Made by a program: the position numbers and the translations under genes | Notes under the pieces: generated by a model | Databases searched by the model: none | Told to the model about the DNA's origin: nothing | Seen by the model: only the letters and a program-made list of their open reading frames with translations | Assembly (NCBI GenBank): GCA_003344405.1 | Contig: NOWV01000149.1 | Span: forward strand, 1 to 64,000 | Source: Trichoplax sp. H2 | Lineage: Eukaryota | Direction of reading: 5' to 3' | DNA length: 64,000 nucleotides | Part shown: positions 1 through 64,000 of the stretch, piece by piece | Numbering within the stretch: the stretch's first letter is position 1 | Layout of the letters: each line of letters starts with the position of its first letter

Positions 1-2945
1 GTATTTTACGTTAAACACTAAGTTGGATAATTCTTCTTTATTTCACGATATACTGCATTTATATACTGTTCCTCAATAGTTCATGAGTCATAGTTAATAC
101 AATTAACCTCGGAATCATTTACTGAATTAAATATTAATTTTAGCTACTGCTCCCTTAATGCAGACAACAGTATTTACGAACATAGACATATAATGACTAA
201 TACAGAATAGTCAGATTACGATATGTCCTATCACGGAACATTTCCATGATAATTTACAGTCTACCATAAGTAAATTACAATCACAATGATTCGAACTGTA
301 AGCAGATGATTTGCATTCCCTATTATAACTATTATAATTTCAGTATGTGTATAAGTGTCACTGTCATAAAAAATCAGTGCTATATTAAAATACAGTATAT
401 CCAAATTAGAAGTTAACTAAATAAGGATAGTCTAACAGAATTATCCTAACATAGTTATTTCTACTGTAATACAGTATTTAACACTGTAACAAGTGGCAAG
501 ATAAATCGTTCACGAATGTTATAAAAGGATGGTGAAAGACATTCCAATTCTAACCATATATTAAGGTAAAAATATTTCAGATACGGTAGCTAATCGTGGC
601 TCTATAGTAAATCCTAAACTAAAATCGCTTTAAATAGTAAGTATTAGATTAATCAACTAGGGAATAATGAAAGAAAATTTCTTTAGTGGTCCTCAGATTA
701 ACTTCTTATAACTGCATCGATTGATTTCGTCAGTTAAAATGACAATACACAATAAAATTGAAAATGATCTAATTGCTATAGAATTTGATCTGACTTTTAG
801 TTCTTATAGATGCGATACGAAATATTTAATATGATGATATAAAATAAAATTCTAAATGATCTAAATATTGGAGAAAGTGGTTCGATTTTTAATTGCTATT
901 GATGAAATATAGAATATTTAGGCTTCAGTAAATATATTCGGTAGCAATTTATAAATTAACGTATTTTATGGTTTCTTGTTGAAAAAAACGAAGACGAAAC
1001 CTTGAAATTAAAGCTTAACTATGCAACTAGAAGACTAAATAGAATTTCGATCATCTTGGTCTTCCAAATTCTTTATAATTCTACAAATAGTCATAGAAAT
1101 TAAACTTGTAAATAATCTAAGTATATAGCAATGCCATTATTGATGCCCATGGCAAAGGATCTAAATAAAATGTTAAGATAGGGCTAATTCTAGAGTAGAT
1201 ATCAAATATAAATAATTAATACCAGAATGCATTGTCATAAATACTATTAGGATATAGTTAATTTTCAAAGTTAAACTGCTGAATACAAAATTGTGGAATA
1301 ACAATCGTCTGCCAGTAATTCACTTATTTGTACCGTGAAACTGCATATTGAAGTCATAGTTTATCGAATATAAACTACTTAGCTAATCATGAAATCCAGA
1401 TGCTTAGAACAGAATAGATGCTATCCTATTTTTCCAATACATGATGTAATACTTAAATATCAATTATCGTTATGAAAGTGCCATAACAAGTGCAATAAAT
1501 TTTATCAGCTGCTAATACAACACCGCATCACGAAAGATTTAATTGTAGCATTGCCTAAGTGCATGTTCTAAATACGAACTACTAGTATTATGCATTAATT
1601 CAGTTTGAATGATTTTACTACAAGTTTAAAAACAATTGTCATCCAGAATGTAATGTTGTTACGTATACTATAGGCTGCAGAGATATAACTTTAAACACTA
1701 AAGTTAGACTAATTTTGCACATCTTCACCATATGAATACGGTCCACTACATGTTTTTCATGAGTGATACGCAATAATTATATCTATCATTTGTTATGACA
1801 CCCAAGTAGCTATATTATTGTGCCTATGGCAACTAGCCTTCTAATCTTTCAAGAAATATTTCAATATTGAATATGATTAGAATCAATATTAGGGAATCGT
1901 TGTCATCAACATATAGCAAAATACGAGTAGTGTAGGCTGTAAACAAATTAATAAAAGAAATTTTGAAACATAACGTCCAGTAACCCATTAATCGTACTAT
2001 TTGTCTGCTACTAATAGTTTGTGTGAAAGGAATAGAAAACTACCTGAAACAAGTATGCATAGAAATTAGTAGGAGCGATTTACTTTCAGTTAATTCTAAA
2101 AAAACTAGTTGGAGTACTTGTCTTCGTGATTTAGAAATAATTGTCATTCCATAACCACTCTAGTAATATGCTAACCATTAAATAGCGGTAAACACTTTTA
2201 CATATGATCTCAAAATTCAACGTCAAAGGCTACCCGAGACTACGTCTGCTATAATAATCTTTGATCATGTTTTAGAAAATCGCCCATTATAAGCTATAGA
2301 GTAGCTAACTAATTACTTCTCGCCCATTGTTAGCGTGTCAATTACTTACTTATATTTCTATAGAGCATTATTATGTCCTTTAATCATGTTCTATTTAGCA
2401 ATTTGCATGATGAAACCTTTGTGAAGAAGATAAAGCCTTAGATACTATTATTGCCTTGGCCTTTGTCATTGTTGTGTAAAATGCTATTTATTTGCCGTTT
2501 ACGTCAAAATCTTTCTAACATCTTCGATTGTATTGACATACGAGACTTACACGCTATTCTAGCGTTAGCCTTGCCTTTAGTCCCATTAGATAAATTACTG
2601 GACGCGTAAATTAAGATTTATATAGCCCGCTGCGAGCTTTACAATTGTTGTAGACCCCAAGATATCTAATTTCAAACAACTAGCAAATACACAACTATTC
2701 ATAGCGATTTCTTAAAAGTAGAGAATAACATAACCTAAATACATCAAAATTCAAGAAAACAACAACATTTAACTTTGGCAACCATATTATAATTCTAGGC
2801 AAACATAAAATTACAAGATCAAAACTACCTGTTGTACTTTAACGGCAAATAGGCTACTTCACGACTTTGTTACGCTATTCCCCTCACTACTGATCATGCT
2901 AACAATCAAAAAAGATCGTAACACAAAATAATAACTACGTGTAAA

Positions 2946-3938
2946 ATGACGACAAAGTTTATTTATCCCGTGGACAAAACGATTATTTGGAGTACAATCA
3001 GTGGGATCACCATTTTAACCAACTCGTATATGTTAATCTTAATATGTCGGAAAAATAGATTATGGTCGTCGATTAACGCCATCTTGGCAAGCATGTTTAC
3101 TGCTGGTATATTATTTGGATCTATCTATTTAATACCTAGATTTGCCTATGGAAATTTGATGGAATTAGGTTCATTTTGCCACCTCGTAATCTCGTTTGGT
3201 CAAGCATTAAGTGTCATTTTTATGTTACATCAGTGTTTAGTATGTCTAGACCGTTATTTGGCAGTTCTTTCCCCACTTAAATATCGTCTATATACTGACA
3301 ATAAAATCGTAATTACGGTTGTCTTATTGATCTGGTTACTAGCTTTTACTGGTGCTTCTATTCCATTAATGACATTTAGCCCAATTCAAGGACCAATTTG
3401 TAATCTAACAACGCAACATGTGGAGGCTGAAACAGTATTTTTATTTACGTTGTTGGGTGCATTATTTTTTCTACCTTTACTGGTTATATTGATAACTTAC
3501 GCTCACATTATTCATATTTTTAACCATCGTGATCCTTTAGTTTTACCTGTACATCAAAATAGTACAAAATTAAGCTTCTTACAGAAAAATCGTAAACTAG
3601 TAATGAATGTTGCTATTATAACATCAGTATTAATTGTAATGTGGTGCCCTTATGTTACAATTGTTTTAATATATAGGGTTAAAACAAGCTATTCTCCTTT
3701 TGAACTGACAGTTATAAACATTGTTCAGTATTTCGCTTTCAGTTATCCTGCAGTATCGCCACTACTTTATGCCTATAACATGAAGAGTTTAAGACGGGAA
3801 GTTATTAAAGATTACAACGCTTTCTGTTGCAACAGACAACGTCGACGAGTGCATACTGAATTATCAATACGTCAGTCCAATATATCTAATGTTAATCATA
3901 CAAATTTAGCGAGAAAGTTTCCTCCAGAATTAGATTAA
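2946..3938 (+). CDS. Class A (rhodopsin-like) orphan GPCR, 330 aa, intronless CDS
   Basis: Seven hydrophobic segments; TM1 Asn (LTN), TM3 Cys, CLDRYLAV..PLKYR, TM4 IW, TM5 FFLP..I..Y, TM6 WCPY, TM7 YPAVSPLLY (NPxxY variant), helix 8 LRRE. Confidence 0.93.
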   Translation: MTTKFIYPVDKTIIWSTISGITILTNSYMLILICRKNRLWSSINAILASMFTAGILFGSIYLIPRFAYGNLMELGSFCHLVISFGQALSVIFMLHQCLVCLDRYLAVLSPLKYRLYTDNKIVITVVLLIWLLAFTGASIPLMTFSPIQGPICNLTTQHVEAETVFLFTLLGALFFLPLLVILITYAHIIHIFNHRDPLVLPVHQNSTKLSFLQKNRKLVMNVAIITSVLIVMWCPYVTIVLIYRVKTSYSPFELTVINIVQYFAFSYPAVSPLLYAYNMKSLRREVIKDYNAFCCNRQRRRVHTELSIRQSNISNVNHTNLARKFPPELD

Positions 3939-6900
3939 CTGATTTTTAGTATTTACTGTAACAAAATGTTACAATCTCATCATTATAAATTTTATTACGT
4001 AAAGGTTATTAAAAAAATTGAAAGATTAAGATGTAAGACATCAATAACTCTTGTTATTTTCAGCAGTTGGTCTCCATTTTATCCTTGATTTAAACTTATA
4101 AATTAAATTAATTGTACCTTTACGTTCGTAATAACTCAATTGTTTAATTACAATGCTAAAAGAGCAATAGCCATTTTTAACATAGAATGTATTAAATCAC
4201 GGTTGAAGCATCATATCATATCATTATCTCTTTGCGTGTAAAAATTTATGTTACAATTTTTCTTCTAATTTCCACTTTCATGAGCGAAATATTTATGATT
4301 CATTATTAAAATTCGACTATATCATGGTGATTACTCAGAATGATCAGAAAATAATTTTAAGTAGAGGATACTTGATATGACTGAAAACTGTGTAGAGCGT
4401 AATACCACGAGAACAAAGCCTTACTTGTCGCTATCTTACGTTGCGATCAATTAGATTAAGAGGAATTTGCCACTTTTAATAAGTTATTGTAGTAACTACT
4501 ATATTAACAAGGATTCTTATACGAGTATTTACCATTTACAGGTATTTATCACTGTTTTATTAATCTCAATCTTATTCTAGATTATTCAGGATAATGATGA
4601 TTTAATAAATGATTCATTAAGACATAAGATAGTATAGCACATATATCGAAGCATGATCAAAATTTCTTCGCACTTTAATGTATCAGATAGCTATATGCTA
4701 TAAGATTTTCTATATTATTTAGCAAGCTAGGCTTAGCATAAAAAATTGAAAATAGTTATTTATTCTTATTTTAATTACATATTTACTTATACACTATCCA
4801 AACAGTCATATACATGCAGATATACTAGCATACATATGTTAGAATGACAATAAGAAAACCAATTAGTTTGCTAACTTATAAAACCTAACAGTGAATTTGC
4901 AAAAGCACTTCCAATACCGTACAAATGATCAACTAATTAATCGTATAACTGTAGGATCTTTTAAACAAAAAATTCAAGAAAATAGTAAAAGATACACGAT
5001 ATCAAATTGTCACTTATCTCGACTACAAAATAGCAGTAGTTGTTAAGAGTACCTCTACAAGCCTTGATTAATTATTTATAATAAGCTGTAAGCGCTAATA
5101 CAGAAATATTAGGAGCTATTTACAGCTCTAAAATTAATTTTATCCATAATATTGGCAATATATGAGCTGACTATAGCGCTCTGTAATAAGCTTGCTTCAT
5201 TACAGAAATTGCATTTGAAGACGCTAATGCTAGTTATAGAAAAACTAGATTTTAATTTTAGGTTTCTAATAGTTAACCGCAATTTACGTAGAAAATTGTT
5301 TTAAGTGCTATAGTTTCGTCTGTCGTGAATATACTAAAAAACTAATTGCGTATTTACACATAGTAATAGTTCTTATAATATTTACTCACATTCAAATTAA
5401 ATTAGCAAAAAAGTCTGCTAATTTTATGTGGTTAATCGAAATAGTATGGTTTTATATGCTGGGCATATTTCTAACTCTACATTTTTGGTCCAATTGAAGT
5501 TTTAATAGCCTCGATATGATTTAAAAAAGTATTATTTTGCCTATTAAAAATTATGAAAAACAGGCTGCGATAGCATTATCAATGGCAGCGTAAAGGTCGT
5601 ATGTTTCAGCAGCAGCTGGAAAATCCATAATACTTAGAACCCGAATCCAGCAATAAGGAAATTTCTTCTTATTGGATCATTTCCTTTTGCTTTTTCAAGG
5701 GCAATCAGGTTTCACTCTCTGATTCTAATTGTATAATTGGCAAGATATAGCTGTGTAGCTGGAAAGCATTCAGTAATTAATTGTTTATAAATTGTAAATT
5801 TTGCTGTCATAATTAAGATTATCAGGTTGTTAGATTGTCAGGATAGACATTGATAGAGGTGAGATGAACCAAACTTATGCAATATAGTGAAATGTACGCG
5901 AAACTGTAGTTCTTGTTATATTTATGAAAAGATACTTTATTATAAGTAGTGAGATAAGTCAAGCTATCATAAATATGAAGTGCCGCACTGTAATAAGAAC
6001 TCAAAGAAGAATATTCGAGGCCTAATAAGTGCTTTTAATACGACGTCGAACGAGTAACTGATTCTTAATTTGAAATTCATTAGAAAAAATATAAACAGAA
6101 TGCAGTAGCGGAATCGATAGAAAATAACCATAAATTAGGATTTTGGGAAAACATTTCAAAGCTTTATCCGCAATTATGTAGAGTGATTAAGCAATTTCTT
6201 TTGATATAATTAAAAATGTCTTTAAATTTAATTTCGTTAACTTTTTCAGAATGTAATTTTGCAGCAAAAGCTTACATTGCGTAAATAGTAAGGTATGAAT
6301 AACGAAATACTAGATATCATAAAATATCAAAGAAATATCTTACTAGAAGCAAATTTACAATTTATATTGATTAAGGATACAAGAAGATTATTACTGAATT
6401 TCAAACATAGATAGTAACTAACACATATTTTTATGAAACAATCCGAAAATAGTAATAGCGTCTAGGTACTAATTTTTTGTTATGGAAGTCAAATTTTTTG
6501 CATTGGATATAATTAGTACGTAAAAATAATTAGATCAAATCAAGTCTATCATTTGAGATTGACTTCGTAGTCAGAAATATAAATCGGCTGCTCCTAACTT
6601 AATCGCTTACGCTCAACGATTGCTTATACTTTCGTTTCATTATCTTGAATAAAATTGCAGTCTCAAACTGAATTAAGAAAGTTAAGTACATAGTCTAAAT
6701 TAACGTTTTGAGTGCAATTCTTTCCAAGAATAATACTAATAATAAAAATGTCCTTGACCTATTTAATGAAACTGTTCTCGCATACATATTTCAGTGGCCA
6801 TTAAAGGATATTAATAAGCTCTAAAATAAGCTTGTTTTAATTAACAGAGCATAAACAATTCTAGGTAGGTAATAGAAAACCATATCAACAGCTTTCAGTA

Positions 6901-8931
6901 GATTGGATCTGGAATTTGGTGATCAACATACTTTACTGCCAGTTCACCAGCTATAATTATAAGACATATTCCATTAATTATTTAAATTGCTTCTTTAATA
7001 TTTTTTGCTGGGTTATGAAACTTATATATACAAAGAAGATAACTGACATTTGACCTTCTCATACAAATTATTAGGAAGAATTTTTGTTTTATCCATTAGC
7101 GGCCGTGCATAATTTATTACTTTTAAACAGCAATGATCGCTGGGGGAAGCATAGCAATTGCTGCCTATTCTCTATATTTAATTAACGAATTTCTGCTGCA
7201 ACGTTTCTTTTCATGTATCTTTTTTTTGAATTAATCTATTTCCTGTTTATACATAAAAGGCAATGTGGAATAAACCAAATATTTTTAATAAAGTTAAATT
7301 TACGTCTATGTCTATTCCTATTGATTAAATAGGCGAAGTATCTTCTCAAATACAATGCCAAGAATAAAGTATGATTCGAGTACTTTTATTACAGTTTTAA
7401 ATATTTTTAAATTAAAACAACACATTTCTAACGCATATAAAATCATGAAACCGAAAATTTTGGCTATTTTCTGATAAAGCTCTACTACTTCCTACTAGAG
7501 TAACATTAATTAAACTTGTCAGCTGATGGCCAAATAATCTAACTTTTCAATTTGCAATTCAAAATTCATTTTTCGGCTTAAAATATTGATTTCTCATATA
7601 CTTTAGCATTATAGTTATTCTTTTAGTAGAATTTGTAGTCGGAATTCATTTTTTTATCTATTTCTAATCATTGTAAATAAATTAATATTTACGAATTTCC
7701 TTTCCAGCCCACTATAACATAATGTCTCTCAAAATCAGCCTATTGTTAAATCTAACTTACCTAATTAGTATTTGCATCTGCAAAGGTAAATTTACTCACC
7801 GTAAAATAGTGACTAGAAGAATAAAACTCTCAAGTTAATGTTTACCCTAGTGTCAATTGAAAATTGGTCACTATAAATAATTCGTCCTGGTAGACTACTG
7901 TCGTACATTTCAAAGAAAAGCTTATAAACGGTAATATTTTAAATTCTAATTATCTATTAGCTATAGCTATATCAATAAACGAGTTTGCAATAAATATTTT
8001 ATTTTTAACTAAGAGTTATGCATCTGCAAAGCGGCTGTTTATCCATTATTTAATATTTTATATTATCATTTAATGTCAAAGTAAAAAAGTAAAGTGAGTA
8101 TTATAAATTCAACTTTAATTCAAAGTTGTCAATCATAACTTATAGAACTTTAGCCATTAGATCACTTGAACCCTGGTACCATTCTGCAAAACCATATGAA
8201 AATTGAAAACATCGAATTATACCTTCACAATATCAATGATATCGAATAGTTTAACAGTAAATAATCGTGCAAAACTGAGCCGTTCTCAACCGAGTCTTAC
8301 CCTATTAAAGAACATAAAGTGGAAATATACAAGTTGAATAAAGTAATTGTCTGAACTTTTTAGCAGTTCTATCCCCAGTTCAAGACCAAAGAAAAAGGCG
8401 GCAGAGAATTATTGATTCAGCTGCTGAAAGCGAAAATTTTAATTATTACAAAATTGCTGCCACAACTGGTTTAATTTACATCACAATTACAATATTCTAT
8501 GTTTAAAAACATAATGTAATCTAGATTAGCTCTCAGTCACTAATAGTATTGTTTATAATGAAAAATTTATATCAGAATAATTCATAATATAATATTACGA
8601 TTGGTTATGTACTTGTAATCGGATCTGGCTTATGCTCTAATCCTGCTTTATTTACTTCTTCGATAAGCCATTCCATCAGCATTAAAGTATCAGTAACGAA
8701 TTATCAGAAACAGAGAAGGTGAACGATATATTTACGATAAAATCTATATTCCATTCTAGCATCGTGTCTATAAAATATTATAATCAGCATTTTGTAGCAT
8801 TTAATATTACAAAATCTTATTTCAGTAAATAGTTTGTATAGATAGTAATTTCATTTTTTCTGTTGGTAGGAGGGTAGTTGATACAGCCTCAGCACTTTCT
8901 ACTTAAAAATTCTTGTTAAAGTAGCAATATA

Positions 8932-9936
8932 ATGCAAGGGAACGAGGAGACAACAGCGAGCGCCCAATATATTCCTGTTGTCAATATAGCGGCAATGGTT
9001 ATTTGGATCGTTATTGGTGCTTCAGCAATTATCTGTAATGTTTTCGTTATTGTTATTATTCAGCGTAATAAGCGATTAAGATGCTTATCAATGTATAAAC
9101 TTATGACCAGTATGTTCGCCGGTAATTTGGTATTGGCAATTTTCTATGTATGCTTAAAATATGCTTTCCCATTTCATAATTTACTTAAAGTCTATTGTTC
9201 AGTATCCATATTATTAGCCATGGGAATGGCATTTAATACCGCTATTCATCATAGTGCGATTAGCATCGATCGCTATATTGCCGTTTCCAGACCGATTAAA
9301 TATCGCCGGTTAACTACTAGTCATGGTATTCGTTTAATTATTGCTATAATTTGGATGCTATCATTATTGATTGGATTTACGCCAGTATTAACCTATCGTC
9401 GAATTGATACCAATAAATGCTATGGCCTGGAAGATTATTCTACTTTTGACGCTAATCATTTTATGGCTATTACAGGGATCTTCTTTTTGGTACCGTTAGC
9501 TATTATTAGTTATTGCTACGTCAGAATTTATACTCTGATTAATAGGAGATGGAGAGTACGCTTTAATAGTGCTAATACTAAGTGTACATCACGTTTCCGT
9601 AAAAAAAATACCAAAATGGCTAAGCAGATGGCTGTTATGACTCTCGTTTATGCCGCTATGGGCTTCCCCTACACCGTAACAAGCGTCTTACATTATACTA
9701 AAGTATCGACTAATATTAATTTCACTTCAGCCTATTTCGTACCCAGAATCATCTTCTTCTTATATCCAACGGTATCAACCTTGTTATACTGCTATTATAT
9801 TAAAAGCTTAAGAGCTGCTATTATTATTGTCTTTAAGAAAAAACCGTCGCCTCAGTCTAGGGCAACAATATCGCTTGAAGCATCTTTAGCCTCTAGTAAC
9901 AGGATTTCTAGTAAGGTAAAGAAAAACATCAATTAA
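8932..9936 (+). CDS. Class A orphan GPCR, 334 aa, intronless CDS
   Basis: 7TM; ICN in TM1, SIDRYIAVSRPIKYR, IIW, FFLVPLAIISYCY, TM6 GFPY, TM7 YPTVSTLLY. A splice-acceptor-like ttttttctgttggtag ~8855-8870 suggests a 5'UTR intron. Confidence 0.93.
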   Translation: MQGNEETTASAQYIPVVNIAAMVIWIVIGASAIICNVFVIVIIQRNKRLRCLSMYKLMTSMFAGNLVLAIFYVCLKYAFPFHNLLKVYCSVSILLAMGMAFNTAIHHSAISIDRYIAVSRPIKYRRLTTSHGIRLIIAIIWMLSLLIGFTPVLTYRRIDTNKCYGLEDYSTFDANHFMAITGIFFLVPLAIISYCYVRIYTLINRRWRVRFNSANTKCTSRFRKKNTKMAKQMAVMTLVYAAMGFPYTVTSVLHYTKVSTNINFTSAYFVPRIIFFLYPTVSTLLYCYYIKSLRAAIIIVFKKKPSPQSRATISLEASLASSNRISSKVKKNIN

Positions 9937-11701
9937 ATTATTTATGACATAATATATCGGTTAGTCAAATTTCGGATGTAATACTTTCCTGCTGATGATA
10001 GCATATTTTCTCTGATTTATAAATAATTCTACAAACAGGTGATACCAGCGATTGGTAAAACCGTAACGAATGTAGAAACGGTCGACGATCAAGTTCGCTT
10101 CGCTGCATTTTAAGTTCCTATATGGTATGCAGGCATACGTACAAACGGCATGATTACAGAATTACAAGTTTGTAACAGATAGTTTATAATTAATGGGTCA
10201 TCAATTATATATTCAATAGTACTAATGCTCATGTAGATCTACAGATCTAAAATGTTGATTTTTTTTATAAATTTACGGACTAAATTGTCTTAACATATTA
10301 CTTTGAGAAGCAACAAAATTAATCCTAAATGATAAAACCGAATAGAGATTAAGCAATCTTGATTTATAAGAAAAAAATTTAATTTTATAATGCGATTCTC
10401 ATTTTACCTAATTTGATTGCAGGATATCTATCTCCTTTCTAGACCACTTAGTTTATTCAGAATAGGCTATCACAAATCGAATTAGACCACCTACATTTAA
10501 TACATGACGAGTACACCAAATTCGACCACATCGCAATCATAATATGAAGTACTTATTTTGTTATTTTTGGAAAAAACTATTTCATCTATAGTTGCCTAAG
10601 GCAACCGCTGCAGTTACTATGATGCTCACTAATAGCTATTTATTGCCAACGCGCTAACTATGACAAAGAAAATATAACAATAAAGCACTACATTATAAAA
10701 ATGATTCAAATAAAGCTTTAAAATACTTAAATGGCCATGTTCAAACAGTCGATGAACTAAAATATTGCGAAAAAATTCTAGCATAGTAATAAAGCGATGC
10801 TTTCTTGTACGGCTCTAAATTAGCCAACGTTATCGTTAGCACTTCCATTTACTTCTTCAAATGTTTTAATTCTTATTATACACTTTAATTTCACTACTAA
10901 TTGATAAAAATGACTTATTTGTTATCCAACAGAAAATTTATAAATGTACTTGTTATTCTAATTATTTAATAAATTTTGTCTTCAAATATGAACCTGAGTA
11001 TTTTAACTGGTGTGCAAAATACTTTCAACTTTATAGTAAGCACTTTCTAGACCCAAAAAAATATTGACTTTAATTTTTGTAGTATCTCCTATGCTTATAA
11101 CATAAGCTAAATACTCTTTTCCTGTATTAAAGTTGAAATATGGATTGATAATTATAGCCTTAGGAAGGCTTTTATCAGTAGTGATTTAATCACATTTGTG
11201 AATCGTTCTAACTTAAACTACACTTGCGGTAATTGCACGATTACAGTATGATTTGAGAAATGACAGGGTGCTTCATCAGGTATTAAAATAATTCATGTTC
11301 TGAAACCTCATTTAAATTTAAAACCTTCTTCACAAGCGATTAACCTTACTATTCTTTCGGATTGAAGAATTACGAATGATTCATCGTAATACTAACCATA
11401 CTAATTATAATCTTCCTAATGTTCAGCTTAATATTTATTAGCAGGTTATAATGAAAGGTGAATGAATCTGATTTTAGTTTAGCTACAGATCTGTTGGATC
11501 TTGTCATACGATTCTGATGAATCGTTGTACAGTATAATAGGAGTACCAACCACGTCACTAAAAATTAAAATTGTTACTTCTAGGCGCAGAATTATAGACA
11601 CTAGCTATTTTTATCAGACTGTACGAGTTTACTTGAGAATATCACTTCATTTTGTTGCAATGCTATGAATAAGATTATAGAAAGTTCTTAAGATTAAGTT
11701 T

Positions 11702-12230
11702 ACTCTATAATATTCTAGAATAGTCTCCGATAAATTTTGTTTCTTACGTATAATTAATTGAATATCCATCTATCAGCGGTCAGATTATCAAGTAATATCA
11801 ACCAAGTAATCTAGGATGATCCATGAAACAAATCATATCGCCGAATGGATAGGGCTATCCAATATTTTCATCATAAACTCTATAATATCTCAGAATGGTC
11901 GCCGACAAATAATGTTTGTTCTTTATGATCAATAAAGTATCAATCTATTATCCATCAGATCATCCAGCAATATCAATAATATAGTCTAGGATGACCTGCG
12001 AAACAAATCATATCGTCTAGTAGATATGATTACTTAATATTTTCATCATAACGTTTACTGTAAAAAGCACAATATCCTAGAATAGTCTCCGACTTGCATA
12101 TTTATTACTTATGATTAAGTAAGTATCAATTTATCGGCCTATAGATGACTCCAGTAATAATCATCGCGTATTATAAGATGATCTATGAATCATATTATAT
12201 CGATTAGATCATAGGATTATCCAATATTTG
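11702..12230. repeat. Degenerate direct tandem repeat, 3 copies of ~175-187 bp
   Basis: Anchor agaat(a/g)gtc(t/g)ccga at ~11717, ~11892 and ~12079; the block ctaggatga..gaaacaaatcatatcg..aatattttcatcataa recurs, more diverged in copy 3. Confidence 0.85.
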
Positions 12231-14837
12231 AATAACTTCTTTCTTTTGCTATCTATGTTGAACTGTTTATAACTACCAACATTATTAAGCTCTATTACTC
12301 ATAGCTGAAACTCTTAACGCAATGACAAATTATTTTATTTTTCGAACTATTTGAGATAGTCAGTCCTTGTTTCAAGTTGGATTCACAATCTCATTACCTA
12401 AAGTGAACGTTGAAGTAGCATTGTGAATTAATAATATCACAAAGCCACAGCAGTGATGTTACTAAATCAGATCAACTATCCTCTAAAAGGAGAGACTACA
12501 ATTACTATCGTACCTATCGGCATTATTAAATCTAACAGTAAGGATAACTAACATTAAAGGCGGAATATAAGTTCTCATCTTAAGTATCATCTGTTCATAA
12601 CTACATAATTCGCACGCAACTGAGGTTAATTTGTTATTCAAATTTGATCAGAATCACTAAAGGAATAGATGTAAAGTACGAATAAACATTATTATCAAAT
12701 CATCAGTTCATTGCAACTTATCTTATATGCAAGTAAACTTAATTGATTGATCAAATAAGACTGATACAACTGCAGTTTGAGATTAAACTACTAATAACTG
12801 CTATCATTGATTATTTGCCTAAGTTGTAGCAATTGATTTGGATTGAATAATAGTCTATGATCAAAAAGAATCATGATCTCTAATTACTGGACAATCAATC
12901 AGTATAGTTTATTTCATTGCAAAATAAAACTTAACACTCTTTTTATCCGGATTAAGTTAATAAAGATTCAATACAGATTACAAAACAGTAATTGTTTGTT
13001 AAATTAGACGTTTTTATGACTCATAATCTTTTATGCCTTAGTATTGTTTCGCCTTCTCTAAATGTTGCATGGAAACTGAATCACGATCAAAGATAGAAAT
13101 TTTGCGACATAAATTATTTTCATTTTTAGCATTTAACGCCATCTCTACGTAGATTGATTCTTCATGAATGTCTTTGATGGATGCTATGATTGGTTATTGA
13201 TGTAATTCTAACCATCGTCAATCTTCTATAGATACTTTACGAAAACATTAACCTTTACTTAAGACTTTTAGTAAACAATTTTGAATAACGCTATCTGTTG
13301 CCTCTTTCCTTTGTTTAAAAACTCAAAGAAAATTTGACGATAAATGGTTATTTTCGCGCAAAAAAAAAATCGATTCCAGCCTATGAGAAACAGTTGCTAG
13401 ATCAAATTACATTCGAATATGATAAACCTTAATTTAAGACCGTGTCGAAGTCAATAAAAGAATATCCAATAAGACCGGCGTTCGCTTTGCTGATGCTTCT
13501 TTGTTTACTATGGCCAAATTAAAATGTCAATCCAACTTTGTTGGTAACCAAGAGAGCCTCTATCTAAATATGTCACGATGACATATTGCTATAATCCTGT
13601 TAGTTAACTCCTTGACCGTCATTGCAGCACCTTTTATAGAATTGTTTTTCTGAAATGTTGATCGTTCGGTAATGGTTCGACTTTATCTATAAAAGAATTA
13701 TGTTATGATAACATACTACAGTAATCATATTTGTTAACTTCAGGATCATCTCTGTAAAACCTTTTTTAAGCATTATTTTAAAAAAATGTTGATAGTTCAT
13801 CAATGCTTTGATTATTTCAACCGAATCAAGGGTAAATTTATAACATCACTATGGACCCCTTAGCAAATCATTGCAGAAGGTAATAATGGTATCAACATGT
13901 GTGTTGCCTCATCATTTTTACAATGAATCCAGATTATATTATGGCTTTATAAATGTCAAAAAGAGGTCTAGAAAATAACAACTTGAAATTGAGGGAGGTA
14001 CCTTAGAAGAACATCCATTGTTGATGGCAAATATGTCACCGATTATTATATTATCTTTCATTTAAATCTTTTGCCACCTTTCGAGTTAATGCTAATCATG
14101 TTAATCTGGTGCTAGTTTTAGAGGTAAGGCAGGATATTTTTGATAAGCACCTATTTTCACTTCTAGCCACTACAAATGTTATTGACTAGATGCCATCAAA
14201 TATAAAATCTAGATGGCGTCCATGATTGACCGACGACAATTTTTCCGCTATCTATAATTATTAATAGGAGACTATTGATAACTATCTTTGTCTCTTTGGA
14301 AATCAGATAATGTCATAATGATAATTTCTTAATTAAACGATCCTTTCTTTCTCAACGAAAATGTTAAAAAAATAAGTTTCAAAATAAGTCAATAATATTA
14401 CCAATTAAAGGAATTGAAGAAAGATTGTTCTTTTACGGACTGATCTATGTTTGAAATTGCCACATCGATGATCAAAATTATTTAGAATAGATCCTACGCG
14501 ATATTAGAAAAATTGTTATAAATGATTGTGAGAAAAAGAGTCTGCAGTGTTAACAATAGCCAAACGTATTTGAACAATAATTAATTTCCATAACATATAC
14601 TGTGGCATTCATTATCGTTTTTAATCCAGACAAATGCTGCTAGGAGAAGAAAAAAGCGAGACAATTGAGTTAGAGATTGTTTAAAGCAACTGGGTTCTCC
14701 AACGTCATCAATACTCATCTTCAACTGGCTTATTAGTAAAAGTTTTTGAAGCTACCGCTTCATTAGTGAATTTAAGAGATAAGTAATCTTACTTTGCTTG
14801 GGATAGAAAATAGTTCAAAGTTTCATTCCACGCCACC

Positions 14838-15860
14838 ATGAATTCAATGTTAAACAACAGTAACTCGACAAACCGTCCATCGATGTCAAATACTCAGCCA
14901 GCTCCAGACCTTACTTATAGTCATGTTCTAATGGGCATCATTGGAGGAATGTGTATCATTACCAATGCCTTCATTTTCATAACCATCGTTCGACGAAAAA
15001 AGCTGCGTACTCCTGCCAATGATATCTTGCAAAGTATGTTTATCAGTGGATTTTTATTTGGTGCTGTTTACATTCTACCGAAATGGACCAATTTGGAATA
15101 TTTAAGATGGCCAATCTACTGTTCATTATCAGGTCCAATTGGTGTACACTTTACGCTAATTTTCAATTTTCATCAGTGCCTTATCTGTATTGATAAGTTG
15201 CTTGCCTTGCGATGGCCATTAAAATATCGTATCTCCATTAGCCATTGCAAAATGATCACAGTCATTATTGTGATATGGTTAGTAGCAGCTTTTGCTGCGT
15301 TCTCACCTTTAATGTTTTTCAGACCTATCAGCAATGTCTATTGCATTCAAAGAAGCAGGGATGTGGAAAAGGAAGCTTTATATTTAAAGATTATTTACGG
15401 TCTAGTCTTCTTTGTGCCTCTCATTCTGATGGTTATTTCCTACACTGGTATCATAGTTATAGTTAATTCAAGAACAAGAATGGATCGCTACAGAAGCGAT
15501 AAACATATTGATCAGAATTTTTTTTCAATTACCATTAAAACTGCTAAACAAATGGCAGTTATAGCTGGTGCATTTGTAGTGCTGTGGTTACCATTTATTG
15601 CTATAAGTCTTTATGCTGTCAGTAACCCTTTTGCGCTATTTTTTCAAAGAAGCTGGTTTCAGCCTTTGTTTGAAACTCTTCGCTTCTTGGCATTTTCCTA
15701 TCCGGCTATAAATCCAATATTTTGCGCTTACTATGTTAATAGTATTCGCAAAGCCTTGTATCAAGATGTAGGACGCAAATTGACGGTAGTCAAGAAACCT
15801 CCCTATAGCAACACTAACAGCACTAATCTTCCACTAAAGACTACTTCACAATCCTTTTAA
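14838..15860 (+). CDS. Class A orphan GPCR, 340 aa, intronless CDS
   Basis: N-terminal N-glycosylation sequons (NNS, NST); 7TM; DKL in place of DRY followed by WPLKYR; FFVP; WLPF; YPAINPIFC; good Kozak gccaccATG. Confidence 0.94.
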   Translation: MNSMLNNSNSTNRPSMSNTQPAPDLTYSHVLMGIIGGMCIITNAFIFITIVRRKKLRTPANDILQSMFISGFLFGAVYILPKWTNLEYLRWPIYCSLSGPIGVHFTLIFNFHQCLICIDKLLALRWPLKYRISISHCKMITVIIVIWLVAAFAAFSPLMFFRPISNVYCIQRSRDVEKEALYLKIIYGLVFFVPLILMVISYTGIIVIVNSRTRMDRYRSDKHIDQNFFSITIKTAKQMAVIAGAFVVLWLPFIAISLYAVSNPFALFFQRSWFQPLFETLRFLAFSYPAINPIFCAYYVNSIRKALYQDVGRKLTVVKKPPYSNTNSTNLPLKTTSQSF

Positions 15861-18800
15861 TTGTATCGAAAAGGTAACATACATCATTGGAAGAGTGCTA
15901 GCTTGCTCTTTGAATTGAGATCAATGTCATCTCTAATATCATTCTTGAATATAAGGTAAACACTTATAGCCTACTACCAGAATTATTCATCTTTGACACT
16001 TACTGAAACTTCTACAGCTATGATGCTTAGCTCCACTTTAGGATGAGCTTATTTCTTGTACTATGTATATGTTTCCATTTTATTTCATCCTGTTTTTGTC
16101 TCTCACCATGATTAGATAGAAGTAGGAAAATATGACTTATTCTTAAATAGTAATACGGTTATATTAATGATTAAAGGCTATATAGTACATCTCGAAACTT
16201 TTCTAACAGTCTTTTCCCTGATATTACATAAAATCAATTAGGGTTATACAATGCATTAGTATCGAATGTAAGTTGAAATTAGCGTTCTTTCTGCTTCTAG
16301 GATTCTATAGTAAAATAATAATTTCGATCATTTTTTCTACTATTACGCATATTAATTAATAAATACAATAATTTGTTGAATATGTATCAACCTCATTCTT
16401 ATCTTCTGTATTAAATTAACATATAGTCCTTTGATTGCTAAATAGTTCATGCTTAACTAATAATAGTAGAATCTGAAAATTATTCTAGATTGTATTCCAA
16501 AATAAATCTATCACTTTTTCTTCCTAAAATAAAGGTTTGAATTTTCATGATCGATATTGCTAGTATAAAACAAATATGTACCATGAAAATACAATATTTT
16601 AAAGATTATTGTCGATATGATAACAAGATACAAGATAACTCTTCAGCCGAAATTAAGAATTGATTTATTCAATGTAATAATTCTTTGGTTATAAGTCAAT
16701 GTGTATAAGCTTGCTCATATTTAAGCCGAGGTCAGAAACTTTCAAACACTAATATATCGTTTATGGTAGCTGGAGAATACCGGTAATGTCCGAGAGTACT
16801 GAAGAGGAAACAAAAAAATCTAGATCGAATTATATTATTAATGCAGTCATTAAAATATCAGATATAAATAGAAAGTTTTCAGTTTATCCCTGTAGTTGTT
16901 TTCGCGGCGAACCTACAAATTACAGAGCACCCTTAATTTAATATCCTGTTTACTTCACTATCAAATTACTTACGCCAAAAATAACTCCTTTACAATGAAA
17001 TGAGATTACTACCCAATACTTGATATCAGCGTGTAATAACATCATCAAATATATTGGAATGCTAAAAATTTTTAACTGAGAATTATCATCTTGTTTTCTT
17101 TTGATCGTATCTACGTTCAATATTTATATAAATCTAAACTATCGTTAGTTTATTTATTCTACTGAAATATCTCGTGTAGTTATAAAAATTTATTCTTGAT
17201 ATGATAATAAGGGTAGCTTTAAACAACGAGTACTGCTTCATTTCAAGTGCCTCAATGTTTGTCTTCTTACTTTTCAACTTTATTAACGTAAACAACTTAA
17301 TGTTATACAATTAAAATTTGACTGTTTTATTCTTTCAGCAGGGGGGTTGCAGTATAGTCTCGTTACACTATCATGAACTGTATTACTTCTGACTCCAAAA
17401 ATACTTTCAAAAATACTGTCAAATCTCATTTCTTTATTATTGTTTATTCATCCATTTTATTTTTTATGAGTGGATAAGAGAGTATGACTATTCAATGCAT
17501 CGCAGTATTTTGCGCTGTAGTAAATTTTAACATTCTTCTGACGATGAATGCTTTGTTATTATTTTTAGAAAATATATTATTTTCTAGGAGACAGAAAAGT
17601 TTATTTCAACCCTTTATTAAAGTTACTGGACTATACTGTTTATTTCATAATACATTCTGAATATAATACTGATATCCAAATATTAAGACTTGTAAAATCG
17701 ATTTAAACCGCATCCACGAGTATAGCAATTTTAATAGCTATCTAGATCTACGGCTTGCCATTTCGTTGATATTATTTAAATAATCCTGCTGTTTTATTAT
17801 TCTGCGCAATGATTTTTCTCCATAAATTACCTGTTTTATTAACGAGTTCTTAGCAAAAGATGATAATATCTTTGTATAATTGCTTAATACGAAAGGAATC
17901 TTTAGCTTCTAAATATAGCGTACGGTTTGGCCTTTGAAAAAGAAATAATGAGGCAGCAAGAATCTAGTGCGATTGCCTTAAATAAGCATTAAACGGCGGC
18001 AACTTGGTCTGCACTGATTGAAATAATCATTGCAAACGTCTAATTTTGAATATAAATTTAAACAATATCATTTCGAACTATTTATTTAGATATGGCAGTA
18101 TCCATAAATACAAATTAAATTTTATATATTTAAGACTCATGCAAATATCAGTAGCCGATATTACAGAGAAACTCGGATGCGCGTTTCAGATTGAAATCAT
18201 TATCTAAAGCAATGGATTTGAACATCGTGAAAGGAAGTTAGTGTCGTAAAACAAACTGTGTAATACTTGAAATAATTAATTCGGCAATACTTTAGTAATT
18301 GGGTAGTTATGTCCATAGAGTTTCTTTATTATTATTGCTGTTATTATTAGAACATTTCAAACAGTTTAGAGAAATAACGCAGTTATACGAGTTTCAAAGT
18401 TTTACTTCAAATATTTCTTCTTCTGAAATACGCTAATATGCTAATGTTAATATCGCGCTTAACAATTATTTGTACTATAAGACAAGACTAAGCTGAAAAT
18501 TTGTAGAAAATGAAAGCCAAACTATTGGTATATTCGAAACATGTTAACTTTAAAATTATGCCATTGTATCATTTTATCAAATCTAATGTTTCACAGATAA
18601 ACGGAGAATTTATAAAATTTCCTACACGTTAACTAGGACAGCAAACAATTTTGCAGATGTTTATCGATAACAGCCCAAGCTGCTTAGTTACTACACAGAT
18701 GTCGTAAGTTCAAGTATTAATAATAATTTTATTTCACTGCTCAAAAACTTTTAAGCATGTATTCTCCTAATAAAACAAACATAACAGTAGTAAATGCATG

Positions 18801-20498
18801 TATGCTGTTTATCTACATGGAAAATGATTTATTCTTATGTCCATTATTAAACCTACAAAGATTTATTCTTCTGAAAATGGATCTAGTTTGATATTATTTC
18901 CGTAACCGTTGATAATATAATCAGTATTGTAGCTGTGATATATATAACCTGATTTTCAAATCCATAGTAACCATTGGAAACATAGGACCATAAAGACAAC
19001 ATCAACAATGTCGTTGATAGCGAAAAAGTTTCAATTTTATGAGTACAATGTCAACGGCTACATAATGTAAGTTTTCATATTTTATTTCCAATGGCGCCGC
19101 TATCAAGGAATGAGTCTAAATTTGAGTTATAACTAATTTTAATGAAGCATCATGTTTTATTTATTAAATGAGCAGAAATACTCGGAACATACGATAATAG
19201 TCAAAGCCTTAAGGGATCAATTTCATATTTATGAACGAAGCTAATCAATGTAAAAGATAAGACCAAGAAGTGATTAGAGGAATAGAACTATATATAATTG
19301 AATGAAATAAAATATATTTTTAGTCCTTAAAAAAGATTGTAGATAACAGTCTAATTCGCTTGCTTCACTAATGAGCAAGGTCTAAATTACTTTAGGGTAT
19401 CTATCTTTTCGAAGGAAACAATAGGTTCTGTTCAAGATAGTTATTCTGGCAGCATGAAAACTTCTCTACGCTAACATAAATTAAATTTATTAATCAAAGC
19501 AAAGATACTGCCTTTCGTAATCTTGCTAATTTTGATGATGCTAATTACGCAATCGACTTAGAGGACAATTCTTGTTATGAATCTAGATCATCATAAGTGA
19601 AACTAAAAAATACCTTAATTTAATCATAATTGCCGTAATTGTCAATTGCTTTGCATCCAGTTTACATAATAGCATCCCAAAATGAATCTACGGTTATTAA
19701 TATTGAAGTTGATAATTACTATCAGCACCATAAGTATACCACAGAGTAATATTTTAAGATATTAGTCTAGTGCAATCCAATCATAATATTTAAAGTTTAT
19801 TCTACAATATTTATCTTCAATTTTGCTAGTAATTTAGCATGTTATTACTATATGAAAATTAGTATTTTAATTTCTATGCTTACATTTAATGTATCCTATA
19901 ACCATAAAATATTCTTAATTTATTATTCTCCTCTTTATCAACAAAAAATCAATGTTTATCAGACATACAGTGTTACCAAGCCTAGGCGACTAAAATCTCC
20001 ACCGGCCTATAAATCATTACTATTGTCTGGGTTTACGTTAAATGACATATTTTTGCTTCACCAATTTCAAATTGGAATAAGGCTATAGTTAACAATTCGC
20101 TAAAAAAAAGTAATTTACCGATATTATTAAAATTTCGATTTTACTTTTGTAGATAGCTAATATCATGATGCATAATGGATAATTTTAATCAATTGTTTTC
20201 AAGCTATATTTAGTCCATTGTATATCGACCATTGAATACTTTTTTTAAATGTTCTATAAATATCTGTAAGCCTGGTACAATTTTTTTAATTTTACGTTTT
20301 TATTTTTCAAGAGAAAAACTATTTTACATGCTAAAAAATCGTACCTATCAGCAGTTATCGATCTCCCGGAAAAATTTGACTGGTATCATTCCAATATTTG
20401 GATAATAATCTAGACCTTAATTTTTGAATATTCTAAACGTCTCTCTAGTCAATAAATATATTTCAGCGTTTTGGCTTTCGTTCTCTCTCCGATTAAGC

Positions 20499-21491
20499 AT
20501 GATCAACTCAAGTTACATTCAACAAATTGATATCATAGCTGTTATGGTATGGTCTACTGTTGGTTCATTAGCCTTAGTAGTTAATTTAACATTTATCATC
20601 ATGTACTGTATTAGAGGTTGGCCTCGGCGAGTTATCAGCAATATCTTAATTAGTCAATCAATTGGGCACATTTTGTATATTGCAGCTTACGTCTTTCCGA
20701 GATTGGCATTTGTAGAATGGCAAAGTTTAATCATTTATTGCAATTTTTTCCCTGCCTTGCAAATTGCTATCATTATAATTTTATTTCTACATCCACTTTG
20801 TATCAGTATTGACTGCTATTTAATGATATTTTATCCAATGTATTATCGCTGCCGTAAAGTTCAGCGTAAGATGAGGCAGATGATCATTATAATTTGGGTA
20901 GTTGCTATCGTTGTAGCAGTTATATCTTTAGTTACATTTCATCACTGGTCTAATAACGGCTGTAATCAAAGTTATACTTCACCACTTAAATCTGTTTACA
21001 CGTTGTTTGTAATGGTTGTCTGTGCCTGCTGCCCCTTCATTATTACTGTTCTATGTTACTGGCGAATTCTTAAGCAATCATTAAATCAACCAAAAGCTAG
21101 CTTTGACAAAAGGATGCCAATATTGAAGCGAAGAAATAGTCCTAATTCAATGGAATCATTATATAGTAAAAATCGAGCCGTAGCTAAATTAATGGCTATA
21201 AACTTTATGCTTTTTAGTATTTTATCTTTGCCCTTTCTTACATTATTTACAATTCGATCGATAACAAGAAGTGATATTGGCACTGGAGCATTTGTAGTTT
21301 TACGGTATATTTCACACTTTTATTTTATCTTAGCTCCAGTAATTAATTTATTATTTATTCACTATATTAATGCAGCAGTTAAGGAAGCTATGCTTAGTTC
21401 TAGAGTATCATGGAGTAATAGTTCGATAAAATTAAGTATCGGAAGATCCTTTCGATCGCTTGCAGGTACTGTGGATGGTACTACTGTATAA
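20499..21491 (+). CDS. Class A orphan GPCR, ~330 aa, most diverged member of the cluster
   Basis: The track ORF starts at TTG 20424. First ATG is at 20499 (MINSS), just after an acceptor-like tatttcag at ~20466. 7TM; SIDCY..YPMYYR, IIW, CPF..CYW, SLPF, APVINLL. Confidence 0.88.
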   Translation: MINSSYIQQIDIIAVMVWSTVGSLALVVNLTFIIMYCIRGWPRRVISNILISQSIGHILYIAAYVFPRLAFVEWQSLIIYCNFFPALQIAIIIILFLHPLCISIDCYLMIFYPMYYRCRKVQRKMRQMIIIIWVVAIVVAVISLVTFHHWSNNGCNQSYTSPLKSVYTLFVMVVCACCPFIITVLCYWRILKQSLNQPKASFDKRMPILKRRNSPNSMESLYSKNRAVAKLMAINFMLFSILSLPFLTLFTIRSITRSDIGTGAFVVLRYISHFYFILAPVINLLFIHYINAAVKEAMLSSRVSWSNSSIKLSIGRSFRSLAGTVDGTTV

Positions 21492-23820
21492 TTCTACTTC
21501 TCGTTTCTTACATCCAGTATATTACTTATCTACTTGTGTTTAGTAGCATTATATATTGTGGTATTAAGATATAACATTATTCTGCATTCAGAGTACAATT
21601 TAAATTAAAGATCTTCATCACAAAAATTATACTCGTAGGCAGTGCAATATACTTATGCTATTAAGTTCTGCTTTAACCGATGTCATAATACACCTAAAGA
21701 AGGAGGTATAAGAACGCTGATACTGAAAATTCAGTACTAGATGTTATTAACTGACTCTCGTTAGTAACTGTAACTATTTCCAATATTAAATAAAATCACT
21801 TGCGTCAAGGATAAACCATGAAATAGACGAATTCTTTCATGATTATTTTCTGTTTAGAAAATTTATCTTGCTTGCCTTGACTCTCATTCATTGTCGTCCG
21901 TTATTTGCTGCCCTAATACATAGCACGTGTACAAAGTTTTCCAATTTCATTATTGTAGGCCAAATAATTAATGCAGCATTTTTTTATTTCTGCTTTGATT
22001 AACTATATATTGTTCATTGTTAACAATGTTTTATGAATATAATGTAGAATCTAAATTCCAATCAGTTATGACTATCAATAAAGGAAAAATTTTAGCATAA
22101 AATATCTGGAAAATATATACATAGAATGTATTATGTAGAATACTTGAACATTAAAAAAAATCTCCCCTTATTAAATCGATGAGCGATATCTTTTTCTATT
22201 ATGGGCGTCTTTAAAAGTTAATAGCACAGTAATTTATCAGTTCAGTTTCCTTCTAAAGATACTGTATCAAAATTAAGTATAGTACAAACCAAATAAAAGA
22301 TTAATAAAATCCCATAAATCGTATTTGCGTTTGTCTCTTTGGCATACAATTATTCGCTAAATTTACAAAAGGCTTAAAGCAAATTGTTAGAATCAAAGAT
22401 GCTAACAGATACATTAAATCATGTTTGCTCTGCAGGCATTTTCAGATCAGCGACGAAAACTGAAATTTGAATGTTTGTGTTTTGTGTGGCTGTAAAAATA
22501 AATGCCCTCTATACTATATTTACGTTATTATTGCATTAGGTTAAAAGCAAAGCAATAGATAAAATGACTTAAGAATTATCCTATTTAAACTGTATCTGTT
22601 ATAGTATATCACATATTTATGTAATTACTGATGACGTTGTTATATAGCCATATTGCGTAACCACAGAAATTAGATCATATTCGATGCTAAAATATTGAAT
22701 CTTGAAAGGTATTGAATAACAAGGAAATCAGTTGTTATCAAGTTATAATAGTGTTTATTAGCTCCCAGAATATTTGCATGTATGTAAATTCTTCAAAAGA
22801 TATCATACGATTAGTCGCGATTACCCTTCTTAACCCTTCGGAGAACACTTAAGTCTACAGGAAGTCTAGTAGAACGCTAGAATGGCAATAGAGATTTCAA
22901 CTTGTCTGCAAAATTTACCGTAGATGACAAACAGAATAAATCAATCCAACGTGTACAAATCCCCTTATACTTGAAAATTCTAAGAAGCAATTTTAGAACA
23001 TAATCGATTTCAATCCAAAATTTTACTTACATTACTTATGAATCTTTATTAGTGAGCATAGCCAATGAAGCCCCATAATACAGAATGATTAATTCACCGT
23101 TGCCAACTTTCATAGTTTAAAATTTATAGTCATGAACTAATATATTTTTGAGTACAAAAGATAATGGCCACTATTGCAATTGTGAACTACTGTCTGTTTG
23201 TACGTAGTATCTTATATACATATGACCGGTAAAACTACTAATTGTTTATGAAGTAATTTTAGAATTTTAGTGTTCAGATAGCAGTAATGACCAACTGAAG
23301 ATTATGCCAATGCCAATATTCCTCGCTGTATTTGATACAGTATTTTATATGAAAGCAGAATAGACTGTCATAAATTTTATCTTTTAACATTTACTCAGCG
23401 GTGCAGAAGATAGTTTGCATAGCTTGGGCCAATATCTACCAATAATGTCCTACTGCTTACTACTGTAAATTCGGCGCAATTATACTGCTGCTAACACAAC
23501 GCTCCCTCCTGCATTTTGTATAATCCGTAAGAATCGAGTGTACGGCCAGCAGTTTTGCTAGCCTTCTATTCAAGAATTGTAGTCTTCAGATGGTAGCAGC
23601 AGTCTCCAACCACGGATTGTGCAGATACAAAAATATCCTGAATGAACTGTGTATTTAATACCGTATTTTACAAGTTATTCTACTGTTGATGAACTGTAGT
23701 AGATGCTATCTTCGTGTGCATAGACGATGAGGGTATTATACAGTGCTACCGTCTTCTACTCTCACTTTAAATTAACCGCAAAATTTTTATCACTTCATTT
23801 ATTACATTATTACTTAGTTT

Positions 23821-24240
23821 TAAACCGTAAGGATGGCAACGGTGATGTGTATTTACATGTACTTTGTATGTTATGTTATTGTTTTTACAGTTAACTCAAT
23901 TGATTTCAAACAGTAACAACATCAATAACTATGCATGCATATGCATTACATATATCATATGTTGTTTTATTATGCCTACCGTTAACTAATTCTATTCTAT
24001 GCTTCAGACCCTAAATACGGCAACCGCGATGTATATTTCCACTTTTATTGTATGTTGCGTTGTTATTTTTACTGTTATCTAAATTTAATTAAGACCGTAA
24101 GGACGACAACAGCAATGTGCCTTTTACACGCATATAAATTTACGTGTATTATGTTATTGCCTTTTAGCTTTAATTGAATTTAAGACGTTGAGGATAGCAA
24201 CGGTGATGTCTATTTACACGTTGATTATATTATATAGAAT
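23821..24240. repeat. Degenerate minisatellite, ~86-95 bp unit, ~5 copies
   Basis: Anchor (a)ccgtaaggatggcaacggtgatgt and variants at ~23824, ~24008, ~24094 and ~24185, plus a decayed copy ~23910; each is followed by a tatgttattg..tttta tract. Confidence 0.75.
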
Positions 24241-27112
24241 GCTGTATCTGTTAACGGTAAAAACAGCATTAATATCATTTGGACTGTTGCCACGATAGTC
24301 CGTGCGTCTGCAAGTCTGTTCCTTCCTACTGTTATACCACTATAAAATATAGTAATGTTAAAACAAAAGAGAGAAATAAAAAATAACGGTTACTGCTGAA
24401 CAATACTGCAACATAGTTAACTGCTATAACGGGCCAAAATCGCCAGTATACTATGTTTTCTTGTAGTGATTGAATTCTTGCATACTGTACATTACTAACA
24501 CAAATTACAATATGAAATATGTACATATTTACTAGCAAACGTCTGATGTTACGAGAAGTATGTTTTACATAGGATCATTTACAGTTCAAGAAGGTGAAGA
24601 TGAAAGACGAATTGAGCGTAGTTAACTATAATTTAGTTCATTAACTGATTAGTTGCTATTCAATTTACTTCGTAACATAAAACGCTGACGACAATATATA
24701 GTACGGTGCTGAGTATAGCAGCGCTTCGATAATATATCATCTGCCATAGGACTTTAGCTGGTATTAATATTTTGTAACTCTGGTACATATCAACTGAGAT
24801 TATTTATTCTATTAAACCATTCGTCATTTCTGCAGTTATTGACAGAATTACTTAAGCAGACTATTTATCCGTCTGGTCCCATTTCATATTTTACTGCATC
24901 TAGTTCACATTTGCCCGCCGTCCTAAATCATAATGTTAAATTCAACTACTGAAAGTGTACAAGGGAGAAATGCTTTCATGCATGAATCAAGCCGTATTGC
25001 TGTTTTGGACAGAAGCATGAATCAACCGATAAGAAAGTAAGTGATATACCATGTATTTTTATCAGATTAAGGTTTTAAAAGCGGTTCATCTATTTAAATT
25101 ATCTTTTTAGTCATAGACCGCTTCATAATTTTAAATAACACTAGTAATGCTCCGTAATATCTTGTAATTCTAAATCGCCTATCAAAGAGCAGCAGTACTT
25201 CACAATTACCTAGCATACGAGTATAGTAAAGCAGTTGTTCATACAGCATACTTTGATTAAAACAATATTCTTCCTGTAGGATTAAGTTGGAGTTGAAAAG
25301 CTACTATTCGTGAATGTACAATCCAAATCAATTTCAATATCGCTTTTTTGGATATGTCTGATTGAATCTAGTTGTCTGTAAGGCGTAAAAGCTGTACCCT
25401 TATCATAAATGTAGGATATACAGTTGAAAACTTCCATTTTACCAATCCAAAAGTTTCAAGATAATTGAATTAACGCAGAATGATCTGACGTTAATGACAA
25501 CTGATTTATTTTAGTCTTTTCGCTTTATTACTCCATCAAAATCTTCATACACTCGTAGATACTTATTACTACTTCTAGCTACCATAACAAACTATAAAGG
25601 AACAGATTTCATTATTCGTATAAGAACAAATGCAATCGTAAGTGAAAGTTCTTTCTCTTAAGATTGATATCAGAGTAACAATTTAATTCTCATAATTCTC
25701 TTGCGATAGTTCACAAGTGTAAGGAATACTCGTGTTATAATATAGTGTTTATTGATAAACATAAAAATAAGATTTTACACAATCTTATTGTCGAATAAAC
25801 GCAGTTAGGTTAATTTCATTTACTTTTAGCAAAATATAATGAATCGCATTATGCTATACTGTATGTCTCAGTATTCGTGATAGTTTGTAACAGGTAGACA
25901 ACATTATAAATTAGAATTATAAATTATGTTTTACATATTTCTGGCGTAAAATAATCTTGACAGAACATGGTAGCTTAGACTTTTTAGATTAATCTTTTAT
26001 TCTCCTTCTATTCAAGCATAATGGAACAAACGATAATTTAAAAATTATCGAACATACATTATGTATCGTTTGATGCAGACATCTACTGGCCTGATGTATT
26101 TTGCTCTACACTATTCACGTTCTCACTAATCTACAATACGTCAATTTCGAATGATTGCCGATTGGCTAGTAAAATGATTATTTTTTCTTCAATAATAAAG
26201 AGATTATGAAATGTTGTGCCTACCCTATTAATGCTAATTGATAGTTGGTAACTGGATGCTAGGCTATTATACATAGCGGTAGCTTTCTTAATACCCTGTA
26301 TTCGCTATGCATTATGTTTGATCTTCTGATGATAAAGTTATAATGCTATTTAAATATTGAAATGTTTTTGAACATTTTATCAGTAGTACATCCTATCCCT
26401 TTTACTTATTCTTCTCATGTACATAAACAGAGTACATCAATCTAATCTTCGATAACCATTATTGAGCCCATCTTTGATACAGAACCCTTCCACTAATTGA
26501 TTGCCTTTTACATTAATTTTAGGAAATACACTATACTTCGATATGAAATGTAGTTTAGAAAATACTACTAACGCTAGTAACAGCCCTTTTATCTACATTT
26601 GCCAATTATAATATACTTGCATGTCTATTTTGTAACATTGTCTACAAAATGAAAGAATATACATGACTTCAATAAAGTGGGTTAGATCAATGATTGCTTT
26701 TATCTACTTTTTTCTCTACAACAGCTTTAAATTTGCACTATAATCACTATTTCTGATATGACAGTTCTTATGACAGCTATTATTCAGCAATTAATCTTTG
26801 TTACACAATCTTAATTTTTATTTTGTCAGGAAAACATCAGTCTAAAAAGTATCCTATAATACTATAAGCGAATTAATTCAATTTAGGCTTTCATCAGCCG
26901 TTGTCAATTAATATAATTATAGTTAACAGCAGTTCTGACATTTCTCGCTAGTTGCAGGCTGTTATTATTTAATGTTCTAGATTGCAATTAGGAGAATAAT
27001 AAGTTATAAGTAACATCTGCCAATTTAACGGACAATCTTATAAAATATCACTGACATTTAAATGGTGTAAGAAATGTCTTGTCGGTAATTCTTATGAACG
27101 AATCTTATTTAG

Positions 27113-30100
27113 AAATAAGAAAATCGTAAACAAACTTGATCTTACCGAGATCGAGAACAAAAAAATGGAAGAGAGGCTATGTACCTTAAAGAGGGTAATG
27201 GAAAGAGAAAAAGAAGAAAGAATGTAAGTTTTTATCATATTTTACTTGAGAATAAAATCCATCATATTACAAGATTAAATAAATTAATCAAGAGTACATT
27301 AAAATCCCTATATGTTGTTAGGCAAGCAAGGGTAAATGTAGTTATCGAAGATGATAGGGTAACAAATCTTGTAGAGTTATTTTGTACTTGACACCAATTC
27401 TAATCGATTTATTGAGACGATACTATTGAAAGAAATATTGTAGCCGACTACTGAATTTATGTATAAAATTCATATTGCTTTTTGATCGTCGACAGTGCTA
27501 ACTGAAAGTTCTTAATAATAATTAGTCCACGCAGTAACATAGATTCACCGCTAAATAATAAGTAAATTAAGTACTTTAGGTACTATTTCTCTCTTTCCGC
27601 TCTTGTTAACCGTAGCGATGCTTTATATATATTTTAGCAAAATGGGTGGATATCGTTGGCAGTCTGGTAAATTAGGCCCTCTTGCTTCTCATCCACATCA
27701 GATTTTGGAGGGAAACAAAGGGAAAAAAACGGTAAATCATTAATGACGAGGGATGTATATTGTAGTGAATCAAGTCTAACTGCTACTTATTAGAAAAGAA
27801 ATACAACTATTGGTTGTATGTGTAAGGCAGACTAGGATAATAAAATGAAATTTTTAATAACAGCCATATTCATTTCAATTCTATCACAGACGACACGGCA
27901 GCGAAAATTAAAAATGTTGAGAGATGAAGATACTAGTAAGTTTAGAACCATCTTTTAAGGCTGTTAATTCAGCATGTTAAAATAACTTTAATTTTATTTC
28001 TATATTTGACTCGTCTCTACGTTATTATGCGTTATCTCGAAGCTTTTGTAAGAAAATTAAGCGTATTCAATCGCTGAGCACGTCAAGCTTATGTCGGATT
28101 TATCGTTTTATTTAGTGGATGTAGTTAAATCGGAAAGAATTGAAAAATTTAGCAGCGACTCTGACTATAAATCTGACAGCAGTCCGATCAAGGACCTACA
28201 CTTGGTATGTGTAACTATTTTAGGCTGATATTAATACTAAAATATTAAAACTAAAATATTGGTGTTGCTTAGCATTTCAAATCGTATTAAAGTTTTATTC
28301 CTTAGATATTTTACTGTATTTTAAAAAAGTATCTAGATAATAGCTATAATTTCTTGATAAAAAGCTTTCGTCTTATCAGACACTTAATCAGTTTATTACT
28401 CCATTTCTGATATGTGTTTGTAGTCTTCGGGACAATCATATGACAGTATTAAACAGACGTCACTGCCTTTGCGAAATCCAGACAAAAGGTATTTATGCTG
28501 CATTTCGTATAAGATCTACTTCATATTTCTCATGACTTATTAAAGCACTTTGGAGTCATAAATGGAAGAAAATATTTTTATAGATTGCCTTAAGAGTTAA
28601 TTTACATATATAATTGAATCATCTTGTTAATCATTAACGAATTGATTATATAGTACATTGAGTCTTCGTTGTGATGGGATTGTTCATTAACGAAGTCCAA
28701 AAAACACTAATTTTATCAACTCATCTTTTACTTTCTTTAGTCCAAGCCCAGCTCAGCTTCAGAGCAAGGTAAGCTAACTAGACATAGCTAATTGCGTGTA
28801 AACAAGAGATAATAAATCAAAGGCAATTTTAATATCCGTAATTTTAGCACGATATTCACGATATCAAATAGGATTAATTTTATTTTAGCTCCTAATTAAG
28901 TAAAAGTACTACGCTGATTAAAATTACAAATATTTGGTTACTTTTGCAGATTCCTAGGAGAATAGGATTGAAAGACAACATGTCCACATCCTACGTAAAA
29001 CCGAAAATTAATAACATTTCTTACGACACTAAAATATTGAATGCAGTAAAAACTAATTCATTGCTGTACGGCAATTACGACGAAAAAGAAAGTGCTAACT
29101 CTTTTCAGCAGGCGCTATTAGAATGGCGATCTGGCAGTAATAGTAATAAAAGCAACCCACCGACTACGAAAAAAGCAAAAAATGCTCCGACATCCGTTGG
29201 TTAGCAAATACAAATTTATTTAGTAACATTTGCCATATAATTTTGCTTTGCGTATTTAACCATCAATTTCATATGTCTTTATCAATTCTAGGCATTACAG
29301 TTAATTCTATCCTTGCTCGTCCTGAGTTTACCCCGGAACAAATTAAATTTAAACGTGATAATTTAAGTTATATGGAAAGATTAATGTTGAAAAAATTGCG
29401 TAAAAATAGAATTACTAAGCTAGATGTGGGACAGAACGAAACGAAAAGCAGTCCTACATCGCGCGTCTCAAGCCCAGAGCCTAAGATCAATTTACTGTCT
29501 GATGAACCATACTTCACAAAACATTCACAGAAAGAAAAGGTTATTCTATCTCCTCTAAGAAATTCTAAATCTTTAGACTTTTCCGATATTCATAAGAAAT
29601 CCAACGTTAAAGCAGAGCACAATTACGAACAAGCTCCTTCAAAAGAAACAACAACCAGTAAAAAAAGTCCAAGGAAAGATTGTACAACTATAACGATAAC
29701 TGCAGCAACTAGTGAATTATCTTTAACCGATGATAAAAATACTATTCTAAATCGTAAAGTATCAAAGTATACAGGATTAAGTGGGTTTTTCTTGGCCGGA
29801 TTAGAAGATGGAAGCGCTGATAATGGAAACAAAGAAAATGATGTCAGCCAAAGCATTGAAGGCGGCCAGAGTACTACATTAAAATCAGGTCACTGGAAAC
29901 CTCCTTCAAATGTATTTGGTGATAAGCCTGAATATATTAACTGGGGTATTAATGATTATTTAAACGATCCAGTTCCCCGAAGTAAGAGCCCAACAGCCTA
30001 TATGCAGGTTTGTAGCTATAGTCGGCAATTTCTTATATTTTAATGATTACTGTAATGTCAAATAATATAGCCCTCTTAAACGAAATTTTACTCGCATATT

Positions 30101-30469
30101 GCTTTAATGGCCTAAGTTGCCCATTACTGTGAATACTTTTCAGTATTCTTAAACAGGAACACACATATATAGTATTACTGATCCAAACCATCAAACTGTA
30201 TATTATTAGACGAAAAATTTATCCTTTTCTTGGATTTTCATCAATAGACTATCGATTTTTATTGCTTGTTTTACTTCAATTTGGAATTACTATATCTAAA
30301 TAGTATCGTTGTATATTACATCCATGATATCTTGTAGGTCCATCGCGTATCTAGTACGTCTCCCTTACCGCTTGATTTACAGCCTCCAAACGACTGGTCC
30401 GATGAAGAAGATAGTCTTGTTGTTAATAAAACCGAACAAATTGATATGAAAAAAGTAGAAAAAATTTAG
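27113..30469 (+). CDS. ZBBX: ZBBX-like protein, 5' end not resolved. Exons 27113-27223, 27638-27731, 27890-27935, 28116-28204, 28424-28488, 28741-28768, 28950-29199, 29292-30007, 30338-30469 (~509 aa modelled)
   Basis: All junctions are GT-AG and frame-compatible. Translation has the recalled ZBBX hallmarks: coiled coil IENKKMEERL..MEREKEER, YRWQSGKLG, RKLKMLRD, SLLYGNYDEKESANSFQQALLEWRSG, LSYMERLMLKKLR, and YTGLSGFFLAG. Confidence 0.8.
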
Positions 30470-33148
30470 CCGGATGCTCAAGATGAAGTCGTATTCTAAT
30501 CTATCCTTTCTATGTTGAACAGAAATTCTATAGCTCGATAATTTAATTACTTAAAAATTTGATAAAGAGGACAAAAATTCAGACAGTGTCATCGTTTCGG
30601 TCAATGTTGCCTTCCTTAGAATGTGATACTTTCTGATTCTGATTACTATTGAAAGCAGCTTTATTGCCATCAATATTGGATCATTTAATGTATAGAGTAG
30701 GTATATAAAAATGGGTGGTAAAAGTAGGCTACTAGATCTAAAATTGGCAAACAGTCTTGCAATAACCAAATTCCTTCTCAGATTAAGATAATTTTAGTTA
30801 ATCATACGAAATTATAAATACCTCAATGTTTAAGTTTACAATAAAAGTATCGATAGCATCGGATCTTGACGGACGAGAAAAACAGAAATCATTTAATTGT
30901 AATTTATAACCCATTTGTCTTAATATTCATTTTTTTCCTGGACAATTTTATTTTGGCAATAGTGTTAAGAGGATTTGGATCAACTTTTTAACGTTCGAAA
31001 ATTATTGAAGTTATCAATCCTTATCTCTACCTTTATCATTAATTTTCCACTATTTAACTGCAACTTGTATTGCTTTTCGAATAAAACAACTTTCTATTCA
31101 TGGCATTAACATACTTTTTGAATACTTGCACAAATTGTTAAACAGGTCAATAAAACAACATGAATCACTAGTTTATTCATTTCCGAAGCAGGTACAAATG
31201 ATCTTGAATTGCTAAATTCTTGCCTGTATATTACCAGCTCTGCAATGTAGGTAAAATTTTCAACTGATCGCGAATCAAAGCAGATAATGAGCCCGGTAGC
31301 TATCTATGATCAAGTGGTGCTGGCCTTAATGATGTCAAGGTTTATTTATCCGTCGTTGAGATCAAAGATATTTTTGATTCCGATTTCATAGTAAAGTAAT
31401 TCATCGGAGTACATAATACATCTCATTTGCAAAATAACTAAAAGGAAATCCCCATTTAGTAAATTTGAGTAGCTAGTTAGTAATTCATTCGGTATATGCA
31501 CACGTAGAATTGTTGTTGATGCTGGTGCAACTAATTTAAGTTAACAAAAACCTATCGCATTGGTTACCTGTAGAAGTTGTTTTTAAACATTCATCTCAAC
31601 TACTTCAGGCAGAGCTACAGTGACTTTAATTTACTATTAGTTACTGACTCTCCTCTACAGTGATATTCTATGAGCAACATTAGAATAGCATGTGCATAAA
31701 ATAAATTATTATCAGTAGTACTTTAGGAATAAAAAACTTGTCAAGCCTAGCAGTTCACTCCTCAACAATAATCCGAAATTGCACGACTCGATTACTCTGT
31801 ATCATGATTATCAAGGAAAATGAAATACAATTTAAGCTGTGACGATATCAACAACTGGATTTGATTCCGTCCATTTTACTTCGATCAAATATTATTTATG
31901 TTTATTATTATTATCACTAGCTGAAACACAATCATAACGTACAATCGTAATGTATAACGGCAACCTATTCTACACATTCCTGTAAGACAGAATGGCATAC
32001 AAATACAGAAGTATGCCTTTACAATTCATCAGCAATAAATCATAGAATTCAGACTCTAGATAGGAGCAATCAATGGCAAATTGCGACAGATTTTCGAATG
32101 AAGCTATGTTGTTAATTTAAGACGAAGCTTTGAAAAGAGCTTGCAAAAAAATGTTACATCATTCGTTCAGAAATTAAGGACATCTTGCGACACAAGAACA
32201 AGAACTAATTAGTGCAACGTCGAAACAAATCAAGGATACTAAATATACGTTAACACTTAACAGTCACTACTTCTACACCACACAATCTAATATCTGCACT
32301 GCACTGTTGACGTTGTAACCCAAAGAGGCGATGGAGTCTGTGTCAGGTAGCCAATTTGGAATTGCGACTTCAGTACGGTGCCCAATTTTACACCTTTAGT
32401 AGAAGTTGGCAATATCCATTAAGATACATATTACATCATTGTTTCAGATATTACTAGGAAGAAAGTAACCCTCTCCGACCACGATGCATTTCTGACGTCA
32501 ATTTCAAGCATTTATGCTATCAGCCTTCAGCCATGATTCAACTAACAGCGGACGTTACAGAACATGTTTAATTAACCTAATATCAGGTAACATCCTACAC
32601 ATACACAATACAAAAATATATCTAGCCATGTCCGTATTTAAAGTAATGGTCTAAAAGTAATACAACGATGGTGCGATGAAGATATAATATAGGATTCACA
32701 ACCATGGAGGTAAGATTTGTATTTGAGTATTTTTCGATTCAGAGCATTACGTCATTGATTGGGTCATGCTCTTACCAATGTCAAGAATTGTTGCAAACTC
32801 ACGACTGTTACCTATATTCAATACTATAGAAGTTGAAAGCTAGCGCGTCCACCTAGTACAGCAGTGGTCCAGACAGCGTACGTTAACCACTTACTGTATG
32901 GGCAGTTGTTGGTTTGTACTGGAGGTAGATGGCACGAATCAAAATTGATTTTCTATCGATAATAACATTAATGTGATCTACTTCTAAGCTACATACAGGG
33001 AAAATCATCTGATAATCATACATTCACACTATGTTGATATATTTTAAATCTTTAGTAAGTAAGACTTTCGGTTATAATACGCTCGCTTGATTTTGCAAAC
33101 ACTTTGATGAGTTCTCCGTCCTTTCGCCATCAGTGAGTCATGACGTTC

Positions 33149-33319
33149 CTAAAAGCTTTCGCCTCTTTGCCTTCTAGCGTAACATCCGACGCAAGCACAG
33201 ATACCCATAATGCCAATGATCAACCCAAGAATGAGTGCTACTGCATCACCACCATCGAAAGCGCTGACTTGGCTTATACAACATAAAATGAAAAAGATTA
33301 AAGATGACAAGTACAACAT
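33149..33319 (-). CDS. SMIM30: SMIM30-family small integral membrane microprotein, 56 aa: MLYLSSLIFFILCCISQVSAFDGGDAVALILGLIIGIMGICACVGCYARRQRGESF
   Basis: Read on the minus strand (below the ORF-track cutoff); Kozak cgccATG at 33319, TAG at 33149-33151. Signal-peptide-like N-terminus ending VSA, then GDAVALILG..GICAC.G.YAR, matching the recalled human SMIM30 core GDAIALLLG..GICACLGVYARKR. Confidence 0.9.
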   Translation of the reverse strand: MLYLSSLIFFILCCISQVSAFDGGDAVALILGLIIGIMGICACVGCYARRQRGESF

Positions 33320-33439
33320 GGCGAGCACGCTTCGGCTTGATCTCGGTGAGGATATAAAGATTCTCGGAGATACGGTAGATGCTGGACACTAAACGCGGGT
33401 TCAGGTCGACGCTGGCTATATACCGTCTACCAGTGGCAG

Positions 33440-34405
33440 TACGATACTGTAGTCATGCAGTACAGTACAGTACAAAATCGAACGCCAATGCTTGGCGTTA
33501 GTGCGAAGCAGCAATACTATACAGTACATTGTGTACACTGTACAGTACAGTACAATAGAGTACGGTGCATAAAGCTTACACCTACAGTGTACAGTACTAT
33601 CCACAGTATATAGTACTGTACTGCGTAAAGTGCCGTATCAGTATCATCATGATCATGCTACAGTTCAGTATGACTTAATCACATCACATATTAATCACGT
33701 GTTTCCTTGCATTTCCCGGTGTCCACTGCCATTGTGCAATGTGCAAGTGAGGACAGTCTACAGTAGTACTGTACTGTATGATGTCACTAACTTAGTACTG
33801 TACTCTACTGTACAATGTACTGTACAGTGTACACCTGTTGTTTTCCACTGCACTACTGTACTGGACAACTAAGTCCAGTTCAGGAACGAATATACTAGAC
33901 TAAAAAATAAAGAAACGGGACTGCCAATGGGTGTTGACTATACTAATACAGTCATGTGTAAGCTGATGAATGATTTGAATCGTATGCCAGTGTAACGGCA
34001 CCGTCCGCGATGGATATCTAAATTAGCGAGTAGGTTGGCTTTGTGTAGTATGGTATACGGTTTCATGGATACCGTATAGTAGAATGACCGGGAAAATGAT
34101 ATCCTCGGTCAAGCTCCCACCCTGGACGGCGGACGCATGTACACTGTACAGTACGTACTGTACAGTACAGTACTGTACGTACTGGTACAGTACAGCACAC
34201 TCAAAGTACTGTACAATACAGTACTGTACTGTACTGTACTGTACTGTACAGTACTGTAGACACCAAAATGTACTGTGTAACATGGAACATGTACAGTACA
34301 GTACAGTATACTTGTATAGTACAGTACAGTACTAACTGCATACAGTACTGTACAGTACTGTACTCCGAACGGTATTATTCCTTACAATGCTGTACTGTAC
34401 TGTAA
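33440..34405. repeat. CAGTA/TACTG pentamer low-complexity arrays (33440-33625, 33755-33870, 34135-34405) in the divergent intergenic region between SMIM30 and the first 2-TM gene
   Basis: Runs such as cagtacagtacagtac and gtactgtactgtactgtactgtactgtacagtactgta; the unit TACTGTACAGTA is self-complementary. Confidence 0.9.
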
Positions 34406-34786
34406 AAAGGTGTAAATCCAAATGAAACCAATCGTTTTATCAACAAGCAAGCAATCGTTGTTGGATAGTATTAGTAACAAATGATTATTTCTTACAATAG
34501 ATGAAGTAATATCATCAAGTCAATCGGCTGTTCCAAACTGCTTCTTTCCACATCGACCATAGCGCCTGATCGTATTGAAGAAATTGAAGAATATTATTGA
34601 CTACTTCATAATTTTGGGCAATCCGTTTCGGTAGCCCGTACCAGCGGCAATTTTATTCTTGATAAGCGTAACAAGAAGTTGAGGCTTATTCTGCAACTGG
34701 TAACAGCACTGAACGTCTACAATTGTAAACGCACCGATTGGTTGATCCATAAAAATTGACTATCTTCCTAGTTTTCAGCATTCGCC

Positions 34787-35281
34787 ATGGCGGAAAAACT
34801 AGGTGCGATCGCTGGGATTTGTTTAATTTTATTTTGTGTAGGCGCAGTTGGCTTTTACTTTTGCTTGGATACTGTTATGAAGATGTCTGAATTGAACACA
34901 TACAAAGCGATGCAATGCTCATACCAGGACGGTAGAATTATGGATTCACCTTATCGGCAGGCAGTTGTTGATGCCGCTGCCTTTGAAAAGAATGCCAGTG
35001 ATATTTTTGCAGATGTTACAATCGCCTATCCATATTCACAGTACATGTACGCCAACAATGCTTCATTATACGAATTTTTAACTCTTTGGCAAACGAGCAC
35101 TGCTAGATCGTGTTATGTAGATGTCAAATCGAATAGCACGCGAAAGCCGGCGGTTCCGGGCCCGTTTGATAGTGCGACATCTAGTATCATTATAATAAGC
35201 ATGATCACCTGCATACTATCTCTATGTGGAAGTTCGTTTGGTTTACTGATGATTGTGAAAGCAAAACTGACCATGAAATAA
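34787..35281 (+). CDS. Orphan two-TM membrane protein, 164 aa (paralog A); topology like KCNMB/BK-channel beta subunits
   Basis: Kozak cgccATGG after acceptor-like gttttcag. N-terminal TM, ~105-aa luminal loop with two Cys and NAS/NST sequons, C-terminal TM. Aligns by eye with the 38124 ORF. Confidence 0.8.
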   Translation: MAEKLGAIAGICLILFCVGAVGFYFCLDTVMKMSELNTYKAMQCSYQDGRIMDSPYRQAVVDAAAFEKNASDIFADVTIAYPYSQYMYANNASLYEFLTLWQTSTARSCYVDVKSNSTRKPAVPGPFDSATSSIIIISMITCILSLCGSSFGLLMIVKAKLTMK

Positions 35282-37444
35282 GTTAGTGTTAACTGGCCAG
35301 TTATCACCGATCTTCCGATTTGGATAGGTATCAGACCACGATAGCCATATCCAGTCAACCAAGTAGCGAACCGTACGCAATATTCATTGTCTAATTCACT
35401 TAAGATGGAATGTATCAGTGTACGATCCGTTGTTTGAATTAATTTGCATCAGTAGTTTAGGGCATTTTAGTTTGTAAATAAGAGCCATTTAGAATTACTA
35501 TTTATTTTTAAGCAATAGTGCTCCGTTGATGCACTGAGCTCTTATCCACTTTGTCAGAGATTTTTTCTTATTTACTGGCACAGTTTGCAATCGTACTACT
35601 CACGTCTGTACTTGTACTTTTTAATTCCTACAACATATATATCCTATATACTGAAAAGTATATGCATATGCAGACACGGACAAAACTATTTCTATATAGT
35701 AGATTCTTTACTATGTAAAAATTAAATGTTGGCTAATTTATACGAGAATTAGATGAATGTTTTTATAATGTTAATGTAATTCAAACGTAAAAAAATAGAT
35801 TGTCGGTTACGCCGGCATATCATATACGTATTCAGTACACAAAGATTTCAATTTTTTTCAATTATCATTTGAAGACTACTGTACGATGCTTTCACATACT
35901 AAAAATGCAGAGGGTACACTCGTACACTTATTTAATTTCATACGTTAATATTCTCTTATCTTTTGAATATCATTTTCGGACAACGTCGAATGAAGCAATT
36001 TTAAGTCATGCTTATTTATATTGGATCAGTTCGGCATACCTGACCTTACTAATGCTTCCTTTACATAATCCGCAATGGACTATTATGATAACGTTTGCTA
36101 TCGTCATAGTTAACTGTAAAATTATTATTTTTCTAATTTACTTGAATATTAAATCTAATGTTGGCTCTGTTTATCTAAACTTGAACAATGTACAGTACGC
36201 ACAGGAAATATAAGCAAACGCCTAAAAACTTTGTTTACGGCTGTACTCTGCTTTATTGTATGTATATGTAATCGTAATTAAAAATTTCATAATAAGAATT
36301 GAGCGTGTTACTAGATGGTTATAGAGCATGTTAAAACTTTATTCATTAATTTACAATTCTATGTCTGAACTTGTCACTGCAATCAAATTATTCTACAATA
36401 TTCTCGAAAAGCAGCGCATGCAATGTATAATAGCAAAGCTTTGAAAATTGGTAACCTGATAACTCAGAATTTTTTGAAAGACCGAGTACTGTAGAACTGG
36501 AAGAACATAACCAATTTGTGTATTTTGATTGACAGTCTTTGCCCTCTCGTCATCATTCTTGTGTCGTTTTCTGAGACGCTTATCAAGTTAACAGTAAATA
36601 AATACGGTCCACCCCTTGACTCGGAAATGTAGATTCCTTGTTAGACTGTAGAGTAAGATACTACAGTATAAGGCATTTTTAGTACAAAGTCACTAAACTA
36701 CTCTACAATAGAAACAAGGACTTATAAAAAGAGAAATCTATCTCCCTTTTTCTACCGTACCCTTACTGTATGCTGTAGTAGACTTAAGTGAATCGATGTT
36801 ATGTTAGTATTATTATTATTCTTATTCTTATTTCGGCTATCAGCATTTTATCTGTTAGCTGCATTAATTAATTAATTATTTGAAGTTTATTTAAGATGAA
36901 GGAATACTGTTTATCAGATCATGGAGTACTGGAAAAAGACTTGGACGGACAGACATTTTCGACTTTGTCAAAATATTGTGTCCAAAGACTTCATTATGAG
37001 AGTGCAGTACTACAGTATGGAGGCGGCCCATTCTGAATGGTCTGATTATTACTAAATTAATTAATATTACACTGAATCTTATTGTCAGTGACCATAGTTT
37101 CAGCTTGGAAACAACTCTATAAGATGGTAAATATTATGACTTATTCACTACCCGTCATTGAGAAACAGACCCGTAAGAACCATACTATAGTAATTAGTCA
37201 TTTTAGCCATTGACGTTGTCATTTAGCATTTGGCAAAGGAAAGTCCGTCCGCCACTGAGAAGTGATTAGTCCTGGTCTTTTTCTGGTAGTCCCTATATGT
37301 GGTCTATCCACGAGTGTTAGCAATACACTATGGCAATAGCGGAAGCTTGCTGCTGTTGTAAAAAAATCTCATACTGTTCGAACAACAATATTTTCCACTA
37401 CAGCAGTCTGTCCGTCTCATTTTGCCATCACAAAATTCACTCAC

Positions 37445-37680
37445 GTTATACTGTACAGTGTACAGTGTACAGTACGTCCTTACAGTACAGTACATCACAT
37501 CGTACTCTACTGTACAGTACTGTACTGTACATTTCTCGTTGTACAGTACAGTACAGTACAGTACAGTACAACAGTAAGAATTTAGTACACTGTACAGTAC
37601 TGTACAGTGTACAGTACAGTACTGTATGCTGTAGTCTGTCTGGGCGTACGTACGTATATAGTACGCAAGTGATACAGCGA
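37445..37680. repeat. CAGTA/TACTG pentamer array upstream of the second 2-TM gene
   Basis: tactgtacagtgtacagtgtacagtac...gtacagtacagtacagtacagtacagtac...actgtacagtactgtacagtgtacagtacagtactgta. Confidence 0.9.
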
Positions 37681-38123
37681 TATTGCGGGTATGACTGCCG
37701 TGTTGCCTATTTATCCAAATTCCGGTTAAAACGTTATTCATCCTTTTAACGCTGTAGAAAGTCCTTCGAACTGAACTAGTGTACGCACGTTATACTGGGA
37801 TAGGATAAGGGTTCTCGGTCAAGGCCAATCCTCCGTCTTTCACCGAACAGACTGGATTGCACTGATGTCCTGAAATTCTCCACTTCAAGGGTATTTTATC
37901 TAGTCATTTATTTAAAATATTATTATTTACTAAAAGAAAGTCGCGATAAAGCCTTTATCTAATGAACTGTCTGGTTTGTAAATCCAGAAAAGTCAACACA
38001 GCATTGTTCTTCAAGCATCCAAGTTATTGATTGTATTGGAATATTAATTAACTGTTCAAGAAGGAAATATAGTCTATCAACAACGTTGGTGGATCCCGGA
38101 TACTCCACAGCAACCTGGTCAAA

Positions 38124-38639
38124 ATGGCTCAATCCAACTCCTTTATAAAATATTGCTTATCGATTTTAATGTTATTAATAGTAGTTATTTTTTGCGTTCA
38201 TGTTCTAAGTATCGCTTCGCGAATCAATCAATACACATTGATTACCAATTGTACGTACATAAATGGCAGTTTAGTCAGTCAGCCTTACCGAGGGGCGGTA
38301 GTTTTTGCAGATGCGTGGAATCCTTCTACCAATGTCAGAGTTATTACAAAGATATTACATCCTAATTCTCCTTATACTATAGTCAGTGACTATCGACTTT
38401 CGACGTATTTGTCACGTTGGAAAAGCAGCAAAACTTTGAATTGTTACGTTGATCTAGCCTCTTCGGCTGTTGTAAAGGCAGGAGCTGCCGATCGAATGCC
38501 AATTGCTTTTTATATTATTATCTTGATTCCGTTTTCCTTCCTCTTGCTGTTAACTGTTGCTGTGATTTGTTATAAGATTCGTCGTTCATTGAAGCCGGAT
38601 AAGAGTAGTGCAGTACAGAGTAACGTTACTAGTATGTAG
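38124..38639 (+). CDS. Orphan two-TM membrane protein, 171 aa (paralog B)
   Basis: Same architecture as paralog A, with shared motifs N.Y....C.Y..G.....PYR.AVV.A.A, I..P.S.Y, L..W..S....CYVD..S....K; sequons NCT and NGS. Confidence 0.82.
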   Translation: MAQSNSFIKYCLSILMLLIVVIFCVHVLSIASRINQYTLITNCTYINGSLVSQPYRGAVVFADAWNPSTNVRVITKILHPNSPYTIVSDYRLSTYLSRWKSSKTLNCYVDLASSAVVKAGAADRMPIAFYIIILIPFSFLLLLTVAVICYKIRRSLKPDKSSAVQSNVTSM

Positions 38640-41600
38640 GGCTTTTAGTTTATTGTAATCGATTCAAATGGCAAATACAGTAATCCAGTGTAGGAGCCCA
38701 GATGTGTTCTCTTTCGTAGATTGGCTTTCGCATTTTTTTTTTTTTTTTCATTTGGACTTGTTGATAAAACGTCGTTATGGTGCCGACCTAATCCATAATA
38801 TTTAAGTTGCCTATACAGTATTCATTACTGAACTTCTATTTCTCTTTCTCGAAGTTATTAAAGCCGCTTTCGCTAGTGCTTGTTTGATGAACGATTGTTT
38901 GCGACATTGTTCACAAGTACAGCACTACAATAAATGAATAATATACTCGTACCCTAGTTATTTGAATGGAATTAAATTAAATGTGTCATCTAAGCAATAA
39001 TTGAATCATAGTAATTTATGTAATAGCTATTCTTTTGATTAATATGGATGCTGACTAGTAAGCTTCATTTTGTAGCTGATATTAAATGACTAGCTATGAA
39101 CTACCTATCATCTTCCGGCTTTCGTACTGGGAACGGCAACATTAATTTAAAAAAATGACAATGGTTTTAATTTGCATCAAAGTAAATAAGGTTAGCTCTA
39201 TGCCAGCGCAATCACGATTGCTGGACCGTCACTTTTGAAGTAATTGAAAATAAAACGGCATCATAGCTTAATCTTAAAGCTTCATCGCTACACTGTCCAC
39301 TAAGACATAGCGAAGTAGTTTGAACTGTACAGTACATTGGACGAATCTGTGGAATGCAACCGCTTTTTCTACGCAATTAATCGCCTATTTATTGGATGAT
39401 CAACTGCTTTCGGATGTCGGAGATACAGTACATAACAGCAAAAAAGTAGTCTTACAGACACTTGGAATTATGAAAACATTTTTATAGAAGCAGATTTAAA
39501 TGTAGATATCTTAGGACAGCTTTTAATACATCTATAGAATCTGTCACGTATTCATGTGTTTACAGAAGTTATTTATTTATGACACTGCAGCAATAGAAAT
39601 TTATTTGCATAGGCAAATATAAAACTAAATGGTGTTCATACTTGCTGTACGAATTGTGCCATAGCAATATACTGTACACTACGGTATACACTTTCTATCC
39701 GTGAAATACTTTTTCATATTTTGGATTTTCGAAAGGCTTTCGATAGGATAAAGTAGTCATCTTCTAAACCAAGGAGTAGGAAAGGCATGGTAGTTTTTAT
39801 TTTTTGCGCTAAAGCATGGTAATTAAAGTTGTGCTGTACCTTTAATTGCGTGTTTTAGATACACGTTCATTGTTGCTGACAAAGATATTTCGTATCATTA
39901 AATTTTCGACCAGCGTTGTAGACGAAGGAAGTGGATATTGCATTCTAAACGAGCGTTGACTCCTGTTAAAGCTTTTAGACTAATATCATTCCAATTTCCC
40001 ACGTACTGTACAGTATGTCTGTGCGTATAGCGTATTTGTAATAGATTATGTAAACATAGTATAGCGTGCGGCGTACGGTAAATTTCATCATGGAGTTCAT
40101 CAACATGTCTATATACGCTATTGCATTCAGTGTAATACTGTACCTGTCTATAGATTTTGTACTCCAGCTCATTTTTTATAACAAGTTCGATCAGCATTGC
40201 TCATTGTCAAAATACTTTACTGCTACTACGCGATTATTAATGAAAGCAATATCATACTGGTAGCACCTAAGTCGTACTACAGTTTAGATAATTTAAACTA
40301 CGTATTCAAGCTAAATTCAGGAGAAATACTGGCTATGGAGGACTTTCTAAAACCTTGTATGTCAATTTTATCGAAATCATATTGCTTACTGGCTTCATTG
40401 ACAAGATATACATACGATCTGCTAACTAGAGAACTATATAGTTTGCAATATGTTATTACTATTCTAGGTTACAAAACACATTTGTGTGAATACAGGAAAG
40501 TAACGAGTTTGTTGAACTACCTCCTTACATGCATTATAGCTATGCTATTAATTTTAGACTTAATCTATGACATTGTCACGATGCTGCGAAAGGTCATAAA
40601 AAAAAGAGTTGAGCCATATACTTTAATGATTTGCTGATTAGAATAATCAGCTGATATTCTAGTCATACTACAGCAATCGGACAAATGCATATCATAATTT
40701 ATATGCTACAATAGCTTAAGAACTACAAAGCTCTTAGCAAAACACGAACTCTAAAATAGTGTTGATTGCGAATCGTTTGAGATAGAAATGATTAAAATTT
40801 CTCAGGATATGCAATTGTTCAGAATTGCCTAACTATCATCCTATCGGTATTAAGATGCTCTATGTAGCATTTGAGAGAAGAAGTATCACTATAAACATTA
40901 TAGTTGAATATTCTACCAAGATCGCAAAATGCCAAGTTATCTGCATTGCGTGTATACGGATACTGTAGGTCGTTTATTGTTATCATTACTTACTACTATC
41001 TGGCTTTCCTTAAACTGTCATATCTAATTTTATATCTAGTCAACTAGTAAATTGTAAACAGTTTATCTCTTGCATCGAATTCTATATGAGCATCGCAAAT
41101 AAGCTATCGTCTGCACATTCTTCTACTATATGCTAAATTGTATATCGCACTAAACATGTATGGTGTAAGGTAGAATAGCATAAGGTTTCTTCAAGTCAAA
41201 TTCTTCTTACTTCAGGTTCTTGCTACAGTCTGCATATGCTGAATGTTTGTATATGTCATATTATACGCTTATATTGACTTGAATATTCGGGTAAGATATG
41301 TTTAATAATTTCAAATTACGTTAATTATCTGTAGCGTCAGAGTTTTATCGGGGTAATGAGTAGCGCTTTACATCGGCTAGATAGTTTTCAACAGTTTTAA
41401 ATTGATTGATTTTTCAACAAAATTTGACCTTTTGGTAACGTATTTGTAAAATTAAATTTTAGATATGCAACGTAGTTTACATATTATGATTATTGATAAG
41501 AATGCATATTACTTCAATTAATTCGACACCAGATCAATAATATGATATTTGCAGTTTCTTTATTAAGCTCCATTATTACATAATTATCATTTTCTTATTT

Positions 41601-42102
41601 GCTGTTGAGCAACGGTTGAGTTGTTTCGTTTAGGCTATCAACTTCTGATGGTAGAAGCGTTCCAGCTCTATAGTTGCAAATATTGAAATTAAATTTTATA
41701 TATTACCTTTAAATTGAAAACTTTATTTTAGTGATGCAAGAATAGTATAGATCTTATGTTCGCTTAGCTATAATGTACAGATATACCGTAGCATCAGGAA
41801 TTAAGTAAATTTATGTACATATCAATCTCATCGCCAGCTTGTGAATTCATATTTAATATACTACATTTAACGTATCTGATTATAGTTCACACAAAATTTA
41901 AGATGTCCTGTTGTCATATTAAGAGAAAAATAATTTTCCTGCTGTTCTTTAATGCAAATTTGCTAGCCTATACAATATATTTATTCTGAAAATACTATCG
42001 TATATGAATTCTCTAGTTTAATCTAAGGTGTGAGATACTGTATTGAAGCAATAAATATGATATTTTTGATAAGCTGATGGTACTGCTTTAAGAAATAGTA
42101 TT

Positions 42103-45100
42103 TTACGAGTATTTATGCCTGCACGACTTGTGTTTAATGCCAAAACAAAATCTCGCAGACAATTTTGTGCTTGTAAGTGTACTTAATTGTGAAACTTGCC
42201 CTATATCCTGTAAATATCTTTTTTCGTCTTTGCGATGAAAGTACCAAAGTACGGCATAAATAATGACCTGCATTCCTTTAAAAACAATCATAGTTATAAA
42301 CATATTCTTGCTCATATCTCTGTTGTCATACTGCCAGCAAAACTGATTATGATCACACTCAATGTTCCAGAGCGAACATGCTTTATCCATGACTATACCC
42401 AAGAATATTGGGCCTAGTAATCCTCCTATCATTCTTTTCATAAACCCCAATACTCCTAAAGCAAACGATACCTGGCTTTCCGGGACGTTCCTGCAGAGGA
42501 TATAAGAACTTTAGTACCTTAGTTACCGTTTCTAATTAAAATTTCACTTTATACATCTTTAATTGATATGTCGATTTTTCTCTTGCCAACGTAAGCATAA
42601 ATAGTAAGTACGTGGAACTATTTTTAGGGCTTACCTAAGGATGACTGTTAATGTTGGCGAATAAGAAATATAAGCAGCAATAACTGAAAAAGTTATACCG
42701 ATCATTAAAGCATATAAAGGTTGACAAATTGGAACTTGACAAAATCCTGGTGTAGCAGAAGGTACGCAAGTGCAATTTTTATAAACCTATTTTAAATACA
42801 GCAATAAAATATTGAAACTGTCTCAGTTTTCTGTTCTGTAAGTAAGATTGTGCAAGGCATAAAAGTATTGTATAGTCTTAGTGAATGGTTCATATGCTAT
42901 ACATTGAAATTTCAATTAATATTTAAGCTCTAGTATATTTATGTATCGTTTGTAATTACATTTAACCGTAAACAATGACTAGGATATTCACATTTTAACG
43001 TTGGTTAAAATACTTTGGGTGCGCTATTTTTCTCATTATTTTCCTTAATTCTACATATGCCAGTAAGCGAATTAAATATAAATATGAGTCTTCTAATGCT
43101 TTTAACGATTATTCGTAAAACATGATAGTTGGAATGCTATAGCACCATAAAGCAGTAATGTTGGTTTATTACTCCATAATTATAAGATAATTGCTTCTTT
43201 AGTTAGGTGTGGGTATAAGTTGATTTAACAAAAATCTGGATGCAGGGCGAATTCTAAAGATATTATATTTATTGAATATTCTGCTTACAAGGTTATTATT
43301 AAAATCAGATTCTTTTAAACTACTGCAGCCGGCATGGCAAGGGGATAAATAGGATATGCCATCACCACCGCATACAGGTTCAAATGGAACGGAATCGCAC
43401 AAACAGTGACTATTACATGCCGCCTTGTATGTTATATTGGCATACCTATTAATGAAAAGTCAATTATCTCAGATTTATGAATAATATCGCTCTCGTTATG
43501 ATAAATTTACATCTAATTATTTATTTCGATGTGCTATATTCTATTTTCACTTCCTAATGATAAGTAAGCTAAAGTGCTTAACTTACGTATTTAAAGGCAA
43601 TGAAATATCGATTTGTGAATTATTAAAATTATACGGGATATTCACACCAGCAATGGGTATGTTAGGACATGATATCAAGTATACCCCTCCTAGAAGAAAG
43701 TTACAAATACTTGTGAAGAAGCAAAATCTGGAAATTTGAGATCCTTTCAATTTCCAGCGTTTGATTACATAGCCACCCTGTCGAATATAATTATGATTAA
43801 GGTATCATTTGGTGATAAATCTTGTACAATGATGCCTGCATTTTGTATTGCAGTAAATTTTTTAAGAAGAATCGCTTTCTAGCAATTGATTAAGCAGATA
43901 TTGTTGCTTACCGCAACTTGGCCTACAGAGGCAATGAAAGAAATCAAACCACCACCGAGCATACTAGCTACCAACAACGAATAGCCTGTTTGGGCTTGAA
44001 TGTATTGAGGAAGAAACATTGTAAGACCATTGATAGCTACTTTATCCACAGTAATGCCGAAACTTGCAAACATAAAAATTTTATTGGATAACAACTGTTT
44101 GATTGCTTTTGGTAAATCGATCATACGATTTCCATACTGATAATCCATATGTTGAGTAGCCACTGTGGCTTCCTTAATTCTCTCTTGCCGTGTATTGTAG
44201 TATGATGGTAAATGGCGTGGAAATGCAAACACGAATAAAACTGTTAATGCAATTAGAACGACAATACCTAGATAATTAATCCACCAAGCTCCAACCCATG
44301 CAACGCTATTAGAAGTTAAACCTGTTCATGTTTAAAGAAAACATAAAATTATTGCATTATATCCCAAATATTACATATCATATAAGATTTAAAAGTATTT
44401 ACCAAACTTTTGCGATTATGAAATCATGATAACACAATCGATTAGCTATTACCAATTTTAAACTTACTGATCTGAAACTGTTAAATGTAAATCAATGAAT
44501 AATGTATTTGTCATGGGAGTCAAATGATTCATGTCTTGAGTGAGCTTACTATAATTATTATTTTACATCGTATCGACGATTTCTGATGTAAAAACAGCTT
44601 CTAGTCAGATTCATAATTTCTAATACTTGCAATCAATGAATGCATGTATTAAATTTTTGCATCATGTTCCGTAGGAAATTAAACTAATTAGAATGATAGT
44701 AGTAAGATGATGGGGCAGTGACAGAGATTACATATAGCAGTTCTTTCTAAATTATTCTACCAATTCATTCTGCGATATTGACACAGTTAACGGTTGTAGT
44801 ATCTGTAAATTTATTTACTATTGCTGGTGTATAGAATGGTGAAGCCTGGTGAAAGGAAATTTTTAGGTAGAACCATCATTTTCTCATTAATAACAGATTA
44901 ACATTATATTTCATTCATTATCATTCCTCCGTGGAGGTCGGTAAGTAAAGTACTAAAATATTCGATGGATTTTCCATACATATGCTACAGATACATTCTA
45001 TCGAAACGAAATAAATTACGATATAGAATGAATAGTACTGCACGGCATACATACTATCATAAACGTCCTATTTAGAATTTTAGTTAGTATCGTATCTACG

Positions 45101-45932
45101 TAATATCAATACCATTAGGTGGATCTTTAGGCCAATCAACGTATACATTTGTTAAAGCACCGCCAATAACATATCCTAATGTTGGACCGATAATGCTCAT
45201 CATATGAATAATACCAACGTATAACGGAGAGATAGTGGGGCTAACGTTTTCATCTAAATATGCTACACTTAAATTATATCGTGTAGCGTTACCTGCGCCA
45301 CATAAAATTTGTCCTAGGACGAATAAAAAGGGACAAATCCAAAATGTTGAAGGCTCATAACTTTTTGAACATTTTTCATCGATTGATGTTGTGTTGATGC
45401 TTCTATGGCATAAAGTTTTACCGCTATCATCTTCAAGATAATAGTAGTCATCGACAAGGAAATGAGGGGCTACAAACAACATTGTACCAACTATGTAGAG
45501 AAGTAAGCTATAGCCGATCCAACGACCTTTATGCTTTTGGCTAGCATAAAATGTTAACAAAATGCCATTAATTGCAGCGGAGATATCGGCAGAACTCATA
45601 ATAGCACCGACTTCTGTCGATGTCATATTATATCGTTTTTCCAAAATTGGAGCAATAACAGCTTTAAATCCGAGAAATGCTGTTCCGATTGTACTAAAAT
45701 AACATAGGATGATAAGTAACCAAAAAGAGTTATTAAATACTTGCAACCACTGTGGACGAAAGTATCCTAAGCCACATTCTGAAATTTCATCAAGTGAGTC
45801 AAGATCATCATGAAGATCATCATAATCGTCATCCTTGTCATTAAATTGTTGATTAGTGTCGCCAGCATTATTTGTATAGCTTATTTCTGATGGATGAATA
45901 GGTAAAATACTGCTCAGCTCCTCTTGAGACAT
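42103..45932 (-). CDS. Organic anion transporting polypeptide (SLCO/OATP family). Exons 45932-45113, 44321-43912, 43777-43587, 43445-43289, 42786-42635, 42490-42103
   Basis: CGLGYFRPQWLQ, LEKRY, HKGRWIG, AYLDENV..SPLY.GI..IGP.LGY..GG, signature WVGAWW, FPRHLP, Kazal-like CNSHCLC..FEPVCGGDGISYLSPCHAGC, GPI.LG..MDKAC.LW...C.....CWQYD. All five introns are GT-AG and in frame. Subfamily not assignable. Confidence 0.95.
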
Positions 45933-48900
45933 GATTCTTCATTTAATCTGTTACTATTTAGATGACATTTAACGATGGAAGTCAATTTAGATGTTATAAT
46001 ACCTCTAGGTCACTAGCCACGGACGTTTAGCGACTCTACAATTTAATATCCCATATATAAGAGTTGCAGAGCATGAAGTACTCGCATTAAATATTCTATA
46101 TTACTTGTATAAAGAAAAAAATGTTATTTTAGCTTGCACCTGCCAATTAAAAATTACCTTTTCATTGTAGTGATCTCAAGTAAACATAACAAAGCTTATT
46201 GCATTTCAGCATTAATTGTTCTTGTTACAACATCCACTGTTTTTAAAATAGCTGAATAAGATAGTGAAAATCGACTTAAAAAGTGTTAATTACATCTGTT
46301 CGAAATCATAATTGGAAAATAAATTCTAATTATCTGATATTAAACAGTTACTGTAACAAAGAAATAAATGATAAGCTGAATTTATATAGATTAATATAGT
46401 TTTTATATTTCTCTTATAGGTCAGTGAAATCTTGGATACCATCCCGATGCCGCATTTAAAGATCTGGTTGAGTGCTCAAGTATTAATGCAATCCTTGATT
46501 TGAAAGACCTTTGTTTATTGCGTCTAATATTCAAGGCAATGTATAGTCAAATTATTTTTATTATATCCTGGGCGCTCTGTTCTACAATCCTTATAAGCAT
46601 TTCTCTGACCTGTAATACACCACTCTATTGATATAAGGGTAGCGTGTATAAGTAACCTATGAAAAGTGAAACATAGGATAAACGTAAGCTGTTTTGTTGC
46701 GTTTAGAAGGATGTATTTTAGCCTAGTGAATTGGAATTTTTTAATTTGACAAAATTACAAGTTGATAAAACAGATTTGCAATATATCAGCATTTGCGGCT
46801 ATAATAATATTTACGAAAGATGTTATACTATATACCACATTGAAGGGAAATGAGCTACTTTTTAGAGGTCTTATTAATGCATATTTACAGTACAGTATTT
46901 ATTCTTATTTTAGATATCAATTTATATCCACGTATTGCTACCTGATCATTTTCTAATTATGTAATTATTAATGTTCTAATTATTCGTCCATTCATTATAG
47001 GTTAGGTTTTAAAACTCCGCGATGCAACGTTAGATGGCTCGTATCAGTTTCAAAAATTCATTCCAATCAAGTAATTTAAATTTGCCGTTACCAAAAAGCA
47101 ATCTTTAAGATCAAGTCATGTTAATCATGATTTGGAAAATAACGGTAACAATTTTGGCCATACTATCCTATCGATTCATAGACATTATTAAAAAGATTAA
47201 AGTAGCCATATAATAACGGATAAATTAATAATGAAGATTAGATTTTTCGAGATAATATATGTACTGTTCCAAAGGATTATTACTCTCTATAGTATTTGAT
47301 AGCATTATTTTACTTTAAATATGGTCATTTAATGTAAGCATAAGAAAGTGCTTTAGCGATAAAATTAGCAAGAATGAAAATTAATTATTTCGCTATGTAA
47401 ATAATATTTGAATAGCTAAAAGGTTTGATATCCCATTGTAACCACGAATCTTAAAATGAAGAAGATAACATATCATATTTGACAGTATAAAATGGATAAA
47501 AGCTTGTCATTAAATATACTTTTGAGAAACTAAGCTTAAGCAATGCTAACTATTTAAGTTGGAAAACTTGATTATTTGCGGTTCAGTGCAACATTAAACA
47601 GTATTTCAACTCCACGAGTGTCATTAGGCCTCATTTAAGGTTTATACTGGCCAATTGTAATCGGTATCGTAATTTGGATAGTAGTTTTATTTTAGCTAGA
47701 TTTTTTTCTCGTTTTTAGGCCTCTCATAATTAGAATAGATGATTCCTACAGTAGTGAAAATATATAGAGTGGCATAGTTCTTATTTGACGAAAGTTCTAG
47801 AATTTAATATTTTATGAAATTTATAAAACGCAAGCTATGTATACGATATAATAATAATCTTGTTGTTCTATACTCGGGATGTATAGATTTTAGCCATATC
47901 TTAATACATTACTAGCATTTCTGATTTTTCTAATTTTATCTGCTGAATAGGTTGGTACTTTAGCTGCCATATTATTAAAGCACAAACTTTACTAAACAAT
48001 GCAAACGTTCATACCTTGTGTCATATTTCAAATTTAATAAATCGAAATTTTAATCAGACAGTTACTTATTACTTTATGCTACCGACTAAAATTGGTCGAG
48101 ATAATCTTTCCACTTGAACTCCTGTAGTGGTAATGACAGGCTTTCCTTCTGTACTCAATTTCGCCTGTCTACATTTTTCGGTATTTTATGCTAAAGTGAA
48201 AAAGCATGAACAGTTAGCACTGTACCAAGGATCTGTACCTGGTTCAAGTTTTTTATAAATGCCGAGCAATTATCGTGTATGCTACAAACCATGTCTTGTA
48301 TTCTCAACTATATGCTATTGATATGATACTATTTATGTCTGTAGCCTGGGTTATAATTATCGCTTTATGTATTTTAATTCTGAAATACTGACAATTATAA
48401 TTAATGTCATATAACAATTTCTGAACTATAATGAGTAACAAATGAATAGAGACAAGAAATGATGATCTAAAAATAACATTTAATCCAGAACGACTACAAT
48501 AGACGCCGCTTTAGCTTATTAACCTAAACTATCAGAGAAAATTTTATTCAAAGATTGCGAGCAGTAAAGTCAATTTCTTGAAAAAGATTTCATTGTAGCA
48601 GTATGCTTCGGTTTTTATATATTTGTTAGTCTGAAATGTTATGTTGTAGTGTATGACGTTGACGATTTGAAACGTTGAATTGATGGTGTATAATCTCGAC
48701 GTATTATCATAGACGCCGACTCCCTGATGTGATTAATCTCAAAGATTTAAGGCATTGATAAATAAAGACTATAGTAAAGCCGCGTTTCTATACTCCTGCA
48801 AAGAATAAGCGTAGATTTGAATGTAGCTTAAATTAGATTAAGTAAGGATTATATTAATTATTATTAACATAGATATATCGCGTTATTACGCAAATGCCGG

Positions 48901-50411
48901 AAGTGTTGACATGATGATTTTCTTGATTTTATTATTTATATTCATTGTTTCTAGATATTAATTTCTAATCTCTTTGCTACAGTACTTCGTTTGTTATTGA
49001 TGAATTGCTGACAAATTTTATGATATTGTCTACAAGGAAATGAACAAGATTAAATCTATTGGATAACAGATTAGGCAAAGTCAATTGATTCATAGGCGTT
49101 GAGTTTATGCATGCACAAAATGTTCATTGCATGTTAATATAGGCATTTTAGTGCTTGTAGTGGTTAAAGATGAGCGAAAATGTTGGTAATGTATCCAACT
49201 TGCAAGTCATAAAGTCAGCGGAGATTTATTTGACGCTTTTACAGTGCAACAAGGCATCCGCTACTTCGAGAATATGAGAAAATTAATTATAGAACATAGT
49301 TGCTAATTGTAATACTGTAATAATTTCCGTATTCTGGTTATGATTGATAAATTCTATAATATAGTAATAACACGAATATATTGCCTATTGAAATCCAATC
49401 CATTGTTTTCCCATCCCGTTTTAAATTATGGGTAGATATAACTCAATAATGATTATCATATAATTCTACAACTGGAGGAATCATAACAATACTAGCTGTC
49501 GTTTAATTTACAATTGCAAGAGAAAAGTAGATGGCAGAACAATCAACAAGTTGACAGATCACAAGGTGGCAGATAATAATTCTATCTAATCTACCTTAGC
49601 ATTGTTTGATGCTATTCAAATCATATTAATCATTGTTATCTATCCTTATCATAATGCCCAATAGCATGTTGTGTATTTGATTGACTACCGAATTTAAATG
49701 ATAAATTTGTTTGTTTAATTAGTCGACTCGATTGTATATATTTACGCTATGTTCACCTTTCTGATGTGGCAGCAACACCCTCTCGACCAGTATAGTTTAC
49801 TACATCATCTTGGATTGACATATTGAAAAGTGGGCAGACATTAACAAGTACTAATACTTATGTTAAAAGGGATATATACCCAAGTTGAGAATAGTATTAT
49901 TGTGAAGTTGGGCATATTCCTGTTTAGTAAGGTCGTTAATGGATGTGTTTTGACCGATGGTATGTTTTACAGATGAAATGTTATGTAAAGTGTCTTCACT
50001 ATCTTGTATATAGCCGTAGAATAATAGTTTACCAATGGGATTACTTGCCTAGGTTAAAATATTGAACTGTTAACATTAACTTGAGAAACCGAACAAAATA
50101 TGGAAATTTGTATTCTTCCTAACCACGTTCTAGAATCACGAATAGTGATAGCCTTCTTTTTTTTTATTTAATTTAGCATTTAGGTGAACTGCTTTCCGCT
50201 GCTTTTACCCAAAGAGATTGGAAACTTGTACTTCATTTTTTTGCAAGTCATCAAGTAATTATAATCGGAAATGTGTCTTAGCTTGACCACCTAGCTAAAG
50301 ACCACTGCTAATGAACTGAAGAAGGAAAGAAAAACAATCTCTTCACGTACTGTATAAACTTATCATTTACGTCACAATTACAACCCTTCCATTCAGCCCA
50401 GATTAATCGAC

Positions 50412-51566
50412 ATGCAAGTTGTTGTTAAATCGCAATCAGGAAATTTACTGTTGCTCCAAGGTGAAGCCAACGATACTGTTCGTGATTTAAAGGAGAAGTT
50501 ATATTATCATGTACATAATCCGCCATCACAACAACGTCTAATCTATCGTGGTAAACAACTTGATGACGAAAAATTATTAACATCTTATTCTATTGCCAAT
50601 AATGCTTTAATTCGCTATTTACCAGTATCAAAGGAAGAAATTCGATTGAATTGCAACCTGTTTACGGGGCAGTTTCTATCGCTCAATGTTGAGTTAGATC
50701 AAAGCATTTGTCATGTTAAAGAACTGTTACATCAACAAACTAATATTCCTATGGAAAAACAACGATTACTATTAGCTAATAAGCAATTGAAAGATACGGA
50801 AACATTACGTTGTTATGGAATGCAAGAAAATGATACTATCAACATGGTATTGAAATTACCTCGTCGTATACCTTTACATATTAAAATGAATCATGATAAA
50901 ACTATAACTATTGAAATCGAATCGAATAGTACTGTCGCTGACATTAAAGAAGTGGTGTTTATTAATAATAATATGCCGCCAAATAAACAACGTTTAACGT
51001 ATAACGGGAAAGTCATGCTGGATTCAACAACAGTCGATGACTATGGTCTTAAAAATTATGATACTATCTACATGATACACCGTCGGAAATCACGAAATCA
51101 AGCCGTTATTGTTCAAATGGAAAATGATCAGACTTTAAGTGTACCAGCTAAAGAAGATTCTACCATTCAAGAAATTAAACATTTAATTGAAGAACAAACA
51201 AACATACCTTGGCGTCAACAACGATTATTACATGATGACGTTCTACTTAATAATTCCTCGACATTAGCTGATTGTCAACTGCAATTGCCTTGTCAATTGC
51301 AATTATTTTCATCAGATATCTTGCAGATTTATATACGACTTTCAGTGGGTAAGCAATTGTCACTGGAAGTCTTAGAAATGGATAAAATTTATGATATTAA
51401 AGGTAGGATTGAAGATAAAGAAGGCATATCTATTTTACAGCAAACATTACGATTTAAAGGTAAAATTTTGAAAGATCAAACCACTCTAAAGTCTTGTGAT
51501 ATCGGTAGTGGGTCTATTCTGCAACTTAAAATTAATGTAGATGATCGAAATTGTTGTGTTATGTGA
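50412..51566 (+). CDS. Penta-ubiquitin-like-domain protein, 384 aa, no Gly-Gly, C-terminal CCVM (CaaX/CCaX)
   Basis: Five ~75-aa units with ubiquitin-fold signatures (QQRLIYRGKQLDD, KQRLLLANKQLKD, KQRLTYNGKVMLD, QQRLLHDDVLLNN, QQTLRFKGKILKD; IKGRIEDKEGI); intronless; ends DRNCCVM*. Confidence 0.92.
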   Translation: MQVVVKSQSGNLLLLQGEANDTVRDLKEKLYYHVHNPPSQQRLIYRGKQLDDEKLLTSYSIANNALIRYLPVSKEEIRLNCNLFTGQFLSLNVELDQSICHVKELLHQQTNIPMEKQRLLLANKQLKDTETLRCYGMQENDTINMVLKLPRRIPLHIKMNHDKTITIEIESNSTVADIKEVVFINNNMPPNKQRLTYNGKVMLDSTTVDDYGLKNYDTIYMIHRRKSRNQAVIVQMENDQTLSVPAKEDSTIQEIKHLIEEQTNIPWRQQRLLHDDVLLNNSSTLADCQLQLPCQLQLFSSDILQIYIRLSVGKQLSLEVLEMDKIYDIKGRIEDKEGISILQQTLRFKGKILKDQTTLKSCDIGSGSILQLKINVDDRNCCVM

Positions 51567-51976
51567 GATATTTGCAAGGAAGGAAAGTATCTCACGGGTT
51601 ATATTCGTTATTGGTCGTCAATGTGAATCGATCGCTTATAGATGCTATTTTTGAATATAAGACTATCATGGATTTATGGCATCATTTAGATGAGGTAATA
51701 ACAGTTAGAATAGCATGTTCGATTGTAAATGTTCCTCTTCTATTGATTATAATAATAATAATGAGCTTGTTTCCTCTGCTGCGACATAAAAATGTTCATA
51801 TTATAATTCTAATGAAGACATATCATAAATAGGCTCAATAGTTCCATTAATAAGATTGCGGTTACAGATTAGTGGAGATTCGATTAATGCAAAGCCTAGT
51901 ATTGCAAGTGCAAGACGGCTTAATGTCAGAATTGCTCAATGCAATCGTGTGATAGGCTTGTATTTGATGAAATAAG

Positions 51977-52610
51977 AATTCGACTCCATCGGTAATTTTG
52001 TAATTAGGATATAACGATGGTATCATATCACCGAGGGTATAATAAATAGATACGAGTATATTACGAAGGATTGAAATTAGCACGATTATTACTGAATTAA
52101 TATGATTCTTGGGTGACTTGATTAATGTTATACTATATATTCATCTTATTTTATTGCTAATACTGAATTAAAGTGTTTCTCGCGTGGTATGATTAGCGTT
52201 ATGCCTAATGTTATTTCATGGCTAATAAATGGCTAAAATTTTACTAGCTAGAATTGGAGTCGATAAGTAATTTTGTAATTAGAATATAGCAATTCTATCA
52301 TATCACCTAATATATAATAAATAGATGAAAGTCTAAAGGATTACAATTACTATGATCTATGATGATAACTACTAAATTAGTATGATTTTCGTGTGACAAG
52401 ATTAGCGTTGTTTCGTGGCCAGTGAATGGCTAAAATTTTAATAGCTTGAATTTAGGTCTATCGTTAACTTTGTAATTAAGATATAACGATTGTATCGTAT
52501 TACTTAAGAGACAATAAATATATAGGATGATAGCTACTGAATGAATGTGATTCTTGCGTGGCAAGATTAGCGTTATTTCAGGGCCAGTAAATGGTTCAAA
52601 TTGGATTAGC
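51977..52610. repeat. Degenerate direct repeat, 3 copies of unequal length (~275, ~200, ~160 bp)
   Basis: Anchor taattttgtaatta.gatata.c.at..tatc.tat.ac at ~51993, ~52268 and ~52466; each copy ends with gattagcgtt..tttc.(t/g)ggc.a.t.aatgg.t.aaatt. Confidence 0.8.
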
Positions 52611-55430
52611 TATAGTTCCAGTTATTTGCCTACGGCTAAGGGAATAATGATCGGTGTACGCGCCTGTTTTGCTAGATATGGGGTATAACTCGCTTGCAGG
52701 CTAATTCCAATCGGGCTCTAAACAACATTTATTGATATTGCATTTTCCTGCTTTTCGTCTATAGAAGTTAAGCTAATTGGAAATACGAGTTCATGGTAAT
52801 CCATTTGAAATAATGGCTAACAACGTCTGCTGTAATCTTCAATTTTACACATATTTACTTAAAATATGTAAGTAGCACCTGATTACGATTTTATTTTGCC
52901 ATAGCTGATATTGACTTGTTCCAATCAAGTTTTAGCTATTGCGGCACTATCCACTCATATTATGACCAGCCACAATGATTAAGTGTAATCTTTATTTACC
53001 TTTGTAAGATATACATTCTACGTATGATATCGATTATTTTGCGTGAATGTTTTTAAATGAAGGCCATGCCCATAATTTGATTCATAGCCGCATGATATCT
53101 GAATAATTATGATTGAGTAAATGGATTGTAGTTCAGAGCGATTATCTAATGTGCCTTATAACATTTACTTCTTTTCTCATCTCTTTTTTTAAAGAAGAAT
53201 TGACGGGTAGCATTAGCTTCGTTCTTTATACTATTCTTGATTGACATTATTAGCTAGTGGCTCCGATATGAAGCGCCGAGATCTTTTCTTAGTTCACATT
53301 TTCATCGTTCTAGTAAAGTAAATTCCTCCTGTTACAACATTTCTCCACCTCATTTATTGTCACTTTTCTAGTTCGAGTAGGTGGGTGTTACAAATTGGTT
53401 TTGTAACAAGAAAAGAGTTAATTAAACTAATTTTACGGTTTTATCATTAATTACCTCCAATTCTAGGGTACGTTAGTCAATCATTTTAATAGTTCACGAT
53501 CATAGCTTTTATATTCATGTAAGGATTGCACAACAGCAAAGTAGGTTATACTAGTCGTCCACTCGGGAGACGACAGCTCACGAAAAATGTTGCAAACAGG
53601 ACCTTAGTTAACGCTAGTCTATTTCTTTAAATTACTTAATATATATATATACAGATCCCCCAGTAAGTTACAGATCAATGCTTAGTATATCATATCGGTA
53701 AAGTATAGTCGTAACAGTGGGTTGTCATCAACAGGTTTAATATCCAAGTGATTAATGGTGGATAGAGGCATAACTGTCCACTTTTGTGATTGGTATACAG
53801 CATATTAAGCCTGTACACAATACTGTACATTGGCTCGCTGATGATTCAATAATGTATTAATAAGAACATTGATTTATTCAGCGTCCTTCTTTACCCAGCA
53901 GTTATTTTGAATTCAATACTGTAGTTTTTCAATATTTTTTTTTTTAATCAGGGTTGAGGTTGATCAAGCGGTTACATTTACAGCCTACCTACGTGTATAC
54001 TAGGGGTGTTTACTATCGAGTTAGGACTCAAGCTGATCTCTAAATTTCAGCAATGTTCCAGGTGATTTAACCTCACTACTGCATGCGTATGTCATTGCTT
54101 TATCTCATGGATTTAGGCGCCTTGTGAAATGGACTTCGTGGCATGATTCTTTTCTTTAACCGGCCATCTAGGTTAGGATGCAAAGGCATGTCCACATGTG
54201 TCCAACACTGGACGCACTAGCGTGCCATTAGGGCAGATGTCCTATTGATATCGAGGACTTGTGATGAGGGTAACAGCTGGAAGAATACAATGCTAGTCAC
54301 CCATCAATATTTTTACACCTTGTTATCATGGATGGATAAGATGCACCTTCATCTCTTCTACAGTATAGACACGATCGAGGTCAATAGAACCATAGAAATG
54401 GCTAGAAATATGCAAACGTTGCTGTTGTCCTTTGCAATGAAGAAAAACATTTGCCACCCATCTTGACAATGGATAGGCGATCCTGCTGTGCTGACGTGGT
54501 GATGGAATCGATGATGCAGAAAAGGGACAAGCTCGTTGGGTTTCTTTTAGCTCTATGAATAGAATACACGTAGTAGAAAGTAGCATGTGTCATGGAAACA
54601 CTGTGGAGTTTTCTCTCTCCTCTGGTGTATGATATTGCAAATTCTAAGTCTGAAAGATGAGTGCATACATCATTGCATATACACTGTTCTTCGACCTAAA
54701 TTTAACGGACGAATGTATGATTTAGCGGTATTTTGATGGACCCATACCGTTCTTTACATCGAGGTAAGAGATTTTTCTTCCCTCGAAGACTATCTCAGGC
54801 TGTTGATTTGGATACTATGCCGTCGAAAATGACTGCGGCTCTCATGGCTCATACTCAACCATGTTGACAGCGATTTGTTCTTGAAGAGTATTTCTCTTCC
54901 AGCAGAATGACTACTATAGTACGCTACTGCATACCGTACCGTACTAGAGTGGTTGATCACATCGTTATTGAACAGTATCTTCTAGGCCACCGTACTTACC
55001 TCTAATCTCGATGCATTTCCATTCAAGAAATCGTAGATCTCCATACTCCAACTACTCCATTGGCCGTCCATTAAGGAGGCCATGGATTTATTTAGTTTAT
55101 AAACTAGCCATGTTGCCATTTTTATTTTTGGAGATGAGGTCATGCTTGACCGCTGGTACGGTACCAGCGACAGGGTACGATACGGAAACGCGGACAGGCA
55201 GACTGCAATGAACCAGTAATGAGGATGATGATACAGCCCAGCGAGTCTGATACTGTGACTATCATGCGAATGATTGATGCTGGTACTAGCGGCTCCGTGT
55301 ACAGTATAAAGTACTGTAAACTGGATACTGTAATGACAGTACTATGTATCGATACTGTCCCGGTCCCGGTCCGGACTAATCGAGTCCCTAGACTTGGCCG
55401 GAGCGATTACTTCTTCCAATCTAGCGCAAA

Positions 55431-58400
55431 ATGGCTGACAAATATCAATACGATTGGCGCCAGGATAAGTCGTTATTCCAGGCTCCAGGTAATGAAATGA
55501 TAATTATAGTTAGCGTGTTTGATAGGCAATACAATGTCCATCTCGGTTCGAGTAGAGTGTATGCATGTTTTAGACTTGACATGGTTTGATTATAAGGTGG
55601 AGTGGATAGTCCTTCGACTCCGTTTGGACAACAACAACAACAATTAGGCTTGACCGTAGTAAAACAGATAGAAAAGAGGGCCTAGCGTTCAAGAATCATC
55701 ATTCTAGGACAATTTATTCTTCGATTGCTATCACAGTGATCGATCAACTCCATTATACGATATAGTAGACATCAAATAAGGCACTAGGATTCACTATCGA
55801 TGGCGATAAATGAAAGTAATCATGTTCATCAGTAGGGCACCAAGAGTGCTTTTACCTTACGCAAGTAGGATCGGTACTTACTATCGAGTCGACTTATTGA
55901 CAACCCAACTAGGATAGAGTTGTCTACCCACTGGAAAGCGTAGACTTACTAAACTGGCAGCTTATAACTTAAAATGTCCATCTACCCATGTTGTAGCTCA
56001 ATCCATACGAGTGGAAATGAGAATAGAATAAACAACAACTTGCGACCACGTCATCACACTATCACAGTGCTATCCAAATCTCTCTTGAAAAATGGCATCA
56101 ACTATGCAATTAGACCCAATAGTGAAGCCCATGGAATGGCCCTCTCCATGGAATTGCCTAGATAGAAATTCATCAACGTCAACGCTGTATGCCTACATTA
56201 TGTTGTTTAGCTTTTACTCTCCCCACAATCCGGCCCCAAATCCATTCTCAGCCCTGCTGCATTAAGCATGTGAAATGGCAATGATTATTATTTTCCATTT
56301 CCTTCAACTTGTTCTCCATGACCGATTGCTTTCCTTTCATGATTATATAATAAGGCAAGGTTGAACACTTGAAATGATTTCCTTTTACTTCCATGTCCTT
56401 CCTAAAGTAAAGGGACCTTTGTGAAGGTTGTTAGAGTCATGATTCATTTAAAATTGATCATCATGTCTGATTTATTGTATCAATGGAATTTAAAACTGTC
56501 CAAGACCGTCAAGCGAGAGAAAGTAAAACATGCTGTTTTCCTTTCTGTCAGTTTATCCGATCAGTTTGCTTCGGATTTACCCATTTCATCGATCCTTATT
56601 TCTCTCCCATTTTATCAAATGTTTTACTGTTAAAATATCAATCAAGAGACTTTCAAGTTGAAGTGCATTCTCCGTATATAACGTTCACTGTGTAATACAA
56701 TCTCCATCAACTTATATTTGATGTTCCCTCTTTCAGTCACTACTTCCGATAGTGCTCACTGGTATGATGTAGCACCAAACCTAACGGATACCGCAAAGGA
56801 GATCAGCACGGAACATAGACTAGCCGACATGATGGGCCAGGAAAGAGAACAACAGACACGTTTACAAGCTGATGAAGCATTATTGAAAAAATTTGAACTC
56901 GAGAAGCAAGTCAGGTGTGTAGAAATGTTGACCCACCAGTCAATGGTAGTTTACATTCCTCTTGGAAGCTACCTTTCAGAATGAAATAAATATTTTATTA
57001 CTTCTCGTTAACACTATTATTTAGAGAACGCCGAATCGACCACATACAAACTGAAATTGATACGGAGATAAGGTAACTATTGAATAAATTGACGTAAGAA
57101 TGGATAAATCCAGTCGTTTGACCATAATGCTTCTTACCAAAGTGACCTTGTGATTTCAACTATCTGGTCTCATCGATACAGTCTATGCCGTAGTTATTGA
57201 ATACTGTCAACTGCAAAAAATTTTAGAATAGTCTCATTATACGATCTGGCTTGTGATTAAAATGATACAGAAAGTAGCGTAATAATCATGATTAAAACTT
57301 ATGTAAATATTAATAAGTAACAGAGTACACCATGTTCGATTGTAGTCTAGCCTGAAAAACGATATCGTCATAAGTGATTGTAATGATTTAAGCTAATTAC
57401 AGTAGTTATGTCTAAGAGTTAAGAACCCATACACAATCCTGATAAACGGTTTAGGGTACAGAAATTGGGCCATCCCAAATAATTATAACATCTTTTAAAT
57501 TACAGGAGTTTTAATGAAAAATCCGATAAAGATGTCGAGGAATGGATAAAATCGCGCTATGTTGAAGCCGATGCGGCTGCATCTAGATATGCTTCTAAAA
57601 CTGAAAGTAAGAACTTTGTTAGTTGATTCAAGTTTCTTTTCTAGAAGTTACATCATAGCTTAATGCACTACGACTTAAATGGTACACACAAAACTCGGTA
57701 CATTTTAATATGTGATGTTGAATGTGCTACAATAGGTCAAGGAATGCGAGAGAAAGAGAATGGTTAGTATTCAATTAGAGTATTTTATGATACACTTTGT
57801 AAAGTAATATCACCATTGCTGGGAAACTTTTAAATTAGTACTGAATGCTTTTTGTAAAATTGTTTCATTACATATTTAATGAATACCACTTTCTCATTTT
57901 CTTATCATGTACTAGCAAAAATAGCAGAGTCATCCTCTTCTGAAGTAGTGAATGCTCCTTCTGCACCACCTTCATGTATGTGTTTTGGGAGTATAATTTG
58001 AATTGACGTTCGATATCATAATGCAATACTTTAACCTTAGATTCTGAAATTGAATTCGAAAGTCTTGTTGCAAAAAGCCATTATCCAGTCGAATTTCAGT
58101 CCCATAAGTCAATTGAGGTAACATAGCAGGCGTAGCATCATGAGAGCTATGCGTTAATCCTTTTCGTAATAGAAGCTAGTTACAGTACATAGATTTGATT
58201 TTAAAATATGGCAACAAACTTGTTTTCTTTAGGGACAATATGCTGCTTCTATACGGTTGCGCCCATTAAATCCTGACGCGGATAATCTGTAAGATATTCA
58301 AGTTATATTCTTTGAGATAAATGATAAAAACTTGTGATTACAACTGGCTAGTACTGGCATGTATAATAATTGATTTATTTTATTTTATTTCTTGCTTGTA

Positions 58401-59882
58401 TTCGGTACCGTTAGTTGTTGGAAATGTTACTCTCAGATTGAAGACAAGGCTGCTTGCGAAGATGCCGAAGGCAATATTTTGCACCAAGATTGCTACTTTG
58501 ACATAAAATGTAAGTATTGAGATTTTTTGTATAGACTGTAATTACTAATAGCATGTATATTTGCAATTAGTGGCCTATAGTATGTAACAGTACGAATTGA
58601 AATGAACGGTTTGGTATATATATATTCCTTGATGAAGTAGATTCTTTATAACTCTCAATATTTATATTGCTATCGTAGTTCCCAAGTGCGATTGGTGCTT
58701 TTACAAAATAAGTCCTGCGGAAGATAAGGTTCGACTTATACTATTAATAACATTTTTAGCTTATCGAGAACAAATTTAAAACAGTTATTATTAATTGCAT
58801 TGAATTAAGGAAGAAGGAGTGAACTTAAACTTTGTTATTTGTAAAAAAGAAGACGAGTATTGCACTTTTCTCAAATGATTGTAAATTATCGCTAGGTAAC
58901 AAGTGCTCATCCGTGCATTTTATAAATATTTTTCAGTCTTCATTATTTAGGCCCTCTGACTATACGATAATGTACAATGCGGAACTGTTAAATAAGATCA
59001 TAAAAAAAGCTATGATTACTTTTCATCAGGACCGATAACCTTTTCGCGAATTGAGATCTACCAGCATAGTTTATCGTCAGACCTTTTGTAGTTACTGTAA
59101 CTCGTATACAAGTGGGAACGCAACATTACTCTTTTCGTATTTTCAACCTACTATGAAGTAACTAGTTTTAATTACCCAGTGACTGACCCTAGTTACGGTA
59201 AAGGAATGACCACAACATAAAAATTATTATCCTTGAGTTACTGTACTGTATACATGTTAATAACAATCTGTCGGAGCTCATAGTAATGTTATGTATCAGC
59301 AATATTCCTTAGAATCTGTACTGCAATCATTTCAATTGGGATCTTACGTACACACTAATTGAAACATTTTATTTCTTGATAAATTTTGAAGAAAATTTCG
59401 GGATTTTGGTGCAAATTCGAAGGTAAAAGATATCATCGAGAATGCTATGAGAAATATTCAGGTCCAAGGTCGGTTAGAAGTTAATTTATTACTTTCTAAA
59501 TCCTTATCACCCTAACTAGTAATAATTGTGTCGACATGATTTATTTATTTAATTCCGCCTTCAATGGGCTGTATGCGTTATCATTATGATTATGGTTATT
59601 GTCAGAGGCTATTTTCTTGCTGATGAAATGTATTGTAAAAATTAGGTGTACCGTTTGTTTCGATGTCATTATTACAAGACCTACTCAGGATTTCTGTGGC
59701 AAATTTATTCAAAACAATGATAAGGTATTGCCTGATTTGAAAACCTACCGTAAATTTTATATTGAAAACATTTGGATTGATATGTAAATTCTAATGCATT
59801 ATCAATATGTATTTTTAAGCTCTATCATTTGGAATGCTACAAGAAAAGAAAGCTAGCAGAATTGAAAGCACGCCGAAGTTAG
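55431..59882 (+). CDS. 322-aa protein with N-terminal coiled coil and three tandem CxxC-x18/24-HxxC zinc fingers (LIM-related). Exons 55431-55488, 56737-56914, 57025-57072, 57506-57606, 57736-57762, 57916-57975, 58041-58117, 58233-58288, 58415-58509, 58679-58728, 59392-59468, 59646-59724, 59820-59882
   Basis: 13 exons with GT-AG junctions totalling 969 nt, open from ATG (aaaATGG) to TAG. C-terminus reads CWKC..GNILHQDCYFDIKFPKCDWC..FEGKRYHRECYEKYSGPRCTVC..NDKLYHLECYKKRK. Confidence 0.85.
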
Positions 59883-61628
59883 AAACGGAAGCTCGATTAT
59901 TATAAAGGGATTATCATACCTATAGCAACAATTTGCTGATGTACTATACGTTATCACGGAGGAATATTACTTTCTTGCCATCATTTAGATATTGTGCCCA
60001 TGGTACAAACAAACAGTATTACTCGGGGCTGTAATAATATTGATTATGATTGATTATTTTCAATTTAGCATCAGTGATTGATCCTATTATAATTTATTAT
60101 TTCTAGTTGGCGCTACGCGTCGATATCATTGCTGTTGAGTCGAAAATATAAAACTGGGAACCTGTAAATTTTAGTTCATTGAAAAACTTCTAGCCTCTCA
60201 CTATTGTAAACTTGAGAATAAAGATTTATGCGTGTGCTAGTATGTATCCATAGTAGTGATTTTAGAGTGTAGTTACTGTAGCTAATTTCGATATGATAAC
60301 GTAGTATTGTTGAATACAGTTGTCATTTCTTCTATCGTGTAATATACTTGGACCAATGACCTTGCATTTTAATTCAATGATGAATCCACTTTTTATGAGT
60401 ATATAAGACTCTTGCTGGTCGACAATAGTAATAACATTGTAAGGCTAGCGCCTATCATCATGCTCTGTATAACTTTCATTTGTAATTATGGATAGGAAAT
60501 AATATATGAGTAGTCAGACTACAGTTTTTTAACTTAATTTTAATGGAATAAAAAATTTAGAATAAGTTGAGCTGTTTGCGTTGGTTTCGGGAAGGCATGC
60601 ACAATTGAATTCTCCTGTCCTGGCAAAATTTTTTATATTAATGGTGGAAATTTGAACTTTATTAAAGCATACGAACCTACTTTAAGTGATCGTTCCCCTC
60701 TCGTAACTATACAATACTGAATTAATAATATTTAGCTGTAGTAATGTTGCATCTGCTTACGTGTCTTTAAGTCCAATTAATACACATAGGATCAAATAAC
60801 TATTAGCTATCGTGTTATAAGCGTTTGTCTGATAGTTCAAAGTGTGTAGCTCAATGCATCCATTACCCATTTCCTAATAATTGTTTTATGAATAAACGTG
60901 CTAATACGAAGGCGCTGGCTTGTGTCAACAGGTAATTTTATTACTACAGTATAACTCTACTGTACTGCTTGTCGTTGCTGATTGTGTTGGCAGCCATTAA
61001 CTGTAAGTTTAAGCTTAACACATAACAGCTTTGCAAGATCCAAGATCTAATGATCATTAGCTTTGCTACTCACAAAGCTATATACTTTACAGTACTTCCA
61101 AAAGCAACTACTACAACAGTGTTTTCCTGTCAGCATACAGAAACTACAGCTAGCTTGATAAATAAATACCTAAAATGATTCTGTAGAGAAATCAACTACT
61201 TCCCAAATTATATCAAGGTAGCGTGGAATAAATCGTATCCAGAGGATATGGTTTAATGGCCATTTTAACAGCGAACCATCACTGGAAACAGTTTAAACTA
61301 GCTATCGATAAAGATGCCATCAGGTGGTTTTGATGGACTTGGCTAAATGGCTCACTTTGCATTAAATTATGCAAATTAAGAACTGTATAAAAACAAGTCT
61401 ATAGTGTTATACTATACCGCTAGATATTATAGCATAGGGATAATACTGTTTAATAACAGGCTGTGATAACTTGTAATAACACTAAGTAATGTATTTATAT
61501 ATCATACTGGATTCAGATTTAGTTATAGCCAGTAGCAAAGTAATCTAGCATCGGCGGACTTGATCGCTTACAATTTTACTGTGTTTACTCATTTTAGAAC
61601 TACATTGATTTCATTTTGCTAGCCGAAA

Positions 61629-62681
61629 ATGATGAAAGCTGCACAAGTTGTAGAGGCAGGTGCCCCTCTCCAACTTCAAGAAGTCCCACTGCCTAAAGCC
61701 ACTCATGATGAGGTTGTGATCAAAGTGATTTCTGTAGGCGTTTGCCATAGTGATCTGCACTTATGGGATGGTGGTTACGATCTTGGTGAAAAAGGATTCA
61801 TGAAATTCGTAGAGAGAGGAGGCCATTATCCAGTAACCCCTGGCCATGAAATTGTTGGTAGTGTCCATCAGATGGGTGATGAAGTAGTTGATTTTGCTGT
61901 TGGGGATAATGTTCTTGTATTCCCTTGGATTGGTTGTGGTCAATGCCCGATTTGTCAAGCGGGCGATGACAATGTTTGCGATAAACCGAGATCGATTGGC
62001 ATTTTTTGCAATGGTGGTTATGCTGAATATGTTATTATTCCAAGTTATAAATATCTTGCTAAGATTTCTGGTGTCGATTTCCATGCTGCCACATCGCTTG
62101 CTTGCTCAGGTTTAACTGCCTATAATGCAATCAAGAAAGCGAATGTAAGATCTCCAGAATATTTGGTCATCATAGGTACTGGTGGGCTGGGTCTGATGGG
62201 CATTCAATTGGCGAAAGCAACAACTCAAGCGAAAATCATTTGTGTTGATATCGATGATCAAAAATTAAATATAGCAAAGAATTTAGGCGCTGATTTTATT
62301 GTTAACTCTAGCGATGGCAATGCAGTGCAGAAAATATACTCCATCTGTCCTAAAGGCGTCGATAGTGTAGTCGATTTTGTTAACGCCTCTCCGACGGCAA
62401 AGATAGGATTATCCATACTTAAGAAGCGTGGGAATTTAGTGCTTGTAGGATTATTTGGTGGTTCTATCGAAATCTCTTTAGTGACAATACCACTAAAGAC
62501 CTTAATTATTCAAGGCGCTTACACAGGTACTTATAGGGAAATGGTAGAGTTGCTACAATTGGCCAAAGAGGGGATCATTAATCCAATTATTTCGAAGCAG
62601 TATTCTTTACAAGAGGCTAATACCGCATTAAATGACTTAAAACAGAGGAAGATTGTAGGGCGAGCAGTAATCATCCCATAA
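61629..62681 (+). CDS. Zn-dependent medium-chain alcohol dehydrogenase, prokaryote-type (6-hydroxyhexanoate-dehydrogenase-like), 350 aa, intronless
   Basis: Catalytic Zn ligands in GVCHSD, PGHE and ACSGLT; structural Zn CGQCPICQAGDDNVC; Rossmann GTGGLG; acidic VDID (NAD preference); C-terminal GRAVIIP. Confidence 0.95.
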   Translation: MMKAAQVVEAGAPLQLQEVPLPKATHDEVVIKVISVGVCHSDLHLWDGGYDLGEKGFMKFVERGGHYPVTPGHEIVGSVHQMGDEVVDFAVGDNVLVFPWIGCGQCPICQAGDDNVCDKPRSIGIFCNGGYAEYVIIPSYKYLAKISGVDFHAATSLACSGLTAYNAIKKANVRSPEYLVIIGTGGLGLMGIQLAKATTQAKIICVDIDDQKLNIAKNLGADFIVNSSDGNAVQKIYSICPKGVDSVVDFVNASPTAKIGLSILKKRGNLVLVGLFGGSIEISLVTIPLKTLIIQGAYTGTYREMVELLQLAKEGIINPIISKQYSLQEANTALNDLKQRKIVGRAVIIP

Positions 62682-63218
62682 CGCTGTAACAAGTGACTTT
62701 CTTTTACCAATTGGCTATTAATCGTTGATACTTTACTTCGTCTAAAACGTTTAGCAGAGGATGATTCTGGGCTGGATGATAATCATCTTGTACTGTCTGC
62801 ATACGTAGAATTAATGATAGTGTTGCATAATGGAGTTGTCATATTATGCGGTATAAAGTCCATGTTCTCGTATTATCCTCCTCCTCCTTATATTAAGAAT
62901 ATACGTAACTACTCTCTACTGGCGTTAGTAAGGTTGCCATTTAGATACTTCAATTTTCAGTGGATAATGATTTGGGTAGTTGGTAGATGACAAATTTTAA
63001 ACCATTTCCTAAGCTTAACTAGCACAAGCTAGGTGATTCATAAATTCATGATCACTAAATTACGGTACTACAATGCTTGGCTAAGCTACTATTGCTTATT
63101 GTTACCATGTCCTATCGAAGAAATTGAGCCATATTGAAAGCGTTCTTTTACTGACAGACAAGTTTATTATATTGTACATACATATACCCTTAAATCTTGC
63201 AATTGTAATAAATCAAAA

Positions 63219-63580
63219 ATGGCAAATACCAGCATGATTATGGCATGGCAGGGATCACAGCAACAGCGAGATTATCCAATAATTATAATCTGTTCATTAT
63301 TTTTATATGTATTATTAGCTATCTTTGTCATTCTTAATTTGATTCGCTATCAATTATTGCATGCAAGAAATTTTATATGATTTCTATTTCCTAATTTGCT
63401 ACCACTAGATGATAGCAAAGCCACAACGCTATTTGTACATCCTTTTTCAATCCTAACAGTACTATGGATTCCATTTGAAGAACGGATTAATGCATACGTT
63501 GGTCTATTGCAGGATAAATTTTTATGTTGAACATATAATCTTGATATTTCTAAATTACTTATATCTGCTACAATAAATAA
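63219..63580 (+). pseudogene. Probable degraded, internally deleted class A GPCR (or a 53-aa single-TM ORF, 63219-63380)
   Basis: One frame from aaaaATGG reads MANTS..IIIICSLFLYVLLAIFVILNLIRYQLLHARNFI*FLFPNLL..SKATTLFV..ILTVLWIPF..*..LLISATIN: sequon, TM1/ICL1/TM2-like, TM6 WxPF-like and TM7-like fragments with in-frame stops. Confidence 0.4.
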
Positions 63581-64000
63581 TAATCGAACTCTGATATTAT
63601 TAAGTTAGTTTCTGTGTGATATATATAATTTACGAGATATTTCATGCCATGGACACGTACATGTAGAATCGAGTACAGACTTAAAGGCAGGATAAAAATA
63701 AATGAGTGGCAGTTACGGTAGAAGATGGAAGATTCCTTTATCCTACTCGTATAGTTAAATATTTCCGGTGAACAGTAAATGGATAAGAACTTACCTTTCT
63801 ATAGCTAGAATTAGCTGTAATTAGTTGTAAAATAATACGGTTATACTGTTGATACAACGACAATGCTGCTAAACATCACCAGCGTTTTATTAATTTCTGA
63901 TAGTCTTTCATATTGGTGTAACAGATCTGGCAAAATCATGTCTAATTTGTTGCAGCCAATTAGTTACAGGTAAGCACTGGTAAGATGTAACTATACACAA

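Follow-up and report, generated by a model that had tools for sequence, protein, structure and literature searches.

A five-unit ubiquitin-like protein of Trichoplax with a farnesylation-type C-terminus and a possible origin in a polyubiquitin gene

Ubiquitin folds that are held at membranes by a lipid are known from the MUB and UBL3 proteins. MUB is a prenylated ubiquitin fold that binds the backside of E2 enzymes, and it both tethers and regulates them at membranes, as reported in PMC4996978. UBL3 combines one ubiquitin-like domain (Ubl) with the C-terminus CCVIL, in which C113 is described as serving modification and C114 as serving prenylation (PMC10511055). Their single Ubl, which in human UBL3 spans residues 10-88, has loops specific to MUB, and the box is mostly of the geranylgeranyl type, such as CVIL or CTIL. 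Several such folds in one polypeptide are found in the polyubiquitin precursors (UBB/UBC), in ISG15 and FAT10, each with two domains and a GG at the C-terminus for conjugation, and in proteins where two domains are fused to other modules. Among the latter, the SUMO-like domains of the RENi family (Rad60/Esc2/NIP45) are encoded chain mimics. Likewise, the two tandem Ubls of OASL are reported to mimic K63 polyubiquitin for RIG-I (PMC6019448). Here, we describe a gene that shares features with each of these systems.

The window analysed is a stretch of 64,000 nucleotides from Trichoplax sp. H2 (GenBank assembly GCA_003344405.1, contig NOWV01000149.1, positions 1 to 64,000 of the forward strand). 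Positions 50412..51566 (+) form a CDS of 384 amino acids and a stop, with a product of 44.4 kDa and pI 7.1. It is the sole ORF of at least 60 amino acids within 49500-52500, and an in-frame stop lies just 5' of it, the stop-to-stop frame starting at 50358. This is a real, expressed Trichoplax gene. Two studies (X3 and X5) gave spliced RNA contigs, 2400 and 2313 nt long, that carry the whole ORF and join position 49959 to 50177, which defines a 5'UTR exon 1 (49902..49959, +; 49902 is where the furthest contig starts, and the exon may reach further 5'), a skipped GT..AG intron of 217 nt (49960..50176, +; boundaries from sequence), through which the DNA-like run X1 reads, and an exon 2 (50177..52518, +). 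The latter holds the remaining 5'UTR and the entire CDS, followed by a 3'UTR of about 950 nt with AATAAA signals at 52316 and 52513, and is covered by unbroken RNA contigs from 50176/50177 to 52518 (X3) and 52461 (X5). The ORF, which the initial annotation had described as intronless, is so in its coding region, but the gene has an intron in its 5'UTR. An RNA library of a third study covers 50271-51196 and 51497-51691. The contigs of the first two studies show the same unspliced coding exon and no alternatively spliced C-terminus, so the terminal NCCVM stands; positions 51244-51566 are without any difference in X1, X3, X5 and the RNA library X11, which spans 51497-51691. Strains differ in the CDS at one synonymous site alone, 50694 (T>C, TTA to CTA), and the 3'UTR has at least six substitutions and two indels. 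Further downstream, spliced pieces are present at 52791-54230; the stretches of them that are covered contain no long ORF.

The protein is a head-to-tail tandem with a period of about 76 residues, its five units being 76, 76, 77, 74 and 81 amino acids long. Pfam PF00240 matches the whole protein at E 1.1e-80 in five stretches, and each unit scanned singly exceeds the family cutoff of 25.4 bits, which agrees with the five Ubl folds first proposed from the reading frame. Unit 1 (aa 1-76, 50412..50639, +; 58.7 bits) is 34% identical to ubiquitin and 74% to unit 1 of the nearest relative found, P0002; it starts with MQ as ubiquitin does, retains I44 and K48, and has PVSKEE in place of the ubiquitin tail. 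Unit 2 (aa 77-152, 50640..50867, +; 64.6 bits; 34% to ubiquitin, 78% to P0002) and unit 3 (aa 153-229, 50868..51098, +; 67.8 bits; 30% and 68%) follow, the latter continued by a basic linker RRKSRN in a linker block of pLDDT 66. The most diverged is unit 4 (aa 230-303, 51099..51320, +; 50.7 bits; 27% to ubiquitin), which is acidic (net -7), lacks K48 and is reached by PDB single ubiquitin chains with only about 24 bits. Unit 5 with its short polar linker (aa 304-380, 51321..51551, +; 62.3 bits; 39% to ubiquitin) is the best conserved, having 69 of 81 residues as in P0002, with LQLKINVDDRNC unchanged between the two proteins.

The units are 27-39% identical to ubiquitin, taken as the commonest canonical ubiquitin unit among the matches, and 19-33% identical to one another, in line with the mutual divergence noted earlier. 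Alignment to ubiquitin also bears out that units 1, 2, 3 and 5 have Lys as the K48 equivalent and that Ile stands at the I44 equivalent in unit 1 only. Elsewhere, K27 is kept in all five units, K29 in unit 1, V70 in one unit, and L8 and H68 in none, and no unit has the full L8-I44-V70 patch. Ubiquitin residues 71-76 and the junction M1 are replaced, and the linkers carry prolines or basic residues. Retention of K48 was considered as a sign of chain building and rejected, as it is typical of the G-K motif of the Ubl family in general.

No GG dipeptide occurs anywhere in the window protein or in P0002 (RGG count 0), so the absence of Gly-Gly that had been noted at the junctions and the end extends to the entire protein. 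Established enzymology allows neither processing by deubiquitinases at Gly-Gly sites nor E1 activation where Gly-Gly is missing; the product should therefore not be cut into monomers at such sites or conjugated through a C-terminal glycine, and the resistance to deubiquitinases that had been suggested is probable on these grounds. Over the entire sequence Pfam reports only ubiquitin-fold families and neither UBA nor any other domain for binding cargo, and the protein has no signal peptide or transmembrane-like stretch (longest hydrophobic run, four residues). AlphaFold2, run with a 42-sequence alignment, predicts a flexible string of five beta-grasp domains that ends in a disordered tail, all five units folding confidently; a single-sequence run gave a mean pLDDT of 33.5. 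The best PDB matches of the model in Foldseek are the linear tetra-ubiquitins 5b83, 7yui and 7eb9 (E about 1e-36).

The resemblance to polyubiquitin includes the head-to-tail units, the register of about 76 residues, the Met1-Gln2 start and a gap-free alignment of residues 1-225 to residues 1-225 of polyubiquitin. It extends to the gene, as a 5'UTR intron with a single coding exon is the usual layout of polyubiquitin genes. However, the units are not near-identical, RGG/GG is missing and the end is a CaaX box, so the protein is not a precursor of free ubiquitin. With MUB/UBL3 it shares a ubiquitin fold without C-terminal Gly-Gly and a CaaX box soon after the last beta strand, which closes the usual conjugation route, but it has five ubiquitin-type units in place of one Ubl, and a box of farnesyl type (X = Met). 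Unit 5 matches only PF00240 and PF11976, with no match at E <= 0.01 to PF13881, which we take to be the Pfam family holding the MUBs; on the whole protein PF13881 scores 26.3 bits with no significant stretch, its best region lying in unit 3. Moreover, the 76-residue unit has no room for the lap-bar loop of MUB. Unit 5 is thus of ubiquitin type and not of MUB type, and E2 binding cannot be carried over to it by homology. ISG15 and FAT10, chains of which are among the sequence and fold matches, also hold several diverged Ubls in one polypeptide that is uncut between domains, but with two domains and a terminal GG where the window protein has five and a lipidation box. OASL, whose chicken tandem Ubl (7sbi) is among the matches, and the RENi proteins likewise use non-conjugatable Ubl repeats, binding non-covalently in place of a polymeric modifier, yet they have no lipid anchor.

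The CaaX box, C381-C-V-M384 (51552..51563, +), was recognised from sequence and sits 11 residues past the V70 equivalent of unit 5, after a polar linker VDDRN and in a tail (residues 380-384) with pLDDT below 50. The protein ends in NCCVM followed by the stop, as first read, and P0002 ends in NCSIM. The terminal cysteines therefore fared differently in the relative: the Cys at -4 is conserved, as are the terminal Met and the Asn at -5, whereas the second Cys (a1) is Ser; a2 changes conservatively from V to I. Both CCVM and CSIM fit a farnesylation box (Cys at -4, aliphatic a2, X = Met/Ser/Gln/Ala). CCVM is the farnesylated box of PRL-3, whose C170S mutant is reported as cytosolic and whose C171S mutant stays at the membrane, only the -4 Cys being needed for membrane localisation (PMC2635958). 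CSIM is the farnesylated box of prelamin A, which according to PMC11152559 is modified fully by human FTase and cut by Rce1. Given the loss of the second Cys in P0002 and the need of PRL-3 for its -4 Cys only, the conserved feature is a plain farnesyl CaaX, and the dual-lipid CCaX site that had been suggested appears unlikely. The protein is predicted to be cytosolic with an exposed flexible C-terminus, as CaaX substrates are, and we consider its lipidation likely. Residence at a membrane is somewhat less assured but still favoured. Under the two-signal rule a lone farnesyl binds membranes only weakly, and PRL proteins also have a basic region nearby. The last 20 residues of the window protein have net charge 0, with no conserved second Cys and no polybasic stretch.

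P0002 is of equal length and aligns without gaps, 287 of 384 residues matching (75% identity). Conservation is spread over the protein, each unit being 68-85% conserved, and the last 12 residues before aaX are identical. In a tree of 57 units, all five units of the window protein pair with their positional counterparts in P0002. No closer relative was found among 1.84 billion representatives, all others being 24-36% identical; no shorter relatives or fragments appeared at E <= 1e-10 among 403 candidates, and of 295 pattern matches obtained when JGI metagenome contigs were searched for DNA of an orthologue, none was confirmed. The family thus consists of two sequences and its conservation rests on a single comparison, in which P0002 could be a paralogue instead of an orthologue.

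We propose that the gene derives from a polyubiquitin gene, of which it would have kept the register and the exon layout. All Gly-Gly processing sites would have been lost while the five units diverged into five different Ubl domains, and a short polar linker with a farnesylation box would have taken the place of the terminal Gly-Gly. Five beta-grasp modules would thus be strung together in a cytosolic product of 44 kDa, whose C381 is most likely farnesylated before trimming and methylation. Its attachment to endomembranes or the plasma membrane would be peripheral and probably weak, because no second signal is conserved. There, tethered by its lipid, it may serve as a multivalent adaptor in which every Ubl, with a surface of its own, recruits or holds a partner, as MUB/UBL3 hold E2s at membranes. 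The complete reading, a farnesyl-anchored, non-conjugatable and protease-resistant multi-Ubl adaptor of polyubiquitin origin, is in our judgement evenly poised. The adaptor role for partners from the ubiquitin system, drawn by analogy, is more tentative, and against it stands that L8, I44 and V70, which ubiquitin uses for most partners, are by alignment mostly replaced. Enzymes assemble and remove the chains on which ubiquitin signalling depends; a molecule that resembles a chain but is written in the genome, pinned by a lipid and inerasable at Gly-Gly would be a different use of the fold. It would also extend the idea of anchoring a ubiquitin fold at the membrane, as in MUB/UBL3, from a lone domain to five that differ, and in one of the simplest animals the route by which a polyubiquitin gene evolved into a scaffold would be clear. 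The family is tiny, and its function is one that we infer.

The same features could be explained in other ways. The lipid need not be an anchor: as in Spindly, PEX19 and DNAJA-type proteins, the farnesyl might be a protein-protein handle or a regulated switch, with the Ubls at work in the cytosol or on some defined complex. The tail's net charge of 0 and the missing second membrane signal would suit such a role, and T. adhaerens is reported to have the farnesylation motif of Spindly, a kinetochore adaptor (PMC4436830), which makes non-membrane uses of farnesyl plausible in this animal. Still, the sequence points to no particular soluble complex, and PRL-3, with the same CCVM, depends on the box for its membrane localisation, so we regard a non-anchoring farnesyl as unlikely. 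A little less credible again is the proposal of the initial annotation that the gene encodes a stand-in for a linear (M1) ubiquitin chain, titrating readers (UBAN, NZF, UIM, UBA) at membranes or scaffolding them there. In its favour, M1 chains are likewise joined head to tail, linear tetra-ubiquitin gives the closest structural matches, and OASL offers a precedent for tandem Ubls standing in for a chain. The units, however, are not those of a homopolymer, and the residues by which a canonical chain would be recognised are scarce (L8 in none of five units, I44 and V70 in one each, H68 in none, with residues 71-76 and the junction M1 replaced); mimicry of a chain for ubiquitin readers is therefore improbable in the canonical sense.

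Shuttle-factor Ubl domains bind the proteasome, and the protein might accordingly be a degradation factor, either, as an uncleavable N-terminal ubiquitin fusion, a substrate of UFD type, or a Rad23/Dsk2-like Ubl docking at proteasome receptors, which it would possibly tether to membranes. K48 in four of five units and K29 in unit 1 fit this idea, but the generality of the G-K motif makes K48 weak evidence for it, and the Pfam result includes no cargo-binding domain; we think this role improbable. Less probable than any of these is a UBL3-like modifier, linked to targets through a redox-sensitive bond of its C-terminal Cys before or beside prenylation. The adjacent terminal cysteines do recall C113 and C114 in the CCVIL of UBL3 (PMC10511055), but they lie at -4/-3 here and at -5/-4 in UBL3, the -5 residue is Asn in both family members, and P0002 has Ser for the second Cys. 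Equally remote is a decaying polyubiquitin duplicate, transcribed but with no selected function, whose CaaX-like end arose by chance. Such a duplicate would account for the strong divergence of the repeats, a family confined to two sequences and five upstream ATGs in the 5'UTR. Yet in a neutral-substitution simulation, the frame stayed open in none of 2000 runs taken to the observed 97 amino-acid differences; P0002 is equal in length and gap-free, with an identical segment before aaX; and all five units pass the Pfam threshold and are predicted to fold confidently.

Protein and literature searches found no characterised family with five Ubls and a CaaX box. The novelty claimed for the architecture thus stands as regards characterised families, but the arrangement is not unique, as other multi-Ubl proteins also end in CaaX. 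The search for multi-Ubl relatives gave 553 matches at E <= 1e-30, many of them GG-poor, and plants, arthropods and chordates contribute further Atlas clusters under the name polyubiquitin-like. Among the multi-Ubl proteins are the lamprey XP_078740965.1, with 8 Ubls and the end ...PEEESSCVIL, and cluster P0102, with 10 Ubls and the end ...GDAGREKCVIS, both uncharacterised. These and the other multi-Ubl proteins differ from the Trichoplax protein in being only 24-36% identical to it. A shared origin of the CaaX-bearing terminal units of Trichoplax, lamprey and P0102 was rejected: they do not cluster in the unit tree, which has 76 columns and low resolution, and the CaaX ends therefore look independently acquired. 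Prenylated poly-Ubl proteins might thus be a recurrent, unrecognised class, with members in Placozoa (CCVM/CSIM), lamprey (CVIL) and the P0102 eukaryote (CVIS), arising repeatedly from polyubiquitin genes by a GG-to-CaaX swap and serving as multivalent 'hard-wired chains' whose lipid anchor would let them arrange partners, from the ubiquitin system or elsewhere, on membranes. We hold this generalisation to be doubtful; if true, the class would be the polymeric counterpart of MUB/UBL3. In a survey of 163 multi-Ubl proteins, the last Ubl lies within 20 amino acids of the end in 89, of which 30 have a GG end (+0-2), 9 a Cys at -4 and 50 other ends, many of these last being probably truncated gene models. 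The counts are suggestive of an enrichment of Cys at -4 among the multi-Ubl matches, subject to those truncated models; the nine proteins represent four independent families, one of which has the non-canonical end CVEV.

The five-Ubl gene at 50412-51566 (+ strand) is a real placozoan gene that is expressed and maintained by selection, and its multidomain architecture is a previously undescribed combination of domains. Its 384-aa product (the Ubl protein) begins MQVVVK and ends NCCVM, and the ORF is the only one of at least 60 aa that a scan of the window returned within 49500-52500; an in-frame stop lies close 5' of it, and the stop-to-stop frame starts at 50358. The initial annotation had read five mutually diverged ubiquitin folds in this ORF, and the ubiquitin family PF00240 indeed matches the whole protein in five stretches (E 1.1e-80), with each isolated unit above the Pfam cutoff of 25.4 bits (58.7, 64.6, 67.8, 50.7 and 62.3 bits for units 1-5). 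A PDB sequence search aligned residues 1-225 to residues 1-225 of polyubiquitin without a gap, so the protein keeps the head-to-tail, 76-residue register of polyubiquitin precursors. Identity of the units to canonical ubiquitin, represented by the commonest canonical unit among the matches, is 27-39%, and among themselves they are only 19-33% identical. K27 is kept in all five units, K48 in four (units 1, 2, 3 and 5), I44 in unit 1 only, V70 in one unit, and L8 and H68 in none; residues 71-76 of ubiquitin are substituted throughout, and the Gly-Gly dipeptide is absent from all 384 residues. The earlier description of junctions and an end devoid of Gly-Gly, of the K48 equivalents and of the single I44 equivalent was accurate, as were its other sequence details.

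AlphaFold2 run on the Ubl protein without an alignment gave a pLDDT of 33.5, and the model used here was built on a 42-sequence alignment of multi-Ubl matches. With a mean pLDDT of 88.7, this model predicts five beta-grasp units with their secondary-structure elements in ubiquitin order. The pTM of 0.37 suggests that the Ubl domains have no fixed mutual arrangement; pLDDT is 66 in the linker block 221-230 and below 50 in the tail (380-384). In a Foldseek comparison against the PDB, linear tetra-ubiquitin ranked at the top (5b83, 7yui and 7eb9; E ~1e-36, 31-32% identity, ~300 columns), and linear di- and tri-ubiquitin, USP7 HUBL, the tandem Ubl of chicken OASL and ISG15 appeared at lower ranks.

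Expression was checked by mapping contigs from four public runs (X1, X3, X5 and X11) over 47500-54500. Coverage in X1 was even everywhere and continued through the intron, so this run behaves as DNA. X3 and X5, from separate studies, yielded contigs (2400 and 2313 nt) that each skip 217 nt with GT..AG ends, an intron whose position was set from the sequence at 49960-50176 (+), and then run uninterrupted from 50177 to 52518 and 52461, respectively. In the gene defined by these spliced contigs, an intron interrupts the 5'UTR, the coding exon is unspliced and the 3'UTR spans ~950 nt. A third study contributed the RNA library X11, which spans 50271-51196 and 51497-51691; no difference appears in any run over 51244-51566. 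The C-terminus is real as predicted: a differently spliced end had been named as a possible refutation, and with the coding exon unspliced in the RNA contigs NCCVM stands. Polyubiquitin genes usually carry one coding exon behind an intron in the 5'UTR, and the layout of the Ubl gene therefore fits a polyubiquitin origin. The known 5'UTR, 49902-50411 (+; 293 nt spliced), holds five upstream ATGs, which may serve translational control. Directly 3' of the 3'UTR lies another spliced RNA contig, 52383-54497 (+), with pieces at 52791-52867, 53952-54059 and 54170-54230 and GT..AG joints. The joined pieces contain no long ORF, even with the RNA-covered stretch from 52383 included, and they may be non-coding RNA, an extended Ubl transcript or the 5'UTR of a separate gene.

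Of 5.8 billion cluster representatives with comparable length, one is a close relative: P0002, a 384-aa protein from a Logan record with 75% identity; the next match had 28%. A search at any length of 1.84 billion representatives returned 13,090 matches at E <= 0.001, the best 150 of which include none above 36% identity (self excluded), and neither a fragment search nor a metagenome scan yielded a further relative. P0002 aligns with zero gaps and 287/384 identical residues (56/76, 59/76, 52/77, 51/74 and 69/81 in units 1-5), and the two proteins share LQLKINVDDRNC unchanged directly ahead of their final three residues. Each Trichoplax unit groups with its positional counterpart in P0002 in a tree built from ubiquitin and 57 Ubl units of eight proteins; this implies that the five-unit design predates the split of the two sequences. 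Neutral simulation, with substitutions only, left the frame open in 0/2000 runs once 97 residues differed. The coding difference seen between strains is a single synonymous change (50694 T>C), against at least six substitutions and two indels in the 3'UTR. By sequence comparison, purifying selection acts on the ORF. P0002 might be a paralogue instead of an orthologue.

The C-terminal box is CCVM in the Ubl protein and CSIM in P0002, with Cys at -4 and the final Met retained, a1 changed from Cys to Ser and a2 from Val to Ile. Of the terminal cysteines, one is thus kept in the relative and the other is Ser; the dual-lipid CCaX end originally proposed depends on this second Cys and is not favoured. 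Selection on a farnesylation box would be expected to leave this pattern of retention; selection on a Cys-Cys pair would not. Prelamin A has CSIM as its box, and in a Ydj1 reporter CSIM has been described as fully modified by human FTase and as allowing Rce1-dependent cleavage (PMC11152559). CCVM is the box of PRL-3, for which C170S and C170/171S are reported to be cytosolic and C171S still at the membrane, with phenotypes reduced by an FTase inhibitor (PMC2635958). A signal peptide and TM-like stretches are absent from the Ubl protein, in which the longest run of hydrophobic residues is 4. Its last 20 residues have a net charge of 0, and the Cys common to it and P0002 are C81, C288, C294 and C381; together with the box comparison, this points to a lone farnesyl as the conserved signal. 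Under the two-signal rule, a lone farnesyl would be expected to give attachment that is weak or of endomembrane type, or to serve as a handle for protein binding. We consider the Ubl protein probably farnesylated, and the balance leans towards residence at a membrane.

Multi-Ubl proteins with CaaX ends are not unique to Trichoplax. GG-poor multi-Ubl proteins are common (553 matches at E <= 1e-30 among the 1.84 billion representatives), and Atlas clusters called 'polyubiquitin-like' come from plants, arthropods and chordates. The last Ubl lies at most 20 residues from the C-terminus in 89/163 multi-Ubl proteins examined, 30 of which end in GG (+0-2), 50 otherwise and nine with Cys at -4. These nine form four independent families: the Trichoplax pair (CCVM and CSIM); a lamprey protein with 8 Ubls (P0005, XP_078740965.1; ...PEEESSCVIL) and the P0102 cluster (822 aa; five members with 10 Ubls each; ...GDAGREKCVIS), in both of which a short linker joins the last Ubl to a canonical CaaX box; and P0006, whose CVEV end is not a canonical box. 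In the unit tree the terminal units of these families lie apart, and their CaaX ends therefore look convergent. The view that no characterised family has this architecture is supported: the lamprey and P0102 proteins, like the others named here, are uncharacterised, searches of openly accessible full texts returned no description of a multi-Ubl protein with a prenylation box, and no Trichoplax ubiquitin-like or polyubiquitin paper found there concerns this gene by title or abstract. The Ubl protein stays within two known themes, polyubiquitin-like proteins and membrane-anchored ubiquitin-fold proteins.

Several family assignments can be ruled out. The Ubl protein is not a polyubiquitin precursor, since GG is absent and none of its units is ubiquitin, nor is it an ISG15/FAT10-type modifier; MUB/UBL3 membership fails on the five ubiquitin-type units and on unit 5, which has no match to PF13881, the MUB family. 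The gene probably arose as a polyubiquitin duplicate in which all processing sites were lost and the units diverged. Following established enzymology, without a Gly-Gly tail the units should not be releasable by ubiquitin-specific proteases, nor the protein activatable by E1. A farnesyl on C381 would then tether five different beta-grasp surfaces, strung flexibly together, to a membrane. The L8-I44-V70 patch and the 71-76/M1 junction are the surfaces used by canonical readers of ubiquitin and of M1 chains. Because these surfaces are largely replaced and the units are mutually unlike, the suggested role as a generic decoy for ubiquitin readers is not favoured; encoded chain mimicry has a reported precedent in OASL (PMC6019448). 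As to function, we infer, tentatively, an adaptor for ubiquitin-system partners. The nearest functional model would be MUB/UBL3, which resembles the Ubl protein in its working principle (a Ub fold, no GG and a CaaX box at the end), and whose single Ub fold is reported to bind the backside of UbcH5/UBC8-type E2s and to keep them at the plasma membrane (PMC4996978, PMC10511055).

Elsewhere in the window, four tandem single-exon rhodopsin-family GPCR ORFs (2922-3938, 8920-9936, 14814-15860 and 20421-21491, all +; PF00001 E 1e-18 to 3e-26) lie ~6 kb apart and constitute a local expansion. ORFs 34772-35281 and 38073-38639 (+) are paralogous (E 4e-15, 31% identical across 97 aa); both have hydrophobic ends and no Pfam family. 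Upstream of the Ubl gene on the opposite strand, an OATP/SLCO organic-anion transporter gene (42103-45938, -) has at least three exons, covering PF03137 profile positions 1-201, 205-348 and 483-545. A single-exon zinc-type alcohol dehydrogenase at 61623-62681 (+; ORF also given as 61629-62678) is 97% identical to T. adhaerens TRIADDRAFT_29716, a match that marks the window as placozoan. Apart from TRIADDRAFT_29716 itself, the closest relatives of this dehydrogenase are prokaryotic, with 65-69% identity over the full length (Nitrosopumilus, Nitrosarchaeum and other marine microbes). It is a candidate for horizontal transfer into Trichoplax or for a misassembled contaminant, two origins that the local GC of 0.35 does not separate. 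A GC-richer block occupies 54001-56000 (0.42, versus ~0.31-0.35 in its surroundings).

Follow-up and report, generated by a model that had tools for sequence, protein, structure and literature searches.

A transcribed alcohol dehydrogenase gene of probable marine archaeal origin in the genome of Trichoplax

The closest described relatives of the enzyme reported here are the alcohol dehydrogenases (ADHs) of the Nitrosopumilaceae, which carry the name 'propanol-preferring alcohol dehydrogenase' in JGI records; those parts of the literature covered by our search contained no biochemical study of any of them. The closest solved fold is that of the NAD-dependent ADH of Sulfolobus (PDB 2eer, 1jvb and 1r37), from which the Trichoplax enzyme differs in coming from a mesophilic source. 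Bacterial AdhP (NCBIfam NF006940) and the animal class III ADH (TIGR02818) belong to the same MDR superfamily and share the domain order of the Trichoplax enzyme. To our knowledge, there are very few well-supported cases in which an animal acquired a gene from archaea, and horizontal transfer has received little attention in placozoans. Transfer of enzyme genes from prokaryotes to animals is a known phenomenon, with cases in ctenophores, tunicates, amphioxus and centipedes in which a single, intronless and expressed gene lies among host genes and nests among prokaryotic sequences; such transfers are treated in PMC6005172, PMC13390645, PMC13350694 and PMC7864903.

The Trichoplax ADH shares these general features, and is a rare, likely case of the same phenomenon, a prokaryote-to-animal transfer of a metabolic enzyme, set apart by its thaumarchaeal donor and placozoan recipient. 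Like the Nitrosopumilaceae ADHs it is 350 amino acid residues long and starts at the same position, is 59–69% identical to them, has all of their zinc and NAD motifs and matches 16 of the 19 residues by which they can be recognised; it differs from them in lying on an animal chromosome without the scpA-scpB gene pair, in its longer branch, and in 18 changes at conserved positions. Full-text searches of the literature, which covered the body of published papers, found neither an account of this gene nor one of a thaumarchaeal gene passing to an animal. Dehydrogenases are not mentioned in the sections seen of a paper on bacterial DNA in Trichoplax (PMC3641634), the corresponding sections of the Hoilungia genome paper (PMC6067683) do not treat horizontal transfer in placozoans, and the amphioxus transfer paper (PMC13350694), in the part available, concerns another gene. 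The case would be an unusually clean one, combining linkage in independent assemblies, transcription, synteny in the donor clade and the lack of any other eukaryotic carrier among the relatives found, and would show, in a concrete and easily tested instance, how an animal can take over a metabolic enzyme from archaea. It would also point to ammonia-oxidising archaea in the microbial films on which placozoans graze as a source of genes for these animals.

The gene and its predicted product

The window, by which we mean the whole 64,000-nucleotide stretch of Trichoplax sp. H2 DNA that was analysed, contains at positions 61629–62681 of the forward strand an intronless open reading frame for a zinc-dependent MDR alcohol dehydrogenase of the Sulfolobus/Nitrosopumilus type (350 residues plus stop). 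A preliminary description of this DNA had called an intact, single-exon MDR ADH here, and the reading frame is exactly as described, with an ATG start, 350 codons and no internal stops. An in-frame TAG (61620–61622) lies two codons ahead of the ATG, and the start position is common to this reading frame and the archaeal proteins with which it was aligned. Both expected domains are recognised well above the Pfam cutoffs: the catalytic GroES-like domain (ADH_N; residues 27–145, positions 61707–62063, forward strand) at 95.7 bits against a cutoff of 23.5 (E 2.3e-27), and the Rossmann NAD(H)-binding domain (ADH_zinc_N; residues 186–313, positions 62184–62567, forward strand) at 91.3 bits against 31.8 (E 6.3e-26).

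The residues on which catalysis would depend are all invariant in an alignment of 16 sequences. These are the ligands of the catalytic zinc (C39, H73, E74 and C159, the last of them just past the end of the catalytic domain), the four ligands of the structural zinc (C103, C106, C109 and C117), the glycines of the motif G183-x-G185-G186-x-G188 ahead of the Rossmann domain, and D207 at the end of strand beta-2. In chain 2eer_A the catalytic set aligns with C38, H68, E69 and C154 and the structural set with E98, C101, C104 and C112, positions which we take to be the zinc ligands of the Sulfolobus enzyme. The first structural ligand is therefore a cysteine (C103) in Trichoplax as against Glu98 in the Sulfolobus chain, and a second difference is that the loop following the CHSD motif is five residues longer in Trichoplax. 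The Sulfolobus tokodaii structure 2eer (289 bits) and the S. solfataricus structure 1jvb (284 bits) are the closest solved structures. An AlphaFold model built on the alignment has a pLDDT of 90.8 and a pTM of 0.89, and superposes on both with a TM score of 0.92 and an rmsd of about 2 A at 40–41% sequence identity.

Several motifs cited in the preliminary description as characteristic of Nitrosopumilus-type enzymes (YPVTPGHEI, ATSLACSGLTAY, DSVVDFVNA.PT, KRGNLVLVGLFGGSIE.SLVTIPLK and IQGAYTG) are indeed present, and the alignment shows them to be common to the Nitrosopumilus and Nitrosarchaeum proteins. The insertion after CHSD, to which that description gave the same meaning, requires a narrower reading: it occurs in the archaeal orthologues, but is not specific to Nitrosopumilus, as the soil thaumarchaeal and bacterial relatives and the Sulfolobus ADH have all or most of it. 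Among curated family models the best match is AdhP (NF006940), at 214.9 bits under a cutoff of 344, and with the model for animal class III ADH, or S-(hydroxymethyl)glutathione dehydrogenase (TIGR02818), the protein reaches 107.1 bits, where the cutoff is 543.95. Because it falls under both curated cutoffs, the Trichoplax protein is not an AdhP equivalog, and it is not an ADH of the usual animal kind either.

On the basis of these residues and domains the gene apparently encodes a functional zinc ADH, most likely an alcohol/aldehyde oxidoreductase that contains zinc, depends on NAD(H) and works in the manner of Sulfolobus ADH; its location is most likely cytosolic, and D207 should confer a preference for NAD over NADP. 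The catalytic zinc held by C39, H73, E74 and C159 would polarise the substrate oxygen, with hydride passing to NAD+ held in the Rossmann domain, and the Cys4 structural zinc would prop up the oligomerisation lobe. The benefit to the host could possibly lie in the handling of alcohols or aldehydes released from digested microbial films.

A different reading is that the gene is integrated and read but has lost its enzymatic role, and is thus a transcribed relic. Such a history would fit the changes in Trichoplax at 18 positions where conservation within the marine archaeal clade is 95% or more, five of which fall within the loop at residues 55–65, as well as the long terminal branch of the Trichoplax protein in the tree described below. 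We nevertheless consider a relic improbable: at a genomic GC content of about 30% a frame of 350 codons has stayed uninterrupted, none of the eight zinc ligands has been lost, nor has the glycine motif or D207, the structure model is confident and ADH-like, and the copy in Trichoplax adhaerens shows no amino acid difference over 338 aligned residues.

Relatives and phylogenetic position

Database searches place the closest relatives of the Trichoplax ADH among marine archaea. A search of 5.8 billion clustered proteins listed 120 hits, one of which is from T. adhaerens; the other 119 are 65–69% identical to the Trichoplax ADH and nearly all are 350 residues long. Eight of the hits listed carry an organism name, six being Nitrosopumilus, one Nitrosarchaeum and one a 'Desulfobacterales' MAG; seven of these eight named hits are thus Nitrosopumilus or Nitrosarchaeum. 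Among prokaryotic genomes from GTDB, taken at one per species, a relative is encoded in 584 of 587 matched stretches, of which the best 80 were kept. Twenty of these (L001–L020) are from Nitrosopumilaceae or marine group I and are 59–67% identical to the Trichoplax protein; a second set (L021–L039 and L048; 46–53%) comes mostly from Nitrososphaeraceae and Nitrosotalea, and includes a second paralogue in two Nitrosopumilaceae; one locus (L050; 62%) is from a 'Binatia' MAG; and the other 40 loci (L040–L080 minus L048 and L050; 41–46%) are bacterial, mainly from Alphaproteobacteria. Mean identities follow the same gradient, at 65.4% for 26 marine rows, 49.8% for 14 soil-type rows and 43.5% for 10 bacterial rows.

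The searches also bear on whether other organisms carry the gene. In an exhaustive search of 1.84 billion representatives of 50%-identity clusters, none of the nearest 150 that is more than 50% identical lies closer to the Trichoplax ADH than to a prokaryote row; three of the 150 do lie closer to it than to prokaryote rows, at about 36–38% identity. No other eukaryotic carrier is seen among the 120 hits listed or the nearest 150 representatives, in which other placozoan genera are perhaps poorly represented. Viral contigs yield six MDR relatives, and because these are distant (26–29% identity) no viral carrier is indicated.

Three entries that could be taken as further carriers were considered and rejected. 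The 'Binatia' locus L050 has a Nitrosopumilus-like scpA-scpB pair immediately upstream of its ADH gene, and for that reason its bacterial label is almost certainly a binning error. The 'Desulfobacterales' protein (P0044) nests among Nitrosopumilus rows and is most likely from a mis-binned archaeal contig. Lastly, a long-branch protein (P0124), considered as a second eukaryotic copy, groups with Nitrosopelagicus (93/94) and derives from short metagenome contigs.

The phylogenetic position of the Trichoplax ADH was examined in two trees. A quick tree of 75 rows (the window ADH, 53 of the 80 loci, 15 of the 119 metagenome hits and six of the 150 representatives) places it in a clade of 38 rows with SH-aLRT support of 99, which includes all 16 main-copy rows labelled Nitrosopumilaceae. 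A more careful maximum likelihood tree was built from 52 of those 75 rows over 350 columns (LG+C20+F+G4 PMSF; supports are given as UFBoot/SH-aLRT). In this tree the thaumarchaeal rows and the window ADH are separated from bacteria at 100/99, and the marine clade of Nitrosopumilaceae includes the window ADH at 94/93, in agreement with the placement anticipated in the preliminary description. Within the marine clade the window ADH nests deeper at 89/89 and 79/78, and its immediate sister is placed at a support of only 15/8. The next clade out is formed by the soil thaumarchaeal relatives. The terminal branch of the window ADH is 0.53, compared to a median of 0.19.

A second line of evidence comes from signature columns, defined as those with a residue shared by 80% or more of one group and by no more than 15% of any other. 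The window ADH matches 16 of 19 marine columns, none of five soil columns and one of nine bacterial columns. Undoubted Nitrosopumilaceae rows match 13–19 of the 19 marine columns and soil rows match 0–3.

The topology tests bear on a second possible route, in which the transfer was indirect and the donor was either an unsampled stem lineage of the thaumarchaeal ADH clade or an intermediary, microbial or eukaryotic, that already carried the archaeal gene. AU tests do not reject placement of the window ADH outside the 27 marine rows (delta lnL 13.3, p 0.103) or outside all 41 thaumarchaeal rows (delta lnL 14.5, p 0.115), which leaves placements beyond the marine crown, and beyond the sampled thaumarchaea, standing. 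An indirect route would also fit the weakly supported sister relationship inside the marine clade, and the observation that the nearest archaeal protein among the hits listed is at most 69% identical. Against it are the marine signature columns, of which the Trichoplax protein has as many as true members of the family do, and the support for its inclusion in the marine clade. Moreover, no intermediate appears among the matches listed from either the clustered proteins or the cluster representatives, and the viral relatives are far too distant to suggest a viral carrier. We regard an indirect transfer as unlikely.

The polarity of the transfer can be judged from the genomic context of the archaeal genes. 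In Nitrosopumilus (L003) and Nitrosopelagicus (L020) the ADH gene is divergently oriented beside scpA, scpB and the genes for ribosomal protein S8e, SRP19 and TFB, and the scpA and scpB genes lie upstream of the ADH gene in all 20 marine loci (L001–L020), most of which also have the S8e, SRP19 and TFB genes. The scpA-scpB pair is not found beside the ADH gene in the soil loci L021–L039, nor in the Trichoplax window. These archaeal neighbours have housekeeping roles and are encoded on the strand opposite to the ADH gene; they offer no clue to its function. Since this fixed housekeeping neighbourhood extends across the whole family, and the soil thaumarchaeal relatives branch next outside that family, the ADH gene appears to have been inherited vertically in archaea for a long time, and because of this deep archaeal history we interpret the single animal copy as the newcomer.

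The opposite polarity would require either an ancient eukaryotic gene, inherited vertically by placozoans and since lost from every other eukaryote sampled, or else a transfer from placozoans to archaea. An unrooted gene tree alone cannot formally decide between these and a transfer into the animal; the constancy of the neighbourhood in all 20 Nitrosopumilaceae loci, the position of the soil relatives, and the lack of any other eukaryote among the 120 hits listed or the nearest representatives together make both of them highly improbable.

The best hits, the identity gradient, the maximum likelihood tree, the signature columns and the archaeal synteny agree with one another, and on that account we favour an origin among marine ammonia-oxidising archaea; the same observations support the earlier proposal of a domesticated, horizontally acquired gene of Nitrosopumilus type. 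We conclude that the ADH gene was probably acquired horizontally from a member of the Nitrosopumilaceae, the marine ammonia-oxidising archaea, or from a very close relative, a placement on which the topology tests are indecisive, and that the evidence as a whole points to this direction of transfer and this donor family.

It is tempting to extend this reading, and to see the gene as the footprint of a close association, past or present, between placozoans and ammonia-oxidising archaea, and as one of several archaeal genes that were kept. Symbioses between sponges and thaumarchaea offer a comparison. Were it true, a set of domesticated thaumarchaeal genes would be documented for the first time in an animal phylum, the Placozoa, a proposal that we consider quite doubtful.

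Integration in the host genome

The ADH gene is integrated among animal genes and is resident in the placozoan nuclear genome. The rest of the window is animal DNA, with four rhodopsin-type GPCR reading frames, an OATP exon and a five-repeat polyubiquitin gene. Immediately upstream is a spliced animal gene (55485–60511, forward strand) with 12 GT..AG introns whose joints are seen in contigs of the RNA runs X19 and X20; from these 12 joints it follows that the gene has 13 exons, the number given in the preliminary description. Between this gene and the ADH gene is an AT-rich intergenic spacer (60512–61628) without archaeal remnants.

Four public sequencing runs were compared over positions 54000–64000, two of DNA (X3 and X4) and two of RNA (X19 and X20). 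In X3, which comes from another study and carries a second organism label, a single contig of 25,480 nt spans the whole of this interval with 49 differing letters and seven gaps, and in X4 a single contig of 8,589 nt extends across 54600–63188. The ADH gene is found in the same context under both organism labels (A and B), with a nucleotide difference of ∼0.5% over 10 kb; this agrees with the synteny expected from the preliminary description, in a comparison of two closely related placozoan labels.

No archaeal genes accompany the ADH gene in Trichoplax. The region 57000–64000 with the ADH gene masked gives no tblastx hits when compared to the 80 prokaryote loci, and six archaeal neighbour proteins find no tblastn match in the window, which accords with the earlier observation that the gene lacks operon neighbours. 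A search for flanking repeats or marks of mobile elements around the gene gave only short matches at chance level, and no Rfam families are found in 54000–64000.

Base composition sets the gene apart from its surroundings to some degree, with a GC content of 0.41 compared to about 0.32 in the flanks. At third codon positions its GC content (GC3) is 0.33, with ranges of 0.23–0.35 in host reading frames and 0.15–0.50 in the archaeal orthologues. Correlations of RSCU are similar in all comparisons (0.69 between the ADH gene and host reading frames, 0.75 between it and the archaeal orthologues, and 0.72 between host and archaeal genes). Because host and donor are both AT-rich, codon usage and GC3 cannot separate the two.

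The intronless structure of the gene and its elevated GC content are features that might also be expected of contamination, in which the ADH gene of a cohabiting archaeon had been wrongly joined to animal DNA, and marine ammonia-oxidising archaea commonly occur where these animals are kept. Such a chimeric junction, against which the preliminary description had cautioned, is contradicted by the X3 and X4 contigs (25.5 kb and 8.6 kb), which bridge the ADH gene and both animal flanks in other runs, other studies and under another organism label. Since an independent DNA run under a second label contains the gene and its neighbours in one contig, we do not attribute the gene to contamination. In addition, the T. 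adhaerens copy is located on a scaffold of 2.4 Mb, the archaeal neighbour genes are absent, the protein is at least 31% diverged from every archaeal sequence among the hits listed, and RNA contigs cross from the reading frame into animal-specific flank. Taken with the DNA contigs, these observations make an assembly artefact barely conceivable.

In the acquisition from a marine archaeon that we favour, one archaeal gene without its neighbours would have been slotted between animal genes. The acquired gene would have retained its archaeal start and length, and gained no intron, at least in the part covered by RNA.

Transcription and the Trichoplax adhaerens gene model

The ADH gene is transcribed from the host locus. 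The evidence consists of contigs from two RNA runs of one study, both of them at least 99.5% like the window: record 5 of X19 (1344 nt) covers 61814–63151 with six differing letters and no gaps, and record 13 of X20 is colinear with 61787–62456, also with no gaps. The X19 contig is unspliced and extends 470 nt beyond the ADH stop codon, and the segment at 62682–63151 (forward strand), with which the reading frame is continuous in this contig, is likely to be the 3′ untranslated region. Both runs contain mRNA, as is evident from the spliced contigs of the upstream gene. Because the ADH contigs enter 3′ flanking sequence that is specific to placozoans, and the archaeal orthologues are only 66–72% identical to the gene in DNA, the animal locus, rather than some archaeon present in the sample, is the source of the RNA.

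The contig of the 13-exon gene stops at 60511, 1.1 kb ahead of the ADH start codon, and RNA depth is zero in the bins over 60680–61681 in both X19 and X20; the same bins are covered by DNA in X3 and X4. RNA contigs are absent from 60680–61786 and show no joint close to the ATG, and they lend no support to the 5′UTR intron that the preliminary description suggested from acceptor-like sites just before the start codon. The acquired gene is probably transcribed as a unit of its own.

The exact 350-residue sequence of the ADH is on record on a eukaryotic contig of 187,851 nt, and the T. adhaerens protein XP_002115526 is identical to it at every aligned residue. The XP_002115526 model is only 338 residues long and lacks the first methionine and the 11 residues GEKGFMKFVER. 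These 11 residues correspond to 33 nt at 61785–61817 (forward strand) and form a loop that the alignment shows to be kept in all of the archaeal orthologues. Because the X20 contig is colinear across the 33 nt, the segment is coding sequence and not an intron, and its omission from XP_002115526 reflects faulty annotation, which can be corrected in the reference T. adhaerens model by restoring the 11 residues of this conserved loop.

Archaeal relatives of the alcohol dehydrogenase

The gene arrangement TFB, SRP19, S8e, scpB, scpA and ADH is conserved in the Nitrosopumilaceae and marine group I loci (L001–L020), spanning approximately positions 550–5050 of each, and is seen in the genera Nitrosopumilus, Nitrosarchaeum, Nitrosotenuis, Nitrosomaritimum and Nitrosopelagicus; the soil thaumarchaeal loci (L021–L039) lack this arrangement. 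Some Nitrosopumilus and Nitrosarchaeum genomes carry a second ADH (L037, L039) sharing 46–47% identity with the window ADH, and this second protein groups with a Nitrososphaeraceae sequence (L028) with support of 100/98 (UFBoot/SH-aLRT). It is either a separate paralogue or the product of an intra-archaeal transfer. Nitrosopumilaceae-type ADHs also occur in two metagenome-assembled genome (MAG) records with bacterial labels, namely locus L050 (positions 2607–5050, 'Candidatus Binatia') and protein match P0044 ('Desulfobacterales'). The scpA and scpB genes of L050 are Nitrosopumilus-like, with 73–80% identity, and both records probably stem from archaeal contigs that were assigned to the wrong bin in public MAGs.

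Reference model of the alcohol dehydrogenase gene

In T. adhaerens, the 338-aa reference protein XP_002115526 is without the first methionine and 11 residues of a conserved loop, encoded at 61785–61817 of the window. Because this loop is kept in an RNA contig and in all of the archaeal orthologues, the 33-nt intron removed in the reference model appears to be false.

Structure and transcripts of the upstream gene

An intron of the 13-exon gene upstream of the ADH contains a repeat of about 40 nt (57367–57411), which recurs across numerous unrelated contigs in each of the four sequencing runs. In DNA run X3 the depth there rises from 32 to 249, and in DNA run X4 it rises from 100 to 650, which suggests a dispersed genome repeat. 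At 55459–56801 (38–42% GC), colinear contigs from both RNA runs extend across a 1248-nt stretch that is spliced out (joint 55485–56734) in other contigs of the same two runs; the unspliced RNA may reflect intron retention, use of an alternative first exon or a transcript nested within the gene.

Other genes in the window

Four intronless rhodopsin-family GPCR open reading frames of 330–355 aa each lie at 2946–21491, all on the forward strand, in a tandem array with a spacing of about 6 kb that looks like a local gene-family expansion. A polyubiquitin open reading frame with five ubiquitin repeats is located at 50412–51566, also on the forward strand.
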